IMG/VR virus record: IMGVR_UViG_3300045391_007586
Origin: a virus
Taxonomy: Duplodnaviria > Heunggongvirae > Uroviricota > Caudoviricetes
Length of the DNA: 64,000 bases
Direction: 5' to 3' (one strand)
Part shown: positions 1 to 64,000 of the stretch, piece after piece
How the letters are laid out: every line of letters starts with the position of its first letter
How positions within the stretch are numbered: position 1 is the first letter of the stretch
The notes under the pieces: generated by a model
What the model saw: the letters and a program-made list of their open reading frames with translations, nothing else
Database searches by the model: none
What the model was told of the DNA's origin: nothing
Made by a program: the position numbers and the translations under genes

Positions 1-705
1 GTTGAACTCGTATTTGCCAACGTGAACCTGCCGGTCGAACGGGTAGTAGACGCGGCCAGACATCACTTCGAAGGACGCCAGAAACTCCTGCTTGAACGAC
101 TTCTCGTCCATGTCCTTGCGCGCCGCTTCAATCTCCGCTGGTGGGATGAACGGCGAAGTGATAGTCGGAAACTGCCACGACTCCCAGATGCCGCGTGCGC
201 GTAGCTTCGCGTCCTGACCGTTCTTGTAGACGGTGTAGAGGTAGTTGTAGGCTTTCGGTGTGCCGATGAAGATCGCGGAGCCGCCCCGGTCAGCCAGGGT
301 CGGGCGCAGCACCTTCGTCCACGTCTCTTCGGTCATGTCCTGGAACTCGTCCAGAACGATGAAGTCGATACCGACGCCGCGCAACGAGTCCGGCTTGTCG
401 GCACCCTTCAGCTCGATCCGGGAACCGTTGATGAGCGTGATCGAAAGCGTCGTCTCGTTGATCTTGCGCACCCACCGACGCGGGATTGCTTCCAGCAGGT
501 CGGTCCACATGATCTGCTTTGCCATGCGGTAGCTCGGCGCCACATACCAGACCTTTTGCCGCTTCTTCTTTGCGGCCCACTTGATCATTTCGACGCGCGA
601 GAGTGCCGTCTTGCCCCAACGGCGACCGGCGACCACCACGCGGAAGCGCGCGGGCGAACGATGCACCTGCCATTGCTTCTCGTGCAGGGAGAGATTGACG
701 CGCAT
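1..705 (-). CDS. terL: terminase large subunit, N-terminal ATPase part (gene runs off window start)
   Basis: Minus-strand translation from ATG at 703-705 gives MRVNLSLHEKQWQVHRSPARFRVVVAGRRWGKT...VLDEFQD: Walker A and Walker B of phage terminase ATPases. Starts 12 nt after the terS stop. Confidence 0.8.
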   Translation of the reverse strand, partial: MRVNLSLHEKQWQVHRSPARFRVVVAGRRWGKTALSRVEMIKWAAKKKRQKVWYVAPSYRMAKQIMWTDLLEAIPRRWVRKINETTLSITLINGSRIELKGADKPDSLRGVGIDFIVLDEFQDMTEETWTKVLRPTLADRGGSAIFIGTPKAYNYLYTVYKNGQDAKLRARGIWESWQFPTITSPFIPPAEIEAARKDMDEKSFKQEFLASFEVMSGRVYYPFDRQVHVGKYEFN

Positions 706-716
706 TGCCATGCGTG

Positions 717-1397
717 TCAGCCCTCTTCAACGATCTCGTCGTCTTCGTCGTCGGCGTCCGATTCGTCGTCCACAACCGACTGATCGGGCTTCGCCACTTC
801 GATGTCGAGACCCATTTCTTCCGCCAGCAGACGATCGCGCTCGCGAAGCTGCTCGATCTGCTCTGGCGTGAGCTCCTGGATTACGAGGTCCGGGAGTGCT
901 TCTTCGTCGACGTAATCGTCCTTGTCCAGGCCCAGGCACGCGTAACGCTCTTCGCGTGCCTTCCTGAGCGCGTTCATCGCCAGTTCAAGCGCCTTGACGT
1001 TGTTGATGATGGCGCCGAATGGGGTTGCGTTCGCCTTGGCCTGGACAATTTCCGCCCAGGTCAGCTTCGCCAGGCCCGCGGCCATCTTGTAGTGCTCTTC
1101 CTTGGTCTCGCGGATGCGCTGAGCCAGGAGTGCAGCTTCCTCCTTTGCGGCCTTGCTCACGGCGTCTTCGGCCGCGGCCCGGATGTCTTTCGCCTTGTCG
1201 CCCTTCTTCAGGCCGATCTTGTTGAAGTGGCGCGTGAACGCCGACTTTTGCAGGCCATACTTGGCGCAGAGCTGCGGCAGCGTAATCTCGCCGGCACCCC
1301 ACAACGCTTCGGCTTCAGCCCATTGACGAGGCGTCAGCCGCTTTCGAGGCTTGACTGTCTTCGCTGCTGCTTCGGCCGTCACTTCACTCATTTCCAA
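717..1397 (-). CDS. terS: terminase small subunit (HTH DNA-binding, acidic C-terminus)
   Basis: ORF-track 226 aa: TPRQWAEAEALWGAGEITLPQLCAKYGL HTH; immediately upstream of terL on the same strand; start is TTG. Confidence 0.65.
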   Translation of the reverse strand: MEMSEVTAEAAAKTVKPRKRLTPRQWAEAEALWGAGEITLPQLCAKYGLQKSAFTRHFNKIGLKKGDKAKDIRAAAEDAVSKAAKEEAALLAQRIRETKEEHYKMAAGLAKLTWAEIVQAKANATPFGAIINNVKALELAMNALRKAREERYACLGLDKDDYVDEEALPDLVIQELTPEQIEQLRERDRLLAEEMGLDIEVAKPDQSVVDDESDADDEDDEIVEEG

Positions 1398-1402
1398 AAA
1401 TC

Positions 1403-1431
1403 AAAAAAAAAAGGGCGCTGGAGTTGCGCCC
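1403..1431 (-). terminator. hairpin GGGCGC-N7-GCGCCC followed by T10 on minus strand
   Basis: Plus strand shows A10 then gggcgctggagttgcgccc; on the minus strand this is a stem followed by a U-tract, between the hypothetical gene at 1489-1809 and terS. Confidence 0.5.
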
Positions 1432-1488
1432 ATGCAGGGGAGGAGAGTTCCATGCAGGTAGCAACACTAACAAAAATCACGTCGAATG

Positions 1489-1809
1489 TCAATCAGCGAT
1501 GACTGATTGTCTTTCAAAAACTTCGACCTGTCGGATGAAGTCCGCCGCAGCCGCGTATGCGTGCGCCGCACTCCGGTAGTGCCGTGTGAGCATCACTTCC
1601 TCGCGAAACCAGAACACCGCCGTTACGCTGTCTTCCTGATTGCTGACGAGGCAGATGTTCTCGATCCGGGATCGGGCGAGCGCTTCTGCGTCCCGGTCGC
1701 TGTCGCAAAAGCTGGAGCCGGGACTCCCCTCCCACTCCCTTAACCTGGGGTCAGCTTGGGGTCCGGGTATGAAATCCAGGTTGATGATTCTTACCTGTAT
1801 ATCTTTCAT
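1489..1809 (-). CDS. hypothetical protein
   Basis: 106 aa ORF; AT-rich upstream region containing TATAAATA (minus orientation) around 1823-1840. Confidence 0.4.
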   Translation of the reverse strand: MKDIQVRIINLDFIPGPQADPRLREWEGSPGSSFCDSDRDAEALARSRIENICLVSNQEDSVTAVFWFREEVMLTRHYRSAAHAYAAAADFIRQVEVFERQSVIAD

Positions 1810-1884
1810 AGAAGAGGTTTGGTTCTTATATATTTATAGAAACGCGACTCGAACCCAAGTTTTGGGGAGGACGCCCCAAGTTGA

Positions 1885-2238
1885 TCACCGGATGAACTCT
1901 TCGGTCACGACATCCCGGCTTAGCTCGTCTTCTTCGACCGACACGATGTAGGTTTTCGAGGACGCGGAATCGCGCGGCCCCATGACCTTCAGCCCGAGCT
2001 CGGTGGCGACGACCGTGCGGCGGGCGTGCGAACCGCGCTTTTCCAACTCCTGCTTCACGATCAATCCCTTGGCGATGAGCGCCCGGATCGAGAACTGGAG
2101 CGACTGCTTGGTTGTCACGTAAGACAGCTTTGCGAGAATCTGGTCCAGGTCGACGGCGGTCCCGTCTTCATTCTTGCGAATGATGATCGACATCAGCTCG
2201 TGCTGCTTCTTCGTGAGTCTGAGGTAGGGATTGCTCAT
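1885..2238 (-). CDS. winged-helix (MarR-like) DNA-binding protein
   Basis: Trimmed to ATG at 2238 (MSNPYLRLTKKQHELMSIII...); wHTH-like pattern; 4-nt overlap with the upstream ORF stop. Confidence 0.5.
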   Translation of the reverse strand: MSNPYLRLTKKQHELMSIIIRKNEDGTAVDLDQILAKLSYVTTKQSLQFSIRALIAKGLIVKQELEKRGSHARRTVVATELGLKVMGPRDSASSKTYIVSVEEDELSRDVVTEEFIR

Positions 2239-3146
2239 AAGAGGTCCAATCGAAGCGGTTGGTCTGTTGGTTGGTTGTCGAACGCGAGAAGCGGTATGCG
2301 GCCCGGTAAATCGCGCGCAGCGCCCTTCGCAACGTCGTAGTCGGGATTGATGTAGAGCCCGTAGAGTGGACTTGCGAGCGTGAGTTGCTGGATCGACTTC
2401 ACGAGGTAGCCGACCGCCATGCCATCGACGCGCTTGGTCCCGTTCATCCGGTTGTCCCCCGACTTCTCCATCGACGACCACGAGTAGTAGCTCTTGCGCA
2501 GCTCCGCGACGCACTTCTCGCGCACCGGACCTGGCATGGCGTCGAGCTCAGCCATGATCGCCGTGTAGTCCGAGGGCATCGCCTCGAACCAGCGCCGAAA
2601 GAGCGCCAGGCCCTTCTCGTAGTTGGCCGAGCGCTTTGGGCGCGTGAACTTGACGCCCGCCTTCGCCGCGAACGGGTTGAACTTCGACATCGAGGACTGG
2701 AACTCAATCTGCCGGCACCCGGACATGCGCATCATGAGGTTCTGCATGCGGTAGGCGATCCCGGCACCCCGGAACATCGTGTCCAGCACGACCCGGCTGT
2801 TGGTGCAGGAGGTCGCGTTGAGCCACTTCGCGCGGTGCGTGTTCATGAGCTTGGTGTCGCGCCCGTCCTGGTTCGGCCGCATGTGTGGCATTGCCTCGTT
2901 GCGGCCGGACAGCAGCATCTTGGGCACCGTCATCACGCCCACGCCGATCGTCTCGCCGTCGAGCGCGCACCGGAAATAGCGCTCTCCAATGCCGAGGTTC
3001 GTCGCCTTGTAATGCAGCTCGTGCAGCAAGTCCCAATCCGCCTTCGTGCCGCGCTCGACGTAAATGCGCGGCAGCAAGGACAGGCGGTGGCCGGCCGGGA
3101 TGTCCCGCCGCTCCACCAGGAAGTCCGCGTTGTCGACGACGATCAC
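2235..3146 (-). CDS. hypothetical protein (303 aa)
   Basis: Long ORF with ordinary amino-acid composition; overlapping-stop/start operon context. Confidence 0.5.
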   Translation of the reverse strand: MIVVDNADFLVERRDIPAGHRLSLLPRIYVERGTKADWDLLHELHYKATNLGIGERYFRCALDGETIGVGVMTVPKMLLSGRNEAMPHMRPNQDGRDTKLMNTHRAKWLNATSCTNSRVVLDTMFRGAGIAYRMQNLMMRMSGCRQIEFQSSMSKFNPFAAKAGVKFTRPKRSANYEKGLALFRRWFEAMPSDYTAIMAELDAMPGPVREKCVAELRKSYYSWSSMEKSGDNRMNGTKRVDGMAVGYLVKSIQQLTLASPLYGLYINPDYDVAKGAARDLPGRIPLLAFDNQPTDQPLRLDLL

Positions 3147-3340
3147 TTCTTGCCCTTCTTCACCACCTTCACGTCGGCCGGCAGCAGAGTGCCGGACTCC
3201 TGAAGCGGCTTTTTCGTGCCCTTGAACAGGTCCGCGCCGCCGAGCGAATCATTGAGCTTGCGCGCGATGTCCATCGCGTTGCCGCTACCCTGCTTTTCCT
3301 TGCCCGTAACGGCGCCAGGGTTCAGTGGTTTGACTGCCAT
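3143..3340 (-). CDS. small Lys-rich hypothetical protein (65 aa)
   Basis: ATG at 3340 preceded by GAGGA RBS; MAVKPLNPGAVTGKEKQGSG...KKGKK. Confidence 0.4.
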   Translation of the reverse strand: MAVKPLNPGAVTGKEKQGSGNAMDIARKLNDSLGGADLFKGTKKPLQESGTLLPADVKVVKKGKK

Positions 3341-3612
3341 TTGAAAATCCTCTCGATCTTGGGAATGATGTGTTGATGCGTCCAGATGCTCGACGCAATG
3401 CCTAGACAGCCAGCCGCGGCCGAGACCCAGAAGGTCGTCAAGCCGCCCGTGGCCGCGTAGCGCACGAATGTGAAGTTGCTGACGCTGATCCAGAACGAAG
3501 TCACCACTGCCCAGACGTAGCGCCCCTGATTCACGTTGCGCGACTGGAGCCCGAGCAGGAAGACAACGAAGAACGACGCCAGGAAGAGCGGCACGTAGCT
3601 CAAACGCAGCAC
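3322..3612 (-). CDS. membrane protein
   Basis: 96 aa with three hydrophobic segments. Confidence 0.4.
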   Translation of the reverse strand: MLRLSYVPLFLASFFVVFLLGLQSRNVNQGRYVWAVVTSFWISVSNFTFVRYAATGGLTTFWVSAAAGCLGIASSIWTHQHIIPKIERIFKWQSNH

Positions 3613-3782
3613 TCCACCAACGTCGTCGTGACCACCGCGCAGCCGGTCGGCGGGAAGTCGTCATCGTCGATCCACCAGAACGGGTCGATCGAGCCGAAGT
3701 CGATCCAGCCTTTGCTGTCGACCCAGGCGCCGACCAGCAGAACGGCGATCACGAGAAAGGGCAAACCGAGAACGAGCAGCAT
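3600..3782 (-). CDS. small membrane protein
   Basis: 60 aa with hydrophobic N-terminus, in operon. Confidence 0.3.
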   Translation of the reverse strand: MLLVLGLPFLVIAVLLVGAWVDSKGWIDFGSIDPFWWIDDDDFPPTGCAVVTTTLVECCV

Positions 3783-4123
3783 CAGTCGAACTCCAGTGAC
3801 GAGGTAATGCCCGCGTTTTCGAGGATGGCGCGAAGCTGAGCCTCCGTCCGAGCGCTGGAGAAACCACCCACCATTGCGCCATCGCGGTAGATGCGCATGT
3901 TTGGGACAGCGCGCACGTTCTCCTGCGCGGCAAGCTCCCGTTCGGTGCCGGCGTCGACGCGAGCCAGGTCAAACGGCAACTCCATTGCCAGCTTCATGAG
4001 AAGCGGCTTGAGCTGCTTGCAGGGACCGCACCACTCCGCCCAGAAGAGAACGACCACGGGGCTCGTTTTTGAGCGCTCCAGAACTTCCGCACGAAAGTCT
4101 GGTGTCTTCACGTCGAAAATCAT
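3782..4123 (-). CDS. trxA: thioredoxin
   Basis: Trimmed to ATG at 4123; WCGPC active-site motif; about 114 aa. Confidence 0.8.
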   Translation of the reverse strand: MIFDVKTPDFRAEVLERSKTSPVVVLFWAEWCGPCKQLKPLLMKLAMELPFDLARVDAGTERELAAQENVRAVPNMRIYRDGAMVGGFSSARTEAQLRAILENAGITSSLEFD

Positions 4124-4803
4124 TGCGGAAGCCCCTGTGCGTCTTGTAGCGCGCCCTCGCGATACCCTTCGGGCACCCGGACGAGCGAAATCTTTTCGCG
4201 ATAGCGCTTCTCGATGATCAGGTTCGGCGCCAGGTCGTCCTTCATGTCGGTGTGCGTGGTCGCCACGAGCACCGTAGCCATCTGCCGACGCGCGATCTTC
4301 TGGAGGTTGAAGGCAATGACCTTGGCCGTTGTGCGGTCGAGCACAGCCAGAAACTCGTCTGCAATCCACACGTCCGCGCCCGACTCAATCAGCTTGGCGA
4401 GCCGGAACCGGTAGCGTTGACCATCCGAGAGCTCCGCGGGCTTGCGCACGAACAGGTAGGCGTCGTTCAGGCCGGCGATCGACAGCAGTTCGAGCGCGTG
4501 CGTCGTGTCGCGGCCAATCTGGTCGATCAGCGGCACGTCGCGCAGCTCCACCTTGTCGATGTCCGCGACATGCGCGCCCGCCTTCTTCATCGCCGCGGCG
4601 AGCTCACGCAACACCGTCGACTTGCCCGAGCCCGACTGGCCGGTGACGTAAACCACGTCGCCCTGCTCTATCTCGATCTCCTGGTTGTCGAAGACGACGA
4701 ACTCCTTGTCGTCCAGGCCAAGACCAAATGCTTCCGCGATTTCCAGCACGCGGGGGCTGCGCTCGACGCGCGAGGCGTAGCGCTTGTCGATGGTGTAGAT
4801 CAT
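4120..4803 (-). CDS. standalone ABC-type ATPase
   Basis: Trimmed to ATG at 4803; Walker A GQSGSGKST, ABC signature LSDGQRYR, Walker B VWIADE; ATGA overlaps at both ends. Confidence 0.75.
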   Translation of the reverse strand: MIYTIDKRYASRVERSPRVLEIAEAFGLGLDDKEFVVFDNQEIEIEQGDVVYVTGQSGSGKSTVLRELAAAMKKAGAHVADIDKVELRDVPLIDQIGRDTTHALELLSIAGLNDAYLFVRKPAELSDGQRYRFRLAKLIESGADVWIADEFLAVLDRTTAKVIAFNLQKIARRQMATVLVATTHTDMKDDLAPNLIIEKRYREKISLVRVPEGYREGALQDAQGLPQ

Positions 4804-5177
4804 TCCGAGTCCAACTCCGGCTGCGTTGCATTGATGCGCGCCCACCACTTCACAGCTTCCGGGTTGTCCTGCCAGAACTGGCAAATCGCGTGGGCGAAAT
4901 GTGTGACGTAATCCTCTTCTTCCAGCTTGTGCTCCGAGCGGTCGCCGATTTCCCGCGCCCAACACATGCCGTGCATGACTTCGTGGATGAACGTGTCGGC
5001 AAGGTTCTGCGGCTTCTGGCCGGCACCGATCAAGATGCGCTGTTCGCTCGGACACGTGCTGCCGAGAAAACCGCCTGCCTCCGCGTGGTCCTTGTCGACC
5101 ACCTGAACGTCGAACCAGAAGTTGCCGATCTTGACGTTCTTCGGGATACCGATGTAGTGCAGCTCAAGGCCATTCAT
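4800..5177 (-). CDS. HExxH zinc-metallopeptidase-like small protein
   Basis: 125 aa containing FIHEVMHGM (HExxH). Confidence 0.5.
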   Translation of the reverse strand: MNGLELHYIGIPKNVKIGNFWFDVQVVDKDHAEAGGFLGSTCPSEQRILIGAGQKPQNLADTFIHEVMHGMCWAREIGDRSEHKLEEEDYVTHFAHAICQFWQDNPEAVKWWARINATQPELDSE

Positions 5178-5833
5178 GCCGCCGCTCCGATGAATTGCTT
5201 TGCGTGGGCCTCGAAGGCGCTCGCGCCCGTCAGCCCTGTCTGGGATTCGATGAGCGCCATGAAGCGCGCAATGACGCGTTCAGCGGCGCCATTGATCGTC
5301 TTGAAGCCGAGAGCCTTGTCGATCTTGACCGGCCGCTTGTCAGCTTCCTCGACGTGCGCGGCCGTCTCCGACGCCATCCGCACCGCCTCCTGTTCGACAT
5401 TTGCGACAAGCGCGTCCGCGTTCAGCTCGCCCAGATCGACGGAGAAGAATTCGAGCTCCTTCTTGTCGAAGATGCCTTCGAGGTCGAAGTCGAGCGATTC
5501 GAGCTCCTTCTTCAGGAGGTCCGTGTCGATGTCGCCCATCGCGACGCGGTTGTCGGCGAGCCGCGCGGCACGAACTTCGTCCGGCGTCAGGTCGTCGCGC
5601 ACAATCACCGGAACTTCCGTGAGCCCAAGCGAAAGCGCGGCCAGGCGCCGGCCGTGGCCGGCAATGATCACGCCGTCCGCATCGGTGACGATCGCGGTGA
5701 TCCAGCCGAACTTCTTGATCGACTCGGCGATTTTCTTGACTTGCGCCTCGTCGTGCTTTTTCGAGTTCAGCTCGTAGGGCTTGAGCCAGTCGATCGGCTT
5801 CTTGACCGGCTTCGGAGTCTTCACGTCGCTCAT
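5174..5833 (-). CDS. ParB-like nuclease domain protein
   Basis: ParB N-terminal domain signature (YELNSKKHDEAQVKKIAESIKKFGW...IAGHGRRLAA). Confidence 0.7.
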   Translation of the reverse strand: MSDVKTPKPVKKPIDWLKPYELNSKKHDEAQVKKIAESIKKFGWITAIVTDADGVIIAGHGRRLAALSLGLTEVPVIVRDDLTPDEVRAARLADNRVAMGDIDTDLLKKELESLDFDLEGIFDKKELEFFSVDLGELNADALVANVEQEAVRMASETAAHVEEADKRPVKIDKALGFKTINGAAERVIARFMALIESQTGLTGASAFEAHAKQFIGAAA

Positions 5834-6009
5834 GCGGCCTCCAGATACACGCGGAATTCGTCGATGCTCATCACATCGACTTCCTCTTCGTCATCCGGCG
5901 CTTCATAGTTGCTGCCGTCATCGCACGAGTCGCACTGAAACGGGTCGTGCTGACGGTTCACGCAGCTCCGGCATTCGGGATAGCCCCGTCCGTTGCAACG
6001 AGTGTTCAT
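5830..6009 (-). CDS. small Cys-rich (zinc-ribbon-like) protein, 59 aa
   Basis: Own translation: MNTRCNGRGYPECRSCVNRQHDPFQCDSCDDGSNYEAPDDEEEVDVMSIDEFRVYLEAA; stop overlaps the parB-like start. Confidence 0.35.
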   Translation of the reverse strand: MNTRCNGRGYPECRSCVNRQHDPFQCDSCDDGSNYEAPDDEEEVDVMSIDEFRVYLEAA

Positions 6010-6272
6010 GCACCCACCACCTGCCAGTCGCCAGCAAGCACGTCCGTTTGCGACGCGAGCCAGGGCACGAAGTCGTCCTGTGCCGTCTTCATGCCGATCC
6101 AGGGAAGCAGCTTCTTGCCAGCGACGGCCGGCACGCCATGCACCGCGTATTCGTCCGGGTAGACGAGCACGAGGAACATGCCCTTGCCGTTCCAGCCTGC
6201 GCGGGCGATTTTCTGGCCCGCCTTCAGTTGCAGCAGGGCTGCGGAGAAATCGAGATTTGCCATTTCACGCAC
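6006..6272 (-). CDS. hypothetical phage protein (DUF2829-like pattern)
   Basis: 88 aa; MANLDFSAALLQLKAGQKIARAGWNGKGMFL. Confidence 0.45.
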   Translation of the reverse strand: MREMANLDFSAALLQLKAGQKIARAGWNGKGMFLVLVYPDEYAVHGVPAVAGKKLLPWIGMKTAQDDFVPWLASQTDVLAGDWQVVGA

Positions 6273-6918
6273 CTTTGAATGCGGACATCAGTTGAACGAA
6301 GGCATCGCCCGCGTTCGACAAGCTGTCGCCCCCGGTGAAGCCGTTTTCCTTCATCGTCCGGTCGATGATTTCGGCGATCCAGCTCTGGTCGTCGACCGGC
6401 ACCTTGAAACGCATGACGACATGCGTTTGCGCGGGCCGCTCTTTCGGAAGCGGTGCAGGCGTTTCGCTCGTGTCGTCGGGAATGTCGAGCTCGTCGAACT
6501 TGATGTCGACGGCGGAAAAGATGGAAGCGAAGTCCGCGTCCGAATACGGGAGGAACGTCGCGAGGTCTTCCGGGCTCCCGAGCGATTCGAGCAGCGACGC
6601 GAGTTCGAGCGTGTCGTCCGCGCCGTAGCGGCCGTTGTCGACGATGCCAATCTCTTTGGCCTTCCTGTCGTCGACGTGTCCGACGTTCACGATCGGCACT
6701 TCCGCCATGCCGAGCCGGATTGCCGCTTCGTTGCGGTGTTGACCGCCCAGGATTTCGAGCGTGCCGTCGTCCAGCTCACGCACAACGACCGGCTTGAACA
6801 TGCCGAGCCGCTTGATCGACGCGTCGAGCTTCGCTTCGGCGTCCGGCCCCATGTGATTCGTGTTCCACGGGTTTGCCTTCAGCGTGCGCGGGTCAATCGA
6901 CGTGAATCGCGGTGTCAT
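6265..6918 (-). CDS. ParB-like nuclease domain protein (second copy)
   Basis: Trimmed to ATG at 6918; ...LEILGGQHRNEAAIRLG... ParB/Srx fold motif. Confidence 0.7.
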   Translation of the reverse strand: MTPRFTSIDPRTLKANPWNTNHMGPDAEAKLDASIKRLGMFKPVVVRELDDGTLEILGGQHRNEAAIRLGMAEVPIVNVGHVDDRKAKEIGIVDNGRYGADDTLELASLLESLGSPEDLATFLPYSDADFASIFSAVDIKFDELDIPDDTSETPAPLPKERPAQTHVVMRFKVPVDDQSWIAEIIDRTMKENGFTGGDSLSNAGDAFVQLMSAFKGA

Positions 6919-6942
6919 TGCCACGTGTTTCCTTATAGAACC

Positions 6943-6972
6943 TTGACTGTCAGTCGTAATTGACTGACAATC
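6943..6972. promoter_or_regulatory. near-symmetric copy of recurrent motif 1 in the divergent region between the parB-like gene and the helicase
   Basis: ttgactgtcagtcgtaattgactgacaatc; matches the TCAGTCGTARCTGAC family seen at about 28 sites. Confidence 0.4.
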
Positions 6973-7005
6973 TACTCCAAGTGAACACCATTGGCAAGTC
7001 CTTAC

Positions 7006-8733
7006 ATGGCCGAAACCGTCATCATTGCGTCGAACGCGGTGGTAGCTAAGCTCCACAACCCATCACGCGAAGCCAAGCAGGCAGTCCAGTCGATCCTGAG
7101 CTACAAGGTGGCCGGCGCCGACCAGGATATTCGGGTGATCAATGGGTCTTGGGACGGTCGCAGCTCATTCTTCGATTTCCGTCTCGGCACCTTCCCTGCC
7201 GGATTCGTTCCGCTTGTCGCCGCGCATCTGCGCAAGCGCGGATTCGACGTGAAGCAGGCGAAAAAGCCCCTTCCGACGCCGCTCGGCCCTGTTCGGCCTG
7301 TGATTGACGCGTTCGGATACGGTGACGAGCGCTATGACTACCAGCCGGAGATCATGGACCGGCTCGTGCAGCACGGGCAGATCATCGCGCAGGTCGCAAC
7401 CGGTGGCGGCAAGAGCCGGATTGCCCGCATGTGTTACGCGCGGATCAACCGGCCGACGCTTTTCCTGACCACGCGCTCGATCCTGATGTATCAGATGAAG
7501 GACGCCTTCGAGCGCGACATGGGAATCCCGGTTTCCGTGCTCGGCGATGGCGAATTCGGGCACACGATCATCGACAGCGACGGCAACAAGCGTCAGGCGA
7601 TCAAGAAAATGACCGTTGGCATGGTCCAGACGCTCATTTCCCGGCTCGAAGTGAAGACGCTCGCGGGCGAGTTCACCGCAATCTACGAAGCGCAGCAGAA
7701 GAAGGAGCAGCGCCAGCTCGAAGCCGAAGAGAAGCGGCTCAAGCAGCTCGGTCTGAAGCCCGCGGATGTCGCTGCCGGCCTCAAGGTGTTGCGCGCGAGT
7801 CAGGAAAAGGTGCGTCCGAGCGCCGACGCGATGAAAAAGCAGGCCCAGGCCCGCGTCGACAAGCAGGCGGCGATCCGCGAGCAGACCATCAACCTGCTGT
7901 CCAAGTTCGAGTTCGTCATCGGCGAAGAAGCGCACGAGGCTTCCGGCAACTCCTACTTCGAAATCCTGCGTCACTGCAAGAACGCCTACTACCGTCTTGC
8001 GCTGACGGCCACGCCGTTCATGAAGGACGATGAGGAATCGAACATGCGCCTGATGGCGTCGTTCGGCCCGATCGGCTACCGGGTAACGGAGAAGATGCTG
8101 ATCGACCGCGGCATCCTCGCCAAGCCCTACTTCAAATACGTCAGGCTGCGGCAGCGCCCGCCGATGCTCACGCGCACGACAGGCTGGCAGGCCGCTTACA
8201 GGCTTGGGATCACGGACAACGAAGAACGCAACGCGGCGATCGTCTACGAGGCAATCCGTGCGGCCCGCCTGAACCTGCCGGTGATGATCCTGATCCAGCA
8301 CAAGACGCACGGCCAGGCGATCCTCGAAAAGCTGCGGGCGGCAAGCATCCCGACGCGGTTCATCATGGGCGAGAACGACACCGACGAGCGCAAGGAAGCG
8401 CTGACGCAGCTCGCAGACGGCAAGATCAAGGTGCTCATCGGCTCGACCATCCTGGATGTCGGCGTCGACGTGCCGGCCGTCTACCTGGTCATTCTCGCGG
8501 GAGGTGGGAAAGCTGAAGTCGCGCTGCGGCAGCGCATCGGGCGCGGTCTTCGCGCGAAGAAGACTGGACCGAACGTCGCGCTCGTGGTTGACTTCGATGA
8601 CCCGTTCAACAATCACCTGAAGAAGCACGCACAGCAACGCGAAGAGATCGTGCGCACCACGCCGGGATTCGGCGAGAACATTCTGCCGCCGGGTGTGGAC
8701 TTTGACTTCGCTGGCCTGGGTTTGGCCGCTTGA
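7006..8733 (+). CDS. SF2 DEAD/DEAH-box DNA helicase
   Basis: Walker A ATGGGKS, GEEAHE, LTATP, QRIGRGLR motifs; ATG at 7006 (TTG at 6991 also possible). Confidence 0.85.
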   Translation: MAETVIIASNAVVAKLHNPSREAKQAVQSILSYKVAGADQDIRVINGSWDGRSSFFDFRLGTFPAGFVPLVAAHLRKRGFDVKQAKKPLPTPLGPVRPVIDAFGYGDERYDYQPEIMDRLVQHGQIIAQVATGGGKSRIARMCYARINRPTLFLTTRSILMYQMKDAFERDMGIPVSVLGDGEFGHTIIDSDGNKRQAIKKMTVGMVQTLISRLEVKTLAGEFTAIYEAQQKKEQRQLEAEEKRLKQLGLKPADVAAGLKVLRASQEKVRPSADAMKKQAQARVDKQAAIREQTINLLSKFEFVIGEEAHEASGNSYFEILRHCKNAYYRLALTATPFMKDDEESNMRLMASFGPIGYRVTEKMLIDRGILAKPYFKYVRLRQRPPMLTRTTGWQAAYRLGITDNEERNAAIVYEAIRAARLNLPVMILIQHKTHGQAILEKLRAASIPTRFIMGENDTDERKEALTQLADGKIKVLIGSTILDVGVDVPAVYLVILAGGGKAEVALRQRIGRGLRAKKTGPNVALVVDFDDPFNNHLKKHAQQREEIVRTTPGFGENILPPGVDFDFAGLGLAA

Positions 8734-8785
8734 CAATCAGTCGTCGCTGACTTACAGTTAAATCCTCTGCTGACGGCTCCGACAC

Positions 8786-9028
8786 ATGATCGCAACACTC
8801 ACACTCAACGCATTGGTTGTTCTGACGATCATCGTCGGTCTCGTCAGCACCCACAACGAGCTGTTCATTCTCGGATTACTGTTTCTGAAGGAACTGCCGC
8901 AATACCCGCCGCTCTACGTCCTTCAGGCGCAATACGCTCTGCAAAAGCTGATTGGCGGCGACAGCGACGATGGTGAGGCATATAGCGGAAGCTCGATCGG
9001 CTTCACGGCCGGTCTGGAAGATCCGTAG
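8786..9028 (+). CDS. small membrane protein
   Basis: 80 aa with two hydrophobic helices; motif 1 copy at 8733-8757 upstream. Confidence 0.4.
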   Translation: MIATLTLNALVVLTIIVGLVSTHNELFILGLLFLKELPQYPPLYVLQAQYALQKLIGGDSDDGEAYSGSSIGFTAGLEDP

Positions 9029-9073
9029 CTGCGCTGAATGCCAGGCATTGACATAGCCGCCAGTCACACGAAG

Positions 9074-9100
9074 GCCCGCTGAAGAAGCGGGCTTTTCATT
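9074..9100 (+). terminator. rho-independent terminator
   Basis: gcccgctgaagaagcgggc stem followed by ttttcattt. Confidence 0.6.
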
Positions 9101-9167
9101 TGGGCTCAAGGAATTGTATATTTTGCGCCGGTCGCGCGATGTGCGCGGAAATTCGGGGAACACGACA

Positions 9168-9563
9168 ATGAAGAAACTGATCATTGGGGCGCTGCTCGCC
9201 GCGGCGTCCTCGGGTGCGTTCGCAACGAATTGGGTGACGGCAGCAGAAGCGCAAGGCAACAACCAGCGCATGAGCTATGACGCCGACTCAATCAAGCACG
9301 ACGGCGATTTCGTCTCGCTGTGGGTTCGCTACGACTACGGTCAGCCGACCAACATCGGGCTCGCGCGCCCGGTGCAGATGGCAATGGCGAAGTGGACGCT
9401 CAACTGCGCCAAGGACACCTACATCGCCCACGACATGAACTTCTACGACGCCCAGAACGCGCTCATCCAGCAGCCGGCGAACGCCGCGCAGGCGACGCCG
9501 GTCGTCGCTGTCGCACCGGGCACGATGAACCAGTTGGTCGAACAGGCAGTGTGCAAGCGGTAA
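9168..9563 (+). CDS. secreted protein with signal peptide
   Basis: MKKLIIGALLAAASSGAFA signal peptide; GGGGAA RBS. Confidence 0.5.
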   Translation: MKKLIIGALLAAASSGAFATNWVTAAEAQGNNQRMSYDADSIKHDGDFVSLWVRYDYGQPTNIGLARPVQMAMAKWTLNCAKDTYIAHDMNFYDAQNALIQQPANAAQATPVVAVAPGTMNQLVEQAVCKR

Positions 9564-9603
9564 CGGCGTAGAATCGGCGCCATGTCTGTTCGGGAGAGCT
9601 GCC

Positions 9604-9810
9604 ATGCTCAACTCGGAAGAATGGCGCACTGAAGTCCTGCGCAGAGGCGTTGTCATGTGCCGCTCTTGCGGGTCGCGGAGCGTGACAATGGGCGCCTGCG
9701 CAGTCGGCGCGAAGACCATCCATCAGGAATACACCTGCGAGGAATGCGGGGACGAGTTCACCGCCATGTATTCGCTGCTCGGCTGCTACGACGGCATCGG
9801 CAACACCTGA
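9604..9810 (+). CDS. small zinc-finger protein (CxxC...CxxC)
   Basis: 68 aa with CRSCGS and CEECGDEF. Confidence 0.4.
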   Translation: MLNSEEWRTEVLRRGVVMCRSCGSRSVTMGACAVGAKTIHQEYTCEECGDEFTAMYSLLGCYDGIGNT

Positions 9811-9829
9811 CCCGCCTGCAAGCGCTATA

Positions 9830-9845
9830 CTGTATATCCATACAG
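9830..9845. promoter_or_regulatory. LexA (SOS) box, CTGT-N8-ACAG
   Basis: ctgtatatccatacag, within taCTGTatatccatACAGat, 7 nt upstream of the ATG at 9852. Confidence 0.5.
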
Positions 9846-9851
9846 ATAGCC

Positions 9852-10085
9852 ATGACCGACGATCCCCTTGAATTCTTCATGGAGCGAGCCGCCATCATCG
9901 AGTTCGATGGTGGATCGCCGCGGCATGAAGCAGAGTTTCGCGCTGCCGTGCTCACCGTCCGATTCTGCGACACGCGGGGCCTCGACAAGCCGGAGCACCC
10001 GCTGATCTGGTTTTGCACCCTGAATCGGGTATATTGGTCTGCGGAAACAGAAAAACCGGAAAGCGGCTGGAAGCCGTGGAGTTGA
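9852..10085 (+). CDS. hypothetical protein (77 aa), candidate SOS-regulated
   Basis: MTDDPLEFFMERAAIIEF...; LexA box immediately upstream. Confidence 0.4.
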   Translation: MTDDPLEFFMERAAIIEFDGGSPRHEAEFRAAVLTVRFCDTRGLDKPEHPLIWFCTLNRVYWSAETEKPESGWKPWS

Positions 10086-10113
10086 CCATAGACCAAACGG
10101 AGCGGGGAGCAGG

Positions 10114-10500
10114 ATGAGAAGGGTCTTGAGCATGATCGTCGCCGGCACGATCGCTGTGTGTGCGGCGTCGTCGGTGCAAGCGGAGGATGAATCTCAAGAG
10201 GTCTACGCCGTCGCCTACGTGAACGGGAACCACTACCAGGAATACGATGTGACGACGCGCACCATCTACGTCATGGGCGTGGTGGACGGCTTGGCGGGGT
10301 CATTCACGATGGGCGGAAGCACGCGTCGAGCGAGCGCGCTTGGAGCGTGCTTGAAGGGCCTTCCGGGCGCCCAGGTGCGAGCGGTCGTCGACAAATACAT
10401 GACCGACAACCCTGCTCATTGGGACTGGTCCATGCCCATCCTCGTCTACAACGCCATCAACACCATGTGCAAAGAGCGCGGAACGCCTATCTACCCGTGA
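10114..10500 (+). CDS. secreted protein with signal peptide
   Basis: MRRVLSMIVAGTIAVCAASSVQA signal; GGAGCGGGGAG RBS. Confidence 0.55.
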   Translation: MRRVLSMIVAGTIAVCAASSVQAEDESQEVYAVAYVNGNHYQEYDVTTRTIYVMGVVDGLAGSFTMGGSTRRASALGACLKGLPGAQVRAVVDKYMTDNPAHWDWSMPILVYNAINTMCKERGTPIYP

Positions 10501-11167
10501 CCTGGCGAGACCGCCCAAACCCGAGCGCGGCGGGCCGGTCGTATTCCGAGTGCTTGATCTTGAGCCAGTCGCGCGAGCGGCCCTTCTGGTAGGTGGACTG
10601 CAAGCGCTTCGCCACCATGCCTTCCATGCCGTGCTCGATCACCTGCCCGAAGACCCATTCGCCGGCAGTGACGATGCTGCTCACGACGACAAGCGTCTTC
10701 GTGGTCTCCAGGCAATCGGCCAGGACTCGCTTGCGATCGACGAGCGGGAGCCCGCGAATGTCGCGCTTCCCGGTCGCCAGTATGTCGAAGATGTAAAGAC
10801 GCGCGGGATGCAGCGAGGCAGCAGCGCGCACGTTCGCTGACACCGATGTGCGTGCCCGGATTTGCAGACGGTCGAACGACGGTTTGCCCTTCGCATCATC
10901 GACGGTCAGCTCGGCATCGCACACGAACGATCCCGGCACCGCGGAGACGGCCGCAACGATGTCTGGAAATGAGCGATTGAGCGAATTGCCGTTACGGGAG
11001 ATCAGCTCGACGTGCTCGCCGGTCTTGCGGATCAGCGCCCTGAAGCCATCGTATTTGAGCTCGAACAGCCATGCAGGGTCCGAGAACGGGCTCTTGCGGA
11101 TGGATGCAAGCATCAGGTCGGTATGATCGATCGGACGTGTCAGCGGCACCCCAAGCGCCTTCGGCAT
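10487..11167 (-). CDS. lig: ATP-dependent DNA ligase
   Basis: KYDGFR (KxDGxR adenylation motif I) plus downstream ligase motifs. Confidence 0.8.
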   Translation of the reverse strand: MPKALGVPLTRPIDHTDLMLASIRKSPFSDPAWLFELKYDGFRALIRKTGEHVELISRNGNSLNRSFPDIVAAVSAVPGSFVCDAELTVDDAKGKPSFDRLQIRARTSVSANVRAAASLHPARLYIFDILATGKRDIRGLPLVDRKRVLADCLETTKTLVVVSSIVTAGEWVFGQVIEHGMEGMVAKRLQSTYQKGRSRDWLKIKHSEYDRPAALGFGRSRQVTGR

Positions 11168-11244
11168 ATGGCCTACCTTCTACCCGAAACCTGCCTTGCG
11201 CGAATGCGCTATATTTACTCGACCCACAGAAACGGGGAAAAATA

Positions 11245-11613
11245 ATGGGCAGGGTGAAGCTGACGAAAGAAGAACGATTTGCGCGTTGCCGCAATCAAGC
11301 CGCAACGCTTCGCAGGCACATCGCGCGGTGCGACCCTGCCACACAAAAGGACATTATCGCGAGGCTGCGTCGCGAATGCGAATACCTCGAAAAGAAGGCG
11401 GCAAATCTCGACCCGTCGAAGCCGAAGGATCAACGGCGCGAAAATCTTGTGAAGCCGAATGGCGCCCCAAAGACGCGGCAGGAACTTCTGCTTGAACAGA
11501 TTCGGCGGGAGCACGGTCCAAATGTCCAAATCGAGTTCGTAGTTGAGCATGAGCCGAAGTCTGTCTGGACTACCGGGCAAGCTGGTGGTCCCGGCACGGG
11601 CAAGCGTCGCTGA
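11245..11613 (+). CDS. hypothetical protein
   Basis: 122 aa from ATG at 11245 with GGGGAAAAA RBS; basic protein. Confidence 0.3.
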   Translation: MGRVKLTKEERFARCRNQAATLRRHIARCDPATQKDIIARLRRECEYLEKKAANLDPSKPKDQRRENLVKPNGAPKTRQELLLEQIRREHGPNVQIEFVVEHEPKSVWTTGQAGGPGTGKRR

Positions 11614-12023
11614 GCGGCACATAGCCCGCCGCAGGCGGGCGCCGGGGCGCGAGCTGCGCGGTCTTCGTGCCCACTTCCCCACGCCCCAACTACCCTTCCC
11701 CCTTCCCCACGCCCCTATGCCTGCATGCCAGGAGGTATAAGGAGCGGTGTGGCATGGTCCCGGCCCGGATGTATAAGGAGTCGATATTTGGCACCCGGAA
11801 CGAGGAAGGCAGGGCCTCCGCGCCCCTCGGCGTTTTCTAGGACTTTTTCCCTGGCATGTTGCCCTAGCGCGACGCCTCACACTTCCCGATCGGCGTCAAC
11901 CATTGCCGGCAAGTGTTGCATGCCTGTCACGGTTGACGCCTGCTCCAATTCTGCTTGCGTCTCGCTTGTCTCTACCGTATGCCCGGTAGCGATACCGGGC
12001 TATGTCTGTCTGCTTTGACTGAT

Positions 12024-12788
12024 TCACGCGAAGAGTTTAACGAACGCTTGGGCGCGCGGGTTGTCTGCTGCAATGCTCATTTCGTCGTTACGCTTGCCCT
12101 TCACTACTTGCGCAATGCCCATTTCACGCAGACACATACGCGTAGAGCCCGATTGTGAGCCCGCGGTCCCTACGCTGCTATTCATGCGACGCACAAGGGA
12201 GGCTTGCGGTTCAAGCTCGGTATATTCGACGTTACGGGACAGGGAGACCAAACCGTCTTTGATGCGCAAACCGCCCAATGCGCACAGGTTCTCTCCGATG
12301 GTCATTGTGTAACCGTCAAGCTCGCGTTTAATACCTTGCCCGATAGCACGCGCGGTAGAGACAATCTTAACGAGTGTTTTAACCGCAACGAAGTCAACCG
12401 GGTTTTGCTTGCGGTCTGCAATCGCGCAGTTTTTCAGCATACGTTCGAAAACTTCTGAAAATTCAGCACGGGCAAAGCATGCGTTAAACGCGGCCCGGTC
12501 CCGGATGACGTTCTTTGCTGCGGTTTCGGTATCAGCGCTCTTTACTTCGGTGTTACGCGCGACGAGGACCGCGTTAAACTCTGCTGCGAAGTCGCGCGGT
12601 TCGTTGGTCGTTTCGGGCTTGGTTTCGGGCTTTGCGGTTTCGTGCATGGTTGCGCCCTTGCCCTTTGCAGTGGAGCCCTTTGCTGCGCTCTTACGCGGTG
12701 CGCGTGCGGGCTTGGTTGCTGCTGCTGCGCTCTTTGCTGCTTCGATAGCTGCGAAAGTCGGGAAAACGAAAGCGTTAGCGGTTTGCAT
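12024..12788 (-). CDS. hypothetical protein, Lys/Ala-rich N-terminus (possible DNA-binding or initiator-like)
   Basis: 254 aa; adjacent to the iteron-like repeat region; motif 1 copy at 12869-12893 upstream. Confidence 0.5.
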   Translation of the reverse strand: MQTANAFVFPTFAAIEAAKSAAAATKPARAPRKSAAKGSTAKGKGATMHETAKPETKPETTNEPRDFAAEFNAVLVARNTEVKSADTETAAKNVIRDRAAFNACFARAEFSEVFERMLKNCAIADRKQNPVDFVAVKTLVKIVSTARAIGQGIKRELDGYTMTIGENLCALGGLRIKDGLVSLSRNVEYTELEPQASLVRRMNSSVGTAGSQSGSTRMCLREMGIAQVVKGKRNDEMSIAADNPRAQAFVKLFA

Positions 12789-13116
12789 GGTCGTATCTCA
12801 CACTGAGAGGGTTAGGGCACATCGCCCGGTTGATTGCGCTGTTTCGTTAGCGCATGTCGCTATCTTAGGTCAGTCAGTTGCGACTGACAAGGAATTTTTT
12901 CGTGTTGTTTTTGCGCGGATTGCTTGACGGCGTGTTTTGGCGGCGCTATTTGCGCGTGCGCGTCTGTATGTAATGGCGACAGGCGAGCGACCGGCGACCG
13001 GGTGGCGCGTGCGTAAGCGTGCGATGCGTGCCACCTGCCTGTCTCCGGTGCGCGTCGCGTGTCTGCCGTGGCTTTCGCGTGCGCCCTGCCCGCTTGCCAT
13101 TTGCCACGGATCACAT

Positions 13117-13236
13117 GCGCGTATTTTTCAGGAAAACGGATGTCGGCGCCGGCAGGCATTTCCGTGGCACCGGGCAGGCATGCGCGTATTTTCCAGGAAA
13201 AGGCGTGTCGCCGATGGCAGGCATTTCCACGGCATT
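13117..13236. repeat. tandem imperfect direct repeat (about 60 bp x2) with GCCACGGAAA / TTTCCGTGGC boxes
   Basis: gcgcgtatttttcaggaaaacggatgtcggcgccggcaggcatttccgtggc and gcgcgtattttccaggaaaaggcgtgtcgccgatggcaggcatttccacggc. Confidence 0.55.
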
Positions 13237-13363
13237 GCCACGGCACGCCGGCCACAAGACGAGAAACGTGCGTGGGCCATCCTTGTCTCGTCAGGTCAAC
13301 CACGCACGCGCTTAAAGGCAGTAGCTCAACACTTCCTCCAGTTCCGTCTTCTGTCCTTGCTGG

Positions 13364-13543
13364 TTACAGATACCGGTCGTCCTTCATCATGCGGCTGCGT
13401 CGAATGCCGGCGCGGGCCGCGCGGATCGTCTCCTGTTCTTGCAGCTCGTCGAGATACGCCATGTCGGCTTCGATGGGCATGGCACCGATGTGCGAGGTCA
13501 GGCGAGTGCGTTGGGCGATGGGCATATTGCGCAAGACGTTCAT
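13364..13543 (-). CDS. small hypothetical protein (59 aa)
   Basis: AAGGAG RBS 6 nt upstream of ATG; MNVLRNMPIAQRTRLTSHIG... Confidence 0.35.
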   Translation of the reverse strand: MNVLRNMPIAQRTRLTSHIGAMPIEADMAYLDELQEQETIRAARAGIRRSRMMKDDRYL

Positions 13544-13619
13544 GTTGACTTCTCCTTCTCTGGTTAGATTGTCGTTCAGTTACGACAGACACATTGTGCA
13601 ACCTGAAAACTGGCGATGG

Positions 13620-13820
13620 TCAGAACTTCACCGGCGACCTGAGCGAGGCGATACGCTTGGGCATGCGGCACTCGTCGCCGGTCCACCACTGGCGAATGCC
13701 ACGAGCCTTGTTGAACAGAATGTCGATCAGCCCGCACCACAACGCGCCAATGCCAACGGCTGCGCCAATCACGAGTGCGAATGCTGCGATCCATTGTGCC
13801 AACTCTGCTGCCTGGTTCAT
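13620..13820 (-). CDS. small membrane protein (66 aa)
   Basis: AGAGAGGGGAA RBS; MNQAAELAQWIAAFALVIGAAVGIGALWCGL. Confidence 0.4.
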   Translation of the reverse strand: MNQAAELAQWIAAFALVIGAAVGIGALWCGLIDILFNKARGIRQWWTGDECRMPKRIASLRSPVKF

Positions 13821-13994
13821 GTTCCCCTCTCTTGAAAGTCTGTCAGTTGCGACAGAACGAATATTCGCACCTGCCGCATGGATTGAGTGTGGCTTTCTTC
13901 TAGTCGCCGAAGGTAGAAAAACATCCTTGCCGTCGCCACGGCAAATCCGTGGCATTTCTTTCTCCCGGCACGCTCGCCGGGATGGTCCTTGCCG

Positions 13995-14144
13995 TTACGA
14001 CAGCGACGGCACCGTCCGATACGGGTCGATGCTCACCAGATTGCCCATGTCGTCCGTCGTGAACAGTCCGCCATGTCCATCCCACACCTTGTAGAGAAAG
14101 CCAAAACGGCGCGACAGGACAGGCAGCACTTGCGTGAATTTCAT
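13995..14144 (-). CDS. small hypothetical protein (49 aa)
   Basis: CAGAGGGGAAC RBS then ATG; MKFTQVLPVLSRRFGFLYKVW... Confidence 0.3.
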   Translation of the reverse strand: MKFTQVLPVLSRRFGFLYKVWDGHGGLFTTDDMGNLVSIDPYRTVPSLS

Positions 14145-14377
14145 GTTGTTCCCCTCTGGGTGGTTGCGTTTCGGTAGTCGTATGGTCACAAGCTCAATGA
14201 GGCAATGGTGCGGCGCGTTGCACGTTGCCGTGGCCCCCGCTGGATGTTCGCCGGGCTGGCAATGCCACGGAAAGCTCGCCGTTCGCCGCTTGCCGGGCCG
14301 GGTCCGCGTGCTACGCTCTCTGCATCACATCGACATGCGCTTTGCCGCCACCTGCCGGCGCCTCTCGCGTGAAAACT

Positions 14378-14495
14378 CCAGGAAAGGCGGTGTCGGCGTG
14401 CGCAGGCGTTCCGTTCGACCGCGTGCCGGTGCGTGCCAGGCTGTAAGGACTCGGCGGAAAGTGGATGTTGGCGATGGCGGAGGCCCATTGACGCT
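14378..14495. repeat. two further copies of the about 35 bp iteron-like repeat
   Basis: tccaggaaaggcggtgtcggcgtgcgcaggcgttccgttcg and cggcggaaagtggatgttggcgatggcggaggcc resemble the 13.1 kb repeats. Confidence 0.4.
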
Positions 14496-14569
14496 ATAAG
14501 GCAAACCCATCACGCCTTACATACCCCCTGCCCTACATGCCTCTATGCACACTCATCCACTCTCTGTCT

Positions 14570-14791
14570 CTATTGACTGACTGTCTGGCGAGGCACGTAT
14601 CCATCCTTCTCTTTCCGTATCCACTGTCTCGTCTCCTTGCTCCACGTGTAATCGTCATCCTCTCCGGGCATGTAGAAGTCGAGCGCCGCGAGTGCTCCGT
14701 GTCCGTAGCCTCTGTTGTTCATTGCGTCCGCGATCGTCTTTCCGGTGACGACTTCCTTGTCACCGCCGCGCCAGTAAAGCGTGAATTTCAT
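14570..14791 (-). CDS. hypothetical protein
   Basis: 73 aa; AGAGAGGAAGAG RBS. Confidence 0.5.
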   Translation of the reverse strand: MKFTLYWRGGDKEVVTGKTIADAMNNRGYGHGALAALDFYMPGEDDDYTWSKETRQWIRKEKDGYVPRQTVSQ

Positions 14792-14984
14792 GAGCTCTTC
14801 CTCTCTTACGTTGGAACTTGGAGTTCGACTTGGGGCCGGACGCGTCTTCTATATCTTTAATAACGCTTCACAACCTTTCTTTACTTAAAACTTGAAGGAA
14901 ACTCGGACTTGGAGTCGAGTTCTGGAGATTTCTCTCCGGCTTGAACAAAACTGCCCCGGTTTCCTGAAACCTTGTAGCGATTGC

Positions 14985-15260
14985 TTATACCGGGCAGGCT
15001 TGCGTGATCTCCCGGCGTGCGATCCGGCGTTTCACGTTCCTGATGGTCTGTGCCTGCTGGCGTTCGATCTCGCGATCTACGCTGGTCTGGAGTTTTCGCT
15101 CGAACGAGCGGTCGATCTCGGAGTCGATGATGTCCTGCACGCCGATGCTGAAGAAGTCTCTCCAGTCCGGGTCATAGGTGCGGGCGCCTTCCCTGATAAG
15201 GCTGTCGAACGCGGTGTAAGCCACAGTGCTTCCCTGCATGGTTGGTTCGGGCCGACACAA
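14985..15260 (-). CDS. hypothetical protein
   Basis: 91 aa ORF; start uncertain (alternative ATG at 15239). Confidence 0.4.
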   Translation of the reverse strand: MCRPEPTMQGSTVAYTAFDSLIREGARTYDPDWRDFFSIGVQDIIDSEIDRSFERKLQTSVDREIERQQAQTIRNVKRRIARREITQACPV

Positions 15261-15637
15261 TCTGTCATCGATGACTGATTGTTTCGTAAACCGGCAGGCG
15301 ACGCAAGTGTTTTTGTCAGGCGAAGCTGACTGATGGATTCGGGTCGTTTAAACGCGTTTTGAGCGGTTCGCGGTTCGGGTAATGTGTTGACCCTGACCGA
15401 TCGATTGGAGCCGCTTGTGGGTCGATCTGGTTGGTTCCAGCGGGTGCTTCGGTCGCTTAGATATGAACCCGAGAACAGGTCAAAAGTGGATTCCCAGGAG
15501 TCTACAAGCGATACAAGGTTTCATGCCGTGAAAACAGGCGAAAAGCCGTTTACATTCAACGACTTATCCGTGGCTTGGGCGGGGGAATTTTGAAACCGGG
15601 TCTACTGGCTGTAGGAACCCGGTTGAGGCTGGCGATT

Positions 15638-16027
15638 TCAGATGTGTTCTATGCCAATCCCCGCCACGACGCAGCCAAGAAGAAACGCGGCTACCGGCAA
15701 CCACATCAATACGATGGCGACCCAGATCCAGAACTTGGCTCGATAATCACCGCCAGGATACTCCAACCATCCACCTTGCATATAACGTGCAATAAACATT
15801 GATGGCACTGCAAGTGCGCCAATAACGAAAATTGCCAACGCCAAGAGCCCGAACGGCCTGAAGCTGGCAAATTGAGCTTGCTTTTGCACGAGAGCCTGCA
15901 AGAGGCCAAGCATTGCGACTGCGCCGCCACCATTCAGAATGGCAGAAGCCTTCGCGCTTTGAGTCGCGAAGTCGTTCATTTCGGATCGGAGAGCAAGGTT
16001 GCGCTCGTGCGCAAACTGCGTCCCCAT
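15638..16027 (-). CDS. membrane protein
   Basis: Trimmed to ATG at 16027 with AGAGGGGACG RBS; three TM helices. Confidence 0.5.
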   Translation of the reverse strand: MGTQFAHERNLALRSEMNDFATQSAKASAILNGGGAVAMLGLLQALVQKQAQFASFRPFGLLALAIFVIGALAVPSMFIARYMQGGWLEYPGGDYRAKFWIWVAIVLMWLPVAAFLLGCVVAGIGIEHI

Positions 16028-16057
16028 GTCGTCGTCCCCTCTTCTCATCTTCGATGA

Positions 16058-16300
16058 TCAGTGCAGGAAGAGCTTCGCGAGCGCAGCGCCAGCAGCGAGC
16101 AGACCGGCACCCGCACCCATGAAACCCGTGGCGTAGACGAGCGGCGCGTAGCGGTTCTCGCGCTCGATCTTGATCGTCTCCTGTGACACCTTCATCCTCT
16201 CGTCGATGATTTTGAGGATTTCGGCGTTCATCTTGGCGATCTCGGTTTCGGTCTTGACCGTATCCAAGCTCGGCTCCGGTGCGGTATGCGGTGTGCTCAT
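16058..16300 (-). CDS. small membrane protein
   Basis: Trimmed to ATG at 16300; C-terminal Gly/Ala-rich TM segment. Confidence 0.45.
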   Translation of the reverse strand: MSTPHTAPEPSLDTVKTETEIAKMNAEILKIIDERMKVSQETIKIERENRYAPLVYATGFMGAGAGLLAAGAALAKLFLH

Positions 16301-16321
16301 TATAGGTCGGATTCCCTTGTT

Positions 16322-16359
16322 GGTTGCGACAGGGTTAGTGTCGCAACCGGGAACAGGCG
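16322..16359 (-). promoter_or_regulatory. motif 2 copy (GTTGCGAC-N-GTCGCAAC dyad plus CCGGG..AGGCG)
   Basis: ggttgcgacagggttagtgtcgcaaccgggaacaggcg, ending 22 nt upstream of the ATG at 16300. Confidence 0.45.
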
Positions 16360-16377
16360 TCGGGAGCTGGTTGCTGG

Positions 16378-16587
16378 CTACTTCTGCGGCGGGTTCGAGA
16401 CGATCAGCCACTTCTTGCTCGTGGCACTCCAGACCCACAGACTTTCGCCAGGCTTCACAGCCGGGATATTCACCCCTTCCGGGTAGTTGTCCACGAGCCG
16501 GCCATTCACATCGCGAATCTGGTAATCGCCGTCCTTCGGTGTTACGGGTGTTTTCAAATTGCCTCCGTTTTTGGCTTGAACTTTCAC
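16378..16587 (-). CDS. hypothetical protein
   Basis: 69 aa with ordinary composition. Confidence 0.45.
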   Translation of the reverse strand: MKVQAKNGGNLKTPVTPKDGDYQIRDVNGRLVDNYPEGVNIPAVKPGESLWVWSATSKKWLIVSNPPQK

Positions 16588-16591
16588 GGCG

Positions 16592-17011
16592 TTATCCTAC
16601 CAGCGCGCGGCTTTCGGCGTGATCGAACTCGGGCCTGTCGCGGCAGTTCGGGTTCAGCGTGTGCAGCGTCCGCAGCCCGTCCTCGTCACGCGTGATGATG
16701 CCAAGCGTGTAGCGTCCGTTCGACAGCGTGCGCGTGCGATCACCTTCCAGCGCGAAGAACTCGTCGTAGGACAGGTGCGACTTGGCCCGGTAGGCGCCAG
16801 TAACCGTCAGCCACCCGTGCGTGCCGTGCGGTGGCAGCTCACCTTCCAGCGTCAGACCCAAGCGTTCGAGCCACGCCAACAGGTGCTCGCGCTTTTCGAA
16901 GGCGGTGTGCGGCCCGTGCTGGTTCTGCACCAGATACCAGTAATTGCAGGTGCGCTCGTGGCCCTGCTGGTCGAGGCTGATCACGGTCAGTTTGTCGAAG
17001 GTTCCATACAT
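16592..17011 (-). CDS. hypothetical protein
   Basis: Trimmed to ATG at 17011 with GGGAG RBS. Confidence 0.5.
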   Translation of the reverse strand: MYGTFDKLTVISLDQQGHERTCNYWYLVQNQHGPHTAFEKREHLLAWLERLGLTLEGELPPHGTHGWLTVTGAYRAKSHLSYDEFFALEGDRTRTLSNGRYTLGIITRDEDGLRTLHTLNPNCRDRPEFDHAESRALVG

Positions 17012-17065
17012 AGCGTGCTCCCGTCTGTTGCGATAACGCAATTGTCGAAGCCCGGTATTGGCTCG

Positions 17066-17272
17066 TCACCGGGCAACGCTGGCGATTGCGTCCGCCTTCT
17101 CGAACGCCTCGATGGCGTAATCTAGGCGTCCGGCCTTGATGTTCTCGCTCACGACGGCAAACCACGCCACCGCAAACGAGTCGTCGACGAATGACATCGT
17201 TTCCTCAACGGTCTCGCCGGCCAGGAACCCGTTCGTCAAGCGTTTGCGAATCCGGTAGACCACCCGATTCAT
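17066..17272 (-). CDS. hypothetical protein
   Basis: 68 aa; stop overlaps the next start. Confidence 0.45.
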   Translation of the reverse strand: MNRVVYRIRKRLTNGFLAGETVEETMSFVDDSFAVAWFAVVSENIKAGRLDYAIEAFEKADAIASVAR

Positions 17273-17772
17273 GCTGCGACCGCCTGCTTGCCGTAGCGTT
17301 TCAGCCCCTCTCTGACGAGCGACCCGATGGCGTTGAGCACGCCGTTGCCGTCCTTTGTGTCGAACGCCGGCAGCGAGTCGATCGGCAGCGAGCAGCCCGA
17401 CAGCCCGAACTTTGGATCGACGTAGACCGTCTTGACGCCGGAGGCGAGCAGTGCGCGCCGCGCGTATTCCTCAAAGTCGGTCGTGTGGCCCATCAGCTCG
17501 TTGCAGGATGCGAGCTTCTTCTGGATCGACTCCAGCTTCTTGACGGCCACCTTCAGCTCTTCGAGGCCCGAGCCAACGTGCGAGTGGTATTCGATGTCGA
17601 ACGCGTAGGCTTCCGCGAACGAGTTGCTGAACCGGCAGCGGATTCGGATGTCGCCCATGTGCGAGTCACCGAAGGCGTTCGTCAGATAGTTGCGCAGTTC
17701 GATCGTGATCCGACCGAATCCGTATTCCGAGTCACCGTAGCAATAGGCGAATGGTTCCTTTTTGGCGGTCAT
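17269..17772 (-). CDS. hypothetical protein
   Basis: 167 aa; AGAGAGGGGAAA RBS; motif 2 copy at 17791-17828. Confidence 0.55.
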   Translation of the reverse strand: MTAKKEPFAYCYGDSEYGFGRITIELRNYLTNAFGDSHMGDIRIRCRFSNSFAEAYAFDIEYHSHVGSGLEELKVAVKKLESIQKKLASCNELMGHTTDFEEYARRALLASGVKTVYVDPKFGLSGCSLPIDSLPAFDTKDGNGVLNAIGSLVREGLKRYGKQAVAA

Positions 17773-17841
17773 TTTCCCCTCTCTGGGTCGGTTTTCGGTA
17801 TCGAAATGATCGCAACCGTCGCGAGGCGACGGTGTGGCAAG

Positions 17842-18225
17842 TTACGCGGCGAGCACTTCCGGCATGACGACGGGCAGGCTGCTGGAGCCCTCGGGATCGG
17901 ACAAATAGTCGAACGCTCGCGAGAGCGGAAGCCCACGGTGCGCGTAGGCGTTCAGAGTCGCAATTACGCAGGCTTGCAGGTGATCGGCATCGCGCAGGTG
18001 CGGCGAAACTGTTGGATCGAAGAACTCGACCGTGACGGCATTCTCGTGCAGGCGCAGTTTACCCAGGCGAGGCGGCAGCGCACGCGTGTCGTCTGGATGC
18101 TCGAACTTCACAACCAGGACGTGCGAACCATCGGCGCGCTCGTGGAGCCGGTAGAGGCGCAGATGGTGCTGGCGATAGGCGCGTGCGTGAGCTTGGCGTT
18201 GTTCGGCGTTCAGGTTGAGGCTCAT
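17842..18225 (-). CDS. hypothetical protein
   Basis: 127 aa; motif 2 copy at 18244-18283 upstream. Confidence 0.5.
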   Translation of the reverse strand: MSLNLNAEQRQAHARAYRQHHLRLYRLHERADGSHVLVVKFEHPDDTRALPPRLGKLRLHENAVTVEFFDPTVSPHLRDADHLQACVIATLNAYAHRGLPLSRAFDYLSDPEGSSSLPVVMPEVLAA

Positions 18226-18345
18226 CGTTTTCCCGTCTGGGTTCGTTGTCGATACAGATATGGTCGCAACGCAGACAAGGAAAGGGGGTGGCGAACTACA
18301 TCGCGCCGTGGCATCGCAATCGGCCGGCGCGAAGCCGGCGCGAGG

Positions 18346-18525
18346 CTATGCCGCCTTTGGCAGCACGAGGAAAACACCCCGCTCGCAGACTTCAGTGTTG
18401 AACGCTTCCTCGCCGGCCTGGACGAGCGTGTTGATTGCGTCCGCTCCGGCTTGCGCTTCGTCATCCGCTTCCATCTCGATTGTGTGGCGGACAACTTCCT
18501 CGATCGTAACGACGAATTTGGGCAT
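18346..18525 (-). CDS. small acidic hypothetical protein (59 aa)
   Basis: AGAAGGAGAAAG RBS; MPKFVVTIEEVVRHTIEMEADDEAQAG... Confidence 0.35.
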   Translation of the reverse strand: MPKFVVTIEEVVRHTIEMEADDEAQAGADAINTLVQAGEEAFNTEVCERGVFLVLPKAA

Positions 18526-18554
18526 GGCTTTCTCCTTCTAAAGCTGATCGGGAA

Positions 18555-18824
18555 TCACTTCCAGAAGCCAGGGTTCGGGACGCTCTGCAAGGCACGGCTC
18601 CGAAGCAGGCTCTTTTCACTGTTCAGTTGGCTCTGCGTGAGCCCGATGTGACCGGAAGTGCTCGGGTTGAAGTATCCCGGCATCAAGTCCTTGCGCGCAG
18701 ATCGCTGGCGATACAAGCGCATGTAGTGCTCGGTTGACTTGAAACCGCGGATCGGATGGCCGCTCTTTGGATACGCGCTCGTCGCGGCCGTTGCGAGCAA
18801 AAGCAAAACTGCGAGTTTCCGCAT
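18555..18824 (-). CDS. secreted protein with signal peptide
   Basis: MRKLAVLLLLATAATSAYP signal; motif 2 copy at 18847-18888 upstream. Confidence 0.5.
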   Translation of the reverse strand: MRKLAVLLLLATAATSAYPKSGHPIRGFKSTEHYMRLYRQRSARKDLMPGYFNPSTSGHIGLTQSQLNSEKSLLRSRALQSVPNPGFWK

Positions 18825-18896
18825 CGTGTGTCTCTGGTTCGTTGCGACAGGTGAATGATCGCGCCCGGTAGCAGGCGCGAAAACCGTTGACGTTGG

Positions 18897-19124
18897 CTAT
18901 CTCGCGAAGTGCGCTTCGAGCTTTGTGTGGATCTCTTTTGCGACTCCCTGCCACGCATCGGCGCCGATCATCGGGTTCTCGCCGAACGCCTCGCGCAACT
19001 CTTCGATCGGCGTCTCGGCGACCTGTCTGGCGTGCTTCGACAGCACGTCCATCACGAACGCCTGCGCGAGCGCGCCGAAACGCGAGAACTCCATAATCTT
19101 CGTGACGCATTCCACGTTGGTCAT
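18897..19124 (-). CDS. hypothetical protein
   Basis: Trimmed to the internal ATG (MTNVECVTKIMEF...). Confidence 0.4.
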   Translation of the reverse strand: MTNVECVTKIMEFSRFGALAQAFVMDVLSKHARQVAETPIEELREAFGENPMIGADAWQGVAKEIHTKLEAHFAR

Positions 19125-19134
19125 TTGCTTTGCC

Positions 19135-19278
19135 TTAGCTGTTGAGCCATTCTTCGTAGGTCTTGACAGCCCAGCCGAGCGCTTCGGCGTTGGCGACGTA
19201 AATCTGATACTCGTCGTCGTTTGAGCCACGCTGCTGCGTCTGCCAGTCAGCGTTCGGGATGAGTCGCGGATCGTCCAT
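19135..19278 (-). CDS. small hypothetical protein (47 aa)
   Basis: GAGGGACC RBS; MDDPRLIPNADWQTQQRGSNDDEYQIYVANAEALGW... Confidence 0.3.
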   Translation of the reverse strand: MDDPRLIPNADWQTQQRGSNDDEYQIYVANAEALGWAVKTYEEWLNS

Positions 19279-19294
19279 CTGGTCCCTCGTTGTG

Positions 19295-19335
19295 TCGTTG
19301 CGGTAGAGCTATAGTCGCAACCGGGTATAGGCGCG
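19295..19335 (-). promoter_or_regulatory. motif 2 copy (best exemplar)
   Basis: gtcgttgcggtagagctatagtcgcaaccgggtataggcgc, ending 17 nt upstream of the ATG at 19278. Confidence 0.5.
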
Positions 19336-19378
19336 TGAACCGTCGGGCTAGGAGAAGTAGCGATAGACTGCGCAGTCG

Positions 19379-19588
19379 TCAGTCGTCGCCATCCGCCCCT
19401 CCGTTCGCCACCACTTCGTCCAGTTGATCCTCATCGAGGTCGTCGCAGTCGAAGCTGCCGTCCTCGACTTGGTAGCATTGCTCCAGCTTCGCCTGGTGCT
19501 CGTCGCGCTCGTGGTGGCGATGCCGGTGTTCGTTCGCGAACGCGGCCGGCGCCCACAAGATCAGTGCGCAGATCAGGATCGTCTTCAT
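19379..19588 (-). CDS. secreted acidic His-rich small protein
   Basis: MKTILICALILWAPAAFA signal; HRHRHHERDEH then acidic tail. Confidence 0.45.
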   Translation of the reverse strand: MKTILICALILWAPAAFANEHRHRHHERDEHQAKLEQCYQVEDGSFDCDDLDEDQLDEVVANGGADGDD

Positions 19589-19818
19589 GCCTGCCCCGTC
19601 TCTTCCCGATAGTTCCTCCGCGCACCGTCCAGCAGTGTTTCGAAGTCCATGCCGTTGCGGTCGCACCAGTGCATGAGGTCGGCGAGCAAATCGCCAGGCG
19701 CCTCGTCCGCTTCGCAATTCGTCTCGCCCCTGAACGCGCGCAGTGCAACGCCGGCCCAATACGCGCGGGCGTCATTCATCCGTTCCGGGTCGGGTGGCAA
19801 TTCACGTTTGTCTGTCAT
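19585..19818 (-). CDS. hypothetical protein
   Basis: 77 aa; ATGA overlap. Confidence 0.5.
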   Translation of the reverse strand: MTDKRELPPDPERMNDARAYWAGVALRAFRGETNCEADEAPGDLLADLMHWCDRNGMDFETLLDGARRNYREETGQA

Positions 19819-20141
19819 GCGTCCTCCATCAGAATGAATCCGCAGTAAGCCTTGTCGCGCACGATGATCGCGGGGTGGTCGTATCCATCGGCCGCGCTCG
19901 TCGTCGCCTCAAGAATCCAGCGGCTCGCGTCCCAATCACGCCAGCCAGTCGTTTCCAACGCCTGCTGATAGTGGTAAAGCGACCGGAACTCGACCGTCAC
20001 GGTGTGCAGCCACTCGAAGTGACGCACGCCAAGCAGTGCGATCTCATAGTCGCCCGCGTCGTTGGCAATCTGCTCCTGCTCTTTCTCGGACAGGTTCGAC
20101 GGATACGGGAACGGATAGCCGTTTCTGAGAATCAGTTTCAT
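19815..20141 (-). CDS. hypothetical protein
   Basis: 108 aa; ATGA overlap. Confidence 0.55.
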   Translation of the reverse strand: MKLILRNGYPFPYPSNLSEKEQEQIANDAGDYEIALLGVRHFEWLHTVTVEFRSLYHYQQALETTGWRDWDASRWILEATTSAADGYDHPAIIVRDKAYCGFILMEDA

Positions 20142-20399
20142 GCCGCTTTCTCCTTCAACGTCTTGCCGGGTTCGCGGGTCCGGCAGAATTCAAGCCACGT
20201 GCAGCCGGTCGCCTTGTGCGCCTTCACAAACTCGTTGCGCAGGTCGGCATATCGGATGGCATCCTTCAGCGTGTAGGGGTGGCTGAAGCGGCCTCGAACA
20301 GTCGCGTGCGTGATCCCGTTTTCCCAGGACCAGATTCATGCCGGCCTGCCACACGATGTGATGCGTATCGTTCTGGTAGAGAATGGTTTGCCTGTGCAT
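20138..20399 (-). pseudogene. hypothetical gene interrupted by an apparent frameshift near 20290-20310
   Basis: N-terminal frame MHRQTILYQNDTHHIVWQAGMNLV..., then a second frame continues ...ENGITHATVRGRFSHPYTLKDAIRYADLRNEFVKAHKATGCTWLEFCRTREPGKTLKEKAA, ending with an ATGA overlap onto the next gene. The shift occurs at gggaaaacggg. Confidence 0.4.
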
Positions 20400-20403
20400 C
20401 GCG

Positions 20404-20664
20404 TCACCATTCGATTTCGATGGACTCGATCGCGTCTTCCGCGATGAAGATTTCGCGGTCAAGTCGCCCGCCGTCTTCCGCGGTGAGCGGGTCCGGGTGC
20501 CAGAGGTTCAGGTGAAGAACGCCGGTCTTGCGCACGCTTTCTTCCGTGCTGAAGCTGCCGCCTCGATAGAATTGCCCGCTCTTTGTGCGGACCTGGAACA
20601 CGTATCCCGCACCGCCGTGCTCCGGCTTGTCCGCTTCGTGCAATGCAGCCTGAACGATGCTCAT
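20404..20664 (-). CDS. hypothetical protein
   Basis: Trimmed to the internal ATG (MSIVQAALHEADKPEHGGAGYVFQ...). Confidence 0.45.
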   Translation of the reverse strand: MSIVQAALHEADKPEHGGAGYVFQVRTKSGQFYRGGSFSTEESVRKTGVLHLNLWHPDPLTAEDGGRLDREIFIAEDAIESIEIEW

Positions 20665-21086
20665 GGGCGGCTCCACAGTTCGGACAGGGTGAAATGCGTC
20701 TGGTGGAGACCCTTGCCGTTCTGATGCGACGGCAGATACCAGGCATCGTCCGCTTTCACGGTGAACTCGAACTTCAGGTCCGCCAGAGGCTTGCAGCGGA
20801 ACCAGACGCCCGCCTTGATCAAACCATCCGCAGTGGTGCCCGCGGCGAGAGCTCCGGCGATCGTGATCTTCACGGTCTTGCAGACATCCGGTTGCGGCTT
20901 GTCGACATAGGCGAGCGTGTCGCACTCCGGGCAGCGCCCTACCGGCGACGGGTCTCCCGGCGTCAGAACGCAGTCCTCGACATTCCGCGTCGCGCTGGCA
21001 GGCCCTTGCCAATCGCAATCGCTGCACGAACAGGGCGCGTCGTCTTCGACGCCATCAACCATTGCTGTGTATGTTTCGGTCGTCAT
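20661..21086 (-). CDS. Cys-rich (zinc-ribbon) hypothetical protein
   Basis: CSCSDCDW...CPECD; motif 2 copy at 21101-21138 and motif 1 copy at 21144-21163 upstream. Confidence 0.5.
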   Translation of the reverse strand: MTTETYTAMVDGVEDDAPCSCSDCDWQGPASATRNVEDCVLTPGDPSPVGRCPECDTLAYVDKPQPDVCKTVKITIAGALAAGTTADGLIKAGVWFRCKPLADLKFEFTVKADDAWYLPSHQNGKGLHQTHFTLSELWSRP

Positions 21087-21176
21087 GTTTGACTCGTTGT
21101 GTTGTTTCGGTATGTGTATGGTCGCGATTGCAGACAGGACTATCAATCAGCTACGACTGATTGTCCTGTCAAACCG

Positions 21177-21914
21177 TTACTCGTCCGAGCCGAGCAGCGT
21201 GGCGGCTCGCGTCTGCGCGGTCGCCAGCTCGCCAAGCGCCGTGCGCAACGCCGCCACTTGCTCCGCGCACTCTGGCGCATCGGTGTAAATGTCAGCGGCA
21301 GCAGCCGAATCAACAGCGCCGGCCGCTTTGCACAGGTCTTTCAGCGCCCGGATAGCGTCATGCCGATCAACGATCGGCTGGCCCCACTTCTCTACGATGT
21401 CGCGGATGACCCAATCGAGCAGGATCGCCTGGCCGGTCGTGCAACGGCCCCAGATGGTCATCCCCATGAAGTCGCGCGCCACAATCTCGCCGCGCTCTTC
21501 CAGCTCGCGCGCAAGCTGGTCGCTGACGATCCAGTGCTCGTATGCCTCGTTTGTATGAGGCTGTATGTCGTTCCCGTTTGCGAACGACTCCAGCTCGCCC
21601 TCCGTCTCCAGGTGTTCAAGGTAGGCTGTCAGCAGCGCTTCCTTGTCCTCGTGGTCGTAGCACTCGAAGCCAGCATCCGTCAGCGCCTCGACGAGCTTGG
21701 TCCGATCCCACTCCTGGCGCAGATAGTCCTCGACCGGCTCCTTGAAGTCGTCCTGCACGCACAGATCGCGCAGCTCGTCCTCGTCGATGTCCAGCGCACG
21801 GGCGGCGTCATAGTTCCGCGCAAGATCGCCGATAAGGCTGCTGACGCATGCGAAAACATGCTGGCCGACGAACGTGCGGCACTTTTCCTGGAGCTTCGAT
21901 TCGCTGTCTTTCAT
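21177..21914 (-). CDS. hypothetical acidic protein
   Basis: Trimmed to ATG at 21914 with AAAGAGGA RBS; motifs 2 and 1 at 21941-22008 upstream. Confidence 0.55.
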   Translation of the reverse strand: MKDSESKLQEKCRTFVGQHVFACVSSLIGDLARNYDAARALDIDEDELRDLCVQDDFKEPVEDYLRQEWDRTKLVEALTDAGFECYDHEDKEALLTAYLEHLETEGELESFANGNDIQPHTNEAYEHWIVSDQLARELEERGEIVARDFMGMTIWGRCTTGQAILLDWVIRDIVEKWGQPIVDRHDAIRALKDLCKAAGAVDSAAAADIYTDAPECAEQVAALRTALGELATAQTRAATLLGSDE

Positions 21915-22022
21915 GGTGTCCTCTTTCGCGCACATCGCGCGTCGTTGTTTCGGTAGACGTATATTCGCGCCCACGCGTAGGAGCGTCACTCATCTACGAC
22001 TGATAGCCTGCACAAAAGCCAA

Positions 22023-22298
22023 TCAAAGATGGCGAGCCAGCTCCTTCCCCACGACTTCAGCGAGGCGTTCGTCCCGCTCCTTCAGCGTGACGCGCTCGCC
22101 GGCCAGCATCCACTCTTCCGCCTGATCGTAGGACTCGGTGATCTCGCCGGACTCCATGTTCTCCCACGCGTCGTTGATGTCGTCCGACCACTCCTTGATC
22201 TTCTCGATGGCAGTCGGGAATGACATTTCGTGCGGAATGCCCAACAGGCTCGCGTTGGCTTGCGCGATGGCGTGGCGGATGTCGTCAGTGAGTGTCAT
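22023..22298 (-). CDS. hypothetical protein
   Basis: 91 aa acidic. Confidence 0.5.
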   Translation of the reverse strand: MTLTDDIRHAIAQANASLLGIPHEMSFPTAIEKIKEWSDDINDAWENMESGEITESYDQAEEWMLAGERVTLKERDERLAEVVGKELARHL

Positions 22299-22491
22299 GG
22301 CGTTGTTCCCGACTTGGCAGGACGTTCAGAAAACCTTCGAAGCGCTTCCACAGGCTCGGCCGGCGCTCAATGTTGCGCGCCAGCTCTTCGCGCGTCATAC
22401 CCTCGCGCACCAGTTCCATGAAGACTTCGTTGGCACCAGCGATGTTGCGCTGCTGATTGTAAAAGATCGCGAGCTGCTCGTCATCGGTCGT
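22285..22491 (-). CDS. hypothetical protein
   Basis: GTG start after GGAAGAGG RBS. Confidence 0.4.
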   Translation of the reverse strand, partial: TTDDEQLAIFYNQQRNIAGANEVFMELVREGMTREELARNIERRPSLWKRFEGFLNVLPSREQRHDTH

Positions 22492-22793
22492 CACGCCTCT
22501 TCCTCCACGAGAACGCCGAAATACGCGTAGCACTCTTCGCCCGCTTGCTCGCTCCAGCGCCGACGAAGATCGAGGTCCGCGAACAGCGCGTCCGCAGCCT
22601 CGTGCAACGCCTCATAGTCTTTGGGCGTCGCCTGCTTGTCGCCCATGTAGCCGGACCATCCGTTGATCTCGTCGTGCAGTCCATTCAGGACCGCATCGGA
22701 GCGCATGTTCCGGCAGAGTGGAACCGCGAACGTCTCACCGCCAAAGCCCTGAAAGTAGTCGAGCAGACACGTATCGAGGTATTTGATGTTCAT
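22491..22793 (-). CDS. hypothetical protein
   Basis: Start set at MNIKYLD so that the motif 2 copy (22809-22848) lies upstream, as at the other seven sites. Confidence 0.45.
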   Translation of the reverse strand: MNIKYLDTCLLDYFQGFGGETFAVPLCRNMRSDAVLNGLHDEINGWSGYMGDKQATPKDYEALHEAADALFADLDLRRRWSEQAGEECYAYFGVLVEEEA

Positions 22794-22925
22794 AGTCTTG
22801 TCGATATTGGTTGTGACAGACATATGCTCTCAACCGGGTATAGGCGCGACCAGTCAGTTTTGTGGCGATCGTGAAGGCGCGCTATCAGCGCACACTGTGG
22901 ATGGCCGCACGGGCGCACTGAATCC

Positions 22926-24332
22926 CTATAACGAACGCGCCAGCGTCCCGACCGCCTCTACGCTTCGCTCGAACTCGCATGTCCAAGGGTGGCCGTAGTT
23001 CAGCCGGACACAATTTCGGAATCCGCGTGTTGCCGAAAAGATCGGGCCAGGCGCAATGCCGATGCCCTGCTCCAGCGACAGCTCGAAAAGGCGTAGCGCG
23101 TCGGCCTGCGGCGGCAACTCCAACCAAAGAAAATAGCCTCCCTGTGGGCGCGCAACTCGCGTCCCAGACGGAAAGAATCTTTCGACGGCCTCCACCATCT
23201 TGTCTTGTTGAACGGCAAGATTTCTCCGGAGTTGGTGCAGATGGCGATTGTAGCCGCGACCCTGCAAAATATCGGCAATGGCCAACTGTGACGGCACGAA
23301 CGTCGATATATTGGTCATCCACTTCGCCCGCGCGACCTGCTGCGTGAAGCGGCCCGCCGCAACCCATCCCACGCGATAACCTGGCGCGAGGCTCTTTGAG
23401 AAGGAACTGCAATGGAGCACCAACCCTTTCCGATCGAATGTCTTGGATGGGCGCGGACGCGACGCTCCGAAATACAGTTCGGCGTATACGTCATCCTCGA
23501 TCAGCGGCACGTCATGAGCGGCCAGCAGTGTAACCAATGCATTCTTCGCCGCGTCCGACATAGTGACGCCGGTCGGGTTCTGAAAAGACGTCATGAACAA
23601 GCACGCGCGGATTGGATGCCGCTGAAGCGCGTCAGCAAGCGCTGAAAGATCGAGACCTTCCGTCGGATCGATGGGAATCTCGATGGCCTTCAGTCGTAGC
23701 CTATCGAGTATCTGAAGCGTTGCGTAGAAAGCCGGTGCCTGGATTGCGACCGCATCGCCGGGACTGGTTACGGTCTGCAAACAAAGCGTCAGCGCTTCCA
23801 ACGCTCCATTCGTCACGACAACTTCATCGATTGGCACCGCGATTCCCGCATCTAGGTAGCGACGGACAATCTGGCGCCGCAAGCTCTCGTCACCGAAGTG
23901 CAGTTCGATGCGGGTCGCGCCGGAACGCGTTTTGCGCATGACCGATGCCAATGCACGGTCGAGCCGATTCAATGGGAATGAGTCTGAACTTGGAAGCGCC
24001 GAGCCAAGCGGCACAATGTCGGGATTCTCGATCGAATCCAACACCCGAAACACGAGATCGTCTGAATCAGCCGTCAGGGGCACGCATGTCGGTCGGACGA
24101 TCGACGATCCAAGCAATGTCTGACAGGCACCCGGCACGACGAAATAGCCGGAACGAGGCCGCGCCTCAATGAGGCCGTCGCGTTCCAACAAGTAATAAGC
24201 CTGAAACACCGTTCCCGCGCTCGCGCCATACGACTTGGTCGCCTGACGCACAGACGGGAGACGCATGCCTGGGACAAGATGTCCGCACCGAATTAGCCCG
24301 GCAATTTGCGCCGCCAGTTTCTTGTAACGCAT
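22926..24332 (-). CDS. MocR/GntR-family transcriptional regulator with PLP-dependent aminotransferase-like domain
   Basis: N-terminal GntR wHTH (VRQATKSYGASAGTVFQAYYLLERDGLIEARPRSGYFV) and a class-I aminotransferase fold. Confidence 0.85.
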   Translation of the reverse strand: MRYKKLAAQIAGLIRCGHLVPGMRLPSVRQATKSYGASAGTVFQAYYLLERDGLIEARPRSGYFVVPGACQTLLGSSIVRPTCVPLTADSDDLVFRVLDSIENPDIVPLGSALPSSDSFPLNRLDRALASVMRKTRSGATRIELHFGDESLRRQIVRRYLDAGIAVPIDEVVVTNGALEALTLCLQTVTSPGDAVAIQAPAFYATLQILDRLRLKAIEIPIDPTEGLDLSALADALQRHPIRACLFMTSFQNPTGVTMSDAAKNALVTLLAAHDVPLIEDDVYAELYFGASRPRPSKTFDRKGLVLHCSSFSKSLAPGYRVGWVAAGRFTQQVARAKWMTNISTFVPSQLAIADILQGRGYNRHLHQLRRNLAVQQDKMVEAVERFFPSGTRVARPQGGYFLWLELPPQADALRLFELSLEQGIGIAPGPIFSATRGFRNCVRLNYGHPWTCEFERSVEAVGTLARSL

Positions 24333-24608
24333 GGTTCGAATACCTTCGCCGCATTGTCGGTCGTCCGGTTGCCCCCTTTGAATTTGCGACGGTCAATGGT
24401 GGCGAGGGCGCCGCTCGACATGGGTCGGTCTTATTAGAAATTAGTGGCAGAACAGAGGCTCCTCGTTTGTCCCGCTGGTGTGCGCCACACTTTGCGCTGT
24501 CGCTCGGGCAGAAAGTCAACCTTAAACGATGTATTACCACCTAAAACGCCCTTCATGTCAATAGGTTGTCTTGCCACTATTTGGGTGGTATATGATGGGA
24601 GGAATGAA

Positions 24609-24968
24609 GTGCATCAGGAAGAACAAACACCACTGTCAAAATCCGTGGGGAAAGCGATTGCAAACCGCCGGGTTCTGGCGAATCTGACTCAGGAGCAGGT
24701 CGCCGAAAAGCTAGGGATCGGGCAGGAAGCTATCTCGCGGATGGAGAGAGGCGTTGCGAGTCCAACGGTCACCCGTTTGGCGGAGTTGGCCGACATATAC
24801 AAATGCGATCTCAGTCAGTTGCTTACTGAAGCCTCGGATCGGGAAGACGACCAAGCCAAGATCATCTCCGCCATCATCGGTCGGTTACCCAGTAACGATC
24901 GACTCCTACTGATCGAATGGCTAAAGGCATTTGCCGACAGGCTTCTATCGGCGTCTAGACCAAATTAG
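24609..24968 (+). CDS. XRE-family (Cro/CI-type) HTH transcriptional regulator
   Basis: GTG start after GGGAGG RBS; LANLTQEQVAEKLGIGQEAISRMERG HTH; candidate TTGTCT-17-TATATG promoter upstream. Confidence 0.75.
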   Translation: MHQEEQTPLSKSVGKAIANRRVLANLTQEQVAEKLGIGQEAISRMERGVASPTVTRLAELADIYKCDLSQLLTEASDREDDQAKIISAIIGRLPSNDRLLLIEWLKAFADRLLSASRPN

Positions 24969-26572
24969 ACCCGGTAAACTTGCAATTTCGAAGTCTTGGT
25001 TAGCGAGTGTCGACGCAATGAACCACCTCGTTCGGCATCTCGCGCCCTCTGAAGTCTCCCCGCAAGACGTGACGGTCCACCGCTCTCAAGGAATGCCTCC
25101 AGCCGGGCAATAGTCAGCGCGCGACTGTAAAAGAAACCTTGTCCAAAATCGGCTCTGGAGGCGTGGAGTGCCTGGTGGTGAGCTGCGCTTTCGACTCCGT
25201 CGGCCACGAGCATGGCGCCTACGTCGTGAGCGACATCGGCCATCGTCGCAAGGCGCGACACGCGCTCGTCGCTGTCAAGAGTGAGCACCTGCCTGTCCAT
25301 CTTGATCACATCGAAATCGAAGTTCCTGAGCAAGCGGAAGTTGATCGGGCCTAAGCCGGCACCAGCGAGCGCAAATCGAACCCCGTCTTTCCTCAAGAAT
25401 GCCAACGATTCCAGCACCCGTGACGCGGTGTCCGCGCAATCACTCTCCGTTACTTCCAGAACCAGATGGGGCAATATTCCATTGGCCGACTCCTGCACGT
25501 CTGATACGAAGCTGTCGGCGGCCATTTGAGCAGCGGAGACCTTCACCGAGATATAGAACGAATTCGCAACGCTCAACTCGGCGAAATCGCGGGCTACGGC
25601 AGCAAGCATGAATCGAGTCAGAGGGCCAACTACTTTGCTGTGTTCGAGACGATTCATGAAATGCGCTGGCCCTCCCAGACCAAATTCAAGATTGTCCCAA
25701 CGAAGCAGCGCTTCAATGCCGACGCACTTGCCAGTGCGGATACGGATCACTGGCTGATACTCCAGGCGAAACTCTCCGCGCTTCAATCCTCGTCGAGCTG
25801 CGCGAGCAAGTCTTGCATCCGGCGTAAATTGCCATCTGTAGAGCGCCCAACATCCAAGGACTAGCAGACAAATAAGCCCCAGACCGAGCAACACGTAGGC
25901 GCCGAAACGCACGGCCCAAGGATCGAAAGAAGGTGCACTGATCGCTTGCGACGACGGCTCGACAGGAAATATCCTGCTGCCCTGCACAGGCACGACCCGC
26001 TCAACACACGCGCGACCCTCTCCGCATTCGGCCAGAATCGGCAACCTTGGCGCCGATTGGATAGCATCCCCAGCAGGCGCCGACACGGGCGCCGGGGCCA
26101 ACGCGTCCATGCTAAACGGCACGCTGGGCTGAGCCACGATAGAAGGGCTCACTGCTACGGAAGCGTCAGGAATAACGTTTGTGTCGGCCATGCTGCCAAG
26201 CGCCCCACCGCCGATCTCCAACGGGTCGAGCATTGAAATGCAACGCAGTTGGTGAATGTCCACCTGTCCTATCAGGCCTGCGACCGGCCCCGCCAGCGTT
26301 GCGGGTGCCGGTAGCATGACGGGAAGCGTGCAGACGGTGCCGAATTGCAGACGCGCAACGTGCTTCGGAGCAGTCATCTCCGACAATCCTTGCGCAAAGG
26401 CCGCGATCCGACGCCCCACGTCATCGATCACACTACCCGGGCTCGTGTTCGCATGCGCGGGAGGTTCCAATGCGGCGAGAAGAAAAAGCATGACGAACAG
26501 TGATTTAGTCATGCGAAAAGATGGTTTATCGCCCGGTCTCACGGCGTCACGTTGGTGGCTTATGGCAATCAT
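24965..26572 (-). CDS. membrane-anchored EAL-domain c-di-GMP phosphodiesterase (CSS-like periplasmic sensor plus EAL)
   Basis: LEYQPVIRIRTGKCVGIEALLRW EAL signature; N-terminal hydrophobic segments; start could alternatively be ATG at 26512. Confidence 0.8.
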   Translation of the reverse strand: MIAISHQRDAVRPGDKPSFRMTKSLFVMLFLLAALEPPAHANTSPGSVIDDVGRRIAAFAQGLSEMTAPKHVARLQFGTVCTLPVMLPAPATLAGPVAGLIGQVDIHQLRCISMLDPLEIGGGALGSMADTNVIPDASVAVSPSIVAQPSVPFSMDALAPAPVSAPAGDAIQSAPRLPILAECGEGRACVERVVPVQGSRIFPVEPSSQAISAPSFDPWAVRFGAYVLLGLGLICLLVLGCWALYRWQFTPDARLARAARRGLKRGEFRLEYQPVIRIRTGKCVGIEALLRWDNLEFGLGGPAHFMNRLEHSKVVGPLTRFMLAAVARDFAELSVANSFYISVKVSAAQMAADSFVSDVQESANGILPHLVLEVTESDCADTASRVLESLAFLRKDGVRFALAGAGLGPINFRLLRNFDFDVIKMDRQVLTLDSDERVSRLATMADVAHDVGAMLVADGVESAAHHQALHASRADFGQGFFYSRALTIARLEAFLESGGPSRLAGRLQRARDAERGGSLRRHSLTKTSKLQVYRV

Positions 26573-26643
26573 TCTTTCTCTATATGCGCACGATGCGCTT
26601 GGCTTTGTCGGGCGGCTCGTCGCTGCGTTCCCAACTGTGAATT

Positions 26644-27348
26644 TCAGAGTAGCCGTGCCGCGATGGCGAGCCGCATGGGCCGTGCAAGAAAGTATCCCTG
26701 CGCAGTTGTGACGCCCAGCGCCTTCAACGCATTCAACTCGTCGGCGGTCTCGACACCCTCCGCGACAATCGTGCTGCCCGTCTCGTTGGCGAACGAGACC
26801 ATCGCCGACACAAGTGCCCGTCTGTTGGAATGGACGTCGATGCTTCGGATCAAGCTCGAATCAAGCTTGATCAACTCGGGATGCAGATTGATGACGTGCC
26901 GCATGTTGGCGAAGCCTGCACCCACATCATCCACAGCAATCCGGACTGAACGGCGTCGCAGCGGTTCGAGCGCCCGGATCAGTTTGTTGTAGTCGGGGAC
27001 GCAGGCATGTTCCGTGATCTCCAGGACAATCCGATTGGTCTCCATGTCGGCAAACACATCCTCGAGTTCGCCACTCAAGATTGTTCCCGGGGACGCATTG
27101 ACCGCTAAATAGAAATCCGGAACCGCCGCCAACCCCGCAAGTGCCTTGCGAATTGCCTTGAGTTCCAGAGGCACGGTCATGCCGACCTTGACAGCATCGG
27201 CGAACCACTGGCTTGGCGCACGCGTCGGCGTGACTGAGAACCGAGATAGGCACTCAAGGCCGACGACGCGACGAGGGTCCAGCGAGTAGATCGGCTGGTA
27301 AACGATGGATGGCTCGTCTGCTTTCAGCACATCCTGTATGCGCGCCAT
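26644..27348 (-). CDS. EAL-domain protein (c-di-GMP phosphodiesterase-like, ECL variant)
   Basis: IVYQPIYSLDPRRVVGLECLSRF...; start trimmed to MARIQDVL (the longer ORF to 27561 is possible, but a minus-strand terminator-like hairpin plus T7 at about 27436-27470 argues for the short form). Confidence 0.7.
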   Translation of the reverse strand: MARIQDVLKADEPSIVYQPIYSLDPRRVVGLECLSRFSVTPTRAPSQWFADAVKVGMTVPLELKAIRKALAGLAAVPDFYLAVNASPGTILSGELEDVFADMETNRIVLEITEHACVPDYNKLIRALEPLRRRSVRIAVDDVGAGFANMRHVINLHPELIKLDSSLIRSIDVHSNRRALVSAMVSFANETGSTIVAEGVETADELNALKALGVTTAQGYFLARPMRLAIAARLL

Positions 27349-27902
27349 CGTCGCTTCACGTTCTCGAACAAGTGTGGCGTTTGGCACTTTTATACCCAGC
27401 GAATCAGATGGAGCCCTAGCGTCCGATTGGGCATCACGAAAAAAAGCGCCGCGTAGACGGCGCCCAAAAGAAACTTCCAGTTTCGAAGTTGGCCAACTGG
27501 AAATTCCGAGGCCATAGCAACCAGGTCGCTTCACGACGTTGGGGACGTATTGCTTGACCATTCAGGCGCCGGTCACCAAACGCATATACGGAATTGCGTT
27601 CGGCGCTACCTCTCCTCCCGCGCGTGACCATGACGGTGGTGGCACATCGGTCCGCTGTTTGGTGTGTGGCACCGCGTATCACGCGCTCGTATGGTTAGCA
27701 GTGTGAAGGATGGGGGTGCAAAAAACAGACTCAGATTTACGCAAGAAAAACTGCATCAGACGTGACGCCCGCCGCGCGCATCGCCCAATTAAGCGGCGCG
27801 AACGCGTGTTCAAAGAATGCGACCGCCTGGGTGACGGCACGCCCGAATGAGCTAACATACTGGCGCCCACAGACAGGAACCCAAACACGAAAAGGAGAAT
27901 TT

Positions 27903-28160
27903 ATGGCAATGTCGGAACAGAAGAGAGCAGCCTTGACGCGCATTCAGCAGGCGCAATCACGCGCGGCATACGAGCAAGACGTGTGGAGCCGTGCAATGAA
28001 GTCTCACGGCGATTTCATCCAATCCTGCCTCAACGCCGGGATCGACTACAACTCGGCAAAGCGCCAATTTGCGGAGATTAACCGCGACCACCAAGAACGC
28101 TTCTCGAAGGTTCTGGAGGAAATGTTCGAGGCAGAAAAGGCGTATCGCGAGACTCCGTGA
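27903..28160 (+). CDS. hypothetical protein (85 aa)
   Basis: AAAGGAGAA RBS; MAMSEQKRAALTRIQQAQSRAAYE... Confidence 0.4.
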   Translation: MAMSEQKRAALTRIQQAQSRAAYEQDVWSRAMKSHGDFIQSCLNAGIDYNSAKRQFAEINRDHQERFSKVLEEMFEAEKAYRETP

Positions 28161-28355
28161 CGGACGCTCGACTGACGCGCGCACAGCCCGCGACGCGGGC
28201 TTCCTCAATGCGGTCAATATCAACACATACCCGAACCGCGCAGCCCGTCTAAACGCGTCTAAATCGGTCCCGCCTCGGCGCTTTCGGAGCAAAAAAGAAG
28301 GCGACCGAAGCCGCCTTTCAAAGCACCGAAACGCCACCAAATTCTGTTGTTGACC

Positions 28356-28399
28356 GTCCCATACGCGAGCGGCTTTGATCGACGGCTCGCGTATGGGAC
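28356..28399. repeat. perfect 15-bp inverted repeat (GTCCCATACGCGAGC-N14-GCTCGCGTATGGGAC)
   Basis: Read directly from the sequence; lies between convergent gene ends at the right edge of the cargo island. Confidence 0.6.
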
Positions 28400-28424
28400 G
28401 GATGTTATCCGTCCCGTCTGCGCG

Positions 28425-29429
28425 CTACTCCGTCTTGAGGGTCAGCCCGAGCTTCGTCAAGATCGTCGTCAGAAGCACGCTGTCCGGGTTCGGCTTCATG
28501 ACGCCTTTCTCGCGAACCGTGAGCTTGAGCAGCGGAAAGAGCTGGAAAATCTGGTTCGCTTGCGCGCTCGCCGTGCCCGGTGCATACGGACGGGCGAGGT
28601 AGTTCTTCTGGAGGTTGCCGCCGACGCCCGAAGACAACTGGCCGTCCTCCGCGAGCACCTTGAAGGCGCGCTGCATGTATTCGTTGAGCTTGCCGCCGTT
28701 GCGCACCCATCCGAAGAGCTGCACCGCCTTCTCGCCGACCTTCTTGGCCGTCTTGTTCGGGTCGTCCAGATCACGCAGCAGCGCCGAGCGCTTGGCTTCG
28801 AGCTCTTCCGGCGAAAGCAGCGCATCGGCCGTCTCCATGATCAGGTAGTCGTGCGCCTTGTCCCCGAGCTTCGCCATGATCTTCTCCGACTTCTTGGCGA
28901 ACGGGTTGCGCAGCACCGAAGGTGTCTTCGGCTTGCTCGCTTCCGCGGGTGCCACCTTCGTGCCCGCCAGGTCCGTTTGCGGGGCGTCCGACGCTTCCGC
29001 CTTCTCGTCGCCCGCGTCATCCGTCGAAGCACTCACGTCGCTCGCCATCGAGCGCATTTCCGCGCCGGTCGGAAACGGCCAGTGAGGCAAGGGAGTAACT
29101 GCCGGGGTTTCGGGCGTCGCGCTCGCGTCCGCAGCTTCGGGCGCTTTCTCGCCCGCGCCCTTCTTTTTGGAGCGACGCGGAAGCGAATTGACCACGACGG
29201 CGGGCGCGCTGCTCGCGACCTTCTCGGTCTTTCCGGCGCGGGCGCTCTTCTCTGCCGGCGCTTCGATTTCGGCGGGCGTCTCGTCCGCCTTCGGCTCGAT
29301 CATCCCGCTCGACATGACGGGCGCACTGCCGCTCTCGGCCATTTCCTTCATCAGGTCGTCGAGAATCTGGTTCTCGTCCACGCCGCGCGCTGCGTTGATA
29401 GGCGCCTGAGTCGTCGTTTGAACTTGCAT
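28425..29429 (-). CDS. hypothetical protein, Ala/Pro/Glu-rich N-terminal half
   Basis: 334 aa with ordinary composition; the overlapping plus-strand ORF is Arg-rich and was rejected; motif 1 variant at 29470-29495 upstream. Confidence 0.5.
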   Translation of the reverse strand: MQVQTTTQAPINAARGVDENQILDDLMKEMAESGSAPVMSSGMIEPKADETPAEIEAPAEKSARAGKTEKVASSAPAVVVNSLPRRSKKKGAGEKAPEAADASATPETPAVTPLPHWPFPTGAEMRSMASDVSASTDDAGDEKAEASDAPQTDLAGTKVAPAEASKPKTPSVLRNPFAKKSEKIMAKLGDKAHDYLIMETADALLSPEELEAKRSALLRDLDDPNKTAKKVGEKAVQLFGWVRNGGKLNEYMQRAFKVLAEDGQLSSGVGGNLQKNYLARPYAPGTASAQANQIFQLFPLLKLTVREKGVMKPNPDSVLLTTILTKLGLTLKTE

Positions 29430-29558
29430 GGTGTCACTCCTTAGTGAGTCGTTCGGTTTCGGTTTTTGTTTTGTCGCTCAGTTGCGACAGAACGAACTTT
29501 AAAGACCCAACTTTGGCAGTAGTGACAGGCGAGGCACGTTTCCAATGAGGTCGCCAGA

Positions 29559-29583
29559 AACGAAAAAGGCGAGCTCGCGCCCG
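29559..29583 (-). terminator. possible terminator hairpin with U-tract (minus strand)
   Basis: ggcgagctcgcgcccgcc imperfect stem preceded on plus by gaaaaag (a U-tract on minus). Confidence 0.3.
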
Positions 29584-29619
29584 CCGTGGATACAGTCGCC
29601 CGCTTGGCGCGGGCCTCAG

Positions 29620-29967
29620 TCAGTGACGCACTTCGTCTTCGGTCATGTAGCTGCCGGGGCTGCGGTGCGCCGCATGGTCCAGGTTGTCCAGGCACTTGCC
29701 GAACGCGATCATGTGCGCGCTGCGTTGATCCGCCGCTTCGTCGTGCCCGTAGTTGTAGGCGAACTGCATGATGCCGCCGATCCAGCTATTGCGGGTCTCG
29801 TCGTCAATGTTGCTCGGCAGCGGCGTGCCGCGGTTCTGGAAGCCGATCTCGGCTTCCTGGCCGACCATCCTGCACATTTCCAGCTTCTTCGCTTCGTTGC
29901 CGTAGCTGAAGGCGTGCGCGGCGTTGGCGGACAGTGCGATCAGGGTTGCGATCAGAGTTTTCTTCAT
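29620..29967 (-). CDS. secreted protein with signal peptide
   Basis: MKKTLIATLIALSANAAHA. Confidence 0.55.
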   Translation of the reverse strand: MKKTLIATLIALSANAAHAFSYGNEAKKLEMCRMVGQEAEIGFQNRGTPLPSNIDDETRNSWIGGIMQFAYNYGHDEAADQRSAHMIAFGKCLDNLDHAAHRSPGSYMTEDEVRH

Positions 29968-30143
29968 GGGCGGTCTCCGCGTTGTTCGTCATGAGAGACA
30001 TGATCGAGTGCTGTTCTTGGACCCACAACGGGCTTGCAGGCAAAAAGAAAGGCGGGTGATCCCCGCCCTTCGAGATCGAGCCGCATGATAGCGAAGCTCG
30101 ATGCGCTTGCCAACAGTCACCTATGACTGAGAATGCCGGCGCT

Positions 30144-30374
30144 TCAGCCAAGCCCCAACGCAGCACGAATGTCCCGCTGCGCCTGCGCGTAGCCTTCGCC
30201 ATAAGCGATGTTGGCGATTCGGGCCGCTCGTTCGCAGTCTTCCATGTTGGAGAACCGTGAGTTCGGCGAAAGGGTGCCGCCGTAGTAGCTGCACTCCACT
30301 TGATGACACCCTGCCACATACGGCTTCCCTTCCGAGTCGTGTCCGGCCTTGAACGGGTCACGCTTGCTCATCAT
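30144..30374 (-). CDS. hypothetical protein
   Basis: 76 aa; ATGA overlap with the exonuclease gene. Confidence 0.5.
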   Translation of the reverse strand: MMSKRDPFKAGHDSEGKPYVAGCHQVECSYYGGTLSPNSRFSNMEDCERAARIANIAYGEGYAQAQRDIRAALGLG

Positions 30375-30949
30375 TCACTCCTTTCCGGCCACGCCGCGAA
30401 GATTGTCCAGTCGTTGTCGGGCTTGTAGAACCCGCGCTCCACGCCCGCGAAGAAGCACGCCATCATGCGCTCAACGTCATACTCTGCCCCGTGCGCTAAG
30501 GACGGGTCGTAGGGCAGATTGAGCGCGAAGCAGAGCTCGCCAAGACGCGGTGACTTCCCGTCTGGCGTCGCCCATCGCGCATGCGTCAACGTGCAGAATC
30601 CGATCAGGTCCGGCTTGACGTGCAGACCGAGGCGCTTGAGCTCGCCATTCGTGAACGGCGCGTCGAACCCGCCGTTGTGCATCACGATCAGGTCCGACTT
30701 GTTCAGCTCTTCCACGAGTTTCGGCGCCACGTCGACCCACTTGGGCATCCCGACCAGATCGTCGTAGGCGATCCCATGAACCGCCTGCGCCTTTGCATCG
30801 ATGGCGCGCTCGGGGTCGATGCGCGTCACGAACTTGTCCACGGGCTTGCGGGTATCGAAGTCGTAGTGCAGCAGGCCCACTTCGATGATCCGATGGCCGT
30901 CCACCCATTTCAGTCCGGTGGTTTCGGTGTCGTATCCTGAGACGATCAT
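30371..30949 (-). CDS. DnaQ-like (DEDD) 3'-5' exonuclease
   Basis: YDTETTG, HNGGFD and HGAEYD exo motifs. Confidence 0.8.
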   Translation of the reverse strand: MIVSGYDTETTGLKWVDGHRIIEVGLLHYDFDTRKPVDKFVTRIDPERAIDAKAQAVHGIAYDDLVGMPKWVDVAPKLVEELNKSDLIVMHNGGFDAPFTNGELKRLGLHVKPDLIGFCTLTHARWATPDGKSPRLGELCFALNLPYDPSLAHGAEYDVERMMACFFAGVERGFYKPDNDWTIFAAWPERSE

Positions 30950-31089
30950 CCCGCCGCTCCTTTCCGCTTCCTGCGCTCGTGCAGCTTCACTTCAAAGACG
31001 GTCACAACGACGAGCGTCGCGACGACGCCAAGTCCAACGCCGAAGAGAAACGTGTCGACCACGTGGCCCAAAGTGCAAAACATCGTCAT
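30946..31089 (-). CDS. small membrane protein (47 aa)
   Basis: MTMFCTLGHVVDTFLFGVGLGVVATLVVVTVFEVKL...; GAGG RBS; ATGA overlap. Confidence 0.35.
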   Translation of the reverse strand: MTMFCTLGHVVDTFLFGVGLGVVATLVVVTVFEVKLHERRKRKGAAG

Positions 31090-31097
31090 GGCTCGCC

Positions 31098-31514
31098 TCA
31101 GTCGCAGGTGCCGCCGTCCGAATCCGTCTCGGCCGGCTCGTCAACGATGGTCGTGATGGCTTCCTCATTCGGAAGGCGGAACTGCGTCTCGGGCGATCCC
31201 ATGCGCTCGATGGCGGATGCCAGACCGGCGCTTTGCTCCGGCGTGAGGGCGCCATCGGTCAAGTCGGTCCCGACAATCGGAGCGAAGAACGGCCGCAGAA
31301 TCTCCTGTGCCTTGTCCTCACCCATCGTGCTTTCGATGTGTGCCTGCGTTCGCGCCAATGCCGCCCGCCAGTCGAACGAGCTCGACTGCGACAGGGCTTT
31401 GCCGCTGATCTCTGCGGCGAACCGCAGAAGGTTGTTGACCGGCGCTTTCACTTTCGAGCGGTTGGCTGCAACGACGATCTCTCGTGCCGTGAGACCGTTG
31501 ATACGAAGGGACAT
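31098..31514 (-). CDS. hypothetical protein
   Basis: 138 aa. Confidence 0.5.
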   Translation of the reverse strand: MSLRINGLTAREIVVAANRSKVKAPVNNLLRFAAEISGKALSQSSSFDWRAALARTQAHIESTMGEDKAQEILRPFFAPIVGTDLTDGALTPEQSAGLASAIERMGSPETQFRLPNEEAITTIVDEPAETDSDGGTCD

Positions 31515-31536
31515 GCGAATCTCCTTGATGAAAATT

Positions 31537-31566
31537 GCGGTATCGGTCAGTTACGACTGATACCGC
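31537..31566 (-). promoter_or_regulatory. motif 1 copy embedded in a 30-bp palindrome
   Basis: gcggtatcggtcagttacgactgataccgc, 23 nt upstream of the ATG at 31514. Confidence 0.5.
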
Positions 31567-31591
31567 ATTGAAACCTACAGGTTGTGGATCG

Positions 31592-32377
31592 TCACTTCAC
31601 ATTGACCATCGGGCGAACATCGCCAGTGCCGACGATCATGGTGCAGCCCTGATGCGAGGCGCACGCCTGCAACGCCATGTTGTATTCGTGTTGCAGGTAG
31701 GCCGGCGTGAGCGATTGCGTCAGCTTTTCGTTCGCCTGGGCTTCCTGCTCTTTCACCTGGACGAGCTGCTTGGCGGTCTGCACCTGCTTTTCAGCCATGA
31801 TCGAATTGCGGATCGCGTCCTCGACCGACGGGTCGGTGTGGATCGTCCGCACGATGACGTTCGTGACCGTGAACGTGTTCGGGTTGTCCTTGTCCAGCCG
31901 CGACTGCAACTCAGCCTTGATCATCGATTCCAGCGGGCCACGGTTCGTGTGCAGCGTCAGACTGTCGAAGTGCGACACGGAGTCGTTGATAACGCCCGAG
32001 GCGACGTTCTGGATCAAGACGTAGCCCGGACGCACGAAGCCCTCACCCGAGAGTTCGGCCGACTGGCCGGCGCGGCTCGCCTGGAAGTTCGGCAACGCGG
32101 CCGGGTTCGCGCGATAGTAGATCGTCACGTCCAAGTCCTTGAGCGTCAGGTTGTCCTTCGCCCGCGGAGTCAGCCCGCCGATGTCGACCGTCGTTTCCTT
32201 CGCCGTGTAGATCGTTAGATGCGACAGGATCGCGGTGTAGAAGCCTGGCTGCTCGACGGTCGGCTGAATCTGGCCGAATTGCGTGCGCACGCCGACCTCT
32301 CCCGAGTCGATGAAGCCGCAGCCGGTGAAGAAAAACGGCATCAGAACCGCCAAAACTACGAGAATGAGTCGCTTCAT
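31592..32377 (-). CDS. SPFH/band-7 (prohibitin-like) domain lipoprotein
   Basis: Lipobox FFFTGC; SPFH domain pattern (EVGVRTQFGQI...TKDNLTL.DLDVTIYYRA...). Confidence 0.8.
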   Translation of the reverse strand: MKRLILVVLAVLMPFFFTGCGFIDSGEVGVRTQFGQIQPTVEQPGFYTAILSHLTIYTAKETTVDIGGLTPRAKDNLTLKDLDVTIYYRANPAALPNFQASRAGQSAELSGEGFVRPGYVLIQNVASGVINDSVSHFDSLTLHTNRGPLESMIKAELQSRLDKDNPNTFTVTNVIVRTIHTDPSVEDAIRNSIMAEKQVQTAKQLVQVKEQEAQANEKLTQSLTPAYLQHEYNMALQACASHQGCTMIVGTGDVRPMVNVK

Positions 32378-32384
32378 GTATTCC

Positions 32385-32585
32385 TCAAAAGATGTGATCG
32401 ACCGTGATCAGGACGTTGATTGCGATGACGGTCAAAGCAAGCGCAATCACGAAAAGGGCCAAACGCTTCGTCAGCGTCCAGGCGACCGCGCGAGTCTTTG
32501 CGAAAGGCGCGGCGCTGACGACGCGAATCAGCCCGTAAAACATAGCCAGCAGCAGCAGGCCGATGAACGCGACGCGAACGATCAC
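32385..32585 (-). CDS. small membrane protein (67 aa)
   Basis: GTG start right after the upstream stop; two TM helices. Confidence 0.4.
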   Translation of the reverse strand: MIVRVAFIGLLLLAMFYGLIRVVSAAPFAKTRAVAWTLTKRLALFVIALALTVIAINVLITVDHIF

Positions 32586-32803
32586 AGCGCCACCTCTTCG
32601 AAAGCCTCGTGCTCGGGCGACACGATCTGGAATTCGCGGCGAAAGTCCTCGCAACGAACCCATTCGGGATCAGTGGCGCCGGTATCGAAGTTCACGCGAG
32701 AGGCGCAGACGCTCGTCACGTAGTAGATGTTGCCGGTCAGCTTTTCGCGGATGGGGTCTCCCGGCTTCAGGACTTCCCACAACGGCGCGACTGGCGTTCG
32801 CAT
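32582..32803 (-). CDS. hypothetical protein
   Basis: 73 aa. Confidence 0.45.
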   Translation of the reverse strand: MRTPVAPLWEVLKPGDPIREKLTGNIYYVTSVCASRVNFDTGATDPEWVRCEDFRREFQIVSPEHEAFEEVAL

Positions 32804-32821
32804 ATGCTTTTCTCCTTTCGT

Positions 32822-33355
32822 TCAGTGCAAATAGTTTCGTTTCGTCTCATCGGTGAGCATGGACAGCTCAACCATCTTTTGCGGCGCAAATTGAGGCTTC
32901 GTCTTGACGAGGACCGAGTGATCGACAAACTTCGTCACCCCTATGCGCCAGATCGCCACGAGCTCGTAGTCGTGCTTGTAGACGTAGAACCGGACAAGCC
33001 GGATGGAAGGCGTCGTGACCAGATGCTCGTTCCAGATTTCGACATCGATTCCGACTGCGGGGCCGTCAAGCAGGTCTTGTGGCGGACGCCAGAAGATGTG
33101 TCCTCTGCTTTCCTCGATCTCCTGCTGCGGGTATCGAGCCTGCGAAGAAAACTCCAACAGGCTTGTGATGCCGCTGGCTTGCCAGTCCTCATAGACCCAG
33201 GCTGGAAGCTCAACCCGACGAGCCAGGACCGATCGCTCGCGCGACAGTTCATACATCCCGAACTTCCTGTCCCGACCAACATCGATGAACAACTCAATCC
33301 CGCCTTGCTCCAACATGCGCGGTTTTGCACCGCCCCGCGCGAGACGAACGTCCAT
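32822..33355 (-). CDS. hypothetical protein
   Basis: 177 aa; TAGGAGG RBS; motif 1 copy at 33366-33388 upstream. Confidence 0.5.
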   Translation of the reverse strand: MDVRLARGGAKPRMLEQGGIELFIDVGRDRKFGMYELSRERSVLARRVELPAWVYEDWQASGITSLLEFSSQARYPQQEIEESRGHIFWRPPQDLLDGPAVGIDVEIWNEHLVTTPSIRLVRFYVYKHDYELVAIWRIGVTKFVDHSVLVKTKPQFAPQKMVELSMLTDETKRNYLH

Positions 33356-33392
33356 GACGCCTCCTATACGTCAGCTATGACTGATATTCCGG

Positions 33393-33980
33393 TTAATTGA
33401 GCAGATCGAGGCAGCGCGAACGCAGCCACTTCATGTCGTCCAAGCTCGGACGCCGGCTCTGCGAGAATTTCATGGCCTCCGGGCGACCGGCCGGCAGGAA
33501 AAGATTTGACCGCGATTCCATGTCCTGGAACTGGTGCAGCCCAAGCAGCACTGGCTCGCCGACCGTCACTGCTCGCAACGTGTGAATGTCCGATGTGCTG
33601 TTGAAGTAGTGACTGCCACGACGATGCCGGGTCGCGTGCGGCACAAGTCCGGCTGTCGCGGCCGGACGGAACGAACGCGTCTCCGTGTGGTAGACATGCC
33701 GGTCCCATTCGCCGCCCTCGCGCTCGCCGAACTTGATCTCGTCGAGCTCGCCGGCAAGAACAACGGTGTCGAACGCGTAGCGGTGGGTATGCGGATGCAG
33801 AAGGAAGCCCGAGAAGTCGTTGGAATCGCGCTCGATCAGGTAGAGCTTGAGCGTGACCTTGGGGCTACGGTGAAGGCAGAGGTAGTGCATGCCGTCGATG
33901 ATGTGATTCATCACCGAATGGTTCATCATTTCAACGAGGTCCATTTCGGCAAGCATGGTCCGAGCCGATTGCGGTGTCAT
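33393..33980 (-). CDS. cupin-like / putative Fe-dependent oxygenase
   Basis: Trimmed to MTPQSARTML; LLHPHTHRY...H pattern suggests a metal-binding cupin; assignment tentative. Confidence 0.45.
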   Translation of the reverse strand: MTPQSARTMLAEMDLVEMMNHSVMNHIIDGMHYLCLHRSPKVTLKLYLIERDSNDFSGFLLHPHTHRYAFDTVVLAGELDEIKFGEREGGEWDRHVYHTETRSFRPAATAGLVPHATRHRRGSHYFNSTSDIHTLRAVTVGEPVLLGLHQFQDMESRSNLFLPAGRPEAMKFSQSRRPSLDDMKWLRSRCLDLLN

Positions 33981-34091
33981 GATCTCCAATTCCCTGAAAA
34001 GTGATGCGCTGACACTCAGCGCTGACTGATATTCTACAGAAAAAGAAAGACGACGCAAGCGCGTTTGACGGCGTTTGCGTCGTTGCCAGGT

Positions 34092-35474
34092 TCAAACCGC
34101 CTTGATCGGGATCGTGCGGCGCCGCGGTGTTTCTTCGTGCTGGAGCAGGTTGCCCCAGATGTCGCGGCGCTCCGGTGGCAGCGTGGGTGCGCCGATATAC
34201 GTCGGGATGAAGCCCGTCATCCGCTCAAAGCTCAGAGCGAACAGGACGATGTTGTCCGAGTAGGAGTTCGCGCACGAGGCGTTCCAGTAGTCCCCTTCGA
34301 GGAACATGCACGAGCCCTTGCAAAGCTGAAGCACCGGACAGCCCGAGCAGTTCGGCCGATTCCGCCAGTGAGCAGCTGAATGCACGCGCACCTGATCCAT
34401 ATCAGCGATGTTGCCGGCGCAGTGCGATGTGCCGTTCGGAGCCGTTTCCACAGCGCTCACGTTCTGGCAGGTCAGCACGTTGCCGCGCAGGTCGATCGCC
34501 AGCACATGCGGGTCATCCATGCCGCACTTCTGCCCCAGGAAGCGCGCCTCGCGATGTGAGAGGACGCTGCGTGTGAAGCTGTCGATCTTCTCAATGACGC
34601 CGGGAAAGCCAATGTCTCCGCCAGTCGAGTAGATGTCGTTGAACGCTTCACGCCGGAACGCGAAGTGCTCGGCTTTCGTATCCAGAGAGCTGCCGTATCC
34701 GCCTTCGTCGTAGGCGTCGACCACACTCCCCTCTCCGAGAATCACGTTCGGGTCGCCCGTGAACTTGACGAAAAACTCGTGGATCGCCTTGCGACTCGTA
34801 TTTGCGCGGTTGAGCATCGCATTGAAGGAAATCCGGCCAAGCGGCCTGAGCGCGCGATACAGACCGAGAATCGCCTCACGCGTCTCGGGCACTTCGAGAG
34901 GATCGGGGCCGCGCACGTGCTGACCCGGACCATCGTGCGAGATTGCAACCGCAAAGCAGTTGCCAATCAGCCACGACGCGATCTCTTCCGTCATCAGGGA
35001 GCCATTCGTGATGATGGAGTAGCGCGGCTTCGTCTTCCACTCCCGGAAACGTTCGTTGATGGCTTCCACAAGCGGACGCAAGGTCTTGATGTAGACCAGA
35101 GGCTCGCCGCCCCAGAATTCGATCTTGAGCCCCGCAGCCTCGTCAAATTCGAGCGCGTCCAGGCGACGCATGAAAGCCTCGATGTCCTTGCGGCTCGTCT
35201 CCGGTGGGCGTTCGACAAAGCGTTGCGAGCAATACTCGCAGGAGTAGTTGCACGAAAGCCCGAGCTGGATCTTCAGCAGGCGCACGTGACGCGACTTCGA
35301 GAGCGGCGCGTCGATCGAGAATGGAACCGCCTCGGGCCGATCTTCGACCCGCTGATCGGCGCCAGGATACTCGAACACGGTGCCATTCTCCGCGCGCAGC
35401 GTATTCGTCTCGTTGTCGTATTCGAATTTGGCTCGCGTGCCGTCCTGCTTGGCCGCGATGATTGTAAAGAGCAT
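34092..35474 (-). CDS. radical SAM enzyme with C-terminal SPASM domain (anSME-like peptide or protein maturase)
   Basis: CNYSCEYC (CxxxCxxC) radical SAM motif; C-terminal Cys cluster CSGCPVLQLCKGSC...C; ATG at 35474 with AAGGAG RBS formed by the last two codons (aag gag) of the upstream gene. Confidence 0.85.
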   Translation of the reverse strand: MLFTIIAAKQDGTRAKFEYDNETNTLRAENGTVFEYPGADQRVEDRPEAVPFSIDAPLSKSRHVRLLKIQLGLSCNYSCEYCSQRFVERPPETSRKDIEAFMRRLDALEFDEAAGLKIEFWGGEPLVYIKTLRPLVEAINERFREWKTKPRYSIITNGSLMTEEIASWLIGNCFAVAISHDGPGQHVRGPDPLEVPETREAILGLYRALRPLGRISFNAMLNRANTSRKAIHEFFVKFTGDPNVILGEGSVVDAYDEGGYGSSLDTKAEHFAFRREAFNDIYSTGGDIGFPGVIEKIDSFTRSVLSHREARFLGQKCGMDDPHVLAIDLRGNVLTCQNVSAVETAPNGTSHCAGNIADMDQVRVHSAAHWRNRPNCSGCPVLQLCKGSCMFLEGDYWNASCANSYSDNIVLFALSFERMTGFIPTYIGAPTLPPERRDIWGNLLQHEETPRRRTIPIKAV

Positions 35475-35476
35475 GG

Positions 35477-36472
35477 TTACTCCTTGATATGAAGGGCGCG
35501 CGCCGATTCCCATTCGAGCGCGGTGTAATCAAAGGCGAACTCGTTGACGCCGGCTCCGACCACGTAACCCTCAACGATGATTGGCGAGCCGCCCGTGACC
35601 GGCAGAAAGATCGGCGTTTGCGGATTGGCGTAAGCAAGGTGGGTCACTTCCCGCTCAACAAATCCGTCCAGGTGAGCGAACTCGACGCCGGGGCCACCCA
35701 TGAGCGAGTCGTTATCGCGAAGCCCGCCAATAACGCCCATTTCGACCTCGCGACGCCAGCGCTCCGGGTTGGCAGACCACCACCATTCACGCGCACCGCG
35801 GCGGGTCCAGAATGCGTGCTCTTCCGACCACGCGAGCGACCCGTCGCCAAACGCCATGAGACGGCGTGGGCCGACAATATCCACGTGCAGGCGCTCGACG
35901 CGAGCTGGCCCGAGCGGACCCATCACCATGTCGCCGGACTGGATTGTCTCAATGCGACGCCACGTGCGGTCAGCCATAAGAACGCGGCTACCGGCCACAA
36001 AGCAGCAGCAGGCGCAATCGCAGTTGCAGTTGCAGTTGTAGGAGGTCGCCCCGGTCGTGTTGCAGTTGAACGCGGCTGCGTTCTGGGTGCAGTTGTAGGT
36101 GCAGGCGCAGTTGCAGTTCGGCTGAAGCCAGGCGCGTGAGTCGCAGTTCGTGCAATTGATAGCGTTGCAGTTGTTGCAGTTCGCGCTATACGAGTTGCAG
36201 GCGAAGCAATTCGAGCACTGGATGTTGCCGCAATTGCAGTTCGTCGGGCAGTTGCCGTTTGAACAGTTCGCGCAGTTGTTGCAGTTTCCGTTGTTGCAGT
36301 TGCCGTCCACGTTGCGCTGATACCAGGCGCGACCGTGCAGCGAGTTCAGGTTCGCAACCCCGTCCTTCGTGTTGTTGCGAACCCAATTCATGTCCATGTA
36401 GGCGTTGGATGCCCATCCGATCTCGCTATCGATCTGCGAAAAATAGATGGTCCCACTAGCGGGAAGTGTCAT
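35477..36472 (-). CDS. Cys/Asn-repeat protein with C-terminal Hint (intein/hedgehog-like) domain; candidate rSAM substrate
   Basis: Residues about 56-168 contain more than 20 NC dipeptides (NCNNGNCNNCANCSNGNC...NCNCNCDCACC), followed by CFVAGSRVLMADRTWRRIETIQSGDMV (Hint N-terminal pattern). Confidence 0.7.
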   Translation of the reverse strand: MTLPASGTIYFSQIDSEIGWASNAYMDMNWVRNNTKDGVANLNSLHGRAWYQRNVDGNCNNGNCNNCANCSNGNCPTNCNCGNIQCSNCFACNSYSANCNNCNAINCTNCDSRAWLQPNCNCACTYNCTQNAAAFNCNTTGATSYNCNCNCDCACCCFVAGSRVLMADRTWRRIETIQSGDMVMGPLGPARVERLHVDIVGPRRLMAFGDGSLAWSEEHAFWTRRGAREWWWSANPERWRREVEMGVIGGLRDNDSLMGGPGVEFAHLDGFVEREVTHLAYANPQTPIFLPVTGGSPIIVEGYVVGAGVNEFAFDYTALEWESARALHIKE

Positions 36473-37656
36473 TGCAGTTTTTTCTCCAATGCAGTGACTC
36501 GCCGACGCAGCGTCTTGACCTCGGCACGCGCCTTCTGAATTTCGGCGCGCGTCTCAACCACGAATTCCTTCAGTGCCTCGATCAGCAGCGGCGAGAGCTT
36601 GTCGTAAGCCACCGTGTCGTATTCGACGCCATCTGGCGATACCGCCGTTGTCGACACGGCTTCCGGCAGCACACGACGCACGTCAGGCGACATGACCCCG
36701 ACATCGCGCTTGCCCGGCTTGCCGATGATTGCGTGATCGCGCCACGTGAAGCGCACGCCATTGAGTGACAACACGCTGTTGAGCGCGTCCTTGATAGGCT
36801 CGACGTCCTCTTTCAGACGCGGGTCCGAATACGCACCGATGTTCCCGGCTGCGATCATGTCGCCCGTGCCGGTGTTGACATACCAGCGCCAGGCAGAAGC
36901 GCTCCACCCGCCGATGCCGAAGTAGCCATCGGCGCGCAGGTGCATTTGCAGACCCCAATTGCTCTGGCACAGGAACGAGAGCGCCGCCACGTTACCGTCG
37001 CCCGTGCCGCCGTTGTTCTGGATGGTCATCGACGAAACGTTGCCGGAAGTCGTCGAGCCAGCGGTAGGCACACTCGTTACGTGGCCCGTGAACTGACCGC
37101 CAGCAACCGGGAAGTAGTTGGCGGGGTTGAAATTGCCGGTATCCCACGGGGTAGCGCTGCCGAAAACCGGCCGCACAGCGAAGGTCGCAACGTCATTCGA
37201 GCCATACGTGACTGGCGCTGTAGCCGACGAGAAGTCGCCGGCCGTAGCAGTGTTGCGCTGAAGGATCATCGAGCCGCCGCTCGAAATCCATCGGAAGCGG
37301 CCCGCACCGTTTGATTGAGTCGAGTCGAGCCACGCAAGCTGTGGCGCTGCGTAGTTGAGGGAGACCGTGCCAGTGTGCGTGCCGCCAGCCAGCGGCATAT
37401 AAGAAGCCGCCACGTCCTGCGCGAAGATCGGCGTCTTGTTGAAGTCGCACACGAGCATCCAGACGCTCGGCGAGGTCGACGTGAGTTGGTAGAGCTTGTT
37501 CAGGTCTGTGCGGAAGCACGGCATTCCCACATACAGATTCGTAGTGGGAAATGCCGTGCCGGCGTTGCAAGAAATCGCCGTTTCATCGTTCGCCAGCAAC
37601 AGGCTGAGCGAGCTAAGCAGGCTGGTGTTCGGATCGACGTTTGTGAAACTTTGCAT
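36469..37656 (-). CDS. tail fibre protein with C-terminal intramolecular chaperone (peptidase S74) domain
   Basis: C-terminal SDPRLKEDVEPI...coiled-coil typical of the self-cleaving chaperone of tail spikes/fibres; Gly/Thr/Ser-rich central region. Confidence 0.75.
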   Translation of the reverse strand: MQSFTNVDPNTSLLSSLSLLLANDETAISCNAGTAFPTTNLYVGMPCFRTDLNKLYQLTSTSPSVWMLVCDFNKTPIFAQDVAASYMPLAGGTHTGTVSLNYAAPQLAWLDSTQSNGAGRFRWISSGGSMILQRNTATAGDFSSATAPVTYGSNDVATFAVRPVFGSATPWDTGNFNPANYFPVAGGQFTGHVTSVPTAGSTTSGNVSSMTIQNNGGTGDGNVAALSFLCQSNWGLQMHLRADGYFGIGGWSASAWRWYVNTGTGDMIAAGNIGAYSDPRLKEDVEPIKDALNSVLSLNGVRFTWRDHAIIGKPGKRDVGVMSPDVRRVLPEAVSTTAVSPDGVEYDTVAYDKLSPLLIEALKEFVVETRAEIQKARAEVKTLRRRVTALEKKLQ

Positions 37657-37753
37657 ACGCTTTAGACGAGAATCTGTCAGTGTTGACTGATTCTATCACG
37701 CGGTTTAGGCAGCAAATATAAGGTTTGGACCAGGCCGGCGTAAATGCGCATGA

Positions 37754-37978
37754 TCAGCCCGCCTTCTGCCCCATGATCAGTGCCATGCCGCCCATCATGT
37801 CGAACTCACCGGGCTCCAGCTCGGCGACGCGCACATGGTTGTATAGCTGCGTCTTGTCGACAGGCAGCGAATCGACAAGCGTGGTCGTCGTGCCGTCGCG
37901 ATGGTTGAAAGTCGCGCTGATCGTGTCGCCGGCATGCAGCAGAATAGGAGCGATGTCCTTCTCGTAGATGGTCTTCAT
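37754..37978 (-). CDS. hypothetical protein
   Basis: 74 aa; GGGGAAATT RBS; motif 1 copy at 37996-38015. Confidence 0.45.
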   Translation of the reverse strand: MKTIYEKDIAPILLHAGDTISATFNHRDGTTTTLVDSLPVDKTQLYNHVRVAELEPGEFDMMGGMALIMGQKAG

Positions 37979-38161
37979 AATTTCCCCAGTAAAATCACTC
38001 AGTTACGATTGAGTGTCGGTTTCGCGGTCGCCTGCGATTGCCGCGATTGGAGAGCCTTCGGCACCCAACGCCGTCAAGCCGGCGCGCATCACCGTGTGCG
38101 TCGCGTAGGCATTGATCTCAACCTTCGCCTTCTGCACGGTGTTCTCCATGTGCTCGCCGAA

Positions 38162-38701
38162 CTACTTCAGGACGAACGGAAGGTTCGAGACCAACTCCTG
38201 CCGCGACATGCGGATGTGCCCGATCAGTTGGTCCTTCTGCTTCTGGCTGATTTTCATTTCGTTGATCTGCTCGACCAACTTGTCCAGGTGCTTGAGCGCA
38301 TCACCCAACGTTTCGCGTGCCTCGCCCTCGAACTGGTCGATCCGCCGCTCCGGCTTCGGTAGGCCCGGAATCATTTCGTGGTTCCGCTCCACGAGCGTGC
38401 ATTGGACGCCCATGCCAACGTTGAAGCTGCTGACGAACTCGGCCCATTGAGCCTCCGACAGGTCGACCTCGATATAGGTCTTGCCTCCCATCGCCCAATC
38501 CCGACTCAGACTCCGGTGCAGCTCGGACGCGCGAATCGTCACGCGGACGAAGTGCTGATGCTGGAAATCGGACCCGTAGAGCATGGCGCCGCCGCTGACC
38601 CGGCTGACCGCTATCTGGGCGAACGCCGGGTGACGCACAATGTCTTCTTCGATTCCAGGCGAGCTGCGATGCTCGACGGTTGGCTGCTGAATCTCTCTCA
38701 T
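38162..38701 (-). CDS. hypothetical protein
   Basis: Trimmed to MREIQQ with GGGGGAG RBS. Confidence 0.5.
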   Translation of the reverse strand: MREIQQPTVEHRSSPGIEEDIVRHPAFAQIAVSRVSGGAMLYGSDFQHQHFVRVTIRASELHRSLSRDWAMGGKTYIEVDLSEAQWAEFVSSFNVGMGVQCTLVERNHEMIPGLPKPERRIDQFEGEARETLGDALKHLDKLVEQINEMKISQKQKDQLIGHIRMSRQELVSNLPFVLK

Positions 38702-38712
38702 GCTGCTCCCCC

Positions 38713-39918
38713 TCACGCCCCCTTGACGCACAGGACTTGCTTCAGCGTGTGGACGACTTCGACCAGATCGGTCTGGTTCGCCATCACCACGTCGATCGGC
38801 TTGTAGGCGCCCGGAATTTCATCCAGCACCGCGTCATCCTTGCGGCACTCGACGCCGGCCGTCTGCGCCTTCAGGTCGTCCAGATTGAACAACTTCCGGG
38901 CCTTCGCGCGGCTCATCTGCCGCCCTGCCCCGTGCGAGCACGAGCAATAGGACTGCACATTGCCCTTGCCGCGCACGATGTAGCTGCGCTGGCCCATCGA
39001 GCCGGGAATGATCCCGAGATCGCCTTCACGTGCGCGAATGGCACCCTTGCGCGTAACCCACAGGTTCTTGCCGAAGTGGTTCTCCCGCGCAATGTAGTTG
39101 TGGTGGCAGTTGATTGCCTCCTGCGTGATCGAGAACTCAACCGGGATGTGACGGCGCAGCGCCGCGATCGTCGCATCCATCATGACGCGGCGGTTCTCCA
39201 GCGCATACTGCTGCGCCCACTCGACAGCCTTCACGTAGTCGTTGAAGTCTTCGGTGTCTTCCGGCAGATACGCCAGGTCAGCGTCGGGCAGGCGGATGAA
39301 GTAGCCCTCCATCGTCTTCTTCGCCTTCTCGATGAAGTAGCTGCCGATCATGTTGCCGATGCCGCGCGAGCCCGAGTGCAGCATGATCCACACATCCTCG
39401 TTCTCGTCGAGGCACAGTTCGATGAAGTGGTTGCCGGAGCCGAGCGAGCCGAGCTGGTGCCACGCCTTGTCGAACACCTTGTCGCCGAGCGCCTGCTTGA
39501 TGCAGGGCGTGTCGTGGAACGCTCGCCACAGCGGGTGGACGCCTATGTCGTGTCCAGGCGGAAGGTAGCCTCTCTCGTGAGACCCGCCAGCGCCGAGCGG
39601 CACGTCACGCTCGATCTGATGGCGAATTGCGGTGAGACTTTCCGGGAGATCGCTCGCCTTCAGCGACAGACGAACCGCGTTCATGCCACAGCCGATGTCG
39701 ACGCCGACCGCAGCCGGGATGATCGCCTTTTCGGTCGCGATGACCGAGCCGACCGTCGCGCCCTTGCCTGCATGCACGTCGGGCATCAGCGCAACGCCGT
39801 TGTGATGGATGAACGGCAGGCGCGCGATGTTCTTCGCCTGTTGCAGCGCTTCATCCTCAATATCGGTCGTCCATACCTTGATCGGACGGCCACCCTCTTC
39901 CTGAATGACTTGCTTCAT
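38713..39918 (-). CDS. rtcB: RtcB-family RNA ligase
   Basis: Conserved RtcB motifs including SHGAGR, HNGVALMPDVHAGKG and CHHNY. Confidence 0.85.
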   Translation of the reverse strand: MKQVIQEEGGRPIKVWTTDIEDEALQQAKNIARLPFIHHNGVALMPDVHAGKGATVGSVIATEKAIIPAAVGVDIGCGMNAVRLSLKASDLPESLTAIRHQIERDVPLGAGGSHERGYLPPGHDIGVHPLWRAFHDTPCIKQALGDKVFDKAWHQLGSLGSGNHFIELCLDENEDVWIMLHSGSRGIGNMIGSYFIEKAKKTMEGYFIRLPDADLAYLPEDTEDFNDYVKAVEWAQQYALENRRVMMDATIAALRRHIPVEFSITQEAINCHHNYIARENHFGKNLWVTRKGAIRAREGDLGIIPGSMGQRSYIVRGKGNVQSYCSCSHGAGRQMSRAKARKLFNLDDLKAQTAGVECRKDDAVLDEIPGAYKPIDVVMANQTDLVEVVHTLKQVLCVKGA

Positions 39919-39933
39919 GGTTCTCCTACCCGG

Positions 39934-40353
39934 TTAAAGTTCCTGATAACCCTTGCTCACGAGCCGGTCGCCGAGCTTCTTCATGAAGTCGGCCGCTTCC
40001 GCACTCGTGTGAAATTCCTTCACGGTTTCGTCGTGGTTCACTCCCGCGAGCCATTGCGTCACAGTGACCTTTTGCTCGCCCGCCACGCGCTTGATGACCA
40101 TTACGGTGTCGCGAAGCACATAGGACCGCTTCTCGACCGTTTTATGCCCTTGCAACACTGCTTGCGATTCGCTCACCGCGGCAGTAACGTCGCGCGGGAC
40201 GAGCCCCGCGCTGATGAGCCACACAACATCCATTCCCGTGCTGAACTGGTCTTTCGTCAGCTTGCCGTGATCGAGCCCGGTGCAAAGAAACGCGAGTGCG
40301 TCATAGGTCTTGCGGGCAATCTCATCCTTCAGCAGTGGCGGTTCACCGTTCAT
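39934..40353 (-). CDS. hypothetical protein
   Basis: 139 aa; GAGAGGGAG RBS; motif 1 copy at 40415-40440. Confidence 0.5.
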   Translation of the reverse strand: MNGEPPLLKDEIARKTYDALAFLCTGLDHGKLTKDQFSTGMDVVWLISAGLVPRDVTAAVSESQAVLQGHKTVEKRSYVLRDTVMVIKRVAGEQKVTVTQWLAGVNHDETVKEFHTSAEAADFMKKLGDRLVSKGYQEL

Positions 40354-40452
40354 TAACTCCCTCTCATGCGCAACACTGCGCGAACAGCACTAATGGTAAA
40401 GACGATCGCCCGAACAGTCAATCAGTTGCGACTGACTATCCGGGCGCGTCTT

Positions 40453-41091
40453 TTAGTGCAGACTTAGACCAGCCTGCTTCAGCCGGAGAGCAGCGAAGTG
40501 CGCCTCACGAATCACGGAACCGACACAGTAATCCACCGCCTCGACCCGCTCTCCCAGGTCCGTCTTGTTGCGCTGGATGTAGCCGTGCGGCACATTCAGG
40601 CGCTCGTCGCAGATCAGGCCCAGGATCAGCGAGTTAAGGTGCTCGATATAGGCCCGGTTCGGCACAGCCTTCCCTTCCGCGTCCGCGATCTCGATGCCCG
40701 GTTGCACCAGCACAACGACGCCAAAGCGCTTGTTCGTGATGTCGAAACACTTCTGGACATACTGCGCGAACCGCTCCTGGTCCTCGTCGGACACGCGGTT
40801 GTTGATCGCTTCCGCCATCGTGTAGCCGATCATGTCGAGCGGGGTTCGGTCAACGATCACGGTTTTGCCGGCATGGCGGGCAAAGATCGCGTCCACCCGG
40901 TCGAGGATGATTTCCTGCTGCGTCAGGCGTTCCGCGAACGTGTGCTCCTTCGTCAGGTCGAACCCGAGCTTCTTGTTGATGGCGCTCACCGACGTTTCGA
41001 CGAACTCGATTTCCGCCTGCTTTGCATACAGACGGGCAAGCGTCGTCTTTCCGGTGCGGTGCGCACCGCACAGTCCGATCATCATTGGCAC
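40453..41091 (-). CDS. P-loop NTPase / nucleoside(-monophosphate) kinase-like
   Basis: Walker A GAHRTGKTT at the N-terminus; about 210 aa, size and fold typical of small kinases. Confidence 0.6.
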   Translation of the reverse strand: MPMMIGLCGAHRTGKTTLARLYAKQAEIEFVETSVSAINKKLGFDLTKEHTFAERLTQQEIILDRVDAIFARHAGKTVIVDRTPLDMIGYTMAEAINNRVSDEDQERFAQYVQKCFDITNKRFGVVVLVQPGIEIADAEGKAVPNRAYIEHLNSLILGLICDERLNVPHGYIQRNKTDLGERVEAVDYCVGSVIREAHFAALRLKQAGLSLH

Positions 41092-41354
41092 TTCTCCTTC
41101 GACTTGTCGCAGTGGTGCGGCGGGACGATGACCGGCGTCACGACTGCACGCGGCGCGACAACAGGCTCGGCGATGTGCGGGGCCGCAACGGGATGTGCCG
41201 TCACTACTTCCACCGGGTGCGCAACCACGACCGGATGTGCCGCTACCACGACCGGGTGCGCTGCCACAGCCACCACCGCGTTCGCTTGACGCGTGTAGAC
41301 AACCATGCCGGCGACGATCAGCGCGGCGAGCAGATAGGTGCGCAGCTTCTTCAT
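41082..41354 (-). CDS. secreted repeat protein (AHPVVV repeats)
   Basis: Signal peptide then AAHPVVVAAHPVVVAHPVEVVTAHPVAAPH repeats. Confidence 0.45.
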   Translation of the reverse strand: MKKLRTYLLAALIVAGMVVYTRQANAVVAVAAHPVVVAAHPVVVAHPVEVVTAHPVAAPHIAEPVVAPRAVVTPVIVPPHHCDKSKEKCQ

Positions 41355-41995
41355 GCCGACACTCCTTCTTCCAGCAGCTCGCGCTCCGCAGCCGTGTCGC
41401 GGTTGACCGCCTGCTCGTTGCTGAAGGAGCCTGTCTTGTAACGGCCCTTCATCTTGTCGGTGAGCTTCTTGACGTTGAGCGCGTCGACTTCCTCGCGCGT
41501 CGCGCCGATCGCATCCAGCCCGAGCTCGCGATACCAGCCGCTATCGCCGAACTCTTCTTTCAGGTTCGCCATATCCAGCGGTTCGCCGGTCTCGAACGAC
41601 TTCTTGATCGCTTCCAGCAGCTCAGCATCTTCCGTGAAGCCGCCGAGCGCCGCGTGCAGCAGGCGGATGTCGACCGTCGCCAGGTCGGCGTTCGGGTATG
41701 CCTTTGCGAACATCAGGCGCGTCGTATCCGGGAGCTTGTCGTCGGAGCTATAGGTGTTGCTCAGCACGCCGTAGGCGAGCGCGTTGAGACCCGCTGCGGC
41801 GCTCTGCACGGCCGGGACGAACTTCGCCTTGTCGATCTCCTTGCCGTAGTAGACCGACCGCTTGAACTGATCCATGATCGTGCCGACAGCGACGGCCAGT
41901 TCCAGCATTTCAAGGAACGTGACCTTGTTCAAAGCGATGGTTTCCGGCTTGCTTTCCAGGGCCAGCACTGCTTCACGGTATTGCGTCGGATTCAT
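41351..41995 (-). CDS. MazG-like nucleotide pyrophosphohydrolase (tentative)
   Basis: All-alpha composition with EEFGDSGWYRELGLDAIG...REEVDALNVKKL resembling the MazG EExGDxxWY core. Confidence 0.4.
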   Translation of the reverse strand: MNPTQYREAVLALESKPETIALNKVTFLEMLELAVAVGTIMDQFKRSVYYGKEIDKAKFVPAVQSAAAGLNALAYGVLSNTYSSDDKLPDTTRLMFAKAYPNADLATVDIRLLHAALGGFTEDAELLEAIKKSFETGEPLDMANLKEEFGDSGWYRELGLDAIGATREEVDALNVKKLTDKMKGRYKTGSFSNEQAVNRDTAAERELLEEGVSA

Positions 41996-42022
41996 TGATG
42001 AAACTTTCCTGTCTGTGGTTGA

Positions 42023-42622
42023 TTAACGGAACTGCGGGCCGGCAATCCAGCCGACCAAGCTGCGACGAATACCCTTCGTCACGGGCGTGACCCGGTGCAA
42101 GCACCAGGACGGAAATGCGTGAACGTGGCCCGGAGTCTTCGGCACGGTCGTGGTCGAAATGCCGTTGAACTCCAGCTCACCGCCCTCGTATTCGTCAGGA
42201 TTCGAGAGCGGCACGACGACGGTCAGCTTGCGCGGCGCATCGGTCTTCAGACCCATGTCCATATGCCAGTCGTAGTGACCGGGCTTTTCAGGCGAGCCGT
42301 GATAGACCGTGTATTGCAGCGAGTCGACGAATCCGAACAGGTCGAATCCGAAAAACTTCGCGTTCAGGTCTGCCGCATACCGGCCGAGCGCCTTAAAGAG
42401 CCAGTCCGACTCGGGCGTGTGATCGATCCAGCCGACCTCGGTGCGCCGAATCTGCGCGAGCACTTCCACGTTCGTCTCGTTGAAGACGGTCGCCTGCTGC
42501 TTCTGCTGCTTCTCGCCGAGCTCGATGATCAGAGCGATGTCTGCGGGATCGAACGCACCGCGCCAGCATGCGTAGCTCTGGTCGAACTGCGGCGGGCCGG
42601 GAGGAATGAGATAGCCGTTCAC
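42023..42622 (-). CDS. 2OG-Fe(II) oxygenase (prolyl-4-hydroxylase-like)
   Basis: HMD...H (YDWHMDMG, HVHAFPSWCLH) and RRSLVGW 2OG-binding motif; GTG start after GGGAGG RBS. Confidence 0.7.
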   Translation of the reverse strand: MNGYLIPPGPPQFDQSYACWRGAFDPADIALIIELGEKQQKQQATVFNETNVEVLAQIRRTEVGWIDHTPESDWLFKALGRYAADLNAKFFGFDLFGFVDSLQYTVYHGSPEKPGHYDWHMDMGLKTDAPRKLTVVVPLSNPDEYEGGELEFNGISTTTVPKTPGHVHAFPSWCLHRVTPVTKGIRRSLVGWIAGPQFR

Positions 42623-43464
42623 GCTGCCTCCCGCTCCAGCATTTCGCTTTCCACCGCCTGACGGAACTGGAACCAGCCCCGGAAGTTCTTGCACCACTCG
42701 CGCTCGAACGGCAGCGGAAAACCTTGATGCTCGGTCGGCGACGCATGCAGCGGACGCGAGCCAACCAGGCGCTCGAAGAGCCCCTTGTCCTTTTCGATGT
42801 TCGGCTCCTGGCCGTCGTGCGTCAGATACGACGTGCGGGCGCAGCGAGCCGCCGAGATTTCAGCGAGAAACCACGGGTTGACGCCGCGAACGTTGCGCTC
42901 TTCGGCGGTCACATACGGCAAGTGCCAGTTCTCGACATCGTTCTCGTTGTAGGAGCGGTAAGTCGGATGCGACGCCGCAATCGCGCGCTTCATCTGGATC
43001 GCCAGCTCGCGAATCTCCGGCTGTGCGTCCTCGTGATCGCGAAGCTCGAAGAAGTTCTCCCACTCCGTTGCCGTGACGACTACGCTGATATGCAGGAACG
43101 GCTCCAGCACGCGGTTGACGACCTGCTTGTGAAGGCCGAGCGCTGCCAGTGCTTCTGCCCGATCGGCAGCAGAGTTCGCCGCCCATCGCCAGTTAGAGAC
43201 GCACGTCGCCCAATCCGCTTGCTCTGCCTTCGCCTGCATGCCAGGTTGGTTGAGGCCCCAATGGATCGGCATGGCCGGATCGTTGCGAACCTGCTCGATC
43301 ATCTTGGCGACCGGGATCGCACGCGACGAGCTGGCGTTGCGGCTGAAGACGCGATGGGTCATTACTTCGCTGTGGATGAACCGCGGATAGCGCAGTTGCA
43401 GCGTCGCGAGGCGAATGCCGTGCGGGCTGATCGAATCCTCGATCATTTTGGCTTCGATTGTCAT
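42619..43464 (-). CDS. thyX: flavin-dependent thymidylate synthase
   Basis: ThyX RHR motif (MTHRVFSRNASSSRA). Confidence 0.85.
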   Translation of the reverse strand: MTIEAKMIEDSISPHGIRLATLQLRYPRFIHSEVMTHRVFSRNASSSRAIPVAKMIEQVRNDPAMPIHWGLNQPGMQAKAEQADWATCVSNWRWAANSAADRAEALAALGLHKQVVNRVLEPFLHISVVVTATEWENFFELRDHEDAQPEIRELAIQMKRAIAASHPTYRSYNENDVENWHLPYVTAEERNVRGVNPWFLAEISAARCARTSYLTHDGQEPNIEKDKGLFERLVGSRPLHASPTEHQGFPLPFEREWCKNFRGWFQFRQAVESEMLEREAA

Positions 43465-43658
43465 GCCGCCTCCTTCACAAGTTCGCCAGTCACGGCGATT
43501 GCAGAGTTACCCATCAGAATCGCTTCAACAGCCACATCCGGGCGGCTGTAGTTGTTGATGTCCAGCGTCAGACGCTCCAGGTCCGAGTTGCAGTCCGGGT
43601 AGTTGTCCGGGTTGATCTCGTATTCGAGCGTGTGCTGGATGGTGATACGTGCCCTTGC
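43461..43658 (-). CDS. hypothetical protein
   Basis: Trimmed to MARARITIQ with GAGGA RBS. Confidence 0.35.
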   Translation of the reverse strand, partial: ARARITIQHTLEYEINPDNYPDCNSDLERLTLDINNYSRPDVAVEAILMGNSAIAVTGELVKEAA

Positions 43659-43662
43659 CATT

Positions 43663-44037
43663 TCAGTCCTCGAAAATCTTGTGGTCCTCCACTCGGACCA
43701 GACTGTTTGCGTCATTCACGTAGACGACGCGATGTTGAAAATCAGGAAGGTCAGCCGACTCCAGATGCGCGAGGCAGTTGACCACCACCTTGTCGCCCGG
43801 TGCGAACAGCCGCGCGGGCGGGCCATGCAGCGTGATCTCGCCGGGGTTGCCCTTGATCGCGTATGTCTCCCAATGCTGGCCGTTCGCCAGGTTGTTCACA
43901 TGCACGAACTCGTAAGGCAGAATCCCCGCCGCTTCGAGCAGCCGCGGGCAGATGGCAATGCTTCCCTTGTAGTTCAGGTTGGCGTCAGTCACCGTCGCGC
44001 GGTGGATCTTCGCCCGCACGAATATCCGGCTCATCAA
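43663..44037 (-). CDS. panD: aspartate 1-decarboxylase-like pyruvoyl-dependent decarboxylase
   Basis: KIHRATVTDANLNYKGSIAI and LEAAGILPYEFVHVNNLANGQHWETYAI align with the PanD pro-enzyme including the G-S self-cleavage site. Confidence 0.75.
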   Translation of the reverse strand: MMSRIFVRAKIHRATVTDANLNYKGSIAICPRLLEAAGILPYEFVHVNNLANGQHWETYAIKGNPGEITLHGPPARLFAPGDKVVVNCLAHLESADLPDFQHRVVYVNDANSLVRVEDHKIFED

Positions 44038-44498
44038 CGGCGCCCCGAGCGGAAGGAGCTGTAGCCCGACGAGCGGTAGCTGCTGAAGCTGGACGACGAG
44101 CGATACGCGCTATAGCCGGAGGACGGCCGGTAAGTCGTCGTTGGCGCGCGGTAAGTCGGCGCAGGCGCCGGACGCGTAATCGTGACCGTCTTGTTGATGA
44201 CCGTCGTGTTGCGAACGACCGGGGCCGGCGTGTAGTGATGAACGACCGTCGTGTGACCCCATCCGCCGAACAGATGACCCATCATGTAGCCCTGCCAGAA
44301 GCCGTCATTGGACGGCTGCTGCACGACCACGGGTGGCTGCTGAACAACGACCGGACCTTGAGCTGGCGCTGCTGCTGCGACGACAGGTGCCGCCGCTACA
44401 GGTTGCTGTGCATAGTCGTCGTGGCGGGAACTGCAAGACGCAATGGCTGCTACTGCGACGACAGCCACCGCTGCCGCCGCGATATACCGCATTCGCAT
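44034..44498 (-). CDS. lipoprotein, low-complexity (Pro/Val/Ala/Ser-rich)
   Basis: Signal plus lipobox IASCSS. Confidence 0.5.
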   Translation of the reverse strand: MRMRYIAAAAVAVVAVAAIASCSSRHDDYAQQPVAAAPVVAAAAPAQGPVVVQQPPVVVQQPSNDGFWQGYMMGHLFGGWGHTTVVHHYTPAPVVRNTTVINKTVTITRPAPAPTYRAPTTTYRPSSGYSAYRSSSSFSSYRSSGYSSFRSGRR

Positions 44499-44659
44499 GA
44501 TTACTCCAGTTGGTTAATGGGCAACTACTGCCTTGTCGAGCTGCTTGGCTCTGACACATGGCTACCGCTGGCACTTCGGGCTATCTGCCCGACGCCGATC
44601 GACCGGCGCCATGTGTAAGAGTCCCGGTGTTGCGGACACCGGGAACCGGGCGGGCTGAA

Positions 44660-44779
44660 TTACTGGCCCTTGTAGACCTTGGCCGGGCTGTTGAAGTCGT
44701 CCGGCTGTGCCTTGCTGCACGCCGCAACCGACAGCGACAGCGCAACCACCGCCATTGCCACCACGAACACCTTCTTCAT
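44660..44779 (-). CDS. small lipoprotein (39 aa, entericidin-like size)
   Basis: MKKVFVVAMAVVALSLSVAACSKAQPDDFNSPAKVYKGQ; GAGAGAGGAAAG RBS; two motif 1 copies upstream (44807-44880). Confidence 0.4.
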   Translation of the reverse strand: MKKVFVVAMAVVALSLSVAACSKAQPDDFNSPAKVYKGQ

Positions 44780-44893
44780 GCTTTCCTCTCTCAGGTTAGG
44801 TTTGAAAATCTGTCAGCTACGACTGACAGATTGAATGTTACGCAAGTCTGCCCGGATATGCAATCAGCTATGACTGATTTACCACGTAATGCC

Positions 44894-45895
44894 TCAGTCT
44901 TCCCACCCGTCGAGGGTGCCCACCGAGTAGTCCACGACCTTGCTCTCGAAGAAGTTCTTCTCGCGCTTTTTGGACGGGTCAGAGAACTGCTCAACCCACG
45001 GGAACGGGTTTTTGATACCGGGATACAACGGCTCGATACCGATCAGGGCCGCAACCTCGTTTGCGCGCGACTTGCAGTATTCATCCATCAGCAGGTCCGA
45101 CAACCCCGGAACGCCCTTTCGGATGATGTATTTGCCCCACTTGGTCTCCAGCTCGGTCGCCTCGCGCAGCAGCACTTCGGCGTCGCTGTAGAACGTAGGC
45201 CCGTAGACTTCCGGGTTCTCCACCTTGTGCGTGAAGTGCATGCGCTTGAACAGGTGAAGGTGCGTGATCTCATCCCGGTTGATGAACTTCACCATGTCCG
45301 AAGCGCCGATCATTTCGCCCATGCGCCCGAGCACGTAGAAGACCAGGAACGCGCTGTAGAAGTAGATGCCCTCCAGCGCCATGTTGGCGACGATCGCGCG
45401 GGCGAATTGGGCGTGCGACTGCTCTCTCGCGAGGATTTCCGCCTGCCGGATGATGTGCTCGTTCTTCGCCGCGAGAATCCCGTCCTGCTCGAACCGCATG
45501 TAGACCGCCATCGGGTCGGCCGACACCGTTTCCACGATCTGCGAGTAGGAGTCGACGTGCAGCGCCTCTTCATACGCCTGGCGCTTGATCAGCATCGTCA
45601 CTTCCGGCGACGTGATGCAGTTGTCGATGTTCACGAGGTTGTAGAGCTGGATGCCGTCCAGGTTCGAGACGAACGACAGCGCCGAGTCGAACGCGTAACG
45701 CTTGCCCTCGTCGAGGCGCCGATAGCACGGGCCGTCTTCGGTCAGGTTGACTTCGTTGGCGGTCCAGTTGTTCGCGAGCATGGTGTTCCACATGTCTCGC
45801 GCCCACACGTGGCGCATGGGAGAGATTGCCATCAGGCGGGATTGCGGGCCGAACGCCAGGCGTCGGGCATTGATGATTTCAGAGCTACGGGTCAT
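44894..45895 (-). CDS. nrdB: ribonucleotide reductase class I beta subunit
   Basis: Di-iron ligand motifs (EEALHVDSY, DEITHLHL), FYSAFLVFY. Confidence 0.85.
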   Translation of the reverse strand: MTRSSEIINARRLAFGPQSRLMAISPMRHVWARDMWNTMLANNWTANEVNLTEDGPCYRRLDEGKRYAFDSALSFVSNLDGIQLYNLVNIDNCITSPEVTMLIKRQAYEEALHVDSYSQIVETVSADPMAVYMRFEQDGILAAKNEHIIRQAEILAREQSHAQFARAIVANMALEGIYFYSAFLVFYVLGRMGEMIGASDMVKFINRDEITHLHLFKRMHFTHKVENPEVYGPTFYSDAEVLLREATELETKWGKYIIRKGVPGLSDLLMDEYCKSRANEVAALIGIEPLYPGIKNPFPWVEQFSDPSKKREKNFFESKVVDYSVGTLDGWED

Positions 45896-46194
45896 GCTGC
45901 ACCAGGAGGTTGAGGGGTTGTTGCGATCAATTGCTGAAACTTTGCGAGCGCCGCCTTTGCGCGCTTGCCTTGGTCCTGTCCGCCGACTGCATAGAACTGG
46001 CACGCCGCGATGAATGCCTCGATCGGCTGCATGCCGTCCGTCACGTCGGGCAAAATCGCTGCGAACTTGCCTGTCGGGACGCGGTTGAGGATGCCCTCTT
46101 CTACCGGCGTCGACATCGGACGCGCTTGCTCGCGGGACGGCTCTACGCTAGGCGCGGGTTTCGCGCGACCGGGGAACTGAATGACTTCTGCCAC
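45892..46194 (-). CDS. hypothetical protein between nrdA and nrdB
   Basis: GTG start after GGAGAA RBS; ATGA overlap with nrdB. Confidence 0.45.
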   Translation of the reverse strand: MAEVIQFPGRAKPAPSVEPSREQARPMSTPVEEGILNRVPTGKFAAILPDVTDGMQPIEAFIAACQFYAVGGQDQGKRAKAALAKFQQLIATTPQPPGAA

Positions 46195-46210
46195 TTTGGT
46201 TTCTCCGATA

Positions 46211-46236
46211 AAAAGCGGGCGACTTGCGCCCGCTCT
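46211..46236 (-). terminator. hairpin plus U-tract directly downstream of nrdA (minus strand)
   Basis: gcgggcgcaagtcgcccgc followed by ttttt on minus; sits between the motif 1 copy (46244-46263) and the next RBS. Confidence 0.45.
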
Positions 46237-46263
46237 TGATTGTATGTCAGTTACGACTGATTC

Positions 46264-48528
46264 TCACTGGCATGCTTCGCACTCGGGGTTGTCGATGCTG
46301 CACAGCTTGACTTCCGGCTCCGCGGTCGTGCTCGGCGCCGTCGACACAGACTGTGATTCCGTCCGCAGGTAGTAGGTCGTCTTCAGACCCAATTCCCACG
46401 CGGTCTCGTAGATGCGCGCCAGGTCTTTGCCTTTGGTCCCGCGCTTGACGAAGATGTTCGTCGACTGCGCCTGGTCGATCCACTTCTGACGGCGGGCCGC
46501 TGCCTTCACAACCCAGATCGGGTCGATTTCGAACATGCCCTTCGCCAGCTCGGGACGGCCATACTTCAGCGTCGGGTCGACCACCAGGAAGTCACCGGAC
46601 AGGTTGGTCTTCGAATACACCAGATCGACAGCCGCCTCGATGCACGGCGTCGTGCCGGCGATGTTCGAGATCGTCGCGGTCGGTGCGATTGCCATGCAGT
46701 TCGAGTTGCGGATGCCAACCTGCTCGATCTGGCGACGCAGCGCGTCCCAATCCCGGTGCGGCCGGAGCCCGATGTCGCGTGCCGTGTCGATCGGCAGAAT
46801 GCCTCGCGACCACTTCGAGCCAGCGAAGGTCGGATACGCGCCACGCTCGCGTGCCAAGCCGACAGACGCCTCGATGGCGTCATAGCTCCACTCTTCGAAC
46901 AGACGATCGGCGAAGTCCAGGTGCTCGTCCGACTCGAAGTCGATGCCGCTCTGCACCAGATACTCCATGTAGCCCATCACGCCAAGCCCGACCGGACGGT
47001 GCTTCAGGTTGGACTCGCGAGCGCGCTCGGACGGATAGAAGTTGATGTCGATCACGTTGTCGAGCATCCGCATTGCCGTGCGAACCACGTGGCGGAACCG
47101 GGCGCGGTCCTTCGTCGGGTTGCAGCGCGACAGGTTCACCGAGCCGAGGTTGCAGACGAACGTCTCCGTGTCCGAGTTGTTCAGGGCGATTTCCGTGCAA
47201 AGGTTCGAGTTGTGGATGACGCCGACGTGCGACTGCGGGTTGCGGCGGTTCATTTCGTCCTTGAACGTGATCCACGGGTGGCCCGTCTCGAACAGCATCG
47301 TCAGCCACTTGCGCCACAGTTCGATCGCCGGCATCTGACGGACGAACTTGCCCGCGGCTTCCAGCTCCAGGTAACGCGCTTCGAACGCCTCGCCGTGCAG
47401 CTCGTGCAGCTCCGGGTATTCCTTCGGGCTGAAGAAGCTCCAGACGCCCCGCTCTTTCTGACGCTTCATGAAGAGGTCCGGCATCCAGCCAGCCGGGTAG
47501 ATTTCGTGCGCACGCTTGCGCTCGTCGCCCGTGTTCTTCTTGAGCTCCAGGAAGTCGGGGAAGTCCGGGTGCCACGGTTCGAGATACGGCGCAAACGAAC
47601 CCTTGCGCTTGCCACCCTGATTCACCGCCACCGCCGTGTCGTTGTAAATCTTGAGGTAAGGAACGATGCCGGAGCTGATGCCCGACGTGCCACGAATGTG
47701 GTCGCCTTCCGCACGCACGCGCGTCCAGTCGGTGCCGATACCGCCCGCATACTTCGACAGGTTGGCGCACTCTTCGATCGTGCCGAAGATCGACGCGTGC
47801 TTGTGCATGCCGTCCTCGTTGCTGATCGAATCGAAGACGGTATTGCCGTAGCACGACGACAGTTGCGAGTGGCGCGTGCCGGCGTTGAACAGCGTCGGCG
47901 TCGAGCTCACGAATTCGAGGTTCGACAGGATGTCGTAGAACTGGATCGCGCGAGCGGTCGGGTCGTCTTCGTTCAGCGCGACGCCCATCGCCACGCGCAT
48001 CCAGAAGTGCTGAGGCATTTCGATGATGCGCCCTTCCGGCTTGTCGCGCAGGAAGTAGCGGTCTGCGAGGGTTTGCAGCCCCAGGTAGCCGAACAGGAAG
48101 TCACGCTCGGGCTTGATTGCGTCATTCAGGCGGTTCAGGTCGAACCGTTCGGTGTCGCCCATGCGCGGGTCCAGCAGCTCGGCGTCGAACGCCTGGATGA
48201 GGTAGCTGCGCAGGTGCGGATAGTGGATCGAGTCCGCCGCCTGCTTATAGACTTCCTGAAGCAGCAGGCGAGCCGCCGCGAAGTCAGCGTCGGGGTTGCC
48301 GATCGCAATCTGACCAGCCGCCGCGCCGATGGCGAGCCGGTGAATGTCGGAAGTCTTGATGCCGTCGTAGACGGCCTTCTCCACCGCCTCGAAGATCGAG
48401 GCCGGCGACACCGACAGACCTTGGCAGGCCCACTCGATGCACTTCAGAATCTTGCTGGAATCCTTCGGAGCGCGCGTCCCATTGCGCTTGATTACAAACA
48501 CAGTATCGTCCTTCATAGGTTCGTTCAC
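46264..48528 (-). CDS. nrdA: ribonucleotide reductase class Ia alpha subunit
   Basis: ATP-cone N-terminus, NLCTEI active-site motif, C-terminal CSIDNPECEACQ redox tail. Confidence 0.9.
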   Translation of the reverse strand: MNEPMKDDTVFVIKRNGTRAPKDSSKILKCIEWACQGLSVSPASIFEAVEKAVYDGIKTSDIHRLAIGAAAGQIAIGNPDADFAAARLLLQEVYKQAADSIHYPHLRSYLIQAFDAELLDPRMGDTERFDLNRLNDAIKPERDFLFGYLGLQTLADRYFLRDKPEGRIIEMPQHFWMRVAMGVALNEDDPTARAIQFYDILSNLEFVSSTPTLFNAGTRHSQLSSCYGNTVFDSISNEDGMHKHASIFGTIEECANLSKYAGGIGTDWTRVRAEGDHIRGTSGISSGIVPYLKIYNDTAVAVNQGGKRKGSFAPYLEPWHPDFPDFLELKKNTGDERKRAHEIYPAGWMPDLFMKRQKERGVWSFFSPKEYPELHELHGEAFEARYLELEAAGKFVRQMPAIELWRKWLTMLFETGHPWITFKDEMNRRNPQSHVGVIHNSNLCTEIALNNSDTETFVCNLGSVNLSRCNPTKDRARFRHVVRTAMRMLDNVIDINFYPSERARESNLKHRPVGLGVMGYMEYLVQSGIDFESDEHLDFADRLFEEWSYDAIEASVGLARERGAYPTFAGSKWSRGILPIDTARDIGLRPHRDWDALRRQIEQVGIRNSNCMAIAPTATISNIAGTTPCIEAAVDLVYSKTNLSGDFLVVDPTLKYGRPELAKGMFEIDPIWVVKAAARRQKWIDQAQSTNIFVKRGTKGKDLARIYETAWELGLKTTYYLRTESQSVSTAPSTTAEPEVKLCSIDNPECEACQ

Positions 48529-48582
48529 AGGGGTCGTTGATTATACGTCAGTCACTTACGACTGAATATAAGCGGTTGAAAA

Positions 48583-48906
48583 TTACCAGTCACCTGCCGA
48601 GGGCGTCAGGGGTCTGTCCGGGTGAGGCTTCGGGGCGACCGGCATCTGCGTGTGCCAGTCAACGTGCGTCCAGTCTGTAGAATGCGCGTGCTGCATATAC
48701 AAGTCCCGAAACACGCTTGCGCCCCGGTCGTCGATCGTCCGCTTCATCGCAGCCTGCAACTTCCCGTCTTCAATCAGCTTGCGCCAAACGTCGTCGTCGA
48801 CCGCCGCGCACTCGTCGACCCATACGCTGTCGATCTCGAAACCGGTGATCGTTGTTCGTCCTTCGTCCCGCATATGTTCGGACACGGAAACTCTCCAATC
48901 TGTCAT
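48583..48906 (-). CDS. hypothetical protein
   Basis: 107 aa; motif 1 copy at 48897-48922. Confidence 0.45.
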   Translation of the reverse strand: MTDWRVSVSEHMRDEGRTTITGFEIDSVWVDECAAVDDDVWRKLIEDGKLQAAMKRTIDDRGASVFRDLYMQHAHSTDWTHVDWHTQMPVAPKPHPDRPLTPSAGDW

Positions 48907-48916
48907 TTAAGACTGA

Positions 48917-49510
48917 TTACGCGGCGATGCGCATCCCTGCCCAGAATGCCGCAGCCTGCTTATATTGATCGGTGCGCAGACCTGCTTCGATCGCCGCCGT
49001 CGCGTCCGCCAGATGCTCATTTGCGTCCGCAATGTCGCCCTTCTTATAGGTCTTGCCGTTCCGGTCGTATCGCAGCCACGGTGCCTCCGGATATTTCCCG
49101 GTCGCCCACGCGATCATTTCGAGCTTCGACGCGTCTGGCTTGCCGATTGCCGCCATTTTGACTTCGGTCGGCGTCACCTGGATCAGCGGCACCGGGCATG
49201 CGGCCAGAATGCCCAGGCAAACGCCATACGACGCCATTGCACGGGCCGATTGCGAGCCGACCGGCACTTCAGCGAAAGCCAACGCCACGTCGGTCAGATT
49301 GGTCATCATGCCCTTGTGCAGCAGACGCGCCCGCTCCAGGTCTTCAGAGTTCTTCCGAACCTGCTTGCGAGTCGCCTTATCCTTCTCCGGCGCTGTCTTC
49401 ACGAGGATCAGGTCATACGGGTTCAGCTCCAGCGTGTCGGTATCGACGAACGCCTTCACGATGCCAAAGTTGCTGAGGCTCGGGTCGAGCCCTGCGATAC
49501 GCAGCTTCAT
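48917..49510 (-). CDS. RuvC-like Holliday junction resolvase
   Basis: N-terminal IAGLDPSLSNFGIV (catalytic Asp) and C-terminal DIADANEHLADATAAIEA matching the RuvC D-DA-A-H segment. Confidence 0.6.
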   Translation of the reverse strand: MKLRIAGLDPSLSNFGIVKAFVDTDTLELNPYDLILVKTAPEKDKATRKQVRKNSEDLERARLLHKGMMTNLTDVALAFAEVPVGSQSARAMASYGVCLGILAACPVPLIQVTPTEVKMAAIGKPDASKLEMIAWATGKYPEAPWLRYDRNGKTYKKGDIADANEHLADATAAIEAGLRTDQYKQAAAFWAGMRIAA

Positions 49511-49513
49511 TTC

Positions 49514-50002
49514 CTACCAAGCTCCAAAGTTGTCGTCATACTGCCCCGCCTTTTCCTTCAGGCGAAGCTCTTCCACTGCTGCCAATTGCGCACGCCGCAG
49601 TCCAGCAAGCGCCTCGATCGAGTCCTTCTTGAAGATCGAGTCGAGCGCCGCACGCATCCCGTTGAACTTGTCGAGTGCTTCACCGACCGGCACTTCGATG
49701 AAGCGGAACTTCTCGGCGCCCGCGGGCGCCAGCGTGAGCACGAGGTCTTTCCCGTTCGCGAGGTATGCGCCCCTGAGCCAGAATTCCTCCAAGCCGATCA
49801 GACTTGCGATCATTGCGACGCCGCGCTTGCCCGTCGCGTTGAACTGTGCGGGGCCGGTCAGCGTCACCTTGAAGTCGCGCCACTCACACGCTTCCGTGAT
49901 CAGTTGCGCGAGCTTCTGCCCCTCCAGGTCGGTCGTCTCCGGGTCGGGCGGATCGTCCACCCAGAACCCACTGTCGTCGAAATGCCCTCTTGCCTTCGTC
50001 AT
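49514..50002 (-). CDS. hypothetical protein
   Basis: 162 aa. Confidence 0.5.
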   Translation of the reverse strand: MTKARGHFDDSGFWVDDPPDPETTDLEGQKLAQLITEACEWRDFKVTLTGPAQFNATGKRGVAMIASLIGLEEFWLRGAYLANGKDLVLTLAPAGAEKFRFIEVPVGEALDKFNGMRAALDSIFKKDSIEALAGLRRAQLAAVEELRLKEKAGQYDDNFGAW

Positions 50003-50011
50003 GCCCTTCTC

Positions 50012-51961
50012 TTACATAGCGTGATGCGTTGCACCTTCCACGCGTGACGTTTTCCCTTCACGCGTGACCGTAATGATGTTGTCGATCCAGTCGGCGAGGT
50101 TGTTGTGCGACACGACGATGACGGTGCCGCGCTCGCGCGCCTTCTTGTTCAGCATGTCCATCAGACGTTCGAGACCCGCGTCGTCGAGCGCGTGATCGAT
50201 CTCGTCCGCCATGAAGATGTTGATGGGCTTCGTCGCCCGCGTCGCCACGAGGTCTTGCAGCGCGCTTGCGGTTGCGAGCCGCACCTTGCGCTTCTCACCA
50301 CCCGACAAGCCCGCGAACCCGTCAGAGCCGTCCTCATACGTGACTTCGATGTTGAACTTCTCTTTGGTCTCGCCCTTCGCGGTGCGCGTCAGCGTCGACC
50401 AGACCGCTTGAATGTTCCCGTCCGACAGCACGCCCAGATATTCAGACGTGCGGGCGTTTAGGAAAGGTGTAACCGTGTCGAGAATGTGTGCGCGCACGCC
50501 CGCCGGCCCGAACACTTTCACCGCGTCGTTGGCGACCGCCAGGGCCTTGTCGGCCGCTTCGAGCTGCGTTTCGAGCGTCGCGAGCGTGCCTTCGATATGC
50601 TTGACGCCCGCTTCGCGCTCTTCGCGCACCTTGGTCCACGGGTTCGGCTCGGTCAGCTTCGCCTGGGCCTGCGCTTTGATCGTTTCCACCTGCCCCTTGA
50701 GCGAGGCAATCTCGCGCTCTGCCGTCTGCGCGGCGGTCAGAACCCTGCTGAGCATCTGCTGCTCGGCGCTGATAGCGCTCACGTCCGGCATCGACGCCTT
50801 GAACGCTTCGATTTCGGCCCGTTTCGCGTCGATTCGCGGCCCCATTTCCTTCAGCGCACGCGCCTTCGGAAGCAGCTCTTCCTTCGCCTTGCGCAGCCCA
50901 TCCTCTTGCGCCGCCTTTGCAGCCGCCAGGTCGTGCTCGCAATACGACTTCCCGCATTCGCCGCAGGGAGTGCCAACGCGCTTGTCGATGTTCTCGATCG
51001 CCTGCTGACGACGCGTCAGGTCTTGCTTTCCGTGCTCGACCGCGGACTGCGCGCGCGTCTGTTCTCGCTCCATTGCCCGCAGCTCGTTTTGAATCGCGGT
51101 CAGCTTCGCCACGCGTTCGTTGTGCGCCGTCAGGTCGCGATTGATCTCGTCGATCCGGGCTTGGGTGCCGGCGACATCGAGCTTGGCTCGCGTCGTTTCC
51201 CGCTCCTGAATGCCCTGCTGAAGCGGCAGCACGCCACGCAGATGATCGCGCGCACGGTCCTTCCGGCCGCTCTCGAATGCAGCCTCTTCCGCTTGAGCCT
51301 GTGCGAGCGACGCTTTGGCATTCGTGAGGTTGTCACGCGCACTGACGACGCCCGATGCGAGGTTGTCCCGGCTGCTCTGCGCTGCGAGCGCCTTCTGACG
51401 CGCGATGCGATACGCTTCCGTCAGCACTTCGACGCCGGCCGCTTCCTCGATGAGCACCTTCAGTTGCTTGTCGGTCATGCCAGGCAGGTCGGGCATTGCC
51501 TCCTGCCCCGCGTAGACCGACGCGTTGAATACGTCCGCGCTACAGCCGACGATCGCCTCGACGACTGCCTGGGTCTCCTTGTCGGTGCCCTTGCTTATGT
51601 CGGTGCCAATGCCGGTCTTCAGGTCGCGTTGTGTGACGGTCAGTGCATTCTTGCCGACCGAATGCTTCCGATGCCGCACGATCCGGTATTCACAGTCGCC
51701 GTCGACCAGAACGACCGCGACGTAACAATCCTTCTTGATCTTGTTGTTGACCACCGAATCGCCCGTCACGCCACGCGCGGTGATGCCGAACAGGCACCAC
51801 GAGATTGCATCCAGCAGACTCGACTTGCCGGAACCGTTGCTCTTGGCGGACGGCTCGGCGAGGTTGATGCCCTGCACGAGCAGCAGCCCGCGCTTGTCCA
51901 GCTCCACTTCGAACTTCCCGAGCTTAAGGAAGTTTTCGCCTTCGAGTTTCAGAATGTCCAT
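50012..51961 (-). CDS. SbcC/Rad50-like recombination ATPase (gp46-like)
   Basis: Walker A GSGKSS, zinc-hook CGECGKSYC, signature LSGGEKRK, Walker B IFMADEID, long coiled-coil. Confidence 0.8.
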   Translation of the reverse strand: MDILKLEGENFLKLGKFEVELDKRGLLLVQGINLAEPSAKSNGSGKSSLLDAISWCLFGITARGVTGDSVVNNKIKKDCYVAVVLVDGDCEYRIVRHRKHSVGKNALTVTQRDLKTGIGTDISKGTDKETQAVVEAIVGCSADVFNASVYAGQEAMPDLPGMTDKQLKVLIEEAAGVEVLTEAYRIARQKALAAQSSRDNLASGVVSARDNLTNAKASLAQAQAEEAAFESGRKDRARDHLRGVLPLQQGIQERETTRAKLDVAGTQARIDEINRDLTAHNERVAKLTAIQNELRAMEREQTRAQSAVEHGKQDLTRRQQAIENIDKRVGTPCGECGKSYCEHDLAAAKAAQEDGLRKAKEELLPKARALKEMGPRIDAKRAEIEAFKASMPDVSAISAEQQMLSRVLTAAQTAEREIASLKGQVETIKAQAQAKLTEPNPWTKVREEREAGVKHIEGTLATLETQLEAADKALAVANDAVKVFGPAGVRAHILDTVTPFLNARTSEYLGVLSDGNIQAVWSTLTRTAKGETKEKFNIEVTYEDGSDGFAGLSGGEKRKVRLATASALQDLVATRATKPINIFMADEIDHALDDAGLERLMDMLNKKARERGTVIVVSHNNLADWIDNIITVTREGKTSRVEGATHHAM

Positions 51962-51970
51962 GTCCGCTCC

Positions 51971-53050
51971 TTATTCGCTCAATGCGCCCGCGCGTGCTTC
52001 GGCAAGAATCTGCGCACACAGATCGTTGACCGCCGCTTCGTTCTCGAACTTCTGGGCTTTCACGTAGCCCGCCACACTCGCTTCGAGCGTCTCGCCCTTC
52101 GTGACTGTCACGGCGCCCGTCGCACGCGTCGTTTTCGCGCTCCCTTGCGGGATAAGCACGACTTCGCGCGCACCATGCGACGCGAGAAGCTCGCGCAGCG
52201 CGGCGACCTCTTTCGACTTGGCGCCCGAGTCGATGAACGCCCGGATGTAGTTGCCTTGCACCATCGCTGCGAGCTCCAGCTCGTCTTCGCTGCCGTTGAT
52301 CTGCACGAACTCCGGTGCGTGCGACTTGCGCCACGTCACACCGTCTTCACGCACGATCAGAAAGCCCGCCTTTGTCCCCACGTCGCTCCACGTCTGGTGC
52401 GTCGTCGCACCGATCGACCAGACCTTGCCGGGAACGACTTCCTTGTGGTTGTGGTAGTGACCCGTGAACACGCGACGGAACCCGAGGCTTGCCAGGTATT
52501 CGCCCGTCAGCCCGTGATCGGGAATGCCGAGCAGCACGCCGTCGACGGGCGCATGCAGAACAAGGTCGACGCCAGTGCGGTCGACTGGATCGATCAGCTC
52601 CAGCTTTTCCTTGAGCTGACGCACGCTGCCGAACCACGGGACGACGACGATGTGGTCGTGGACGTGCAGACCGTGCTCCCACGAAGAGACCACCTTGCAG
52701 CCGACGTTCTCCAGCGCGGTCGCGGCGCTCGAAAGACGCTCTGCATCTTTCCCTTCGAGGTCGTGGTTGCCGGCGTCGATGATGATCTGAAACCCTTCCG
52801 CGATCAGTTCGCGATGCAGGTCGAGCACCGGGTTCAGCACGGTTGGCGCGAGCGAGCCGCGCACGTGGAAGGTGTCGCCCGCATTGACGATCAGGTTGCC
52901 GCCCGCCTCTCGCAGCTCGTTCGCGCACCGACGCAACTCGTCGAGCTGGAACTGAAGGCGTGTATTGACGCCCTTCTCGTTGACGGCATTGAACTTCTGC
53001 CAGTTATGGAAATGCTGATCGGATACGATCGCGTAGGGTTTTTGCTGCAT
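51971..53050 (-). CDS. SbcD/Mre11-like nuclease (gp47-like)
   Basis: Phosphoesterase motifs VSDQHFH, GDTFH, GNHD; start trimmed to ATG with GGAGAAAG RBS. Confidence 0.8.
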   Translation of the reverse strand: MQQKPYAIVSDQHFHNWQKFNAVNEKGVNTRLQFQLDELRRCANELREAGGNLIVNAGDTFHVRGSLAPTVLNPVLDLHRELIAEGFQIIIDAGNHDLEGKDAERLSSAATALENVGCKVVSSWEHGLHVHDHIVVVPWFGSVRQLKEKLELIDPVDRTGVDLVLHAPVDGVLLGIPDHGLTGEYLASLGFRRVFTGHYHNHKEVVPGKVWSIGATTHQTWSDVGTKAGFLIVREDGVTWRKSHAPEFVQINGSEDELELAAMVQGNYIRAFIDSGAKSKEVAALRELLASHGAREVVLIPQGSAKTTRATGAVTVTKGETLEASVAGYVKAQKFENEAAVNDLCAQILAEARAGALSE

Positions 53051-53081
53051 GGCTTTCTCCTGGACAGTCATCTTTGACTGA

Positions 53082-53489
53082 TTATCTGGCCGCGTAGAAC
53101 AGGTGGTTTCCGATCCGCTCGCGATATGTGACTTCTTTCCGCCACCACGGTCGCGAGTATGTCGCGTGATAGTAAGTGGCTCCGTTCGTGATGTCTGGGA
53201 ACCTTCCCGAGAGGACGATCCCTGCGATGCGCTTCGCGAGCGCCCATGAGTCGTCGTCCTGCATCACATACTCTTGCTTCACAGAGAAAATACCTCTGCG
53301 ACGCTGGACATACAACGATGTCCAACTAAACTGCTTCGGCTTCAACACGACATCGCAAACCTTCTTCGGATCGTGATCTGCCCGGTTCATCGTTACCAGA
53401 GCCACCGCATACTGCCCTGGAATCGTTTCCCCTCTTGCTTCAAAAAACACGTTCGCCGCGAGACATAGAAAAGCGCTCGCCAAGACCAT
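53082..53489 (-). CDS. SleB/CwlJ-family cell wall hydrolase (candidate endolysin)
   Basis: NVFFEARGE...GQYAVALVTMNR signature of the hydrolase_2 family; N-terminal hydrophobic segment. Confidence 0.65.
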   Translation of the reverse strand: MVLASAFLCLAANVFFEARGETIPGQYAVALVTMNRADHDPKKVCDVVLKPKQFSWTSLYVQRRRGIFSVKQEYVMQDDDSWALAKRIAGIVLSGRFPDITNGATYYHATYSRPWWRKEVTYRERIGNHLFYAAR

Positions 53490-53555
53490 CAGTGACCTCC
53501 TTTTATTCTTTCAGCTTTGACTGACATTCTAACACACAAACCTGTAAGGATTGGG

Positions 53556-53927
53556 TCAGCGCAGACGCATCGCTTTTTCGATCGCCTTCGCTCGTGTGTC
53601 AGGCCGGACGCGGAACTTCGAGAGTGGCAGGCCCCGCTGAAGGGTCTCGTATCGGTGCCGGAATGAATGCTCGCCGTAGAAGTCGTCGATATGGGTTAGC
53701 CAGACCTGACGCTTGCCCTCCTTCTTGATCAGCACGCCGATAGCGAAGCAGCCGCGTGCCCGCGATTGTTCGAGCGTCCGGTTGTCGATGCACCACGCCC
53801 ATTTGGCTTGGAAGATTTCCCGCTCTTTGCGGTGCGCGAGGTAGATGACCTTGCCGCTGTCCAGGTGATACCAGCGGCCGTAGAACTTGCCATTGACGGT
53901 GTGCGGGACGATTACCATGCGCCCCAC
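53556..53927 (-). CDS. hypothetical protein
   Basis: 123 aa. Confidence 0.45.
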   Translation of the reverse strand: MGRMVIVPHTVNGKFYGRWYHLDSGKVIYLAHRKEREIFQAKWAWCIDNRTLEQSRARGCFAIGVLIKKEGKRQVWLTHIDDFYGEHSFRHRYETLQRGLPLSKFRVRPDTRAKAIEKAMRLR

Positions 53928-54310
53928 CCTTCGTCGTATTGGACAGCGGTTTCGACGGGCGGGGGCGCTACGGTGTCCGGGAACTCGATGCGAACGCGTG
54001 GCGAGTCACCGAGCTCTTTCCATTTGCCAATCGTTGAACCGAACTTGCGATGCAAGTCCTTGACTTCCTGGATTACCTTGTCCAGCAGTTCGTTCGTGTC
54101 TGAATCGAACTGGTTTCTGCCGGTCTTCGCCTCTTCGCTGCGCAACCAACACAGCCAGCCGGCGTCGTCGATGATCACCTGCTGGACCGTCTTACCCTTG
54201 TGTCTGCCGAAGGTCAGCGTGTCCTCCAGCGTCAGAGTGCCTTTCACGTTCGCCTCCAAAGGAACCGAGGCGAACCCCGGTTCACTCGATTCTTTCGAGA
54301 TAGACCACAA
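53912..54310 (-). CDS. hypothetical protein (DUF3820-like FGRHKGKT motif)
   Basis: TFGRHKGKTVQQVIIDDAGWLCWL resembles a conserved phage/bacterial small domain. Confidence 0.45.
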   Translation of the reverse strand: MWSISKESSEPGFASVPLEANVKGTLTLEDTLTFGRHKGKTVQQVIIDDAGWLCWLRSEEAKTGRNQFDSDTNELLDKVIQEVKDLHRKFGSTIGKWKELGDSPRVRIEFPDTVAPPPVETAVQYDEGWGAW

Positions 54311-54635
54311 CCGCGCGTTTGGTCGGAAGCGCGATGTGCGGCCCGTATAGCTTCCGAATGTAGGCGAAGAGGCGTGCGGACGATTCAGTCTTGTCCGTGC
54401 TGTGAACCTCGGTATGGTTCATTGCTGCGTGAGAGAGACAGAGCTCGCCAAGCAAGCCCGGTTCGATCTGCGTCACGCGTGCGCGACCGAATACAACCTT
54501 CCTCTTCCCTTCCATCAAAAAGACTTCATCGCCGACCGCGACCTTCTTGAGCATGCCGGTGCCGAGCCGGAACGTGTTGAACGCGCCCTCGAAGCCGGTC
54601 AGCGGCGGGATGAAGTCCAATACCAGTGTTTCCAT
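54282..54635 (-). CDS. hypothetical protein (possible ASCH/PUA-like)
   Basis: 117 aa. Confidence 0.4.
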   Translation of the reverse strand: METLVLDFIPPLTGFEGAFNTFRLGTGMLKKVAVGDEVFLMEGKRKVVFGRARVTQIEPGLLGELCLSHAAMNHTEVHSTDKTESSARLFAYIRKLYGPHIALPTKRAVVVYLERIE

Positions 54636-54695
54636 AGAGCCCTCACAGTCGATCAGTGAATCGATCGACTATACCGGGCCAGCGAAACGCCTGGT

Positions 54696-55712
54696 TTAGG
54701 CAGCAGCAGCGAGAAGCAGGCTGCGCAGTTGGCTTTCCAGACCTTCCGCGCGAACCTTCTCGGCGAGCTCCTTGATGAAATACTTCTTGCCGTCGATCCA
54801 CGTCACACGAGGCTTGCTGTATTCGAGCTTGCCTTCAGCGATCAGGTATTCGATCAGCGTGAAGTTGTAGTCAAAGTGCGCCACGCCCAAGTCGTCGAAC
54901 GTCAGACGCAGATCGACCTCCTGGAACGGCTTCGTGAATTTCGACTTCACTACCTTGGCGCCCACGTTCTGACCGGCAAACTCCTTGCCGCCAGCGGCGT
55001 TCTCCATGATCTTCGAGCGCGACAGGGCGACGCGGGCCGACGCGTAGAACTCCATCGCCTTGCCGCCCGGTGTCGTCGTCGGATCGCCGTAGACGACGCC
55101 CGGTTTCGTGCGCGTCTGGTTCAGATACAGGAACGTCGCGTTCAGCTCGCCGGCCCAGAACGCTTGCGTCTTCAGCGTGCTCGACGTAACGCGTGCGAGC
55201 GCCGTCGTGTCGTTCATCGTGTATTGGTCGATCTCCTTCTCGGCTTGCGACTGCGGCAGCGCTGCCGCGATCGAGTCGAAGACCCACAGGATCGGCGCAT
55301 CGGGCGCGATCACGCCAGCCTTGCGGAGCAACTGAGTGGCTTTCGTCGCCTTCATGTTGCCCTCTTCCCAAGTCTTCGGCCGATAGTAGAACCAATGCGG
55401 ACGCTCGTCATTGAGACCGAAGCCCTTCGCCAGCTCGACGTTGAAAGAACGCTCCCAATCGATGAAGCCGGCGATGCCACCGAGCCGCTGCGCCTGCACC
55501 ATCCACTTCGTCGCGAGCGCGGTTTTGCCCGTCGACGAGTCGCCATACATTTCGACCAGGCGCCCATACGGCAGACCGCCGTCATAGCGGCCCGAGATCG
55601 CCTTGTTCAGCGGGGGATACCCCGTGTCGATCCACTGCGTGACGGCCTGCTCTTCGTCGTTCTTGCCAAGCTCCTTCTCCAGCAACGCCAATGCGTCTGC
55701 CATGCTGCTCAT
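54696..55712 (-). CDS. RecA/UvsX-like recombinase
   Basis: Walker A GDSSTGKTA and RecA-fold core; start trimmed to MSSMAD. Confidence 0.75.
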   Translation of the reverse strand: MSSMADALALLEKELGKNDEEQAVTQWIDTGYPPLNKAISGRYDGGLPYGRLVEMYGDSSTGKTALATKWMVQAQRLGGIAGFIDWERSFNVELAKGFGLNDERPHWFYYRPKTWEEGNMKATKATQLLRKAGVIAPDAPILWVFDSIAAALPQSQAEKEIDQYTMNDTTALARVTSSTLKTQAFWAGELNATFLYLNQTRTKPGVVYGDPTTTPGGKAMEFYASARVALSRSKIMENAAGGKEFAGQNVGAKVVKSKFTKPFQEVDLRLTFDDLGVAHFDYNFTLIEYLIAEGKLEYSKPRVTWIDGKKYFIKELAEKVRAEGLESQLRSLLLAAAA

Positions 55713-55714
55713 TT

Positions 55715-56623
55715 TTACTGCGCTCCAATGAAAGGTCTGATGAAGTGATCGACGTTGTTTGCGATGCTGGAAAATCCGAGCTCGAAACACACGTCCTGAA
55801 ATGCGCTCTTGTCGAACGCGCCGCGGTCGATTTCCACGGTTGAAGGGTCCGGCTTCTGCACGCGGAGAAGCTGCATGAGCCGGAAGTTGCGTCGATAGAC
55901 GGTGCGACCTTCAGGGCTTGCCAGCCGCTCGTGCGCCTTCTTCTTTGGCGTCACCGCCCCGCTGTCGACTGCCTGCCAGAAGCGACGCACCGAGCCGAAC
56001 TCCGCAAGGAATTCAGGTGCGCCCTTCTCACCGATGCCGCCCACGCCGGGAACCACGTCCGAGCTGTCGCCTTGCAGGCACTTGCCTTCGAGAAAGTTGA
56101 ACGGCGTCTTGTAGCCGGTCTTGTCGAAGAAATTGCGCGCCGTGATGACATTGCGGCGATCGAGCGTGTCAACCCACTCCACGTTCTCCCGAATGAGCTG
56201 GAGCCAGTCGTGGTCGCCCGTGTAAAGGTTGATGTCGTTCGATGGGTCAGAAGCGAGTCGATCGACGAGATAGCCCGCCATGTCGTCTGCTTCATGCGTT
56301 GCGACGGTCAGTTGTCGGACGCCCAGAGCGCGAAGCGCCCGCACCAGAAACGGCTTTTGTCGTGCATACGACTCCTTCGCCGCGAGCTTCTTCGGGTCGT
56401 TACCGCGATTGGACTTGTAGTCCGGGTGCAGATCGAAACGCCACTGAGCGCGACCATCCCAGAGCACCTGGAACGTGCGGCCCGGTTCGTTCGCGACGAC
56501 GTTGCGCAGACGGTTGAGAAAACCAAAGACCGCTTGCGTCTCCATATCGCCCGACTTCAGCTTCGTTGCGTGGTTGCATGCGTGACCCCAACTGTTGCCG
56601 TCGATGAGTCCGTGTCTTGCCAT
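55715..56623 (-). CDS. 5'-3' exonuclease / flap endonuclease (RNase H-like, FEN family)
   Basis: LIDGNS, EADD, GDHDWLQL and H3TH VPGVGGIGEKGA motifs. Confidence 0.85.
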   Translation of the reverse strand: MARHGLIDGNSWGHACNHATKLKSGDMETQAVFGFLNRLRNVVANEPGRTFQVLWDGRAQWRFDLHPDYKSNRGNDPKKLAAKESYARQKPFLVRALRALGVRQLTVATHEADDMAGYLVDRLASDPSNDINLYTGDHDWLQLIRENVEWVDTLDRRNVITARNFFDKTGYKTPFNFLEGKCLQGDSSDVVPGVGGIGEKGAPEFLAEFGSVRRFWQAVDSGAVTPKKKAHERLASPEGRTVYRRNFRLMQLLRVQKPDPSTVEIDRGAFDKSAFQDVCFELGFSSIANNVDHFIRPFIGAQ

Positions 56624-56704
56624 TTAACCTCCAGAGACAGTAAGGGCCGGACAGCCTTTCGACCACCGGTCCTTATCCGTCAACGTTGACTGACTATCCG
56701 AGCT

Positions 56705-57544
56705 TTACTGCTTCAGGAGCTCGTCCAGTTCAGCATCGAGGTCCACCGTCGCTGCCGCTGCGGGGGCTGCGGTTGCAGCAACCGGTGCCGCCGCTACCGT
56801 TTCAGCCGGGAATGCGGCCGGTGCAGCAGCAGCCGTTGCAGCAGCCGTCGACGCGGGCAGAGCCGGAGCCGCAGTGCGCGGTGCATCGGAAGCGCCCGGT
56901 GCAGCCAGCAGACCTGCGACCGTCTTGACGGCGATCTGCGCGCGACGCTTGCCTTCGTCGCTCGTCTGCTTCACATACTCGTCCAGGTTGTTGAGCTTGG
57001 TCAGTGCGTCAGCCGGGACGTTGGCCGGGTTCGGGGACGGAACCGCCGTGTATTTCGTGTTGAGACCCTTGCCGTCCTTGTTGATCTCCAGCTCCATTTC
57101 GAACGCGCGATGCTGCCAGGAGCCGACGATCTGAAGAACTGCGTTGAAAACGCTGCCGGGAACTTCGAGAATCTGCGGCGTGTTCGGCTGTTCGCTTTCG
57201 GGCAGAAGCACGTTCAGGAGGTAGACCTGATTGGCCTTTGCTTCAGCGAGCGTTTCGCGCGTAGCGTCGTCGACCAGCTTCGATGCGCGGGCCAGCTCGT
57301 CGCAGATTTCGCACGGCACGTTGTCGGTGCGGTGCGAGCACACGTAGACTGCCTGGACCGTGCCGGTCGTGTCCTTGATGTAGTGCTGACCGAACTCGCG
57401 CCAGAAGACTTCGCGTTCGGTTTCGCGCCAGCCGGGAAGGAGAACCACACGGTTCTTGCCGGGCTTCAGCTTCACGGTGCGACCGTGACGTTGGAGAGCT
57501 TGTTGCTTGTTCTTGACGAGGGCGAGAAGTTTGGACGTGTCCAT
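56705..57544 (-). CDS. single-stranded DNA-binding protein (gp32-like, zinc-binding) with Ala/Pro-rich acidic tail
   Basis: VCSHRTDNVPCEICD zinc site; trimmed to MDTSKLL with AAGGA RBS; located between FEN and polymerase. Confidence 0.6.
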   Translation of the reverse strand: MDTSKLLALVKNKQQALQRHGRTVKLKPGKNRVVLLPGWRETEREVFWREFGQHYIKDTTGTVQAVYVCSHRTDNVPCEICDELARASKLVDDATRETLAEAKANQVYLLNVLLPESEQPNTPQILEVPGSVFNAVLQIVGSWQHRAFEMELEINKDGKGLNTKYTAVPSPNPANVPADALTKLNNLDEYVKQTSDEGKRRAQIAVKTVAGLLAAPGASDAPRTAAPALPASTAAATAAAAPAAFPAETVAAAPVAATAAPAAAATVDLDAELDELLKQ

Positions 57545-57648
57545 GACTTTGATCCTTGAAAGAGAAAGAGAGTAAGTTTTCGCTAGTCTTGTCATCCGGC
57601 TAACTGCGCCCTCTGACAAGACTATTATCTGTCATCGCTGACTGACAA

Positions 57649-58647
57649 TCAAGCGTTGCGCAAGGCGGCTTTTGCGCTTTCCTTCATGTCGTTGAAGGCG
57701 TTGTCGCGCGCCTGCTGCTCCATCACGCGCAGTTGACCCTGCATTTCGTTGCGACGGTCTGCGCCGAGCTGCACGAGCATGTCCTTGCGGTCGCCCATTG
57801 CCGCGACGATTGCCTTGTTCTGGTTCACGATGGACTCAGCCTCGATGACCAGATTCTTGACCTTCTGATACGCCTCGTCCTGCCGGACGGCCGACTCGAT
57901 CATCTTCTCGGTCACTTTCTCGCCGGCAGCAACAAACTGGCGACGATACTTGTCGCTCAGCGACGCCTCGGTGAGCTCCAGCCGTTGCTTCAGCTTCGAA
58001 TGCTGCTGCTCAGCCATCGCCGCCTGAACGCCGTAGAAAGCCCGCAGCCCCGCCTGTTGCATCATGTTCTCGTTGAGCGTCAGGTCGGATACGCGGGTAT
58101 CCGCTGCCCACTGTTCAGCCGGGATGAAGTATCGAAGACCGAGCGGCGAGCGTGTCGGCGCGCTCTCGTCCGGTGCGACGCGTTCGAGCGTCGGTGCAGG
58201 CTCGACGGTTGGCGGAACAGCCGGCGTCGGCGGGACGATCGGTTGCTCAACAGCCGGTGTCGGCGCTGGAGTCGGTGCCGGTGTCGGCGTCGGCGTTGGC
58301 GCCACCTGGGGATTGCCGCCCTTCAGCGCGGCGAGCGCCGCCGCTTTCAGCGAGGCAGTGTCGGGCTCCGGCTGCGCGGGCTCTTCCGGGAAGACGGGCG
58401 GTTCCACTGCCGTGACCGGCTCCAGCTCTTCCTTCATGAAATAAGACTCCGCGGTCGGCGTCGGTGCTGGCGTCGGTGCTGGCGTCGGCTCAGGCGTCGG
58501 CTCTGCAACCGGCGCACTGACCGTTGCGGGCGCGGAGGCCGTCTCGGGCGTCGAATTCGCACGGGCAATCATGTCCGCCGCTTGGGTTTCCAGCTCGCTC
58601 ATCAACTCGTCCAGCTCTGCATCCGAAATGTCGATAGGGGTCGACAT
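57649..58647 (-). CDS. hypothetical protein with Pro/Thr-rich (PTPAPTP) linker and C-terminal coiled-coil
   Basis: 332 aa; motif 1 copy at 58689-58711. Confidence 0.5.
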   Translation of the reverse strand: MSTPIDISDAELDELMSELETQAADMIARANSTPETASAPATVSAPVAEPTPEPTPAPTPAPTPTAESYFMKEELEPVTAVEPPVFPEEPAQPEPDTASLKAAALAALKGGNPQVAPTPTPTPAPTPAPTPAVEQPIVPPTPAVPPTVEPAPTLERVAPDESAPTRSPLGLRYFIPAEQWAADTRVSDLTLNENMMQQAGLRAFYGVQAAMAEQQHSKLKQRLELTEASLSDKYRRQFVAAGEKVTEKMIESAVRQDEAYQKVKNLVIEAESIVNQNKAIVAAMGDRKDMLVQLGADRRNEMQGQLRVMEQQARDNAFNDMKESAKAALRNA

Positions 58648-58710
58648 GGTTACTCCATCAGGTTTAGGGTTGGGTTGAAATGATAGTGTATGTCAGTGTT
58701 GACTGATTGT

Positions 58711-61700
58711 TTAACTCAAAATCTCGGCAACTTTTTCGAAAATCTCCTTCAAAACTTCGATCTTGGACGGATCGAATCCGATTTGCTGCGGATTTATCCC
58801 ACACACAATGCTCGCGTCGAGCGCCGGGTCATACAGCACCTTGCCAGCGAGCTCCGCGCTCGAACCCTTCAGTCCGGGCGCCAGATACTTGATCGAGGCC
58901 GTGCCGAGCGCGACGATGATCGCCGGCTTGATCAGCTCGATCTCGCGCTTCAGAAAGCCACAACACCCGTTGATCTGGGCGTTCGAGAGGAACTTGTCGT
59001 TCTTCTTCGCCTTGACCAGCGTCGTGTAGTAGCCCTCGTTCGGGTTCAGCCCGACCGCCTTGATGGTTTCGGTCAGGTAGGTCGCCGCGTCGCCCGTGAG
59101 CAGCTTGCCCGACTTCTCTTCCTGCCAGCTCGGGCAGTCCGTGACGACCATGAACTTGACCGTGTTCTTTGCCCGGACGTTCGGGTGCGCCTGCGCATGA
59201 AGATCGCACGCGGTGCAGCCCTTGTATTCCTGCACGATGTGGATGATCTTCGCTTTCAGGAAGTTCTCCGACAGGTCGGTTGTCCGGTCAGCTTTCACCG
59301 CGTCAACGATCAGCCCAGGAAGCAGGTCGATCTGGTCTTTGCGACGCGACAGGTCGCGCGGTCCCGGCGCACCAGGCGTCAGCTCCGCAAGCGCCCCTAC
59401 CTTTTCGAGGTTCGCGACAGCCCGCGCGTTGATTTTGGAGCCTTTCTCGGCCGCTACGCGCTTGAAATGCTCTGCGTCGACAAACCGCCCGCCCTCCCGC
59501 GCTCGAAACTCGATGATCCGGCTCCCGATGTTCTCCGAGATACCCTTCACTGCCGAGAACGGCGCCAGGATGTGCCTGTCATCCTTGATCGTGAACTTGT
59601 TCAAGGACAGGTTCACGTCAGGCGGCAGCACTTCGATGCCGTATTTGCGCGCGTCCATCACGAGACCGGGCCGCTTCTCTTCGTCGACGATCGACATGCA
59701 AGCCGCGAAGTATTCGGCCGGGTAACGCACGCGCACCCACATGGTCAGGTAGGAGATCAGCGAGTATGCGCACGCGTGCGACTTGTTGAAGCCGTAGCCC
59801 GCGAACGCCTCCACCTTGTCGAACACGTTGACGGCGATACGCTCGTCGATGCCGTTTGCCTTGCAGCCGGCCACCCACTTGTCGCGCATCTGGGCCATCT
59901 TGTCCTTATCCTTCTTACCCATCGCCTTCCGCAGGTGATCTGCTTCGGTCATCGTGAAGCCGGCCATGTCCCGCGCGAGCTGCATAGCCTGCTCCTGGTA
60001 GATCAGGACGCTCGACGTGTCTTTCAGCGCGTTCACCATCGACGGGTGCTCGTAGGACGGCTCCATCTTGCCCTGCTTGATGCGCACGTAGTCGGCCATC
60101 AGGCCCGAGTCCATCGGACCCGGACGGTAGAGCGCGGTTGCTGCGGTGATGTCGTCGAATGTCAGGCGCTCGCGCTCGGCCAAGTCCTTCAAGAGCTGTT
60201 TCATGCCGCCCGACTCGAACTGGAAGATGCCCGTCGTGTCGCCCCGCCCGAACGCATCCATCACGTCCGGCTCATTCAACGGAATGCGGAGGTAGTCGAC
60301 CGACTTCCCATGCCGCTCCTGAATGTATTGCTTGGCGATTTCGAGCACGTCCAGGGTCGACAGGCCCAGAATATCCATCTTGACCAGGCCCCAATCCTCG
60401 ACGACGCGTTTGTCCCACGACACAACCGGCGTGTCGCCGCGAGTCTCGACCACTGCGCGGTTCACCAGCGGCTCGCCACCGACGACGACGCCGGCCGCGT
60501 GCTGTCCGAAGGACTTCATGACGCCTTCGAACTTCGTCGCGTGCGCCCACACTTCGGGGAACTTGTCCTTGAACGCGTCGATCTCCGGGACGGCCTTCGC
60601 GGCTTCCGTCAGCGACATCGGAATACCGTGCTCCTTCGGCACGAGCTTCGTGCAGGTGTAGTCGAACGGCTCCAACCCCATGATGCGCGCAGTGTCGCGC
60701 AGCGCTGACGCCGACGCGAGCGTGTTGAAGTTCGCGATGCCCGCCACTCGATCGGCGCCGTATTTCGCTGTCAGGTATTCCGTCACCAAGTGCCGCTTGC
60801 TCGACATGAAGTCCAGATCGGCGTCGGGCAAGTCGATACGGTCGGGATTGATGAAGCGCTCGAACAGCAGGTCAAACCGGATCGGGTCGACTTCGGTGAT
60901 CCCGATCAGGTAAGCGACGAGCGAGCCGCCGACCGAACCGCGGCCTGGCCCGACCATCACGCCGTTCGTTTTCGCCCACTGCACGAGGTCTTCGACGAGC
61001 AGGAAGTAGCCGGAAAAGCCCATGCGCTTGAGCACGCTCAGTTCGTAACGCAGGCGCTCGCTGTAGTCCTTCAGGCGCTCCTTCGGTGGCAGATAGCCGA
61101 AGACCGGTGCGCCAAACCGACGGGTCCAGCCCTCTTTGCACTTCTCGACGAGCGTGTTGAACTCCGCGTCCGACATCTTGGGCAACGACACGTCCAGCTT
61201 CTTGAACTCGTAGTCGCACTTGCCGACGATCTCTTCGATCGCCTTCATACCCTCGACCCAATAGATCGGCTTAGCGAGCGCATAGAATTTCGCCGCCCGC
61301 GCGTTGGCGCCCTTTACGCGCTCGACCAGATGGTTCGGCTCCCGAAACCCGAAGTCCTTGACGAACTGGATCGAGCGCCAGGGTGCGTCTGTCTTCGTGT
61401 TCGAGGCGACGCACCCGAGAATGTCCAGACTCGCGGCATCCTCGTCCGTCTTGTAGAGCGTCGGGTAGCTGACGACCGTGCGTGCGCCGAGTGCGTCAGC
61501 CGTAGCCACCGCCCGCGCGTTCAGCGTGTCAAACAGGGGCGTGTTGACCGGCACCAGCTCCACATAGAGATCGTCGCCGAACTTCGTATGCAGCGAGTGA
61601 ACGATGGCGCTGTGGTTCTCCATGTGGAACACATTGAAGAAGTCGCCCGTTGTCACCACCACGTCTTCGAGCGCCAGCACGTCGTCCAGCCCCACGCGCG

Positions 61701-62073
61701 AGTGGTAGTAGAAGTAGTCGGCTGAGTTGGCTTTGGTGAGAAGGTTCAGGAGCGATCGCATGCCCTTGTCAGTCTTCACGAAAACCTTCAGCGTGTAGGA
61801 TGGGTTCGACTTTTCCTCTTCGCCACTCGACTTGGCAGGCACGCGATAACGCGGGTCTTCGTAGACCCGGAGCACACAGCCGACGATCGGCTTGATGCCC
61901 TTCTTCTTCGCCGCGTTCTGAAAGCTGACGGACGCATGCACAGACATTTCGTCCGCGAGCGCGACGGTCTGGTAGCCCAATTCCGCTGCCTTCTCGACGA
62001 TGTGGTCGACCTGGAGCATCGATCGTCCGACTGAGAAGTCGGACCTTACATTCAAATGATGATTCAGATTCAC
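58711..62073 (-). CDS. dnaE: DNA polymerase III alpha-type (DnaE) replicative polymerase with C-terminal UDG-like domain
   Basis: PHP domain N-terminus (HHLNVRSDFS), polymerase core GSVGGSLVAYLIGITEVDPIRFDLLFERFINPDRIDLPD; last about 160 aa show a family-4 UDG-like pattern; GTG start after AAGGA RBS. Confidence 0.9.
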   Translation of the reverse strand: MNLNHHLNVRSDFSVGRSMLQVDHIVEKAAELGYQTVALADEMSVHASVSFQNAAKKKGIKPIVGCVLRVYEDPRYRVPAKSSGEEEKSNPSYTLKVFVKTDKGMRSLLNLLTKANSADYFYYHSRVGLDDVLALEDVVVTTGDFFNVFHMENHSAIVHSLHTKFGDDLYVELVPVNTPLFDTLNARAVATADALGARTVVSYPTLYKTDEDAASLDILGCVASNTKTDAPWRSIQFVKDFGFREPNHLVERVKGANARAAKFYALAKPIYWVEGMKAIEEIVGKCDYEFKKLDVSLPKMSDAEFNTLVEKCKEGWTRRFGAPVFGYLPPKERLKDYSERLRYELSVLKRMGFSGYFLLVEDLVQWAKTNGVMVGPGRGSVGGSLVAYLIGITEVDPIRFDLLFERFINPDRIDLPDADLDFMSSKRHLVTEYLTAKYGADRVAGIANFNTLASASALRDTARIMGLEPFDYTCTKLVPKEHGIPMSLTEAAKAVPEIDAFKDKFPEVWAHATKFEGVMKSFGQHAAGVVVGGEPLVNRAVVETRGDTPVVSWDKRVVEDWGLVKMDILGLSTLDVLEIAKQYIQERHGKSVDYLRIPLNEPDVMDAFGRGDTTGIFQFESGGMKQLLKDLAERERLTFDDITAATALYRPGPMDSGLMADYVRIKQGKMEPSYEHPSMVNALKDTSSVLIYQEQAMQLARDMAGFTMTEADHLRKAMGKKDKDKMAQMRDKWVAGCKANGIDERIAVNVFDKVEAFAGYGFNKSHACAYSLISYLTMWVRVRYPAEYFAACMSIVDEEKRPGLVMDARKYGIEVLPPDVNLSLNKFTIKDDRHILAPFSAVKGISENIGSRIIEFRAREGGRFVDAEHFKRVAAEKGSKINARAVANLEKVGALAELTPGAPGPRDLSRRKDQIDLLPGLIVDAVKADRTTDLSENFLKAKIIHIVQEYKGCTACDLHAQAHPNVRAKNTVKFMVVTDCPSWQEEKSGKLLTGDAATYLTETIKAVGLNPNEGYYTTLVKAKKNDKFLSNAQINGCCGFLKREIELIKPAIIVALGTASIKYLAPGLKGSSAELAGKVLYDPALDASIVCGINPQQIGFDPSKIEVLKEIFEKVAEILS

Positions 62074-62279
62074 GTTTGATCCTTCAACTGGATGGGTCGA
62101 CCGCAGAAACCGCAAAACTTGTGGCCGTCATCGGTCGGCAGCGGCGGCAAGCTGAAGCCGACTTCAATGGGCGCTTCCATCCGTATCTGATGCCCGCATG
62201 CAGTTTTCCAGTCAGCGCCATAACCGTCCTGGTCGACCTTTCGATATTCACAGTTCATGGGTTTCCTTATGTATGTCAT
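62070..62279 (-). CDS. small zinc-ribbon protein
   Basis: 69 aa with NCEY...CGH...CGFCG; overlaps the dnaE start (GTGA). Confidence 0.45.
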   Translation of the reverse strand: MTYIRKPMNCEYRKVDQDGYGADWKTACGHQIRMEAPIEVGFSLPPLPTDDGHKFCGFCGRPIQLKDQT

Positions 62280-62293
62280 CTACGACTGACAGT

Positions 62294-62950
62294 CTATTTG
62301 CGAATCGCTGGATTGAGAATGAAGGACTTCCCGCTCGCCACGACGATGTTCATCGGCTGCAACATGGCGACCGTGATCGATACGTGCGACCCGGCCGTGC
62401 CCTCGCTCTGCCCGAGCCGTTCCATGAACGCCTTCTTGAGCTGCGCCTTCGTGAAGCCACCCTTGAGCAGCAAGTCGCACGCAACGTTCAGGAACCGGGG
62501 CGGGTGATTCTCGAACGGGTTCTCCCCTTTCGAGAGTGCGACGATCGCACGCTCGATCATGTTCGCTTTCGCGAGCACGAGCGCCTGCGCCTTCGCCTTG
62601 ACGTTCCCGATGTTGGCGATCAGGTCCATCGTTCTCTGGTCGATCTCGAAGTCGACCTTGGCAACGACTGTCTTGCGTTCGATTGATTGCGGCAATGGCG
62701 CAGTCGTCGCAAGCGCGGTCTCCACGACGGCCGCTTCAGTCGGGTCCGGCGCCACGCCCATCTTCTTGCGCGCCTTCTCGTGCATATCGATCAGGTCTTT
62801 CACGTCGATGACAGTCCCGATCTCCGCGAGCGTCTTCAGCATCGCCTCGCCGCACTCCTTGTATGCGACGCACTGCTGGCAGTATTGCGAGTCAATCGCG
62901 TAGATGCTCGGGGACGCGAAGCATCCCGGAGCCTGAAGTTCTGGGTTCAT
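62294..62950 (-). CDS. hypothetical protein
   Basis: 218 aa. Confidence 0.5.
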   Translation of the reverse strand: MNPELQAPGCFASPSIYAIDSQYCQQCVAYKECGEAMLKTLAEIGTVIDVKDLIDMHEKARKKMGVAPDPTEAAVVETALATTAPLPQSIERKTVVAKVDFEIDQRTMDLIANIGNVKAKAQALVLAKANMIERAIVALSKGENPFENHPPRFLNVACDLLLKGGFTKAQLKKAFMERLGQSEGTAGSHVSITVAMLQPMNIVVASGKSFILNPAIRK

Positions 62951-62961
62951 TGCCGCCTCGA

Positions 62962-63993
62962 TTACGCTCCGAAGATACGCTGCGCCAGGCCATTCACGAC
63001 CGCCTGGTCGACCTTCGACAGCTTGTTCGTGAACGCGAGCGCGATGCCCTTGCTGAACGACGCCTTAGAGACGCCCAGACGCGCACCGTTGATCAGGGCG
63101 CGCGGCGAAATGATGTCGCTGATCTTCGAGCCGTCATACGCCTCGCGCACCTGCTTTGCGAACTGCGCCAGCTTTTTCGCATCATCCTCGACCAGACCCG
63201 CCTTCTGACGCAGAATGCGAATCTCATCCTTCTCGGACATGTATTTCTTGTGGATCGTCACGCCGAACCGGTCGAAGTTCGCCGAGTTCTGGATCGACGT
63301 GCCCTGATAGAGCCCGGTTTCGTCGCCTGAACCGTTGGTGTTACCCGTCGCGACGAAACGAAAATTCGGGTGCGGTCGAACGATGCGATTGGCGGCATCT
63401 GCCTCTTTGATGACCAGCGGCTTGCCTTCGAGCACCGGCTGATAGACCGACAGCACGTTCGGAAGCCCGAAATCGTATTCGTCGGCGAGATACGTCCAGC
63501 CGTTGAGCATCGCCATCGGCAGCGGCCCGAGTTCAAAGACGGTGTGACCGCCCTTCACCGTCCACTGACCGACGATGTGACTCTCTTCCGTATTGACCGT
63601 GTGCTGAACGCGCAGCAACGGGCGATTCGTGCGCGCACACACTTGCTCGAACAGCTCCGTCTTGCCCGAGCCCTTGTGACCCCAGACGAACACCGGCATG
63701 TCGAGCTCGAACCCGAGAACGACATCCTTCAGCTCTTCAGGGTCAAAGACGTAGCCTTCGTCGATTGCCGGCACGTAGTCCTGCTGTGAGTGCGGCGCGA
63801 ACACGTTGATCGGAATGGGCTTGCCCTTCGCCGAGAGCGTCTTCTTGTCTGCTTCGAGCCCGAAGACCTCATGAAACGGACGTTTCGTCGCCGGGAGTGA
63901 CAGCGAGACCGCTTCGGCCATTTCCGTGCGTGCAGCTTCAGCGGGCGCCTCACCGGAGAGTTCGCGCTTGCGCTCTGCGATCTTCACCTTCAT
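62962..63993 (-). CDS. AAA+ ATPase (AAA_5 / MoxR-CobS-like)
   Basis: Walker A GHKGSGKTE, Walker B LADEYD; about 340 aa, as in phage CobS-like ATPases. Confidence 0.7.
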   Translation of the reverse strand: MKVKIAERKRELSGEAPAEAARTEMAEAVSLSLPATKRPFHEVFGLEADKKTLSAKGKPIPINVFAPHSQQDYVPAIDEGYVFDPEELKDVVLGFELDMPVFVWGHKGSGKTELFEQVCARTNRPLLRVQHTVNTEESHIVGQWTVKGGHTVFELGPLPMAMLNGWTYLADEYDFGLPNVLSVYQPVLEGKPLVIKEADAANRIVRPHPNFRFVATGNTNGSGDETGLYQGTSIQNSANFDRFGVTIHKKYMSEKDEIRILRQKAGLVEDDAKKLAQFAKQVREAYDGSKISDIISPRALINGARLGVSKASFSKGIALAFTNKLSKVDQAVVNGLAQRIFGA

Positions 63994-64000
63994 GAACTCA

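Follow-up and report, generated by a model that had tools for sequence, protein, structure and literature searches.

Conserved repeat modules upstream of a predicted winged-helix protein gene in a phage-plasmid-like element

A gene-poor stretch of 1.6 kb (12890-14520) in a Caudoviricetes sequence, IMG/VR record IMGVR_UViG_3300045391_007586, carries direct repeats beside the gene for a basic protein. The question is whether this stretch is a replication origin, as a sequence-only reading had proposed, or DNA with another role. The window is the whole 64,000 nucleotide stretch that was analysed, and its features are listed in Table 1. The proposed interpretation is partly supported. The stretch is best explained as the region that controls a small cassette of early genes in an element resembling phage-plasmids.

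By sequence comparison, the window is colinear with the Acinetobacter phage-plasmids of the pABTJ2/ZW85p2 type. The element is probably phage-plasmid-like with a backbone of this type, and its host is probably Paraburkholderia-like. Resistance genes are carried by phage-plasmids of the pABTJ2 type, which are frequently met in clinical Acinetobacter. Eight related loci were compared, with footprinting in five relatives. Every gene of the region is on the minus strand, a point that the sequence-only reading overlooked.

Table 1. Features of the repeat region and the adjacent gene (positions in the window)
Feature	Position	Strand	Remarks
254-aa protein gene	12024..12788	-	Predicted Lys/Ala/Pro-rich tail, helical domain, winged-helix domain
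Conserved 5' leader of 254-aa gene	12789..12860	-	Three small hairpins
Sigma70-like promoter TTGTCA-17-TAAGAT	12862..12890	-	Promoter scan
Conserved block GTCAAGCAATCC-N4-AAAAACAACACG	12901..12928	-	Sole A-rich stretch of the region; GC 45-47%
Block D, GACGCGCACGCGCAAATAGCG	12943..12963	-	Alternating purine-pyrimidine tract, then AATAGCG
GGTCGYC heptamer repeats	12975..12999	-	TRF period 7
Inverted CCNNGG(CA) box pair	13066..13109	.	Boxes 13066-13071 and 13104-13109, 38 bp apart
Unit R1	13114..13169	-	56 nt; core 73-100% identical in five relatives; on gene strand: CCACGG box, AAATGCCTGCC, N4, GCCGACA, about 20 nt, TACGCGCA
Unit R2	13179..13245	-	Tandem copy; unit itself 13179-13234; includes two boxes (13227-13232, 13238-13243; 11 bp apart)
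Terminator-like hairpin, CGTGCGTGG ... CCACGCACG then TTTCTCGTCTT	13256..13310	-	After 59-aa gene
59-aa gene	13364..13543	-	Conserved as protein in relatives; operator-like motif upstream at 13571-13590 (20-mer scan)
66-aa single-pass membrane protein gene	13620..13820	-	Conserved in relatives; operator-like 18-mer upstream, 13839-13856
Two inverted boxes	13926..13953	.	11 bp apart; terminator-like hairpins on both strands
49-aa ORF	13995..14144	-	Strong Shine-Dalgarno; shared leader motif GACCATAC-N3-TACCGAAAC at 14165-14187
Distal-module inverted box pair	14228..14270	.	Boxes 14228-14233 and 14265-14270, 37 bp apart
Unit R3	14364..14419	-	Diverged paralogue of R1/R2
Possible unit R4, marginal	14429..14495	-	Weak core match
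Operator-like palindrome TCTGTCTCTATTGACTGA	14563..14580	.	Upstream edge of distal module

The repeats are real. Four direct repeats of about 35 bp had been described; three of these (R1, R2 and R3) were recovered, although their length is 56 to 65 bp and the fourth (R4) is marginal. R1 and R2, the tandem pair first placed at 13117-13236, are 56 nt each, with 84% identity and a period of 65 bp. Two diverged copies had been claimed at 14378-14495. The first of them, R3, matches at 34 of 56 positions, which beats all of 300 shuffles, and is found by an nhmmer profile of the unit with an E of 2e-5. R4 is doubtful, matching at 19 of 32 core positions (equalled by 11 of 2000 shuffles) with a profile E of 6.3. 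The non-coding DNA that contains the repeats consists of two paralogous modules, 12890-13310 (proximal) and 14145-14569 (distal). Each module has a unit of about 55 nt, made up of a CCNNGG box, AAATGCCTG, N5, GCCGACA and TRCGCGYA, followed by pairs of (TG)CC-NN-GG(CA) boxes.

The boxes are not what had been reported. A 10-mer, GCCACGGAAA, was said to recur at least six times, but there are only two exact copies in the window, and the seven copies with one mismatch or fewer are no excess over the 5.3 expected by chance. The true recurring core is GCCACGG, with 8 of its 16 window copies inside 12890-14520 (P about 2e-9). In its general form the box is (TG)CC-NN-GG(CA), the central dinucleotide being free, and the boxes of relatives are CCATGG, CCAAGG or CCTAGG. 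CCATGG does not occur in the window, where 12 to 20 copies are expected, and the boxes are kept there as CCGTGG or CCACGG. Their retention, although CCATGG has been purged, favours a role as binding sites.

Box clustering is specific to this locus. One 2-kb bin holds 8 of the 33 TGCCNNGG sites in the window, and 7 of the 32 in ZW85p2 are within 40.2-42.9 kb, which is the orthologous region. Counterparts of the 13066-13109 pair, 37-40 bp apart, are present in L003, L004, L005 and L002. In general, box spacing and orientation vary. The boxes are quasi-palindromic, therefore the inverted pairs could equally be weak hairpins, and those at 13926-13953 may be nothing more than terminator stems. The distal boxes are directly upstream of the putative promoter and leader of the 49-aa gene. 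In the proximal module the closest box is about 180 bp or more upstream of the -35 hexamer for the 254-aa gene; this is far for a simple sigma70 operator and speaks against a binding array.

The unit core is 100, 90, 77, 80 and 73% identical between the window and five relatives, and block D is 97, 90, 56, 63 and 65% identical in the same five. For the four-fold degenerate sites of the adjacent gene the values are 77, 50, 50, 57 and 34%, and the DNA between the conserved blocks diverges as expected of neutral sequence. A binding array should show this pattern, in which short motifs are better conserved than the neutrally drifting intergenic DNA around them.

Tandem units with the 65-bp period are found only in the window and in the 91%-identical relative L005, while four further relatives have a single unit upstream of the gene. 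Absence of the repeats from relatives with conserved flanks had been named as evidence against an origin; the tandem array is indeed mostly absent, but the unit is conserved. In the 39%-identical L095 the unit has been duplicated independently, with a period of 82 bp, and such independent duplication is a point in favour of binding sites. Besides its first unit, L001 has a diverged one 866 nt farther upstream, and the two-module layout recurs there. The AT-rich Acinetobacter ZW85p2 retains the short fragments GCCGACATCC and ACGCGCACGC..AATAGCG, as well as box doublets such as CCACGGCATACCAAGGCAT. Its block D reads ACGCGCACGCACGCGAATAGCG and lies 157 nt from the start codon, much as in the window. 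Among the relatives, gene and site were found together in every case. When public collections were scanned, the unit core gave only chance or coding matches, for example a rhizobial cytochrome c motif. Nothing relevant came from scans with the leader or the conserved pre-promoter block, and similar DNA was not found in the plasmid collection.

The region is variable among relatives, with cargo gained and lost. L001 carries the anti-restriction gene ardA nearby, and L095 has a ParA partition cassette 0.8 kb downstream, in which ParA has its own 76-aa partner gene. This variability, together with the strong divergence of R3 and R4, would suit non-functional remnants of local duplication in an accessory region that evolves fast. 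Such an origin for the repeats is extremely unlikely, because in five relatives conservation of the unit core and of block D clearly exceeds that of the four-fold degenerate sites. In addition, fragments recur in Acinetobacter and the boxes survived the loss of CCATGG.

The adjacent gene encodes a protein with a Lys/Ala-rich N-terminus, as the sequence-only reading had noted. Residues 1-65 are predicted to form a disordered tail. A helical domain comes next, and the C-terminal part is a winged-helix domain, whose fold is predicted with high confidence. The protein belongs to an uncharacterised family of 132 clusters at 50% identity, without a Pfam model. Neither it nor 80 members of the family matched the Rep families in Pfam, and the window's protein had no match to the NCBIfam Rep families. 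No relatives were found in IMG/VR contigs, JGI metagenome contigs or INPHARED phages, and a structure search of BFVD matched uncharacterised viral proteins only.

The sigma70-like promoter is predicted to drive the 254-aa gene, and the 17-bp spacing of its hexamers is kept in six relatives, as read from the alignment. The leader that follows is 57-87% identical in five relatives, compared with 34-77% at four-fold degenerate sites, and its RNAalifold consensus has 14 pairs with zero covariation. L095 has nearly the same A-rich block, and (GGTCGTC)x3 at the place equivalent to the heptamer repeats. Alternating purine-pyrimidine tracts are enriched in the region. The many motif classes present (unit, boxes, heptamers, CG/CA tracts and A-rich block) are typical also of origins and centromeres, which weighs against a binding array.

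Three tiny ORFs with strong Shine-Dalgarno sequences had been noticed, and these were confirmed as minus-strand ORFs of 59, 66 and 49 aa. The last has no protein homologue in the related loci compared and is therefore probably lineage-specific. The hairpin after the 59-aa gene was read from the sequence and is also part of the MFE fold; L001, L003 and L004 have an analogous hairpin and T-run. It was missed by the terminator scan because of its long loop, and is a putative terminator. The proximal repeats sit between this hairpin and the sigma70-like promoter.

The units might act in a transcript. They could serve as a small RNA or a leader, or in processing or antitermination, and the two paralogous modules would then be comparable to the nutL/nutR or putL/putR pairs. 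The presence of two such modules in one leftward gene string is consistent with this, as is the conserved, hairpin-bearing leader of the 254-aa gene. The distal module could form a long leader transcribed from the operator-like, promoter-like site at 14563-14580. A role in RNA is nevertheless very unlikely. The units fold no better than shuffles on either strand (z -1.3 to +1.8), the fold shared by six relatives is weak and its alifold covariation term unfavourable, Rfam has no match at the gathering threshold or at an E of 1, and the location of the proximal units between a terminator-like hairpin and the next promoter does not suit it. The absence of an RNA or ssDNA structure signal and of an Rfam match argues for action as double-stranded DNA.

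Other candidates were rejected. No known RNA families or tRNAs were found. Small early genes preceded by paralogous non-coding DNA of 300-450 nt, and ardA near the locus in L001, resemble the setting of Frpo/ssi in plasmid leading regions. However, the window lacks the long imperfect hairpin (about 300 nt) of a Frpo-type ssDNA promoter; the inverted repeats of the region are short ones only, and ssDNA folding gave z of -0.83, -1.65 and +1.98. The unit does not have the GG-N10-GC of a sigma54 promoter, and with 11 nt between -35 and -10 it is a misfit for an ECF-type promoter (both spacings judged by eye). Type III toxin-antitoxin repeats are contradicted by the single unit in most relatives and by the promoter and about 270 nt between repeats and gene. 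A small protein encoded by the units would have its frame broken by the 65-nt copy-number difference, and the upstream flanks are unrelated in relatives.

A separate operator-like element was overlooked in the sequence-only reading. The palindromic 18-mer TCAGTCA-N4-TGACTGA at 12870-12887 is the spacer of the promoter for the 254-aa gene. There are 32 sites in the window compared with 1.5 in shuffles; about 30 are intergenic, four of these being in or beside the region, and several small genes have the palindrome upstream or alongside. The site at 14563-14580 overlaps the stop codon of a 73-aa ORF (14570-14791). In the phage-plasmid P1, the C1 repressor has dispersed operators, which are asymmetric 17-mers. 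The distribution of the 18-mer matches this network of many scattered promoters under one master repressor, although the sites in the window are palindromes. This comparison applies to the 18-mer only and not to the units or boxes.

Iterons next to a basic protein gene had been taken as the classic layout of an origin. It is true that, as in Rep_3 iteron theta origins, conserved direct repeats are immediately upstream of a winged-helix protein gene, and that gene and site are inherited as one module. P1 oriR/incA is an example of an iteron-type theta origin. The classic reading is nonetheless unsupported. At least 3-4 near-identical direct repeats of 17-22 bp at regular spacing would be expected, and instead there are two 56-nt units, with one or two diverged copies at a distance of 1.2 kb, and four relatives have one unit. 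The units are long and the boxes are variable in spacing and orientation. No AT-rich unwinding element was found beside the repeats, which are 55-73% GC; GC falls to 45-47% only in the promoter zone 12850-12940 (about 60 bp). DnaA boxes do not cluster, there being one DnaA-like match in the region and a window total below chance. The cumulative GC skew, for which an inflection near 13-14 kb had been suggested, has no extremum there, just small gene-orientation wiggles. No signature of a Rep initiator (Rep_3 or related, WH1-WH2) was found in the product of the adjacent gene.

A textbook oriV is present in ZW85p2, the sole relative examined for an origin, about 40 kb from the orthologous locus. 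It has the Rep_3 gene repM, AT-rich DNA and at least 14 near-identical copies of a 20-bp iteron, is beside a DnaB-like helicase gene, and is the site of the cumulative GC skew minimum. At the repeat locus, in contrast, there are one or two units of 56-65 bp and GC is high. Judged from ZW85p2, the plasmid origin of this element family is probably located elsewhere.

P1 has separate plasmid and lytic origins, and by analogy the region could be a secondary, for example lytic, origin. Bound to the units and boxes, the winged-helix protein would then be an initiator or accessory factor, and opening of the A-rich block would be assisted by transcription that starts at the adjacent promoter. In its favour, several short-repeat classes adjoin a conserved DNA-binding protein gene that is always accompanied by the site, unit duplication is recurrent, and the ParA cassette of L095 is a usual replicon neighbour. 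About 130 bp of very AT-rich DNA with repeated TTTTATTTGYACTAA comes after the GC-rich block D in Acinetobacter. A secondary origin is nevertheless unlikely, given one unit rather than an array in most relatives, GC-rich repeats (55-73%) with no clear unwinding element in the window, and the lack of a DnaA-box cluster, skew extremum or Rep signature. The protein has a single winged-helix domain where Rep_3-type initiators have the WH1-WH2 pair, and ZW85p2 already has a canonical Rep_3 iteron origin with the skew minimum at it.

TubR-tubC of pBtoxis and StbA-stbDR of R388 are operator/centromere arrays bound by small winged-helix or HTH proteins. As in these systems, the region has short-repeat clusters upstream of a winged-helix protein gene, in two groups and with helical-period spacing, and the site could be both operator and assembly platform. 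The H1-like winged-helix protein might start to assemble at the boxes and from there spread along the DNA or bridge it, for plasmid positioning or partition, or for compaction or protection of the incoming genome. The box doublets about one helical turn apart, the two clusters about 1 kb apart, the locus-specific clustering and the adjacent ParA cassette in L095 are compatible with such a centromere-like or DNA-organising site. The winged-helix fold of type III partition (TubR-tubC) is likewise present, but a regular array is absent, and no NTPase partner such as TubZ or ParA was found among the neighbouring window genes scanned, where ORFs in 11167-12024 were only partly covered. The arrangement of the boxes differs from the regular tandem arrays of tubC, parC or stbDR, and the L095 ParA has its own partner. 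Compared with TubR and StbA, the 254-aa protein is larger, its basic tail is H1-like, it has an additional helical domain, and sequence homology was not detected. A centromere-like function is distinctly improbable.

It is about an even call that the region is a conserved array of protein-binding sites, which would make it a cis-regulatory or nucleoprotein-assembly region, possibly autoregulatory. The units and boxes are read as the footprints of sequence-specific DNA-binding proteins, and the region is therefore read as a cis-acting array of their sites. A dimeric or oligomeric protein encoded by the element would occupy, in both modules, the box pairs spaced at 10-13 bp and at 37-40 bp, the prime candidate being the adjacent winged-helix protein. 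Occupancy of the boxes would tune how the winged-helix gene and the small genes are transcribed, and the bound protein may link the modules across the 0.9-1.2 kb that separates them. The analysis establishes the anatomy, above-neutral conservation, locus-restricted clustering, promoter-like layout and predicted DNA-binding fold; binding and the identity of the protein are inferred, and the outcome could be repression, activation or looping. None of the motifs corresponds to those of a known regulator, a point against this reading.

Beyond this binding-site array, it is conceivable, though doubtful, that the winged-helix/H1-like protein and its upstream multi-repeat site are a new cis/trans DNA-maintenance module of phage-plasmids, acting as a lytic-type origin or as an anchoring, centromere-like or compaction site. 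We suggest equally tentatively that this module would be common to Acinetobacter pABTJ2-type and Burkholderiaceae elements and mobile between element backbones. More speculatively, the conserved alternating CG/CA tracts might be Z-DNA-prone targets of the winged-helix domain.

To our knowledge, the control circuits of pABTJ2-type phage-plasmids beyond the Rep_3 origin have not been described. The analysis defines a non-coding module conserved between relatives as distant as Burkholderiaceae and Acinetobacter, a winged-helix family that always accompanies it, and a separate genome-wide palindromic operator. If the region is merely a local operator array, it is ordinary regulatory DNA, and the lesson is that repeats beside a basic protein gene do not alone indicate an origin. 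If it is a control switch, second origin or anchoring site, it would provide a handle to understand or cure such elements.

The repeats that a sequence-only reading took for the iterons of a candidate replication origin or regulatory hub at 12890-14520 are real. Units R1 and R2 are in tandem and a diverged third copy, R3, scores above shuffles and matches (E 2e-5) an nhmmer profile made with unit sequences from the window and from related loci. Four repeats had been claimed; the last of them, R4, is marginal in both comparisons. The 10-mer GCCACGGAAA, said to recur at least six times, has only 2 exact copies, and its matches with up to 1 mismatch are at chance level. The core GCCACGG is clustered, with 8 of its 16 window copies in the flagged 1.6 kb (P ~2e-9). 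The box consensus from the relatives is (TG)CC-NN-GG(CA), the central dinucleotide being free. These quasi-palindromic boxes are found both as doublets (spacing 10-13 bp) and as inverted pairs (spacing 37-40 bp), and from their arrangement look like binding sites of dimeric or oligomeric proteins. The proximal and distal modules, both non-coding, are paralogous.

Features of the region, listed in gene direction (right to left); window positions unless a locus is named
Feature	Position	Strand	Description
73-aa ORF	14570-14791	-	
Operator-like palindrome	14563-14580		upstream edge, before distal module
Distal module	14145-14569		R4 (marginal), R3, then two inverted boxes 37 bp apart; before 49-aa ORF
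R4	14429-14495		
R3	14364-14419	-	34/56 positions match R1, above all 300 shuffles
49-aa ORF	13995-14144	-	
Box pair	13926-13953		forms terminator-like hairpins; between 49-aa ORF and 66-aa gene
66-aa gene			preceded by operator-like 18-mer
59-aa gene			after 66-aa gene, preceded by operator-like 18-mer
Terminator-like hairpin	13256-13310		between 59-aa gene and proximal module
Proximal module, first part			R2 and two boxes 11 bp apart, R1, two inverted boxes 38 bp apart
R2	13179-13234	-	tandem with R1, 65-bp period
R1	13114-13169	-	84% identical to R2 over 56 nt, 65-bp period
Proximal module, second part			GGTCGYC heptamers, block D (alternating CG/CA tract and AATAGCG), GTCAAGCAATCC-N4-AAAAACAACACG
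Sigma70-like promoter			TTGTCA-17-TAAGAT, spacer a palindromic 18-mer; before leader of 254-aa gene
Conserved 5' leader of 254-aa gene	12789-12860	-	~70 nt, three small hairpins
Palindromic 18-mers in or beside region	12870-12887, 13571-13590, 13839-13856, 14563-14580		
GACCATAC-N3-TACCGAAACAAC	14165-14187, 21101-21123, 21944-21966; L001 ~3820, 4540	- (window)	

Every plausible gene within 10.5-17 kb is on the minus strand. The 59-aa and 66-aa ORFs encode conserved proteins, the latter a single-pass membrane protein. The 49-aa ORF has no protein homologue among the related loci examined, and its leader motif is common to other small genes. This leader or promoter-proximal motif, GACCATAC-N3-TACCGAAACAAC, precedes several small early genes, with 3 matches where 0 are expected. 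The 49-aa and 73-aa ORFs have their first 13 nt in common, start codon included (ATGAAATTCACGC, MKFT), within a 14-nt exact repeat; the 73-aa ORF too is without a protein homologue in the related loci. The leader hairpins of the 254-aa gene are GCGCT...AGCGC, GGGC-GATGT-GCCC and CTCAG-TGT-GAGA. No covariation is found in this leader because the sequence is almost invariant, and it may serve to control translation or stability.

The palindrome TCAGTCA-N4-TGACTGA has 32 sites in the window with 3 or fewer mismatches, against ~1.5 in shuffles. Most sites are intergenic and precede a start codon by 15-80 nt; one of them occupies the spacer of the sigma70-like promoter. In L001 and L002, two related loci, the 18-mer is kept, its half-sites having changed in a compensating way. 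It resembles a genome-wide operator, comparable with the scattered sites of the P1 C1 network, or else a promoter specific to the element.

The window has a GC content of ~60% and encodes a DnaE-type polymerase (only 44% identical to its best phage relatives), SbcCD, ribonucleotide reductase (RNR), RtcB, a DEAD-box helicase, two ParB_N-domain proteins, an ATP-dependent ligase and a protein with a tail-fibre-like C-terminus. The gene order, from helicase/ParB through the 254-aa gene to RNR, SbcCD and MoxR, is colinear with ZW85p2, a 114-kb Acinetobacter baumannii plasmid of the pABTJ2 type. The complete set of siphovirus structural genes on ZW85p2 makes it a phage-plasmid. Because of the colinearity, and since the nearest homologues of the 254-aa protein are from Paraburkholderia nemoris and Burkholderia gladioli assemblies, along with metagenomes, the window is treated as part of a Burkholderiaceae phage-plasmid-like element.

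The block at 22313-25767 (encoding an EAL-domain protein, an HTH protein and a GntR-aminotransferase) is 95% identical to a P. nemoris contig (L001:1-3455), against 67-79% in the syntenic flanks, which suggests recently exchanged cargo. A Rap1a-like immunity gene is present at 10114-10500 (+), and relatives have defence or counter-defence genes near the locus: ArdA (L001 3863-4474), a Tad2-like protein (L002 16870-17346) and an Acb2/Tad1-hairpin protein (L095 7207-7488). Six-bp palindromes are extremely avoided throughout the window: CTGCAG 0 (27.7 expected), CTCGAG 1 (32.5), CAGCTG 1 (26.6), CCATGG 0 (12.4), GGGCCC 0 (10.9), CCCGGG 2 (20), AGATCT 0 and GGATCC 0. Such a pattern is usual in mobile elements that evade many restriction systems.

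The orthologous upstream region was compared in L001-L005 (Burkholderiaceae-type, 41-91% protein identity), L095 (39%) and ZW85p2. In all of these loci 430-590 nt of non-coding DNA precede the orthologue of the 254-aa gene. Identity of the unit core to the window is 100% in L005, 90% in L003, 77% in L004, 80% in L001 and 73% in L002; the corresponding values are 97, 90, 56, 63 and 65% for block D (12943-12963) and 77, 50, 50, 57 and 34% for four-fold degenerate sites of the adjacent gene. In the same five loci (L001-L005) identity of the 5' leader is 57-87%, and the DNA between blocks drifts at the neutral rate. By sequence comparison such conserved blocks in drifting DNA are a classic phylogenetic footprint, and neutral relics are the least probable account of the repeats.

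The 65-bp tandem units are restricted to the window and L005; in L095 an 82-bp tandem duplication arose independently. A second, diverged unit lies 866 nt upstream of the first in L001, so the window is not alone in its two-module layout. AT-rich ZW85p2 keeps the fragments GCCGACATCC and ACGCGCACGCACGCGAATAGCG, the latter at the same distance from the start codon (~157 nt) as its window counterpart, and box doublets such as CCACGGCATACCAAGGCAT recur. These short matches are each at chance level (BLAST E ~12), the argument being collinearity and position. Box clustering is confined to this locus in both the window and ZW85p2. CCATGG is absent from the window (12-20 expected) and CCGTGG or CCACGG stands where boxes of relatives have CCATGG; the boxes were therefore kept while a restriction-type palindrome was purged.

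Alternating CG/CA tracts are Z-DNA-prone. Such purine-pyrimidine alternations are enriched here: of the window's 36 runs that reach 11 nt or more, 5 fall within ~360 nt (12951-13311). At the orthologous position every relative (L001-L005, L095 and L091 of ZW85p2), including the AT-rich Acinetobacter, has such a run, of up to 20 nt.

An element acting as RNA is improbable. Neither strand of the units folds better than shuffled sequence, single-stranded DNA folding of both modules is unremarkable, six relatives share a weak consensus fold whose covariation term is unfavourable, and no Rfam match appears even at an E of 1. The proximal units have a terminator-like hairpin on one side and the next promoter on the other. 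These results, with the quasi-palindromic doublets and inverted pairs that look like dimeric or oligomeric protein sites, argue for protein binding at the DNA level.

The iteron-origin reading of the locus is not supported. The tandem array is not conserved, most relatives having one unit; the units are long, with variable box spacing and orientation; the repeats are 55-73% GC, the sole dip (45-47%) being at the promoter; no DnaA-box cluster is present at the locus; and cumulative GC skew has no extremum near 13-14 kb, where an inflection had been sought. Colinear ZW85p2 has its canonical origin ~40 kb from the orthologous locus, at the Rep_3 gene repM adjoining a DnaB-like helicase gene, where its cumulative GC skew reaches a minimum. 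Upstream of repM (L094 10900-11470) are at least 14 copies of ACGGAGTTTTTGTACCGTTA, a textbook iteron origin; the published account of pABTJ2 gives only four iterons, of 22 bp. The window stops at MoxR, short of the expected rep position; the Rep_3 origin is seen in ZW85p2. A secondary or lytic origin at the locus is unlikely, though the foremost of the alternatives: the repeats are of several classes, gene and site are invariably linked, a ParA cassette adjoins the locus in L095 and Acinetobacter has an AT-rich repeated stretch.

The 254-aa protein family comprises 132 clusters at 50% identity and has no Pfam match; the window's member has no NCBIfam match. Its AlphaFold model (pLDDT 89.6, 81-sequence alignment) has a low-confidence Lys/Ala/Pro-rich tail (residues 1-65), a four-helix domain and a C-terminal winged helix. 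The promoter of the 266-aa ZW85p2 homologue (L091 7520-7640) has three copies of TTGCACTAA and one of TTGTACTAA within 100 bp, with just one more exact copy in the 114-kb plasmid; this local operator set is consistent with autoregulation of the homologue.

Our best explanation, held with moderate confidence, is a conserved cis-acting array of putative protein-binding sites that would regulate both the winged-helix gene and the cassette of small genes. The winged-helix protein would be the most economical candidate ligand, through autoregulation, and may bridge the two modules. That the array is instead a centromere-like or DNA-organising site is doubtful, more so than a secondary origin. Binding-site arrays upstream of genes for DNA-binding proteins are already known in kind; not described in the literature and databases searched are the module, its protein family and the conservation across distantly related hosts.

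Follow-up and report, generated by a model that had tools for sequence, protein, structure and literature searches.

The repeated 40-base element motif 2, which was analysed in a 64,000-nucleotide stretch of viral DNA (the window), probably represents a set of promoter cassettes that belong to a plasmid-like siphophage and are read by the sigma-70 RNA polymerase of its host. SSU5 and the Acinetobacter AB group are relatives of the source phage. The repeat itself is confirmed, its conserved columns fit the positions of an extended -10 sigma-70 promoter and its conservation spans three hosts. As such, motif 2 is an ordinary kind of feature.

All eight copies listed in a first-pass annotation were recovered where it had placed them, and an ungapped alignment agrees with the minus-strand gene sense assigned to each. 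The reported identity between the copies at 19295 and 22809 over CAACCGGGTATAGGCGCG is correct, and the 19-mer that they share gave 3 matches against 0.02 expected. The number of copies in the window was nevertheless too low and is corrected from eight to 13, the five extra ones being located at 17026-17065, 14167-14206, 13845-13885, 13578-13617 and 29480-29520. Twelve copies lie within 13.58-22.85 kb and one more at 29.5 kb, and none was found on the plus strand of the window. All are intergenic (0 within coding sequence) and oriented as the genes, and they precede small hypothetical genes of the accessory region, as had been described. The distance to the start codon, given as 15-27 nt, is 15-31 nt for the eight copies with our start-codon assignments. 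The copies in the window are given below, with predicted starts and predicted driven genes.

13578..13617, minus strand: c12 (extra, variant); -10 CACAAT 13593-13598; predicted start G 13586, for gene 13364-13543; the leader opens with a small 5'-terminal hairpin
13845..13885, minus strand: c11 (extra); TGC and GAATAT 13861-13866; 7-nt discriminator; predicted start G 13853, for gene 13620-13820; a CTGT-N8-ACAG palindrome at 13840-13855 overlaps the predicted start
14167..14206, minus strand: c10 (extra); TGT and GACCAT 14182-14187; predicted start A 14175, for the 49-aa ORF 13995-14144
16322..16361, minus strand: c1; TGC and GACACT 16337-16342; predicted start G 16330, for gene 16058-16300; only copy with a perfect 8-bp dyad (16323-16330 / 16340-16347)
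17026..17069, minus strand: c9 (extra); -35 GTGACG at 17 bp; -10 GACAAT 17041-17046; predicted start A 17034, for gene 16592-17011; its upstream half is duplicated about 21 nt further upstream
17791..17830, minus strand: c2; TGC and GATCAT 17806-17811; predicted start A 17799, for gene 17269-17772 and probably also 17066-17272
18245..18284, minus strand: c3; TGC and GACCAT 18260-18265; predicted start A 18253, for gene 17842-18225
18840..18879, minus strand: c4; no TG; weak -35 TTTTCG; -10 GATCAT 18855-18860; predicted start G 18848, for gene 18555-18824, the protein of which has an N-terminus resembling a signal peptide
19296..19335, minus strand: c5; CGCCT box; TGC and GACTAT 19311-19316; predicted start A 19304, for gene 19135-19278
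21103..21146, minus strand: c6; -35 TTGATA 21141-21146 (motif-1 arm), exactly 17 bp from -10 GACCAT 21118-21123; predicted start A 21111, for gene 20661-21086
21946..21989, minus strand: c7; no TG; -35 GTGACG 21984-21989 from a motif-1 arm; -10 GAATAT 21961-21966; predicted start A 21954, +1 block ACCGAAAC, for the 245-aa gene 21177-21914
22809..22848, minus strand: c8; box CGCCT at -29..-25; TGA and -10 GAGCAT 22824-22829; predicted start G 22817, +1 block GTCACAAC, for gene 22491-22793 and probably also 22285-22479 and 22023-22298
29480..29520, minus strand: c13 (extra, outside the cluster); -10 TAAAGT 29496-29501; predicted start G 29488, for gene 28425-29429

The promoter register was fitted after the fact to an alignment of 28 copies (13 from the window, 10 from Burkholderia gladioli and 5 from Acinetobacter), in which A-11 and T-7 are the sole invariant columns (28/28 each), while A-8 is found in 25 of the 28 copies and 17 have TG at -15/-14. 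All copies share a pyrimidine-purine step 6-7 nt downstream of the -10 hexamer (Y-1 and R+1, 28/28 each); next come a conserved +2..+8 block, YCG(C/A)AAC, and a leader, 20-59 nt long, that is rich in A and weakly structured. These columns match an extended -10 sigma-70 promoter, which bears out the earlier suggestion of a promoter-type signal; a transcription start inside the element is likewise supported as most likely, at a predicted purine located 20-59 nt before the start codon. Copies c6, c7, g3 and g4, which lack TG, carry TTGATA, GTGACG, TTGATC and TTGATT, respectively, exactly 17 bp upstream of the -10. The contrast with TG copies in the quality of the -35 reaches no more than a trend (Mann-Whitney p = 0.085), and the four strongest TG-less cases are two orthologous pairs. 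Among 147 positions per upstream region, a generic E. coli-type promoter matrix put the chosen -10 at rank 1 in 7 of 13 regions, that of c6 among them, and within the top 4 in 11 of 13. These generic scores are modest (3-8 bits) and position -12 is G instead of T in 21 of 28 copies, and for these reasons unaided promoter activity is not assured. The +2..+8 block and a conserved box CGCC[T/A] at -29..-25, whose core CC[T/A] at -27..-25 is present in Burkholderia, Acinetobacter and nickie copies, go beyond what a plain promoter explains and probably serve added regulation or act on the mRNA.

Read in the direction of the genes, the left block ggTTGcGAccAT would thus be an extended -10 element (T-15, G-14, n, G-12, A-11, n, n, A-8, T-7), and no -35 would be conserved because such an element needs none. 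The transcript would begin with the conserved purine located 7-8 nt past the hexamer, just after the conserved pyrimidine, and the right block would therefore constitute the first eight or nine mRNA bases, R-YCG(C/A)AAC. Thereafter would come an A-rich, T-poor, weakly folded leader, a Shine-Dalgarno sequence and the ATG, with one to four small accessory genes driven per cassette. Both sigma-70 use and the exact start site are what we infer here.

About ten copies of the same element are present in a 111 kb B. gladioli contig (L003), five in recognisable form in a syntenic Acinetobacter baumannii AB-group phage-plasmid (L136), and isolated copies in the phages nickie and SSU5. A matrix trained on window copies only detected 8 gene-strand sites in the B. 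gladioli relative, against 0.02 in shuffles, and 0 on its other strand. A Burkholderia-type-only profile detected the five Acinetobacter plasmid sites, all on the gene strand and 13-20 nt 5' of annotated starts. The element is retained at orthologous genes, namely 19135-19278 (copy c5) with L003 11600-11749, and 28425-29429 (c13) with L003 3640-4608 and L136 30138-31076. The genes driven by the cassettes differ between relatives, and the cassette therefore acts like a promoter module that is portable. Two Acinetobacter copies (-10 hexamers at 38094 and 41469; genes starting at 38133, ardA, and 41509) lie directly downstream of strong intrinsic terminators, whose ends are at L136 38037 and 41303, so that transcription must restart there. 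Similar hairpins, and dyads of a second repeat, motif 1, adjoin copies in the window:

13917..13945, minus strand: terminator-like hairpin and T-run, between ORF 13995-14144 and promoter c11
21138..21165, minus strand: motif-1 dyad AATCAG-N6-CTGATT; right arm overlaps the c6 -35, centre about -42.5
21981..22008, minus strand: motif-1 dyad; right arm overlaps the c7 -35
29557..29585, minus strand: terminator-like hairpin GGCGGGC-GCGA-GCUCGCC with UUUUUCGUUUC after it; located past the stop of gene 29620-29967 and ahead of promoter c13

The clean separation of the two motifs that had been proposed does not hold at 21138-21165 and 21981-22008, where the motif-1 right arm supplies the motif-2 -35 hexamer.

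The -10 without a conserved -35, together with a box conserved immediately 3' of where a -35 would lie, the non-consensus -12G and the modest generic scores, would also suit a promoter for which the host holoenzyme alone is insufficient. A phage activator, a sigma-appropriating pair or an alternative sigma would then bind the -29..-25 box, and perhaps also the TTGCGAC block, and motif 2 would count as a delayed temporal class like T4 middle or P1 late promoters. There is precedent in P1, whose late genes require a phage-encoded RNA-polymerase-binding factor (PMC8198154). This appears unlikely, however: neither a Pfam scan of roughly 60 window proteins nor the full annotation of the Acinetobacter relative revealed a phage RNA polymerase or sigma factor, and MotA, AsiA, Lpa and sigma families had no match among the window proteins scanned (small proteins only partly covered) and are not annotated in the complete Acinetobacter relative. 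Furthermore, ardA is among the driven genes in Acinetobacter, and an anti-restriction gene is expected to be active immediately on entry, before any phage protein, while extended -10 promoters work without activators. The class is not alien to the host, its conserved letters being the ones that define an extended -10 sigma-70 promoter. A dedicated regulator, as the first-pass annotation envisaged, could act at the -29..-25 box or the +2..+8 block.

The dyad with N10 described in that annotation is indeed perfect, as GTTGCGAC/GTCGCAAC, at 16323-16347, but only there and with a 9-nt spacer; elsewhere each arm is degenerate independently of the other. That a dimeric repressor or activator occupies GTTGCGAC-N9-GTCGCAAC (-17 to +8) as its operator is quite improbable, even though the site would span the -10 and the start, the classical repressor position, and phage-plasmids have dispersed multi-copy operators, such as the C1 operators of P1. 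Were it true, the genes would be switched off in the plasmid-prophage state. At the consensus level 56% of cells pair between the blocks, compared with 22-42% after shifting the partner by 1-3 columns, but pairing within copies (56%) does not exceed that in between-copy shuffles (57.7%; 469 of 500 shuffles at least as high). The left half-site is missing in c6, c7, c13, g3 and g4 while the right block is still perfect, and only 4 of 6 positions are complementary in Acinetobacter (TTGAGA / TCGAAA). The left arm is already accounted for by the TG and the -12/-11 positions, and in nickie, SSU5 and Acinetobacter the same right block lies 5-9 nt after the -10 hexamer of unrelated promoter sequences (TTGCAC-16-TAGAAT; TG-g-GATAAT; TGC-TAATAT). 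The half-site centres are moreover 17 bp apart and thus on different helix faces. With no covariation and many copies lacking a dyad, the proposed dimeric site is unsupported, and the palindrome is most likely largely a by-product. LexA, named earlier as a candidate regulator, fits one copy only, at 13840-13855.

It is very improbable that the -10 core fires backwards or both ways and yields RNAs antisense to the preceding gene at its 3' end. The symmetry of the ANNNT core gives the antisense register the same -10 score as the sense one; antisense hexamers such as TATAGT, TATGGT and TATATT are nearer TATAAT than the sense hexamers and reach 8.7 bits with the generic matrix, the TATAGT type scoring at least as high as sense. 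However, TG occurs in 0 of 28 copies in that register, its -35 match is at background (2.39 vs 2.33, with 3.0 for sense), no ORF or conserved sequence lies downstream, and the fixed start-codon distance and the terminator-promoter-gene units would be left unexplained.

A nucleic-acid hairpin (an N4-type promoter, a site of RNase III or other processing, a terminator, an anti-terminator or a cruciform) is hardly conceivable and was rejected despite the location between cistrons and the 9-bp stem that c1 can form, as the dyad lacks covariation (no compensatory variation between arms) and is missing from many copies, a stem is impossible in half of them, no T-run follows it, the left arm would be absent from the RNA because it lies upstream of the predicted start, and no Rfam family matched anywhere in the window.

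As a promoter cassette, motif 2 resembles the extended -10 (TGn) sigma-70 promoters established in proteobacteria and their phages in its TG at -15/-14 one base 5' of the hexamer, invariant A-11 and T-7, dispensable -35 and predicted purine start 7-8 nt downstream. It differs from them in the mostly G at -12, the added CC[T/A] box at -27..-25, the eight bases kept at the very start of the predicted transcript, and the repetition of the whole unit 10-13 times per genome. Morons of temperate phages are genes flanked by their own sigma-70 promoter and intrinsic terminator, and the Acinetobacter units are similarly promoter-gene-terminator monocistrons in an accessory region; unlike morons, all motif-2 units share one conserved promoter and leader, and most window units are without clear terminators. 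Mycobacteriophage start-associated sequences and stoperators (13-17 bp) either contain the ribosome-binding site or serve as repressor sites. They too are asymmetric repeats that follow gene orientation and occupy short intergenic gaps at a fixed start-codon distance, but they have no -10-like core. T4 middle promoters combine a MotA box at -30 with a -10. P1 late promoters are Lpa-dependent (PMC8198154). Both share with motif 2 a good -10, no conserved -35 and an extra box between -30 and -20, but the box sequence differs and activator homologues were not found among the scanned window proteins. Classes of repeated intergenic sequence in the halovirus HF2 were shown by reporters to be promoters (PMC8707807), but the HF2 system is archaeal, with TATA/BRE-type signals. 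The promoter-early stem-loop cassettes (PeSLs) of T4-type phages (PMC2839356, PMC4122927) are unrelated in sequence and phage lineage and include a stem-loop terminator, which the motif-2 unit lacks, its terminators being separate where present. Both are nonetheless conserved composite intergenic motifs with a promoter, repeated in a variable region before small unknown genes, which vary among close relatives, and both are plausible candidate recombination points.

Motif 2, the repeated element of about 40 bp lying 5' of minus-strand genes, was confirmed in all eight copies listed by the first-pass annotation, and these align without gaps when read in the sense of the minus-strand genes. The 18-nt identity reported for the copies at 19295 and 22809 is likewise correct. 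Matrix and profile scans added five copies and located none on the plus strand or in the coding sequence of the window.

Additional motif-2 copies in the window
17026-17065, minus strand, motif-2 copy
14167-14206, minus strand, motif-2 copy
13845-13885, minus strand, motif-2 copy c11
13578-13617, minus strand, motif-2 copy c12
29480-29520, minus strand, motif-2 copy c13

A matrix trained on the window copies only found eight sites on the gene strand of a Burkholderia gladioli contig (L003) and none on the opposite strand, against 0.02 sites expected from dinucleotide shuffles. A profile trained on Burkholderia-type copies only recovered five sites in an Acinetobacter plasmid (E-values 7.6e-5 to 0.4), all on the gene strand, 13-20 nt 5' of annotated start codons and in a syntenic region. 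In the window, B. gladioli and Acinetobacter alike, every copy is intergenic and co-oriented with the genes. The repeat is genuine, its recurrence being far above what chance would give. Scans for exact patterns in viral, genome and metagenome collections, with a pattern that was too loose for the genome contigs, returned chance singletons or an unrelated phage only, and literature searches gave no description of motif 2 or of motif 1, another dyad repeat of the window.

The window has 60% G+C and carries nearly every gene on the minus strand. Pfam matches comprise a DnaE-UDG fusion (58711-62115), ribonucleotide reductase, an SbcCD-like nuclease, RecA, a gp32-like protein, a 5'-3' exonuclease, ThyX, RtcB, a 3'-5' exonuclease, an SPFH protein, two ParB_N proteins, an ABC-type ATPase, thioredoxin and a DEAD-box helicase. 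This DnaE shares 57% identity with its counterpart in Acinetobacter baumannii plasmids of about 107 kb and 37-44% with those in Stenotrophomonas phage ANB28, Rhizobium RHEph10-like phages, Pseudomonas phage nickie and Salmonella phage SSU5. Such Acinetobacter plasmids form the "AB group" of phage-plasmids, with two ParB genes and recA, which is related to the SSU5 supergroup and has nickie as a distant relative (PMC7969092). This membership, and a gene order parallel to that of the Acinetobacter element NZ_CP027608.1, identify the window, as judged from sequence, as the half of a plasmid-like siphophage that holds its replication and accessory genes, the host being of Burkholderia type. A megablast comparison of the region with phages and plasmids gave no match; the nearest relative found is the 111-kb B. 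gladioli contig JBMDMM010000028.1 (L003).

The register of motif 2 became visible in the copies from the A+T-rich Acinetobacter genome (e.g. ...TTGTTTGTCCAaaaaccgaTTGAGAGAATtacttcATCGAAACAA...). Across 28 copies (13 from the window, ten from B. gladioli and five from Acinetobacter), the hexamer that begins at the G of the left-block GAC has A-11 and T-7 in 28/28, and these are the sole invariant columns of the alignment. One base 5' of it, a TG at -15/-14 is present in 17 copies (T-15 in 19, G-14 in 22) and absent in 11. Such a combination is typical of extended -10 sigma-70 promoters, which need no -35 hexamer. A pyrimidine-purine step, the usual start-site dinucleotide at a usual distance after a -10, follows the hexamer in 28/28, at 6 nt or, in four copies (three from the window and one from L003), at 7 nt. 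The right block of what had been read as a dyad would then form transcript positions +1 to +8, R-YCG(C/A)AAC. Predicted leaders span 20-59 nt, contain 40% A and 8% T, and show weaker folding than length-matched random segments (mean z = +1.6). When scored by a generic E. coli-type matrix, the proposed hexamer was the best of 147 positions in seven of 13 upstream regions and among the top four in 11. A -35 match of at least 4/6 at 16-18 bp was seen in 5/11 TG-less copies (background probability 0.095); over all copies the -35 contrast between TG and TG-less copies is a trend only (p = 0.085), its four best cases being two orthologous pairs.

The genes around several copies support a restart of transcription at this point. 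A number of units on the Acinetobacter plasmid are monocistronic, and at its locus L136 two copies follow terminators.

Features at Acinetobacter plasmid locus L136, in order
37620-37997, gene
38016-38037, intrinsic terminator with 8-bp stem
38094, motif-2 -10 hexamer
38133, ardA
41281-41303, terminator
41469, motif-2 -10 hexamer
41509, gene

Since terminators stand directly upstream of these two copies, transcription must restart inside motif 2. Terminator-like hairpins with T-runs are also found upstream of c13 and c11 in the window. Furthermore, the +1 block recurs 5-9 nt 3' of differing -10 hexamers in relatives.

Related promoter-like sites in relatives
nickie: TTGCAC-N16-TAGAAT, 7 nt, then +1 block GTCGAAAC
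nickie, second site: TATAGT with a GCCTA box at -28..-24
SSU5: TG-g-GATAAT, 5 nt, then +1 block GTCGAAAC
Acinetobacter: TGC-TAATAT, 9 nt, then +1 block CCGAAAC

Motif 2 is thus probably a repeated phage promoter cassette of the extended -10 sigma-70 type, with predicted start sites and a predicted sigma-70 dependence. The initial idea of a promoter is supported by the -10 and TG columns, the pyrimidine-purine step, the placement in gene sense and the upstream terminators. The mechanism of such a cassette is not a new kind; what stands out in the sequence comparison is the unusual degree to which elements of Burkholderia, Acinetobacter and Pseudomonas have preserved the sequence of motif 2.

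The antisense strand also has a -10-like hexamer (TATAGT, TATGGT) whose generic matrix score is equal to or better than that in sense. This is because ANNNT is its own complement. The remaining signals are confined to the sense direction: TG in the antisense register occurs in 0/28 copies versus 17/28 in sense, the -35 match is 3.0 in sense and 2.39 in antisense against a background of 2.33, and both the pyrimidine-purine step and the genes themselves fit the sense direction only.

Motif 2 had also been taken for a site of a dimeric regulator on account of a dyad with a 10-nt spacer. A perfect dyad does exist, at 16323-16347 (c1) only and with a spacer of 9 nt; the left half-site is missing in c6 (21103-21146), c7 (21946-21989), c13 and the B. 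gladioli copies g3 and g4, and the right block is perfect in copies lacking the left arm, so an operator of this type is not supported. A repressor covering -17..+8 is possible. Putative regulators include a wHTH-like protein at 1885-2238 (minus strand), which has no Pfam match, and genes that the annotation of the Acinetobacter relative gives as HTH. LexA, which had been named as a candidate, does not suit motif 2 as a class: the box CTGT-N8-ACAG is seen with c11 (13840-13855) and its counterpart in B. gladioli, and with no other copy. In the whole window this pattern occurs twice (9830-9845 and 13840-13855; 0.66 expected), which is not above chance; the palindrome at 9830-9845, CTGTATATCCATACAG, is near the E. 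coli SOS consensus, and that at 13840-13855 overlaps the predicted c11 start.

The complementarity of the two blocks might instead reflect an RNA or DNA hairpin or cruciform, as in an N4-type promoter, an RNase III site or a terminator. Over 28 copies the nine proposed pairs form in 56% of cells, compared with 57.7% when the 3' arms are dealt among copies; 469 of 500 such shuffles pair at least as well as observed, and covariation scores 0.073, below the 0.095 of the shuffles. Shifting the partner by 1-3 columns reduces pairing to 22-42%. Because sliding lowers pairing and within-copy pairing equals that of shuffled arms, the consensus blocks are complementary, though this is not maintained in single copies. 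With no compensatory changes and no Rfam match, the hairpin was rejected; Rfam had no match anywhere in the window, and a tRNA search was negative.

Other promoter classes were rejected. TTGCGA read as a sigma-70 -35 leads to hexamers 17 bp downstream (CCAACA, CGACAC) without A-11 and T-7; a two-hexamer promoter scan gave nothing at motif 2 because it demands a -35. The resemblance of GCGACTATAG to the T7-like promoter CGACTCACTATAG is accompanied by conservation well past the 23-bp unit and by no RNA polymerase gene: T7-, N4- and phiKZ-type phage RNA polymerases had no Pfam match in about 60 scanned window proteins, and the annotation of the complete 107-kb Acinetobacter relative lists none. 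Sigma-54 (GG-N10-GC), sigma-32, sigma-E/ECF and sigma-28 consensus sequences were unfit in spacing or letters in a by-eye check.

Motif 1 (AATCAG-N6-CTGATT; ATCAGTC-N5-CTGAT) has at least 12 copies all along the window, within or over sigma-70-like promoters.

Motif-1 copies in the window
1484-1511, motif 1
12000-12027, motif 1
15256-15283, motif 1
21138-21165, motif 1, adjoining motif 2
21981-22008, motif 1, adjoining motif 2
34007-34034, motif 1
37668-37695, motif 1
37990-38017, motif 1
40413-40440, motif 1
44855-44882, motif 1
46238-46265, motif 1
58684-58711, motif 1

The AB-group plasmid of Acinetobacter has it within the spacer of TTGAAA-N18-TATACT promoters, as TTGAAA-ag-ATCAGTCAGTACTGAC-TATACT, and motif 1 resembles an operator for a global regulator. 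Some of its copies can be read as either of two overlapping promoters. Motif 2 had been described as distinct from motif 1, and this separation was not borne out. The copies c6, c7, g3 and g4 have no TG and possess a -35 (TTGATA, GTGACG, TTGATC or TTGATT) exactly 17 bp upstream, which comes from the right arm of motif 1, whose dyad centre falls at about -42.5. Real sigma-70 promoters are expected to have either TG or a -35 where the other is lacking.

A plain promoter does not account for some features of motif 2. A box [C/T]GCC[T/A] (GTCC[A/T] in some copies and in Acinetobacter) is found at -29..-25 in three host lineages and is repeated about 21 nt further upstream in four copies, G is strongly favoured at -12, and the predicted first eight transcribed bases are conserved. 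Together these suggest a layer added to the plain promoter: the box may be the site of an activator or a repressor, or the 5' end of the mRNA may act in its stability, in translation or in the binding of a factor. The T4 middle (MotA/AsiA) and P1 late (Lpa) promoters, where an activator acts at an extra box, similarly combine a -10 lacking a -35 with a box between -30 and -20. No homologue of a MotA-, AsiA- or Lpa-type activator or co-activator was present among the roughly 60 window proteins scanned. In the leaders of c11-c13 a small hairpin, GUCGC-AACUGA-GCGAC, starts exactly at the predicted +1; c12 has U:A in place of a C:G pair, a compensatory change, and the hairpin may be a 5'-terminal stabiliser.

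Predicted 5'-terminal leader hairpins
13838-13853, minus strand, c11 leader
13571-13586, minus strand, c12 leader
29473-29488, minus strand, c13 leader

The TCGCCA form of the box matches the B-box hexamer of P1 parS, and two ParB_N genes lie near (5174-5833 and 6265-7056), making a KorB-like regulatory role of ParB-like proteins conceivable. With 90 copies in the window this hexamer is common, and for this reason nothing is concluded on it as a ParB B-box. The Acinetobacter phage-plasmid NZ_CP027608.1 carries its own hfq gene (locus L141, 818-1357), and one may speculate that the A-rich leaders with AAC repeats are Hfq targets. A bolder and rather doubtful proposal is that the R-YCG(C/A)AAC start, the A-rich AAC-repeat leader and the -27 CC[T/A] box mark an anti-defence/accessory regulon, long kept in beta- and gamma-proteobacterial phage-plasmids and read by a conserved factor, for which a 5'-end RNA-binding protein, a KorB/ParB-like global regulator and an Hfq-type chaperone are candidates. 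If true, the genes would be controlled together by this factor once the DNA has entered the cell or while it persists as a plasmid. The conserved first eight transcript bases and the -27 box are in any case concrete and cheap handles toward the regulator of the region.

The first genes downstream of motif-2 copies gave no Pfam family above threshold; two of ten belong to PHROG families of unknown function, and only 5/13 have a B. gladioli homologue, although shared genes keep a collinear order. The cassette thus behaves like a portable promoter placed before variable cargo. This resembles moron architecture and the PeSLs of T4-type phages, where a repeated promoter motif likewise flanks genes that differ between relatives (PMC2839356, PMC4122927); the PeSL unit includes a stem-loop terminator, whereas motif-2 terminators occur in some units and outside the conserved motif. 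Recombination may have taken place at the motif-2 repeats. The 245-aa protein downstream of c7 (21177-21914) was not confirmed as ArdA, having neither a Pfam match nor a tblastn match from Acinetobacter ArdA, and its homologues in contigs L001, L004 and L132 belong to other phage types without motif 2. The unrelated phage L004 (Logan contig from SRR8840928) has its own palindromic intergenic repeat, TGTCCAAyTGGACA, 5' of many genes (e.g. 2680-2695, 3375-3390, 8170-8185, 9937-9952 and 13409-13422).

The 13 predicted starts provide a promoter map for the least understood part of the Burkholderia relatives of the AB-group/SSU5 phage-plasmids, a poorly studied group. On the minus strand of the window the purines predicted as +1 are 22817, 21954, 21111, 19304, 18848, 18253, 17799, 17034, 16330, 14175, 13853, 13586 and 29488; the corresponding predictions for NZ_CP027608.1 fall near 52108, 59594, 60105, 62883 and 63480. 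Since motifs 1 and 2 are common to hosts of different classes, they can be used to find accessory and anti-defence cassettes in new genomes.

Some further features of the window were observed. An island of lower GC3 at 22926-28160, with a GntR-aminotransferase (MocR-type) gene and two EAL-domain genes, sits between the c13 gene and promoter c8 (22809-22848), is absent there in the Acinetobacter and B. gladioli relatives, and is probably plasmid-type cargo. The stretch 12800-15640 is long, mostly non-coding, without Rfam match and rich in repeats (13114-13169, 13179-13234, 14364-14419); similar GGCGACAC...TCCGAATCT repeats occur at 17101-19143 of the B. gladioli contig, and the stretch could be an origin/iteron region or code for small RNAs. 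Finally, 35477-36472 and 36469-37656 contain a Peptidase_S74 (endosialidase chaperone) domain and a Hint/intein-like match that is weak, and the replication/accessory half is an odd place for such tail-fibre-like genes.

Follow-up and report, generated by a model that had tools for sequence, protein, structure and literature searches.

A probable mobile c-di-GMP signalling cassette carried as moron-type cargo in a Nickievirus-like Paraburkholderia phage

The 64,000-nucleotide stretch of viral DNA analysed here (the window) carries, within an array of phage genes, a short run of genes of the type found in bacterial signalling, and the question is what these genes are, how they came to lie in a phage and what they might do there. 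A sequence-only reading of the window had proposed a moron or auxiliary module of host-like signalling genes, and this view gains support from close Paraburkholderia homologues, patchy occurrence in phages and atypical codons. The four host-like genes that it named (MocR, XRE, membrane EAL and stand-alone EAL) are all confirmed by Pfam domain matches. The best joint explanation is that 22926-27387 is probably a mobile c-di-GMP signalling cassette, a moron-type cargo, in a Nickievirus-like Paraburkholderia phage. The cassette is approximately 4.5-4.8 kb in size, spanning ∼22920-27420 with a leader that reaches ∼27760, and is arranged in the order leader, EAL, degenerate membrane EAL, then the convergent XRE and the MocR regulator. 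Rather than being conserved in all relatives without host homologues, it sits at the same locus in two related phages (L001 and L006), is missing from the syntenic position in more distant relatives (L007, a B. gladioli contig; L008, a metagenome contig; and Pseudomonas phage nickie), and is found in at least 8 Paraburkholderia chromosomal contexts, adjoining integrases, a resolvase or IS elements. The features of the locus are as follows.

22312-28935, no strand: recently exchanged block comprising the cassette, p110, part of p82, orf85 and the 3′ end of p334 (identity and dS)
22926-24332, minus strand: MocR-type regulator, 468 aa, GntR wHTH and fold-type-I aminotransferase-like domain (Pfam GntR 1.5e-12, Aminotran_1_2 2.8e-33)
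24333-24608, no strand: divergent MocR/XRE control region, 276 bp (six-copy alignment and repeat search)
24609-24968, plus strand: XRE/Cro-CI-type HTH regulator, 119 aa, GTG start (Pfam HTH_3 1.6e-15)
24965-26572, minus strand: membrane-anchored degenerate EAL protein, 535 aa, probable start M21 at 26512 (Pfam EAL 3.1e-48)
26644-27387, minus strand: stand-alone EAL protein, 247 aa from GTG 27387 or 234 aa from ATG 27348 (Pfam EAL 7.1e-47)
27419-27760, minus strand: conserved non-coding leader upstream of the EAL gene (common to chromosomal copies L004, L011 and L012)
27903-28160, plus strand: orf85, a phage backbone gene outside the cassette that marks its right limit (homologues at the same position in L001, L006 and L007)
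28298-28401, minus strand: backbone hairpin and intrinsic terminator (28317-28298) downstream of p334 (repeat search, terminator scan)

The composition of the island differs from that of its surroundings, though by less than had been supposed. The lower GC content first put at 55% versus 63% is correct in direction but not in size, the computed values being 57.7% for the island and 60.3% for the rest of the window (flanks 60.3% and 60.5%), a difference of 2.6 points and not 8. The island is one of the two lowest-GC stretches of equal length within the window. GC3 gives the clear signal, with 0.59-0.69 in the four cassette genes versus 0.75-0.85 in the phage genes, and this codon-level contrast between island and phage genes shows that composition is not uniform. 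Most sampled Paraburkholderia chromosomal genes have a GC3 of 0.75-0.84 (0.70 in one MCP gene), and the GC3 of the cassette is atypical for phage and host alike.

The true right end of the cassette lies at ∼27420-27760. The inverted repeat previously taken as the right edge is real, with perfect arms of 17 nt rather than 15 (28354-28370 and 28385-28401) and a 14-nt loop, but it is not the edge of the island because it sits between two phage backbone genes, the convergent orf85 and p334 (28425-29429, minus strand). The repeat is identical in L001, and a different hairpin occupies the same place in L007. No terminal inverted or direct repeats or att sites were found at 22920 or at 27420-27760. 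A transposon or repeat-bounded integrative element was rejected, as there are no end repeats and the sole strong inverted repeat is this local hairpin outside the cassette. Similarly, of the two phage-motif promoters thought to bracket the island only the right one holds, being the exact 19-mer TTCGTTCTGTCGCAACTGA found at 29478-29496 and again at 13843-13861 (0.01 expected by chance), while 22809-22848 has only a 10-nt partial match, within the p110 coding sequence. The cassette lies within a variable run of small phage genes of the early type and on this ground is read as moron-type cargo.

Both EAL proteins exceed the PF00563 gathering score (160 and 165 bits; cut-off 31.3) and both had been taken for phosphodiesterases, an assignment that suits the stand-alone protein, which has the full residue set, but not the membrane protein, which has lost the metal ligands. 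In the stand-alone protein the catalytic motifs ECL..R, N, ExxE, DD, KxD, EGVE and QG all align with those of the active enzymes BlrP1 and TBD1265, and it is apparently an active c-di-GMP phosphodiesterase. Its nearest relatives are GAF-EAL sensor phosphodiesterases from Xanthomonadales and Chitinimonas (52-59% identity). The GAF-EAL homology stops at ∼27438 and no GAF remnant was found upstream; we infer that the gene is a 5′-truncated derivative of a GAF-EAL gene that has lost the ancestral GAF sensor. As a stand-alone, single-domain EAL protein with a complete catalytic motif set it resembles E. coli PdeH (YhjH) and, like enzymes of that type, is expected to be a constitutive c-di-GMP sink favouring motility. 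However, the two are not orthologous, the phage protein being apparently derived from the GAF-EAL type.

The second EAL gene predicts a protein made up of a signal-like N-terminus, a periplasmic region of ∼190 aa that is Pro/Ala/Ser-rich and includes four invariant Cys, one strong transmembrane segment (TM; residues 218-247) and a cytoplasmic EAL domain. The EAL domain is modelled with confidence by AF2 and the periplasmic part has pLDDT <50. Relative to the active EAL domain 3u2e, N is replaced by K, DD by AG and EGVE by DGVE, and these changes are invariant in 7 orthologues and family-wide across 35 sequences, paralogues included. As the metal ligands are absent in every orthologue, the protein is probably a pseudo-enzyme. 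Members of the family occur only in Paraburkholderia and Trinickia, and a search of 1.84 billion representatives with the periplasmic domain gave just 2 significant clusters. A paralogous membrane pseudo-EAL gene adjoins a GAF-GGDEF-EAL gene on plasmid pBN5, indicating a recurring pairing. Assignment to the CSS-domain membrane EAL proteins (E. coli PdeC type, which combine an active EAL with a periplasmic CSS-motif domain set between two TMs) was rejected because the EAL is degenerate. There was no match to the Pfam CSS domain, and the NCBIfam PRK10551 match (118 bits, cut-off 461) is limited to the TM and EAL parts. The four periplasmic Cys bear only a loose resemblance to CSS-domain proteins.

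Degenerate EAL domains serve as c-di-GMP receptors or regulators in LapD, FimX, YdiV and BluF (e.g. PMC3509220, PMC5052742). The membrane protein, like these, keeps the EAL fold and has lost the metal-binding residues family-wide, which points to a binding or regulatory rather than a catalytic role. Unlike them, it has no HAMP, GGDEF, BLUF or REC domain, and consists of a signal peptide, a Cys-bearing low-complexity periplasmic region, one TM and the EAL domain.

The two regulators flank a common control region. The MocR-type protein keeps the PLP lysine motif SFSK, and its alignment to aminotransferase 1x0m retains SK...PGxRxGW. With a GntR wHTH, an aminotransferase-like domain that has the PLP lysine, and a gene divergent from its neighbour, it resembles the MocR/GabR family, but unlike the named members (GabR, PdxR, EhuR and YczR) it falls below every curated cut-off in NCBIfam (YczR 244 against 487; PdxR 223 against 320; EhuR and GabR also below). 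The named subfamilies PdxR, YczR, EhuR, GabR, PtsJ and MocR sensu stricto were rejected on this basis. No clear terminator was found after the MocR gene. The XRE gene and the membrane EAL gene converge, their ends overlapping by 4 nt, and a 119-aa XRE protein of identical length is called in L001 and L017.

Within the control region, one block, 24548-24575 upstream of XRE, hardly varies across all aligned copies and by eye includes the promoter-like TTGTCT-17 nt-TG-n-TATATG. A sigma70-like promoter belonging to XRE, as proposed in the sequence-only reading, is plausible given this block, although a sigma-70 consensus scan found no site above threshold in the XRE upstream region and no cassette promoter reaches it. 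The promoter-like segment is overlapped by an inverted repeat, TACCACCTAAA / TTTGGGTGGTA, at 24535-24545 and 24580-24590, which is a putative operator; its arms are 34 nt apart, a spacing that we take to recall GabR-type operators.

On the opposite side of the cassette, the leader has at its end two hairpins together with an intrinsic terminator (27465-27444, terminator scan). Its fold energy corresponds to z = -2.5 and there is one compensatory pair. No riboswitch, GEMM-I and GEMM-II included, was detected in an Rfam search of 22000-30000, which gave only a sub-threshold ncS54 match.

Copies of the cassette were found in chromosomes of P. dipogonis, P. sediminicola, P. fungorum, P. tagetis and P. 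madseniana, and in metagenomes. Nucleotide identity to the Paraburkholderia chromosomes is 79-86% in most cases and 95.6% in P. fungorum [CP010026]. Exchange between phages is recent, as the block 22312-28935 is 91-96% identical to L001 and L006, whereas the phage backbone is 70-80% identical, and dS between phages is 0.04-0.2 in the block compared with 0.58-0.77 in the backbone. The P. fungorum chromosome, too, resembles the block far more than it does the phage backbone, and contains the block as a rearranged phage remnant. Together these relationships document recent gene flow between phage and chromosome in both directions.

A possible, though doubtful, reading of this pattern is that the cassette is passenger DNA, a selfish or neutral hitch-hiker in a recombination-prone phage region that has spread by homologous recombination without a selected phage function. 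The recombination partners would then be co-infecting phages and chromosomal remnants. The high-identity block does not stop at the cassette but takes in backbone genes, a pattern to be expected of simple recombination, and the locus is a plasticity region with different small genes in L007 and nickie; the remnant in P. fungorum fits equally well. Several chromosomal copies are decayed, with XRE precisely deleted in L003 and L013, MocR truncated in L011 and the membrane EAL gene frameshifted in L013. Between phage copies the membrane EAL gene evolves fast (dN/dS 0.64-0.81), which could reflect relaxed constraint. However, the four ORFs are intact in all three phage copies (window, L001 and L006), and a packaged genome would be expected to shed around 5 kb of useless DNA. 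Moreover, the stand-alone EAL (dN/dS 0.08-0.13 between phage copies) and MocR (0.19-0.24) genes are under purifying selection, which has thus acted on both since the phage copies diverged.

The phage context itself is well founded, the window including genes for DnaE, RNR, SbcCD, RecA, RtcB and a ligase. The DnaE protein is ∼44% identical to those of Stenotrophomonas, Rhizobium and Pseudomonas nickie-type phages. The order dnaQ, p334 homologue, then small genes is common to the window and to the isolated virulent-type phage nickie, placing the cassette in the replication region of a Nickievirus-like phage. No integrase, repressor or CI module was found among the window proteins scanned. Phage nickie was isolated from wastewater and its record has no sign of lysogeny. 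The carrier might be a plasmid-like or integrated, possibly defective, Paraburkholderia element rather than a free phage, the cassette then belonging to the ordinary accessory genes of a resident replicon. ParB-like and P-loop ATPase genes in the window would suit such an element, as would the distant DnaE relationship to SSU5-type phage-plasmids, the absence of nucleotide-level matches in IMG/VR or INPHARED, and the restriction of relatives to bacterial assemblies and metagenomes (310-kb P. nemoris, 111-kb B. gladioli in four samples, and 174-kb JGI contigs). Set against the gene content and synteny shared with nickie and the presence of a tail-fibre-like protein gene, this is improbable, and it would affect the lifestyle of the carrier while leaving the nature of the cassette unchanged.

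That the EAL protein serves in counter-defence, destroying cyclic-dinucleotide immune signals (CBASS-type or c-di-GMP-dependent) in the infected cell, is an idea raised in the sequence-only reading; it would accord with a phage-borne nuclease of a cyclic dinucleotide but is very improbable, as EAL domains are specific for c-di-GMP, the known anti-CBASS proteins Acb1 and Acb2 are unrelated to EAL, the cassette and its own regulators also lie in chromosomal islands without phage genes, PADLOC models match XRE only through generic HTH entries and do not match the EAL proteins or MocR at all, and two predicted terminators would insulate the cassette from early phage transcription.

As a mobile signalling cassette, the locus could act as follows. 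Without a GAF sensor, the stand-alone EAL protein would hydrolyse c-di-GMP to pGpG in an unregulated manner, and the membrane paralogue, predicted to be unable to bind the catalytic metals, may act as a sensor, scaffold or c-di-GMP-binding partner, its periplasmic four-cysteine region reading an envelope cue. XRE and the PLP-dependent MocR would set expression from the common 276-bp control region, and the flanking terminators (28317-28298 and 27465-27444) would keep the cassette independent of phage transcription. Judging from the conserved catalytic residues, c-di-GMP may be lowered in a phage-carrying cell, and lower c-di-GMP would in turn lead to more motility and less matrix or biofilm, to the benefit of the carrier cell or of phage spread.

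A more elaborate and unlikely version is that the EAL and the membrane pseudo-EAL form a Paraburkholderia-specific enzyme/pseudo-enzyme pair, in which the degenerate partner senses an envelope cue such as redox state via the four invariant periplasmic Cys and gates or localises the de-regulated phosphodiesterase. The phage would then have captured a ready-made, self-regulated switch coupling host envelope state to c-di-GMP, which might govern whether carrier cells disperse, display receptors or undergo superinfection, and might shuttle between phage and chromosomal islands via phage remnants like that of P. fungorum.

Phage morons and lysogenic-conversion cargo have been reviewed (PMC3594210). 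The cassette is like a moron in being extra DNA present only in some related phages, with atypical composition, flanking terminators, its own regulators, and host-type genes unrelated to virion production. It differs in having four genes with two dedicated regulators where a moron has one gene, and in its location among small genes of the early/replication region of a large phage, not by an attachment site or in a late operon. Among phage genes, the PAS-GGDEF-EAL gene of Citrobacter phage Chris1 [ON041214], annotated as an uncharacterised EAL-domain protein, and the rare, uncharacterised PHROG EAL families phrog_11823 and phrog_22021 are comparable. The Chris1 gene is, however, a single multidomain gene adjoining an integrase in a 45-kb temperate phage; its product is only ∼25% identical and is without a pseudo-EAL partner, MocR or XRE. 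EAL matches occur in 68 of 50,697 INPHARED records, and most are fragments or contaminant contigs. The diguanylate cyclases DgcK and DgcL of SXT/R391 ICEs are carried on conjugative elements and raise c-di-GMP. There, as here, a mobile element brings c-di-GMP turnover genes able to reset host behaviour, but the cassette combines an apparent phosphodiesterase with a probable pseudo-enzyme and resides on a phage and on integrase/IS islands.

Interference by phages with c-di-GMP signalling has precedents, among them peptides that bind the cyclase YfiN (PMC8085984). EAL genes are very rare in isolated phage genomes, and no characterised phage-borne EAL enzyme was found in the literature searched. 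The locus offers a clean, testable case, with an apparently active phosphodiesterase that has no sensor, a conserved partner that is probably a pseudo-enzyme, and two regulators, in which a four-gene unit travels together between Paraburkholderia chromosomal islands and a large-phage lineage. If functional, it would mean that phages import a complete regulatory switch and not a single enzyme, and that biofilm and motility behaviour may be reset in soil and rhizosphere bacteria.

Pfam searches bore out all four signalling genes that a sequence-only reading had placed inside the phage gene array. The genes and the elements to their right are as follows.

22926-24332, minus strand, MocR regulator (Pfam)
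24609-24968, plus strand, XRE regulator (Pfam)
24965-26572, minus strand, membrane EAL protein (Pfam)
26644-27387, minus strand, stand-alone EAL protein of 234/247 aa (Pfam)
27419-27760, minus strand, EAL leader, conserved and non-coding, upstream of the stand-alone EAL gene
27903-28160, plus strand, orf85, the right neighbour, a phage backbone gene

The proposal that this region is a moron or auxiliary module is retained as the best-supported interpretation, in the form of a self-regulated c-di-GMP cassette that is mobile and that the phage carries as moron-type cargo. Comparison with chromosomal copies places the DNA common to all copies at 22920-27417, and the leader prolongs the shared DNA to approximately 27760 in three of them (L004, L011 and L012). 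A repeat search found no att or IS-type terminal repeats at the cassette ends.

The window holds a large tailed-phage genome segment encoding both ribonucleotide reductase subunits, SbcCD, RecA and an SSB-like protein, as well as RtcB, a tail-fibre-like protein, an ATP-dependent ligase, a ParB-like protein and a DnaE-type polymerase (58711-62115). DnaE shares ∼40-44% identity with its counterparts in Stenotrophomonas phage ANB28, Rhizobium phage RHEph10 and Pseudomonas phage nickie, and ∼37% with the polymerases of SSU5-type elements. Megablast searches of INPHARED phages and PLSDB plasmids gave no nucleotide match to 20000-32000, and an exact-protein look-up found no identical protein on record for the window proteins. 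Likewise, no relatives were found in IMG/VR using p334 (28425-29429, minus strand), EAL, the exonuclease and the membrane EAL as queries, or in GTDB and metagenomes using the backbone exonuclease or p334.

The best EAL match, 98% identical, is on a 310-kb Paraburkholderia nemoris contig (JAQQEA010000005.1), where a related phage (L001) carries the same four genes in the same place. A second related phage, from a Logan assembly (L006), has the cassette at the same locus. Three more distant relatives lack the cassette but keep the synteny of the exonuclease, p334, orf85 and small genes: L007, on a B. gladioli contig of 111 kb, L008, on a metagenome contig of 104 kb, and the isolated phage nickie. 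The window also differs from L001 and L006 at 34000-39961, which looks like a second variable cargo region of ∼6 kb, corresponding to only ∼29 nt in either relative, and contains a radical-SAM protein, a 331-aa ORF, a tail-fibre-like 395-aa protein, small ORFs and RtcB.

The host-like character ascribed to the island agrees with the close homologues found in Paraburkholderia chromosomes. Copies with 77-87% nucleotide identity adjoin integrases, a resolvase or IS elements in the chromosomal or island DNA of P. dipogonis, P. sediminicola, P. madseniana, P. tagetis and another Paraburkholderia, and in metagenomes. Closer still, a 6.5-kb stretch of P. fungorum ATCC BAA-463 (CP010026), within an island with a P4-type integrase and AlpA, matches window 22390-28935 at 95.6% identity. 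This rearranged phage remnant combines the cassette with the small phage gene p110, orf85, the 3′ end of p334 and an exonuclease fragment in inverted orientation. The locus compared (L017) covers 3,813,719-3,835,326 of CP010026, and its phage-like part (locus 6670-14182) is 93-97% identical to the phages. The small phage protein p115 (29620-29967, minus strand; signal peptide MKKTLIATLIALSANAAHA) has an 86% identical homologue directly beside MocR on the chromosomal island of P. dipogonis (L002 15510-15854), and is thus a second gene common to phage and island, in a different relative position. In P. tagetis RG36 (L011 3274-13779), the EAL leader borders on a phage exonuclease fragment and stands apart from EAL, with a ∼5.5-kb insert encoding chaperone-usher pilus proteins (PapD_N, Usher) in between.

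Some chromosomal copies show decay. MocR is truncated in L011, the membrane EAL gene is frameshifted in the chromosomal copy L013, and XRE is deleted in L013 and in a further chromosomal copy, L003. In the latter two the control region is lost with XRE (L003 12398-12401, L013 ∼12346-12355), which leaves MocR immediately adjacent to the gene for the membrane EAL.

At the right-hand end, orf85 is conserved in place in L001, in L006 and also in L007, which lacks the island. It is only 54-69% identical to the L001 allele (L001 9343-9594), though both flanks are ∼96% identical, and 97-99% identical to the L006 allele; orf85 is a small allelic replacement within the recently exchanged block. The perfect inverted repeat previously taken as the island's right edge is present, with 17-nt arms at 28354-28370 and 28385-28401, and is followed by a canonical terminator at 28317-28298. 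However, its location between orf85 and the p334 stop identifies it as a backbone hairpin, and L007 bears another hairpin at this spot; the comparative data therefore rule it out as an island border. Two phage-motif promoters had also been proposed to bracket the island. The right-hand one stands, as an exact 19-nt repeat, TTCGTTCTGTCGCAACTGA, occurs at 13843-13861 and 29478-29496, both on the minus strand (0.01 expected by chance), 25-60 nt upstream of two minus-strand gene starts, and is a candidate phage-specific promoter or operator. The left-hand one falls away, being only a 10-mer within the p110 coding sequence.

The GC dip is modest but real. Total GC in the flagged region is 57.7% against 60.3% elsewhere in the window, the direction first reported, but the size of the difference (55% versus 63%) had been overstated. 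The region is one of the two lowest-GC stretches of its length in the window; the other is 10800-16700 (∼57.4%). A 486-aa ORF (17191-18651, plus strand) also has a low GC3, 0.64, and matches nothing in Pfam, PHROG or NCBIfam. GC3 of the four cassette genes is 0.59-0.69 versus 0.75-0.85 for the surrounding phage genes. Chromosomal cassette copies are also low in GC3, and the sampled Paraburkholderia chromosomal neighbours are mostly at 0.75-0.84, with one exception, an MCP gene, at 0.70. The cassette is thus compositionally foreign to phage and host alike.

When the window is compared with L001 or L006, identity is 91-96% across the block 22312-28935, as against 70-80% in the backbone. Cassette genes have a dS of 0.04-0.2 and backbone genes one of 0.58-0.77, indicating that this block moved between phage lineages long after their divergence. 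The main rival to a functional cargo is that the cassette is a neutral hitch-hiker in a recombination hotspot. The dN/dS ratios between phage copies are as follows.

EAL, 0.08-0.13
MocR, 0.19-0.24
XRE, 0.25-0.45
membrane EAL, 0.64-0.81

Both EAL proteins had been called phosphodiesterases, and such activity is predicted for the stand-alone protein, which keeps every catalytic and metal-binding motif when aligned with the active enzymes BlrP1 and TBD1265. Its closest relatives outside the cassette are GAF-EAL sensor phosphodiesterases (52-59% identity). Homology continues in frame up to ∼27438, at the foot of the leader terminator, and tblastn found no GAF remnant upstream. The stand-alone EAL is therefore a 5′-truncated, sensor-less derivative, and the leader is not a decayed GAF-coding remnant. 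The leader has a fold z-score of -2.5 and one compensatory pair; its end is formed by two conserved hairpins with an intrinsic terminator (27465-27444), and it could be an attenuator or small RNA. A riboswitch or known RNA was not supported, the only Rfam match being sub-threshold ncS54, a Burkholderia sRNA (21 bits versus a gathering score of 43).

The membrane EAL has a signal-like N-terminus, a periplasmic region of ∼190 residues rich in Pro, Ala and Ser, one transmembrane segment (218-247) and a cytoplasmic EAL domain. Its EAL domain has lost the metal ligands (N to K, DD to AG, EGVE to DGVE). These substitutions are invariant in 7 orthologues and occur throughout a 35-member family confined to Paraburkholderia and Trinickia, in which four periplasmic cysteines (C81, C111, C183 and C189) are also invariant. 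From its sequence, the membrane EAL is most readily interpreted as a pseudo-enzyme with a sensor, scaffold or receptor role. The periplasmic region matched only two significant clusters among 1.84 billion representatives and has a pLDDT <50 (AlphaFold/AF2, 35 database homologues); its identity as a CSS domain was unsupported by Pfam and NCBIfam. Plasmid pBN5 of P. aromaticivorans BN5 (L025 4857-8529) carries a membrane pseudo-EAL paralogue (37% identity) directly upstream of a GAF-GGDEF-EAL gene, a hint that the pairing of a pseudo-EAL with an EAL enzyme recurs.

MocR consists of a GntR wHTH and an aminotransferase-like domain with the PLP lysine, and scores under the cut-off of every named subfamily. 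The 276 bp between MocR and XRE include a near-invariant block (24548-24575). They also contain an inverted repeat whose two arms are separated by 34 nt and which overlaps a promoter-like element. The XRE and membrane EAL genes are convergent, their ends overlapping by 4 nt. Assignment of the cassette to a defence system was rejected, as PADLOC matches were to generic HTH only. The cassette is also unlikely to serve in counter-defence.

Isolated phages very rarely carry EAL genes: matches occur in 68 of 50,697 records, and most of these records are fragments or contaminants. The clearest precedent is Citrobacter phage Chris1. A literature search found no paper on a characterised phage EAL or MocR-EAL cassette. 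The cassette nevertheless fits a familiar kind, phage cargo of host signalling genes. As a mobile c-di-GMP cassette, its stand-alone EAL would be expected to lower c-di-GMP, with the pseudo-EAL, XRE and MocR modulating the time and place at which this occurs. The phage may gain via dispersal, motility, matrix reduction or altered receptor display in carrier cells, including during a putative lysogeny.
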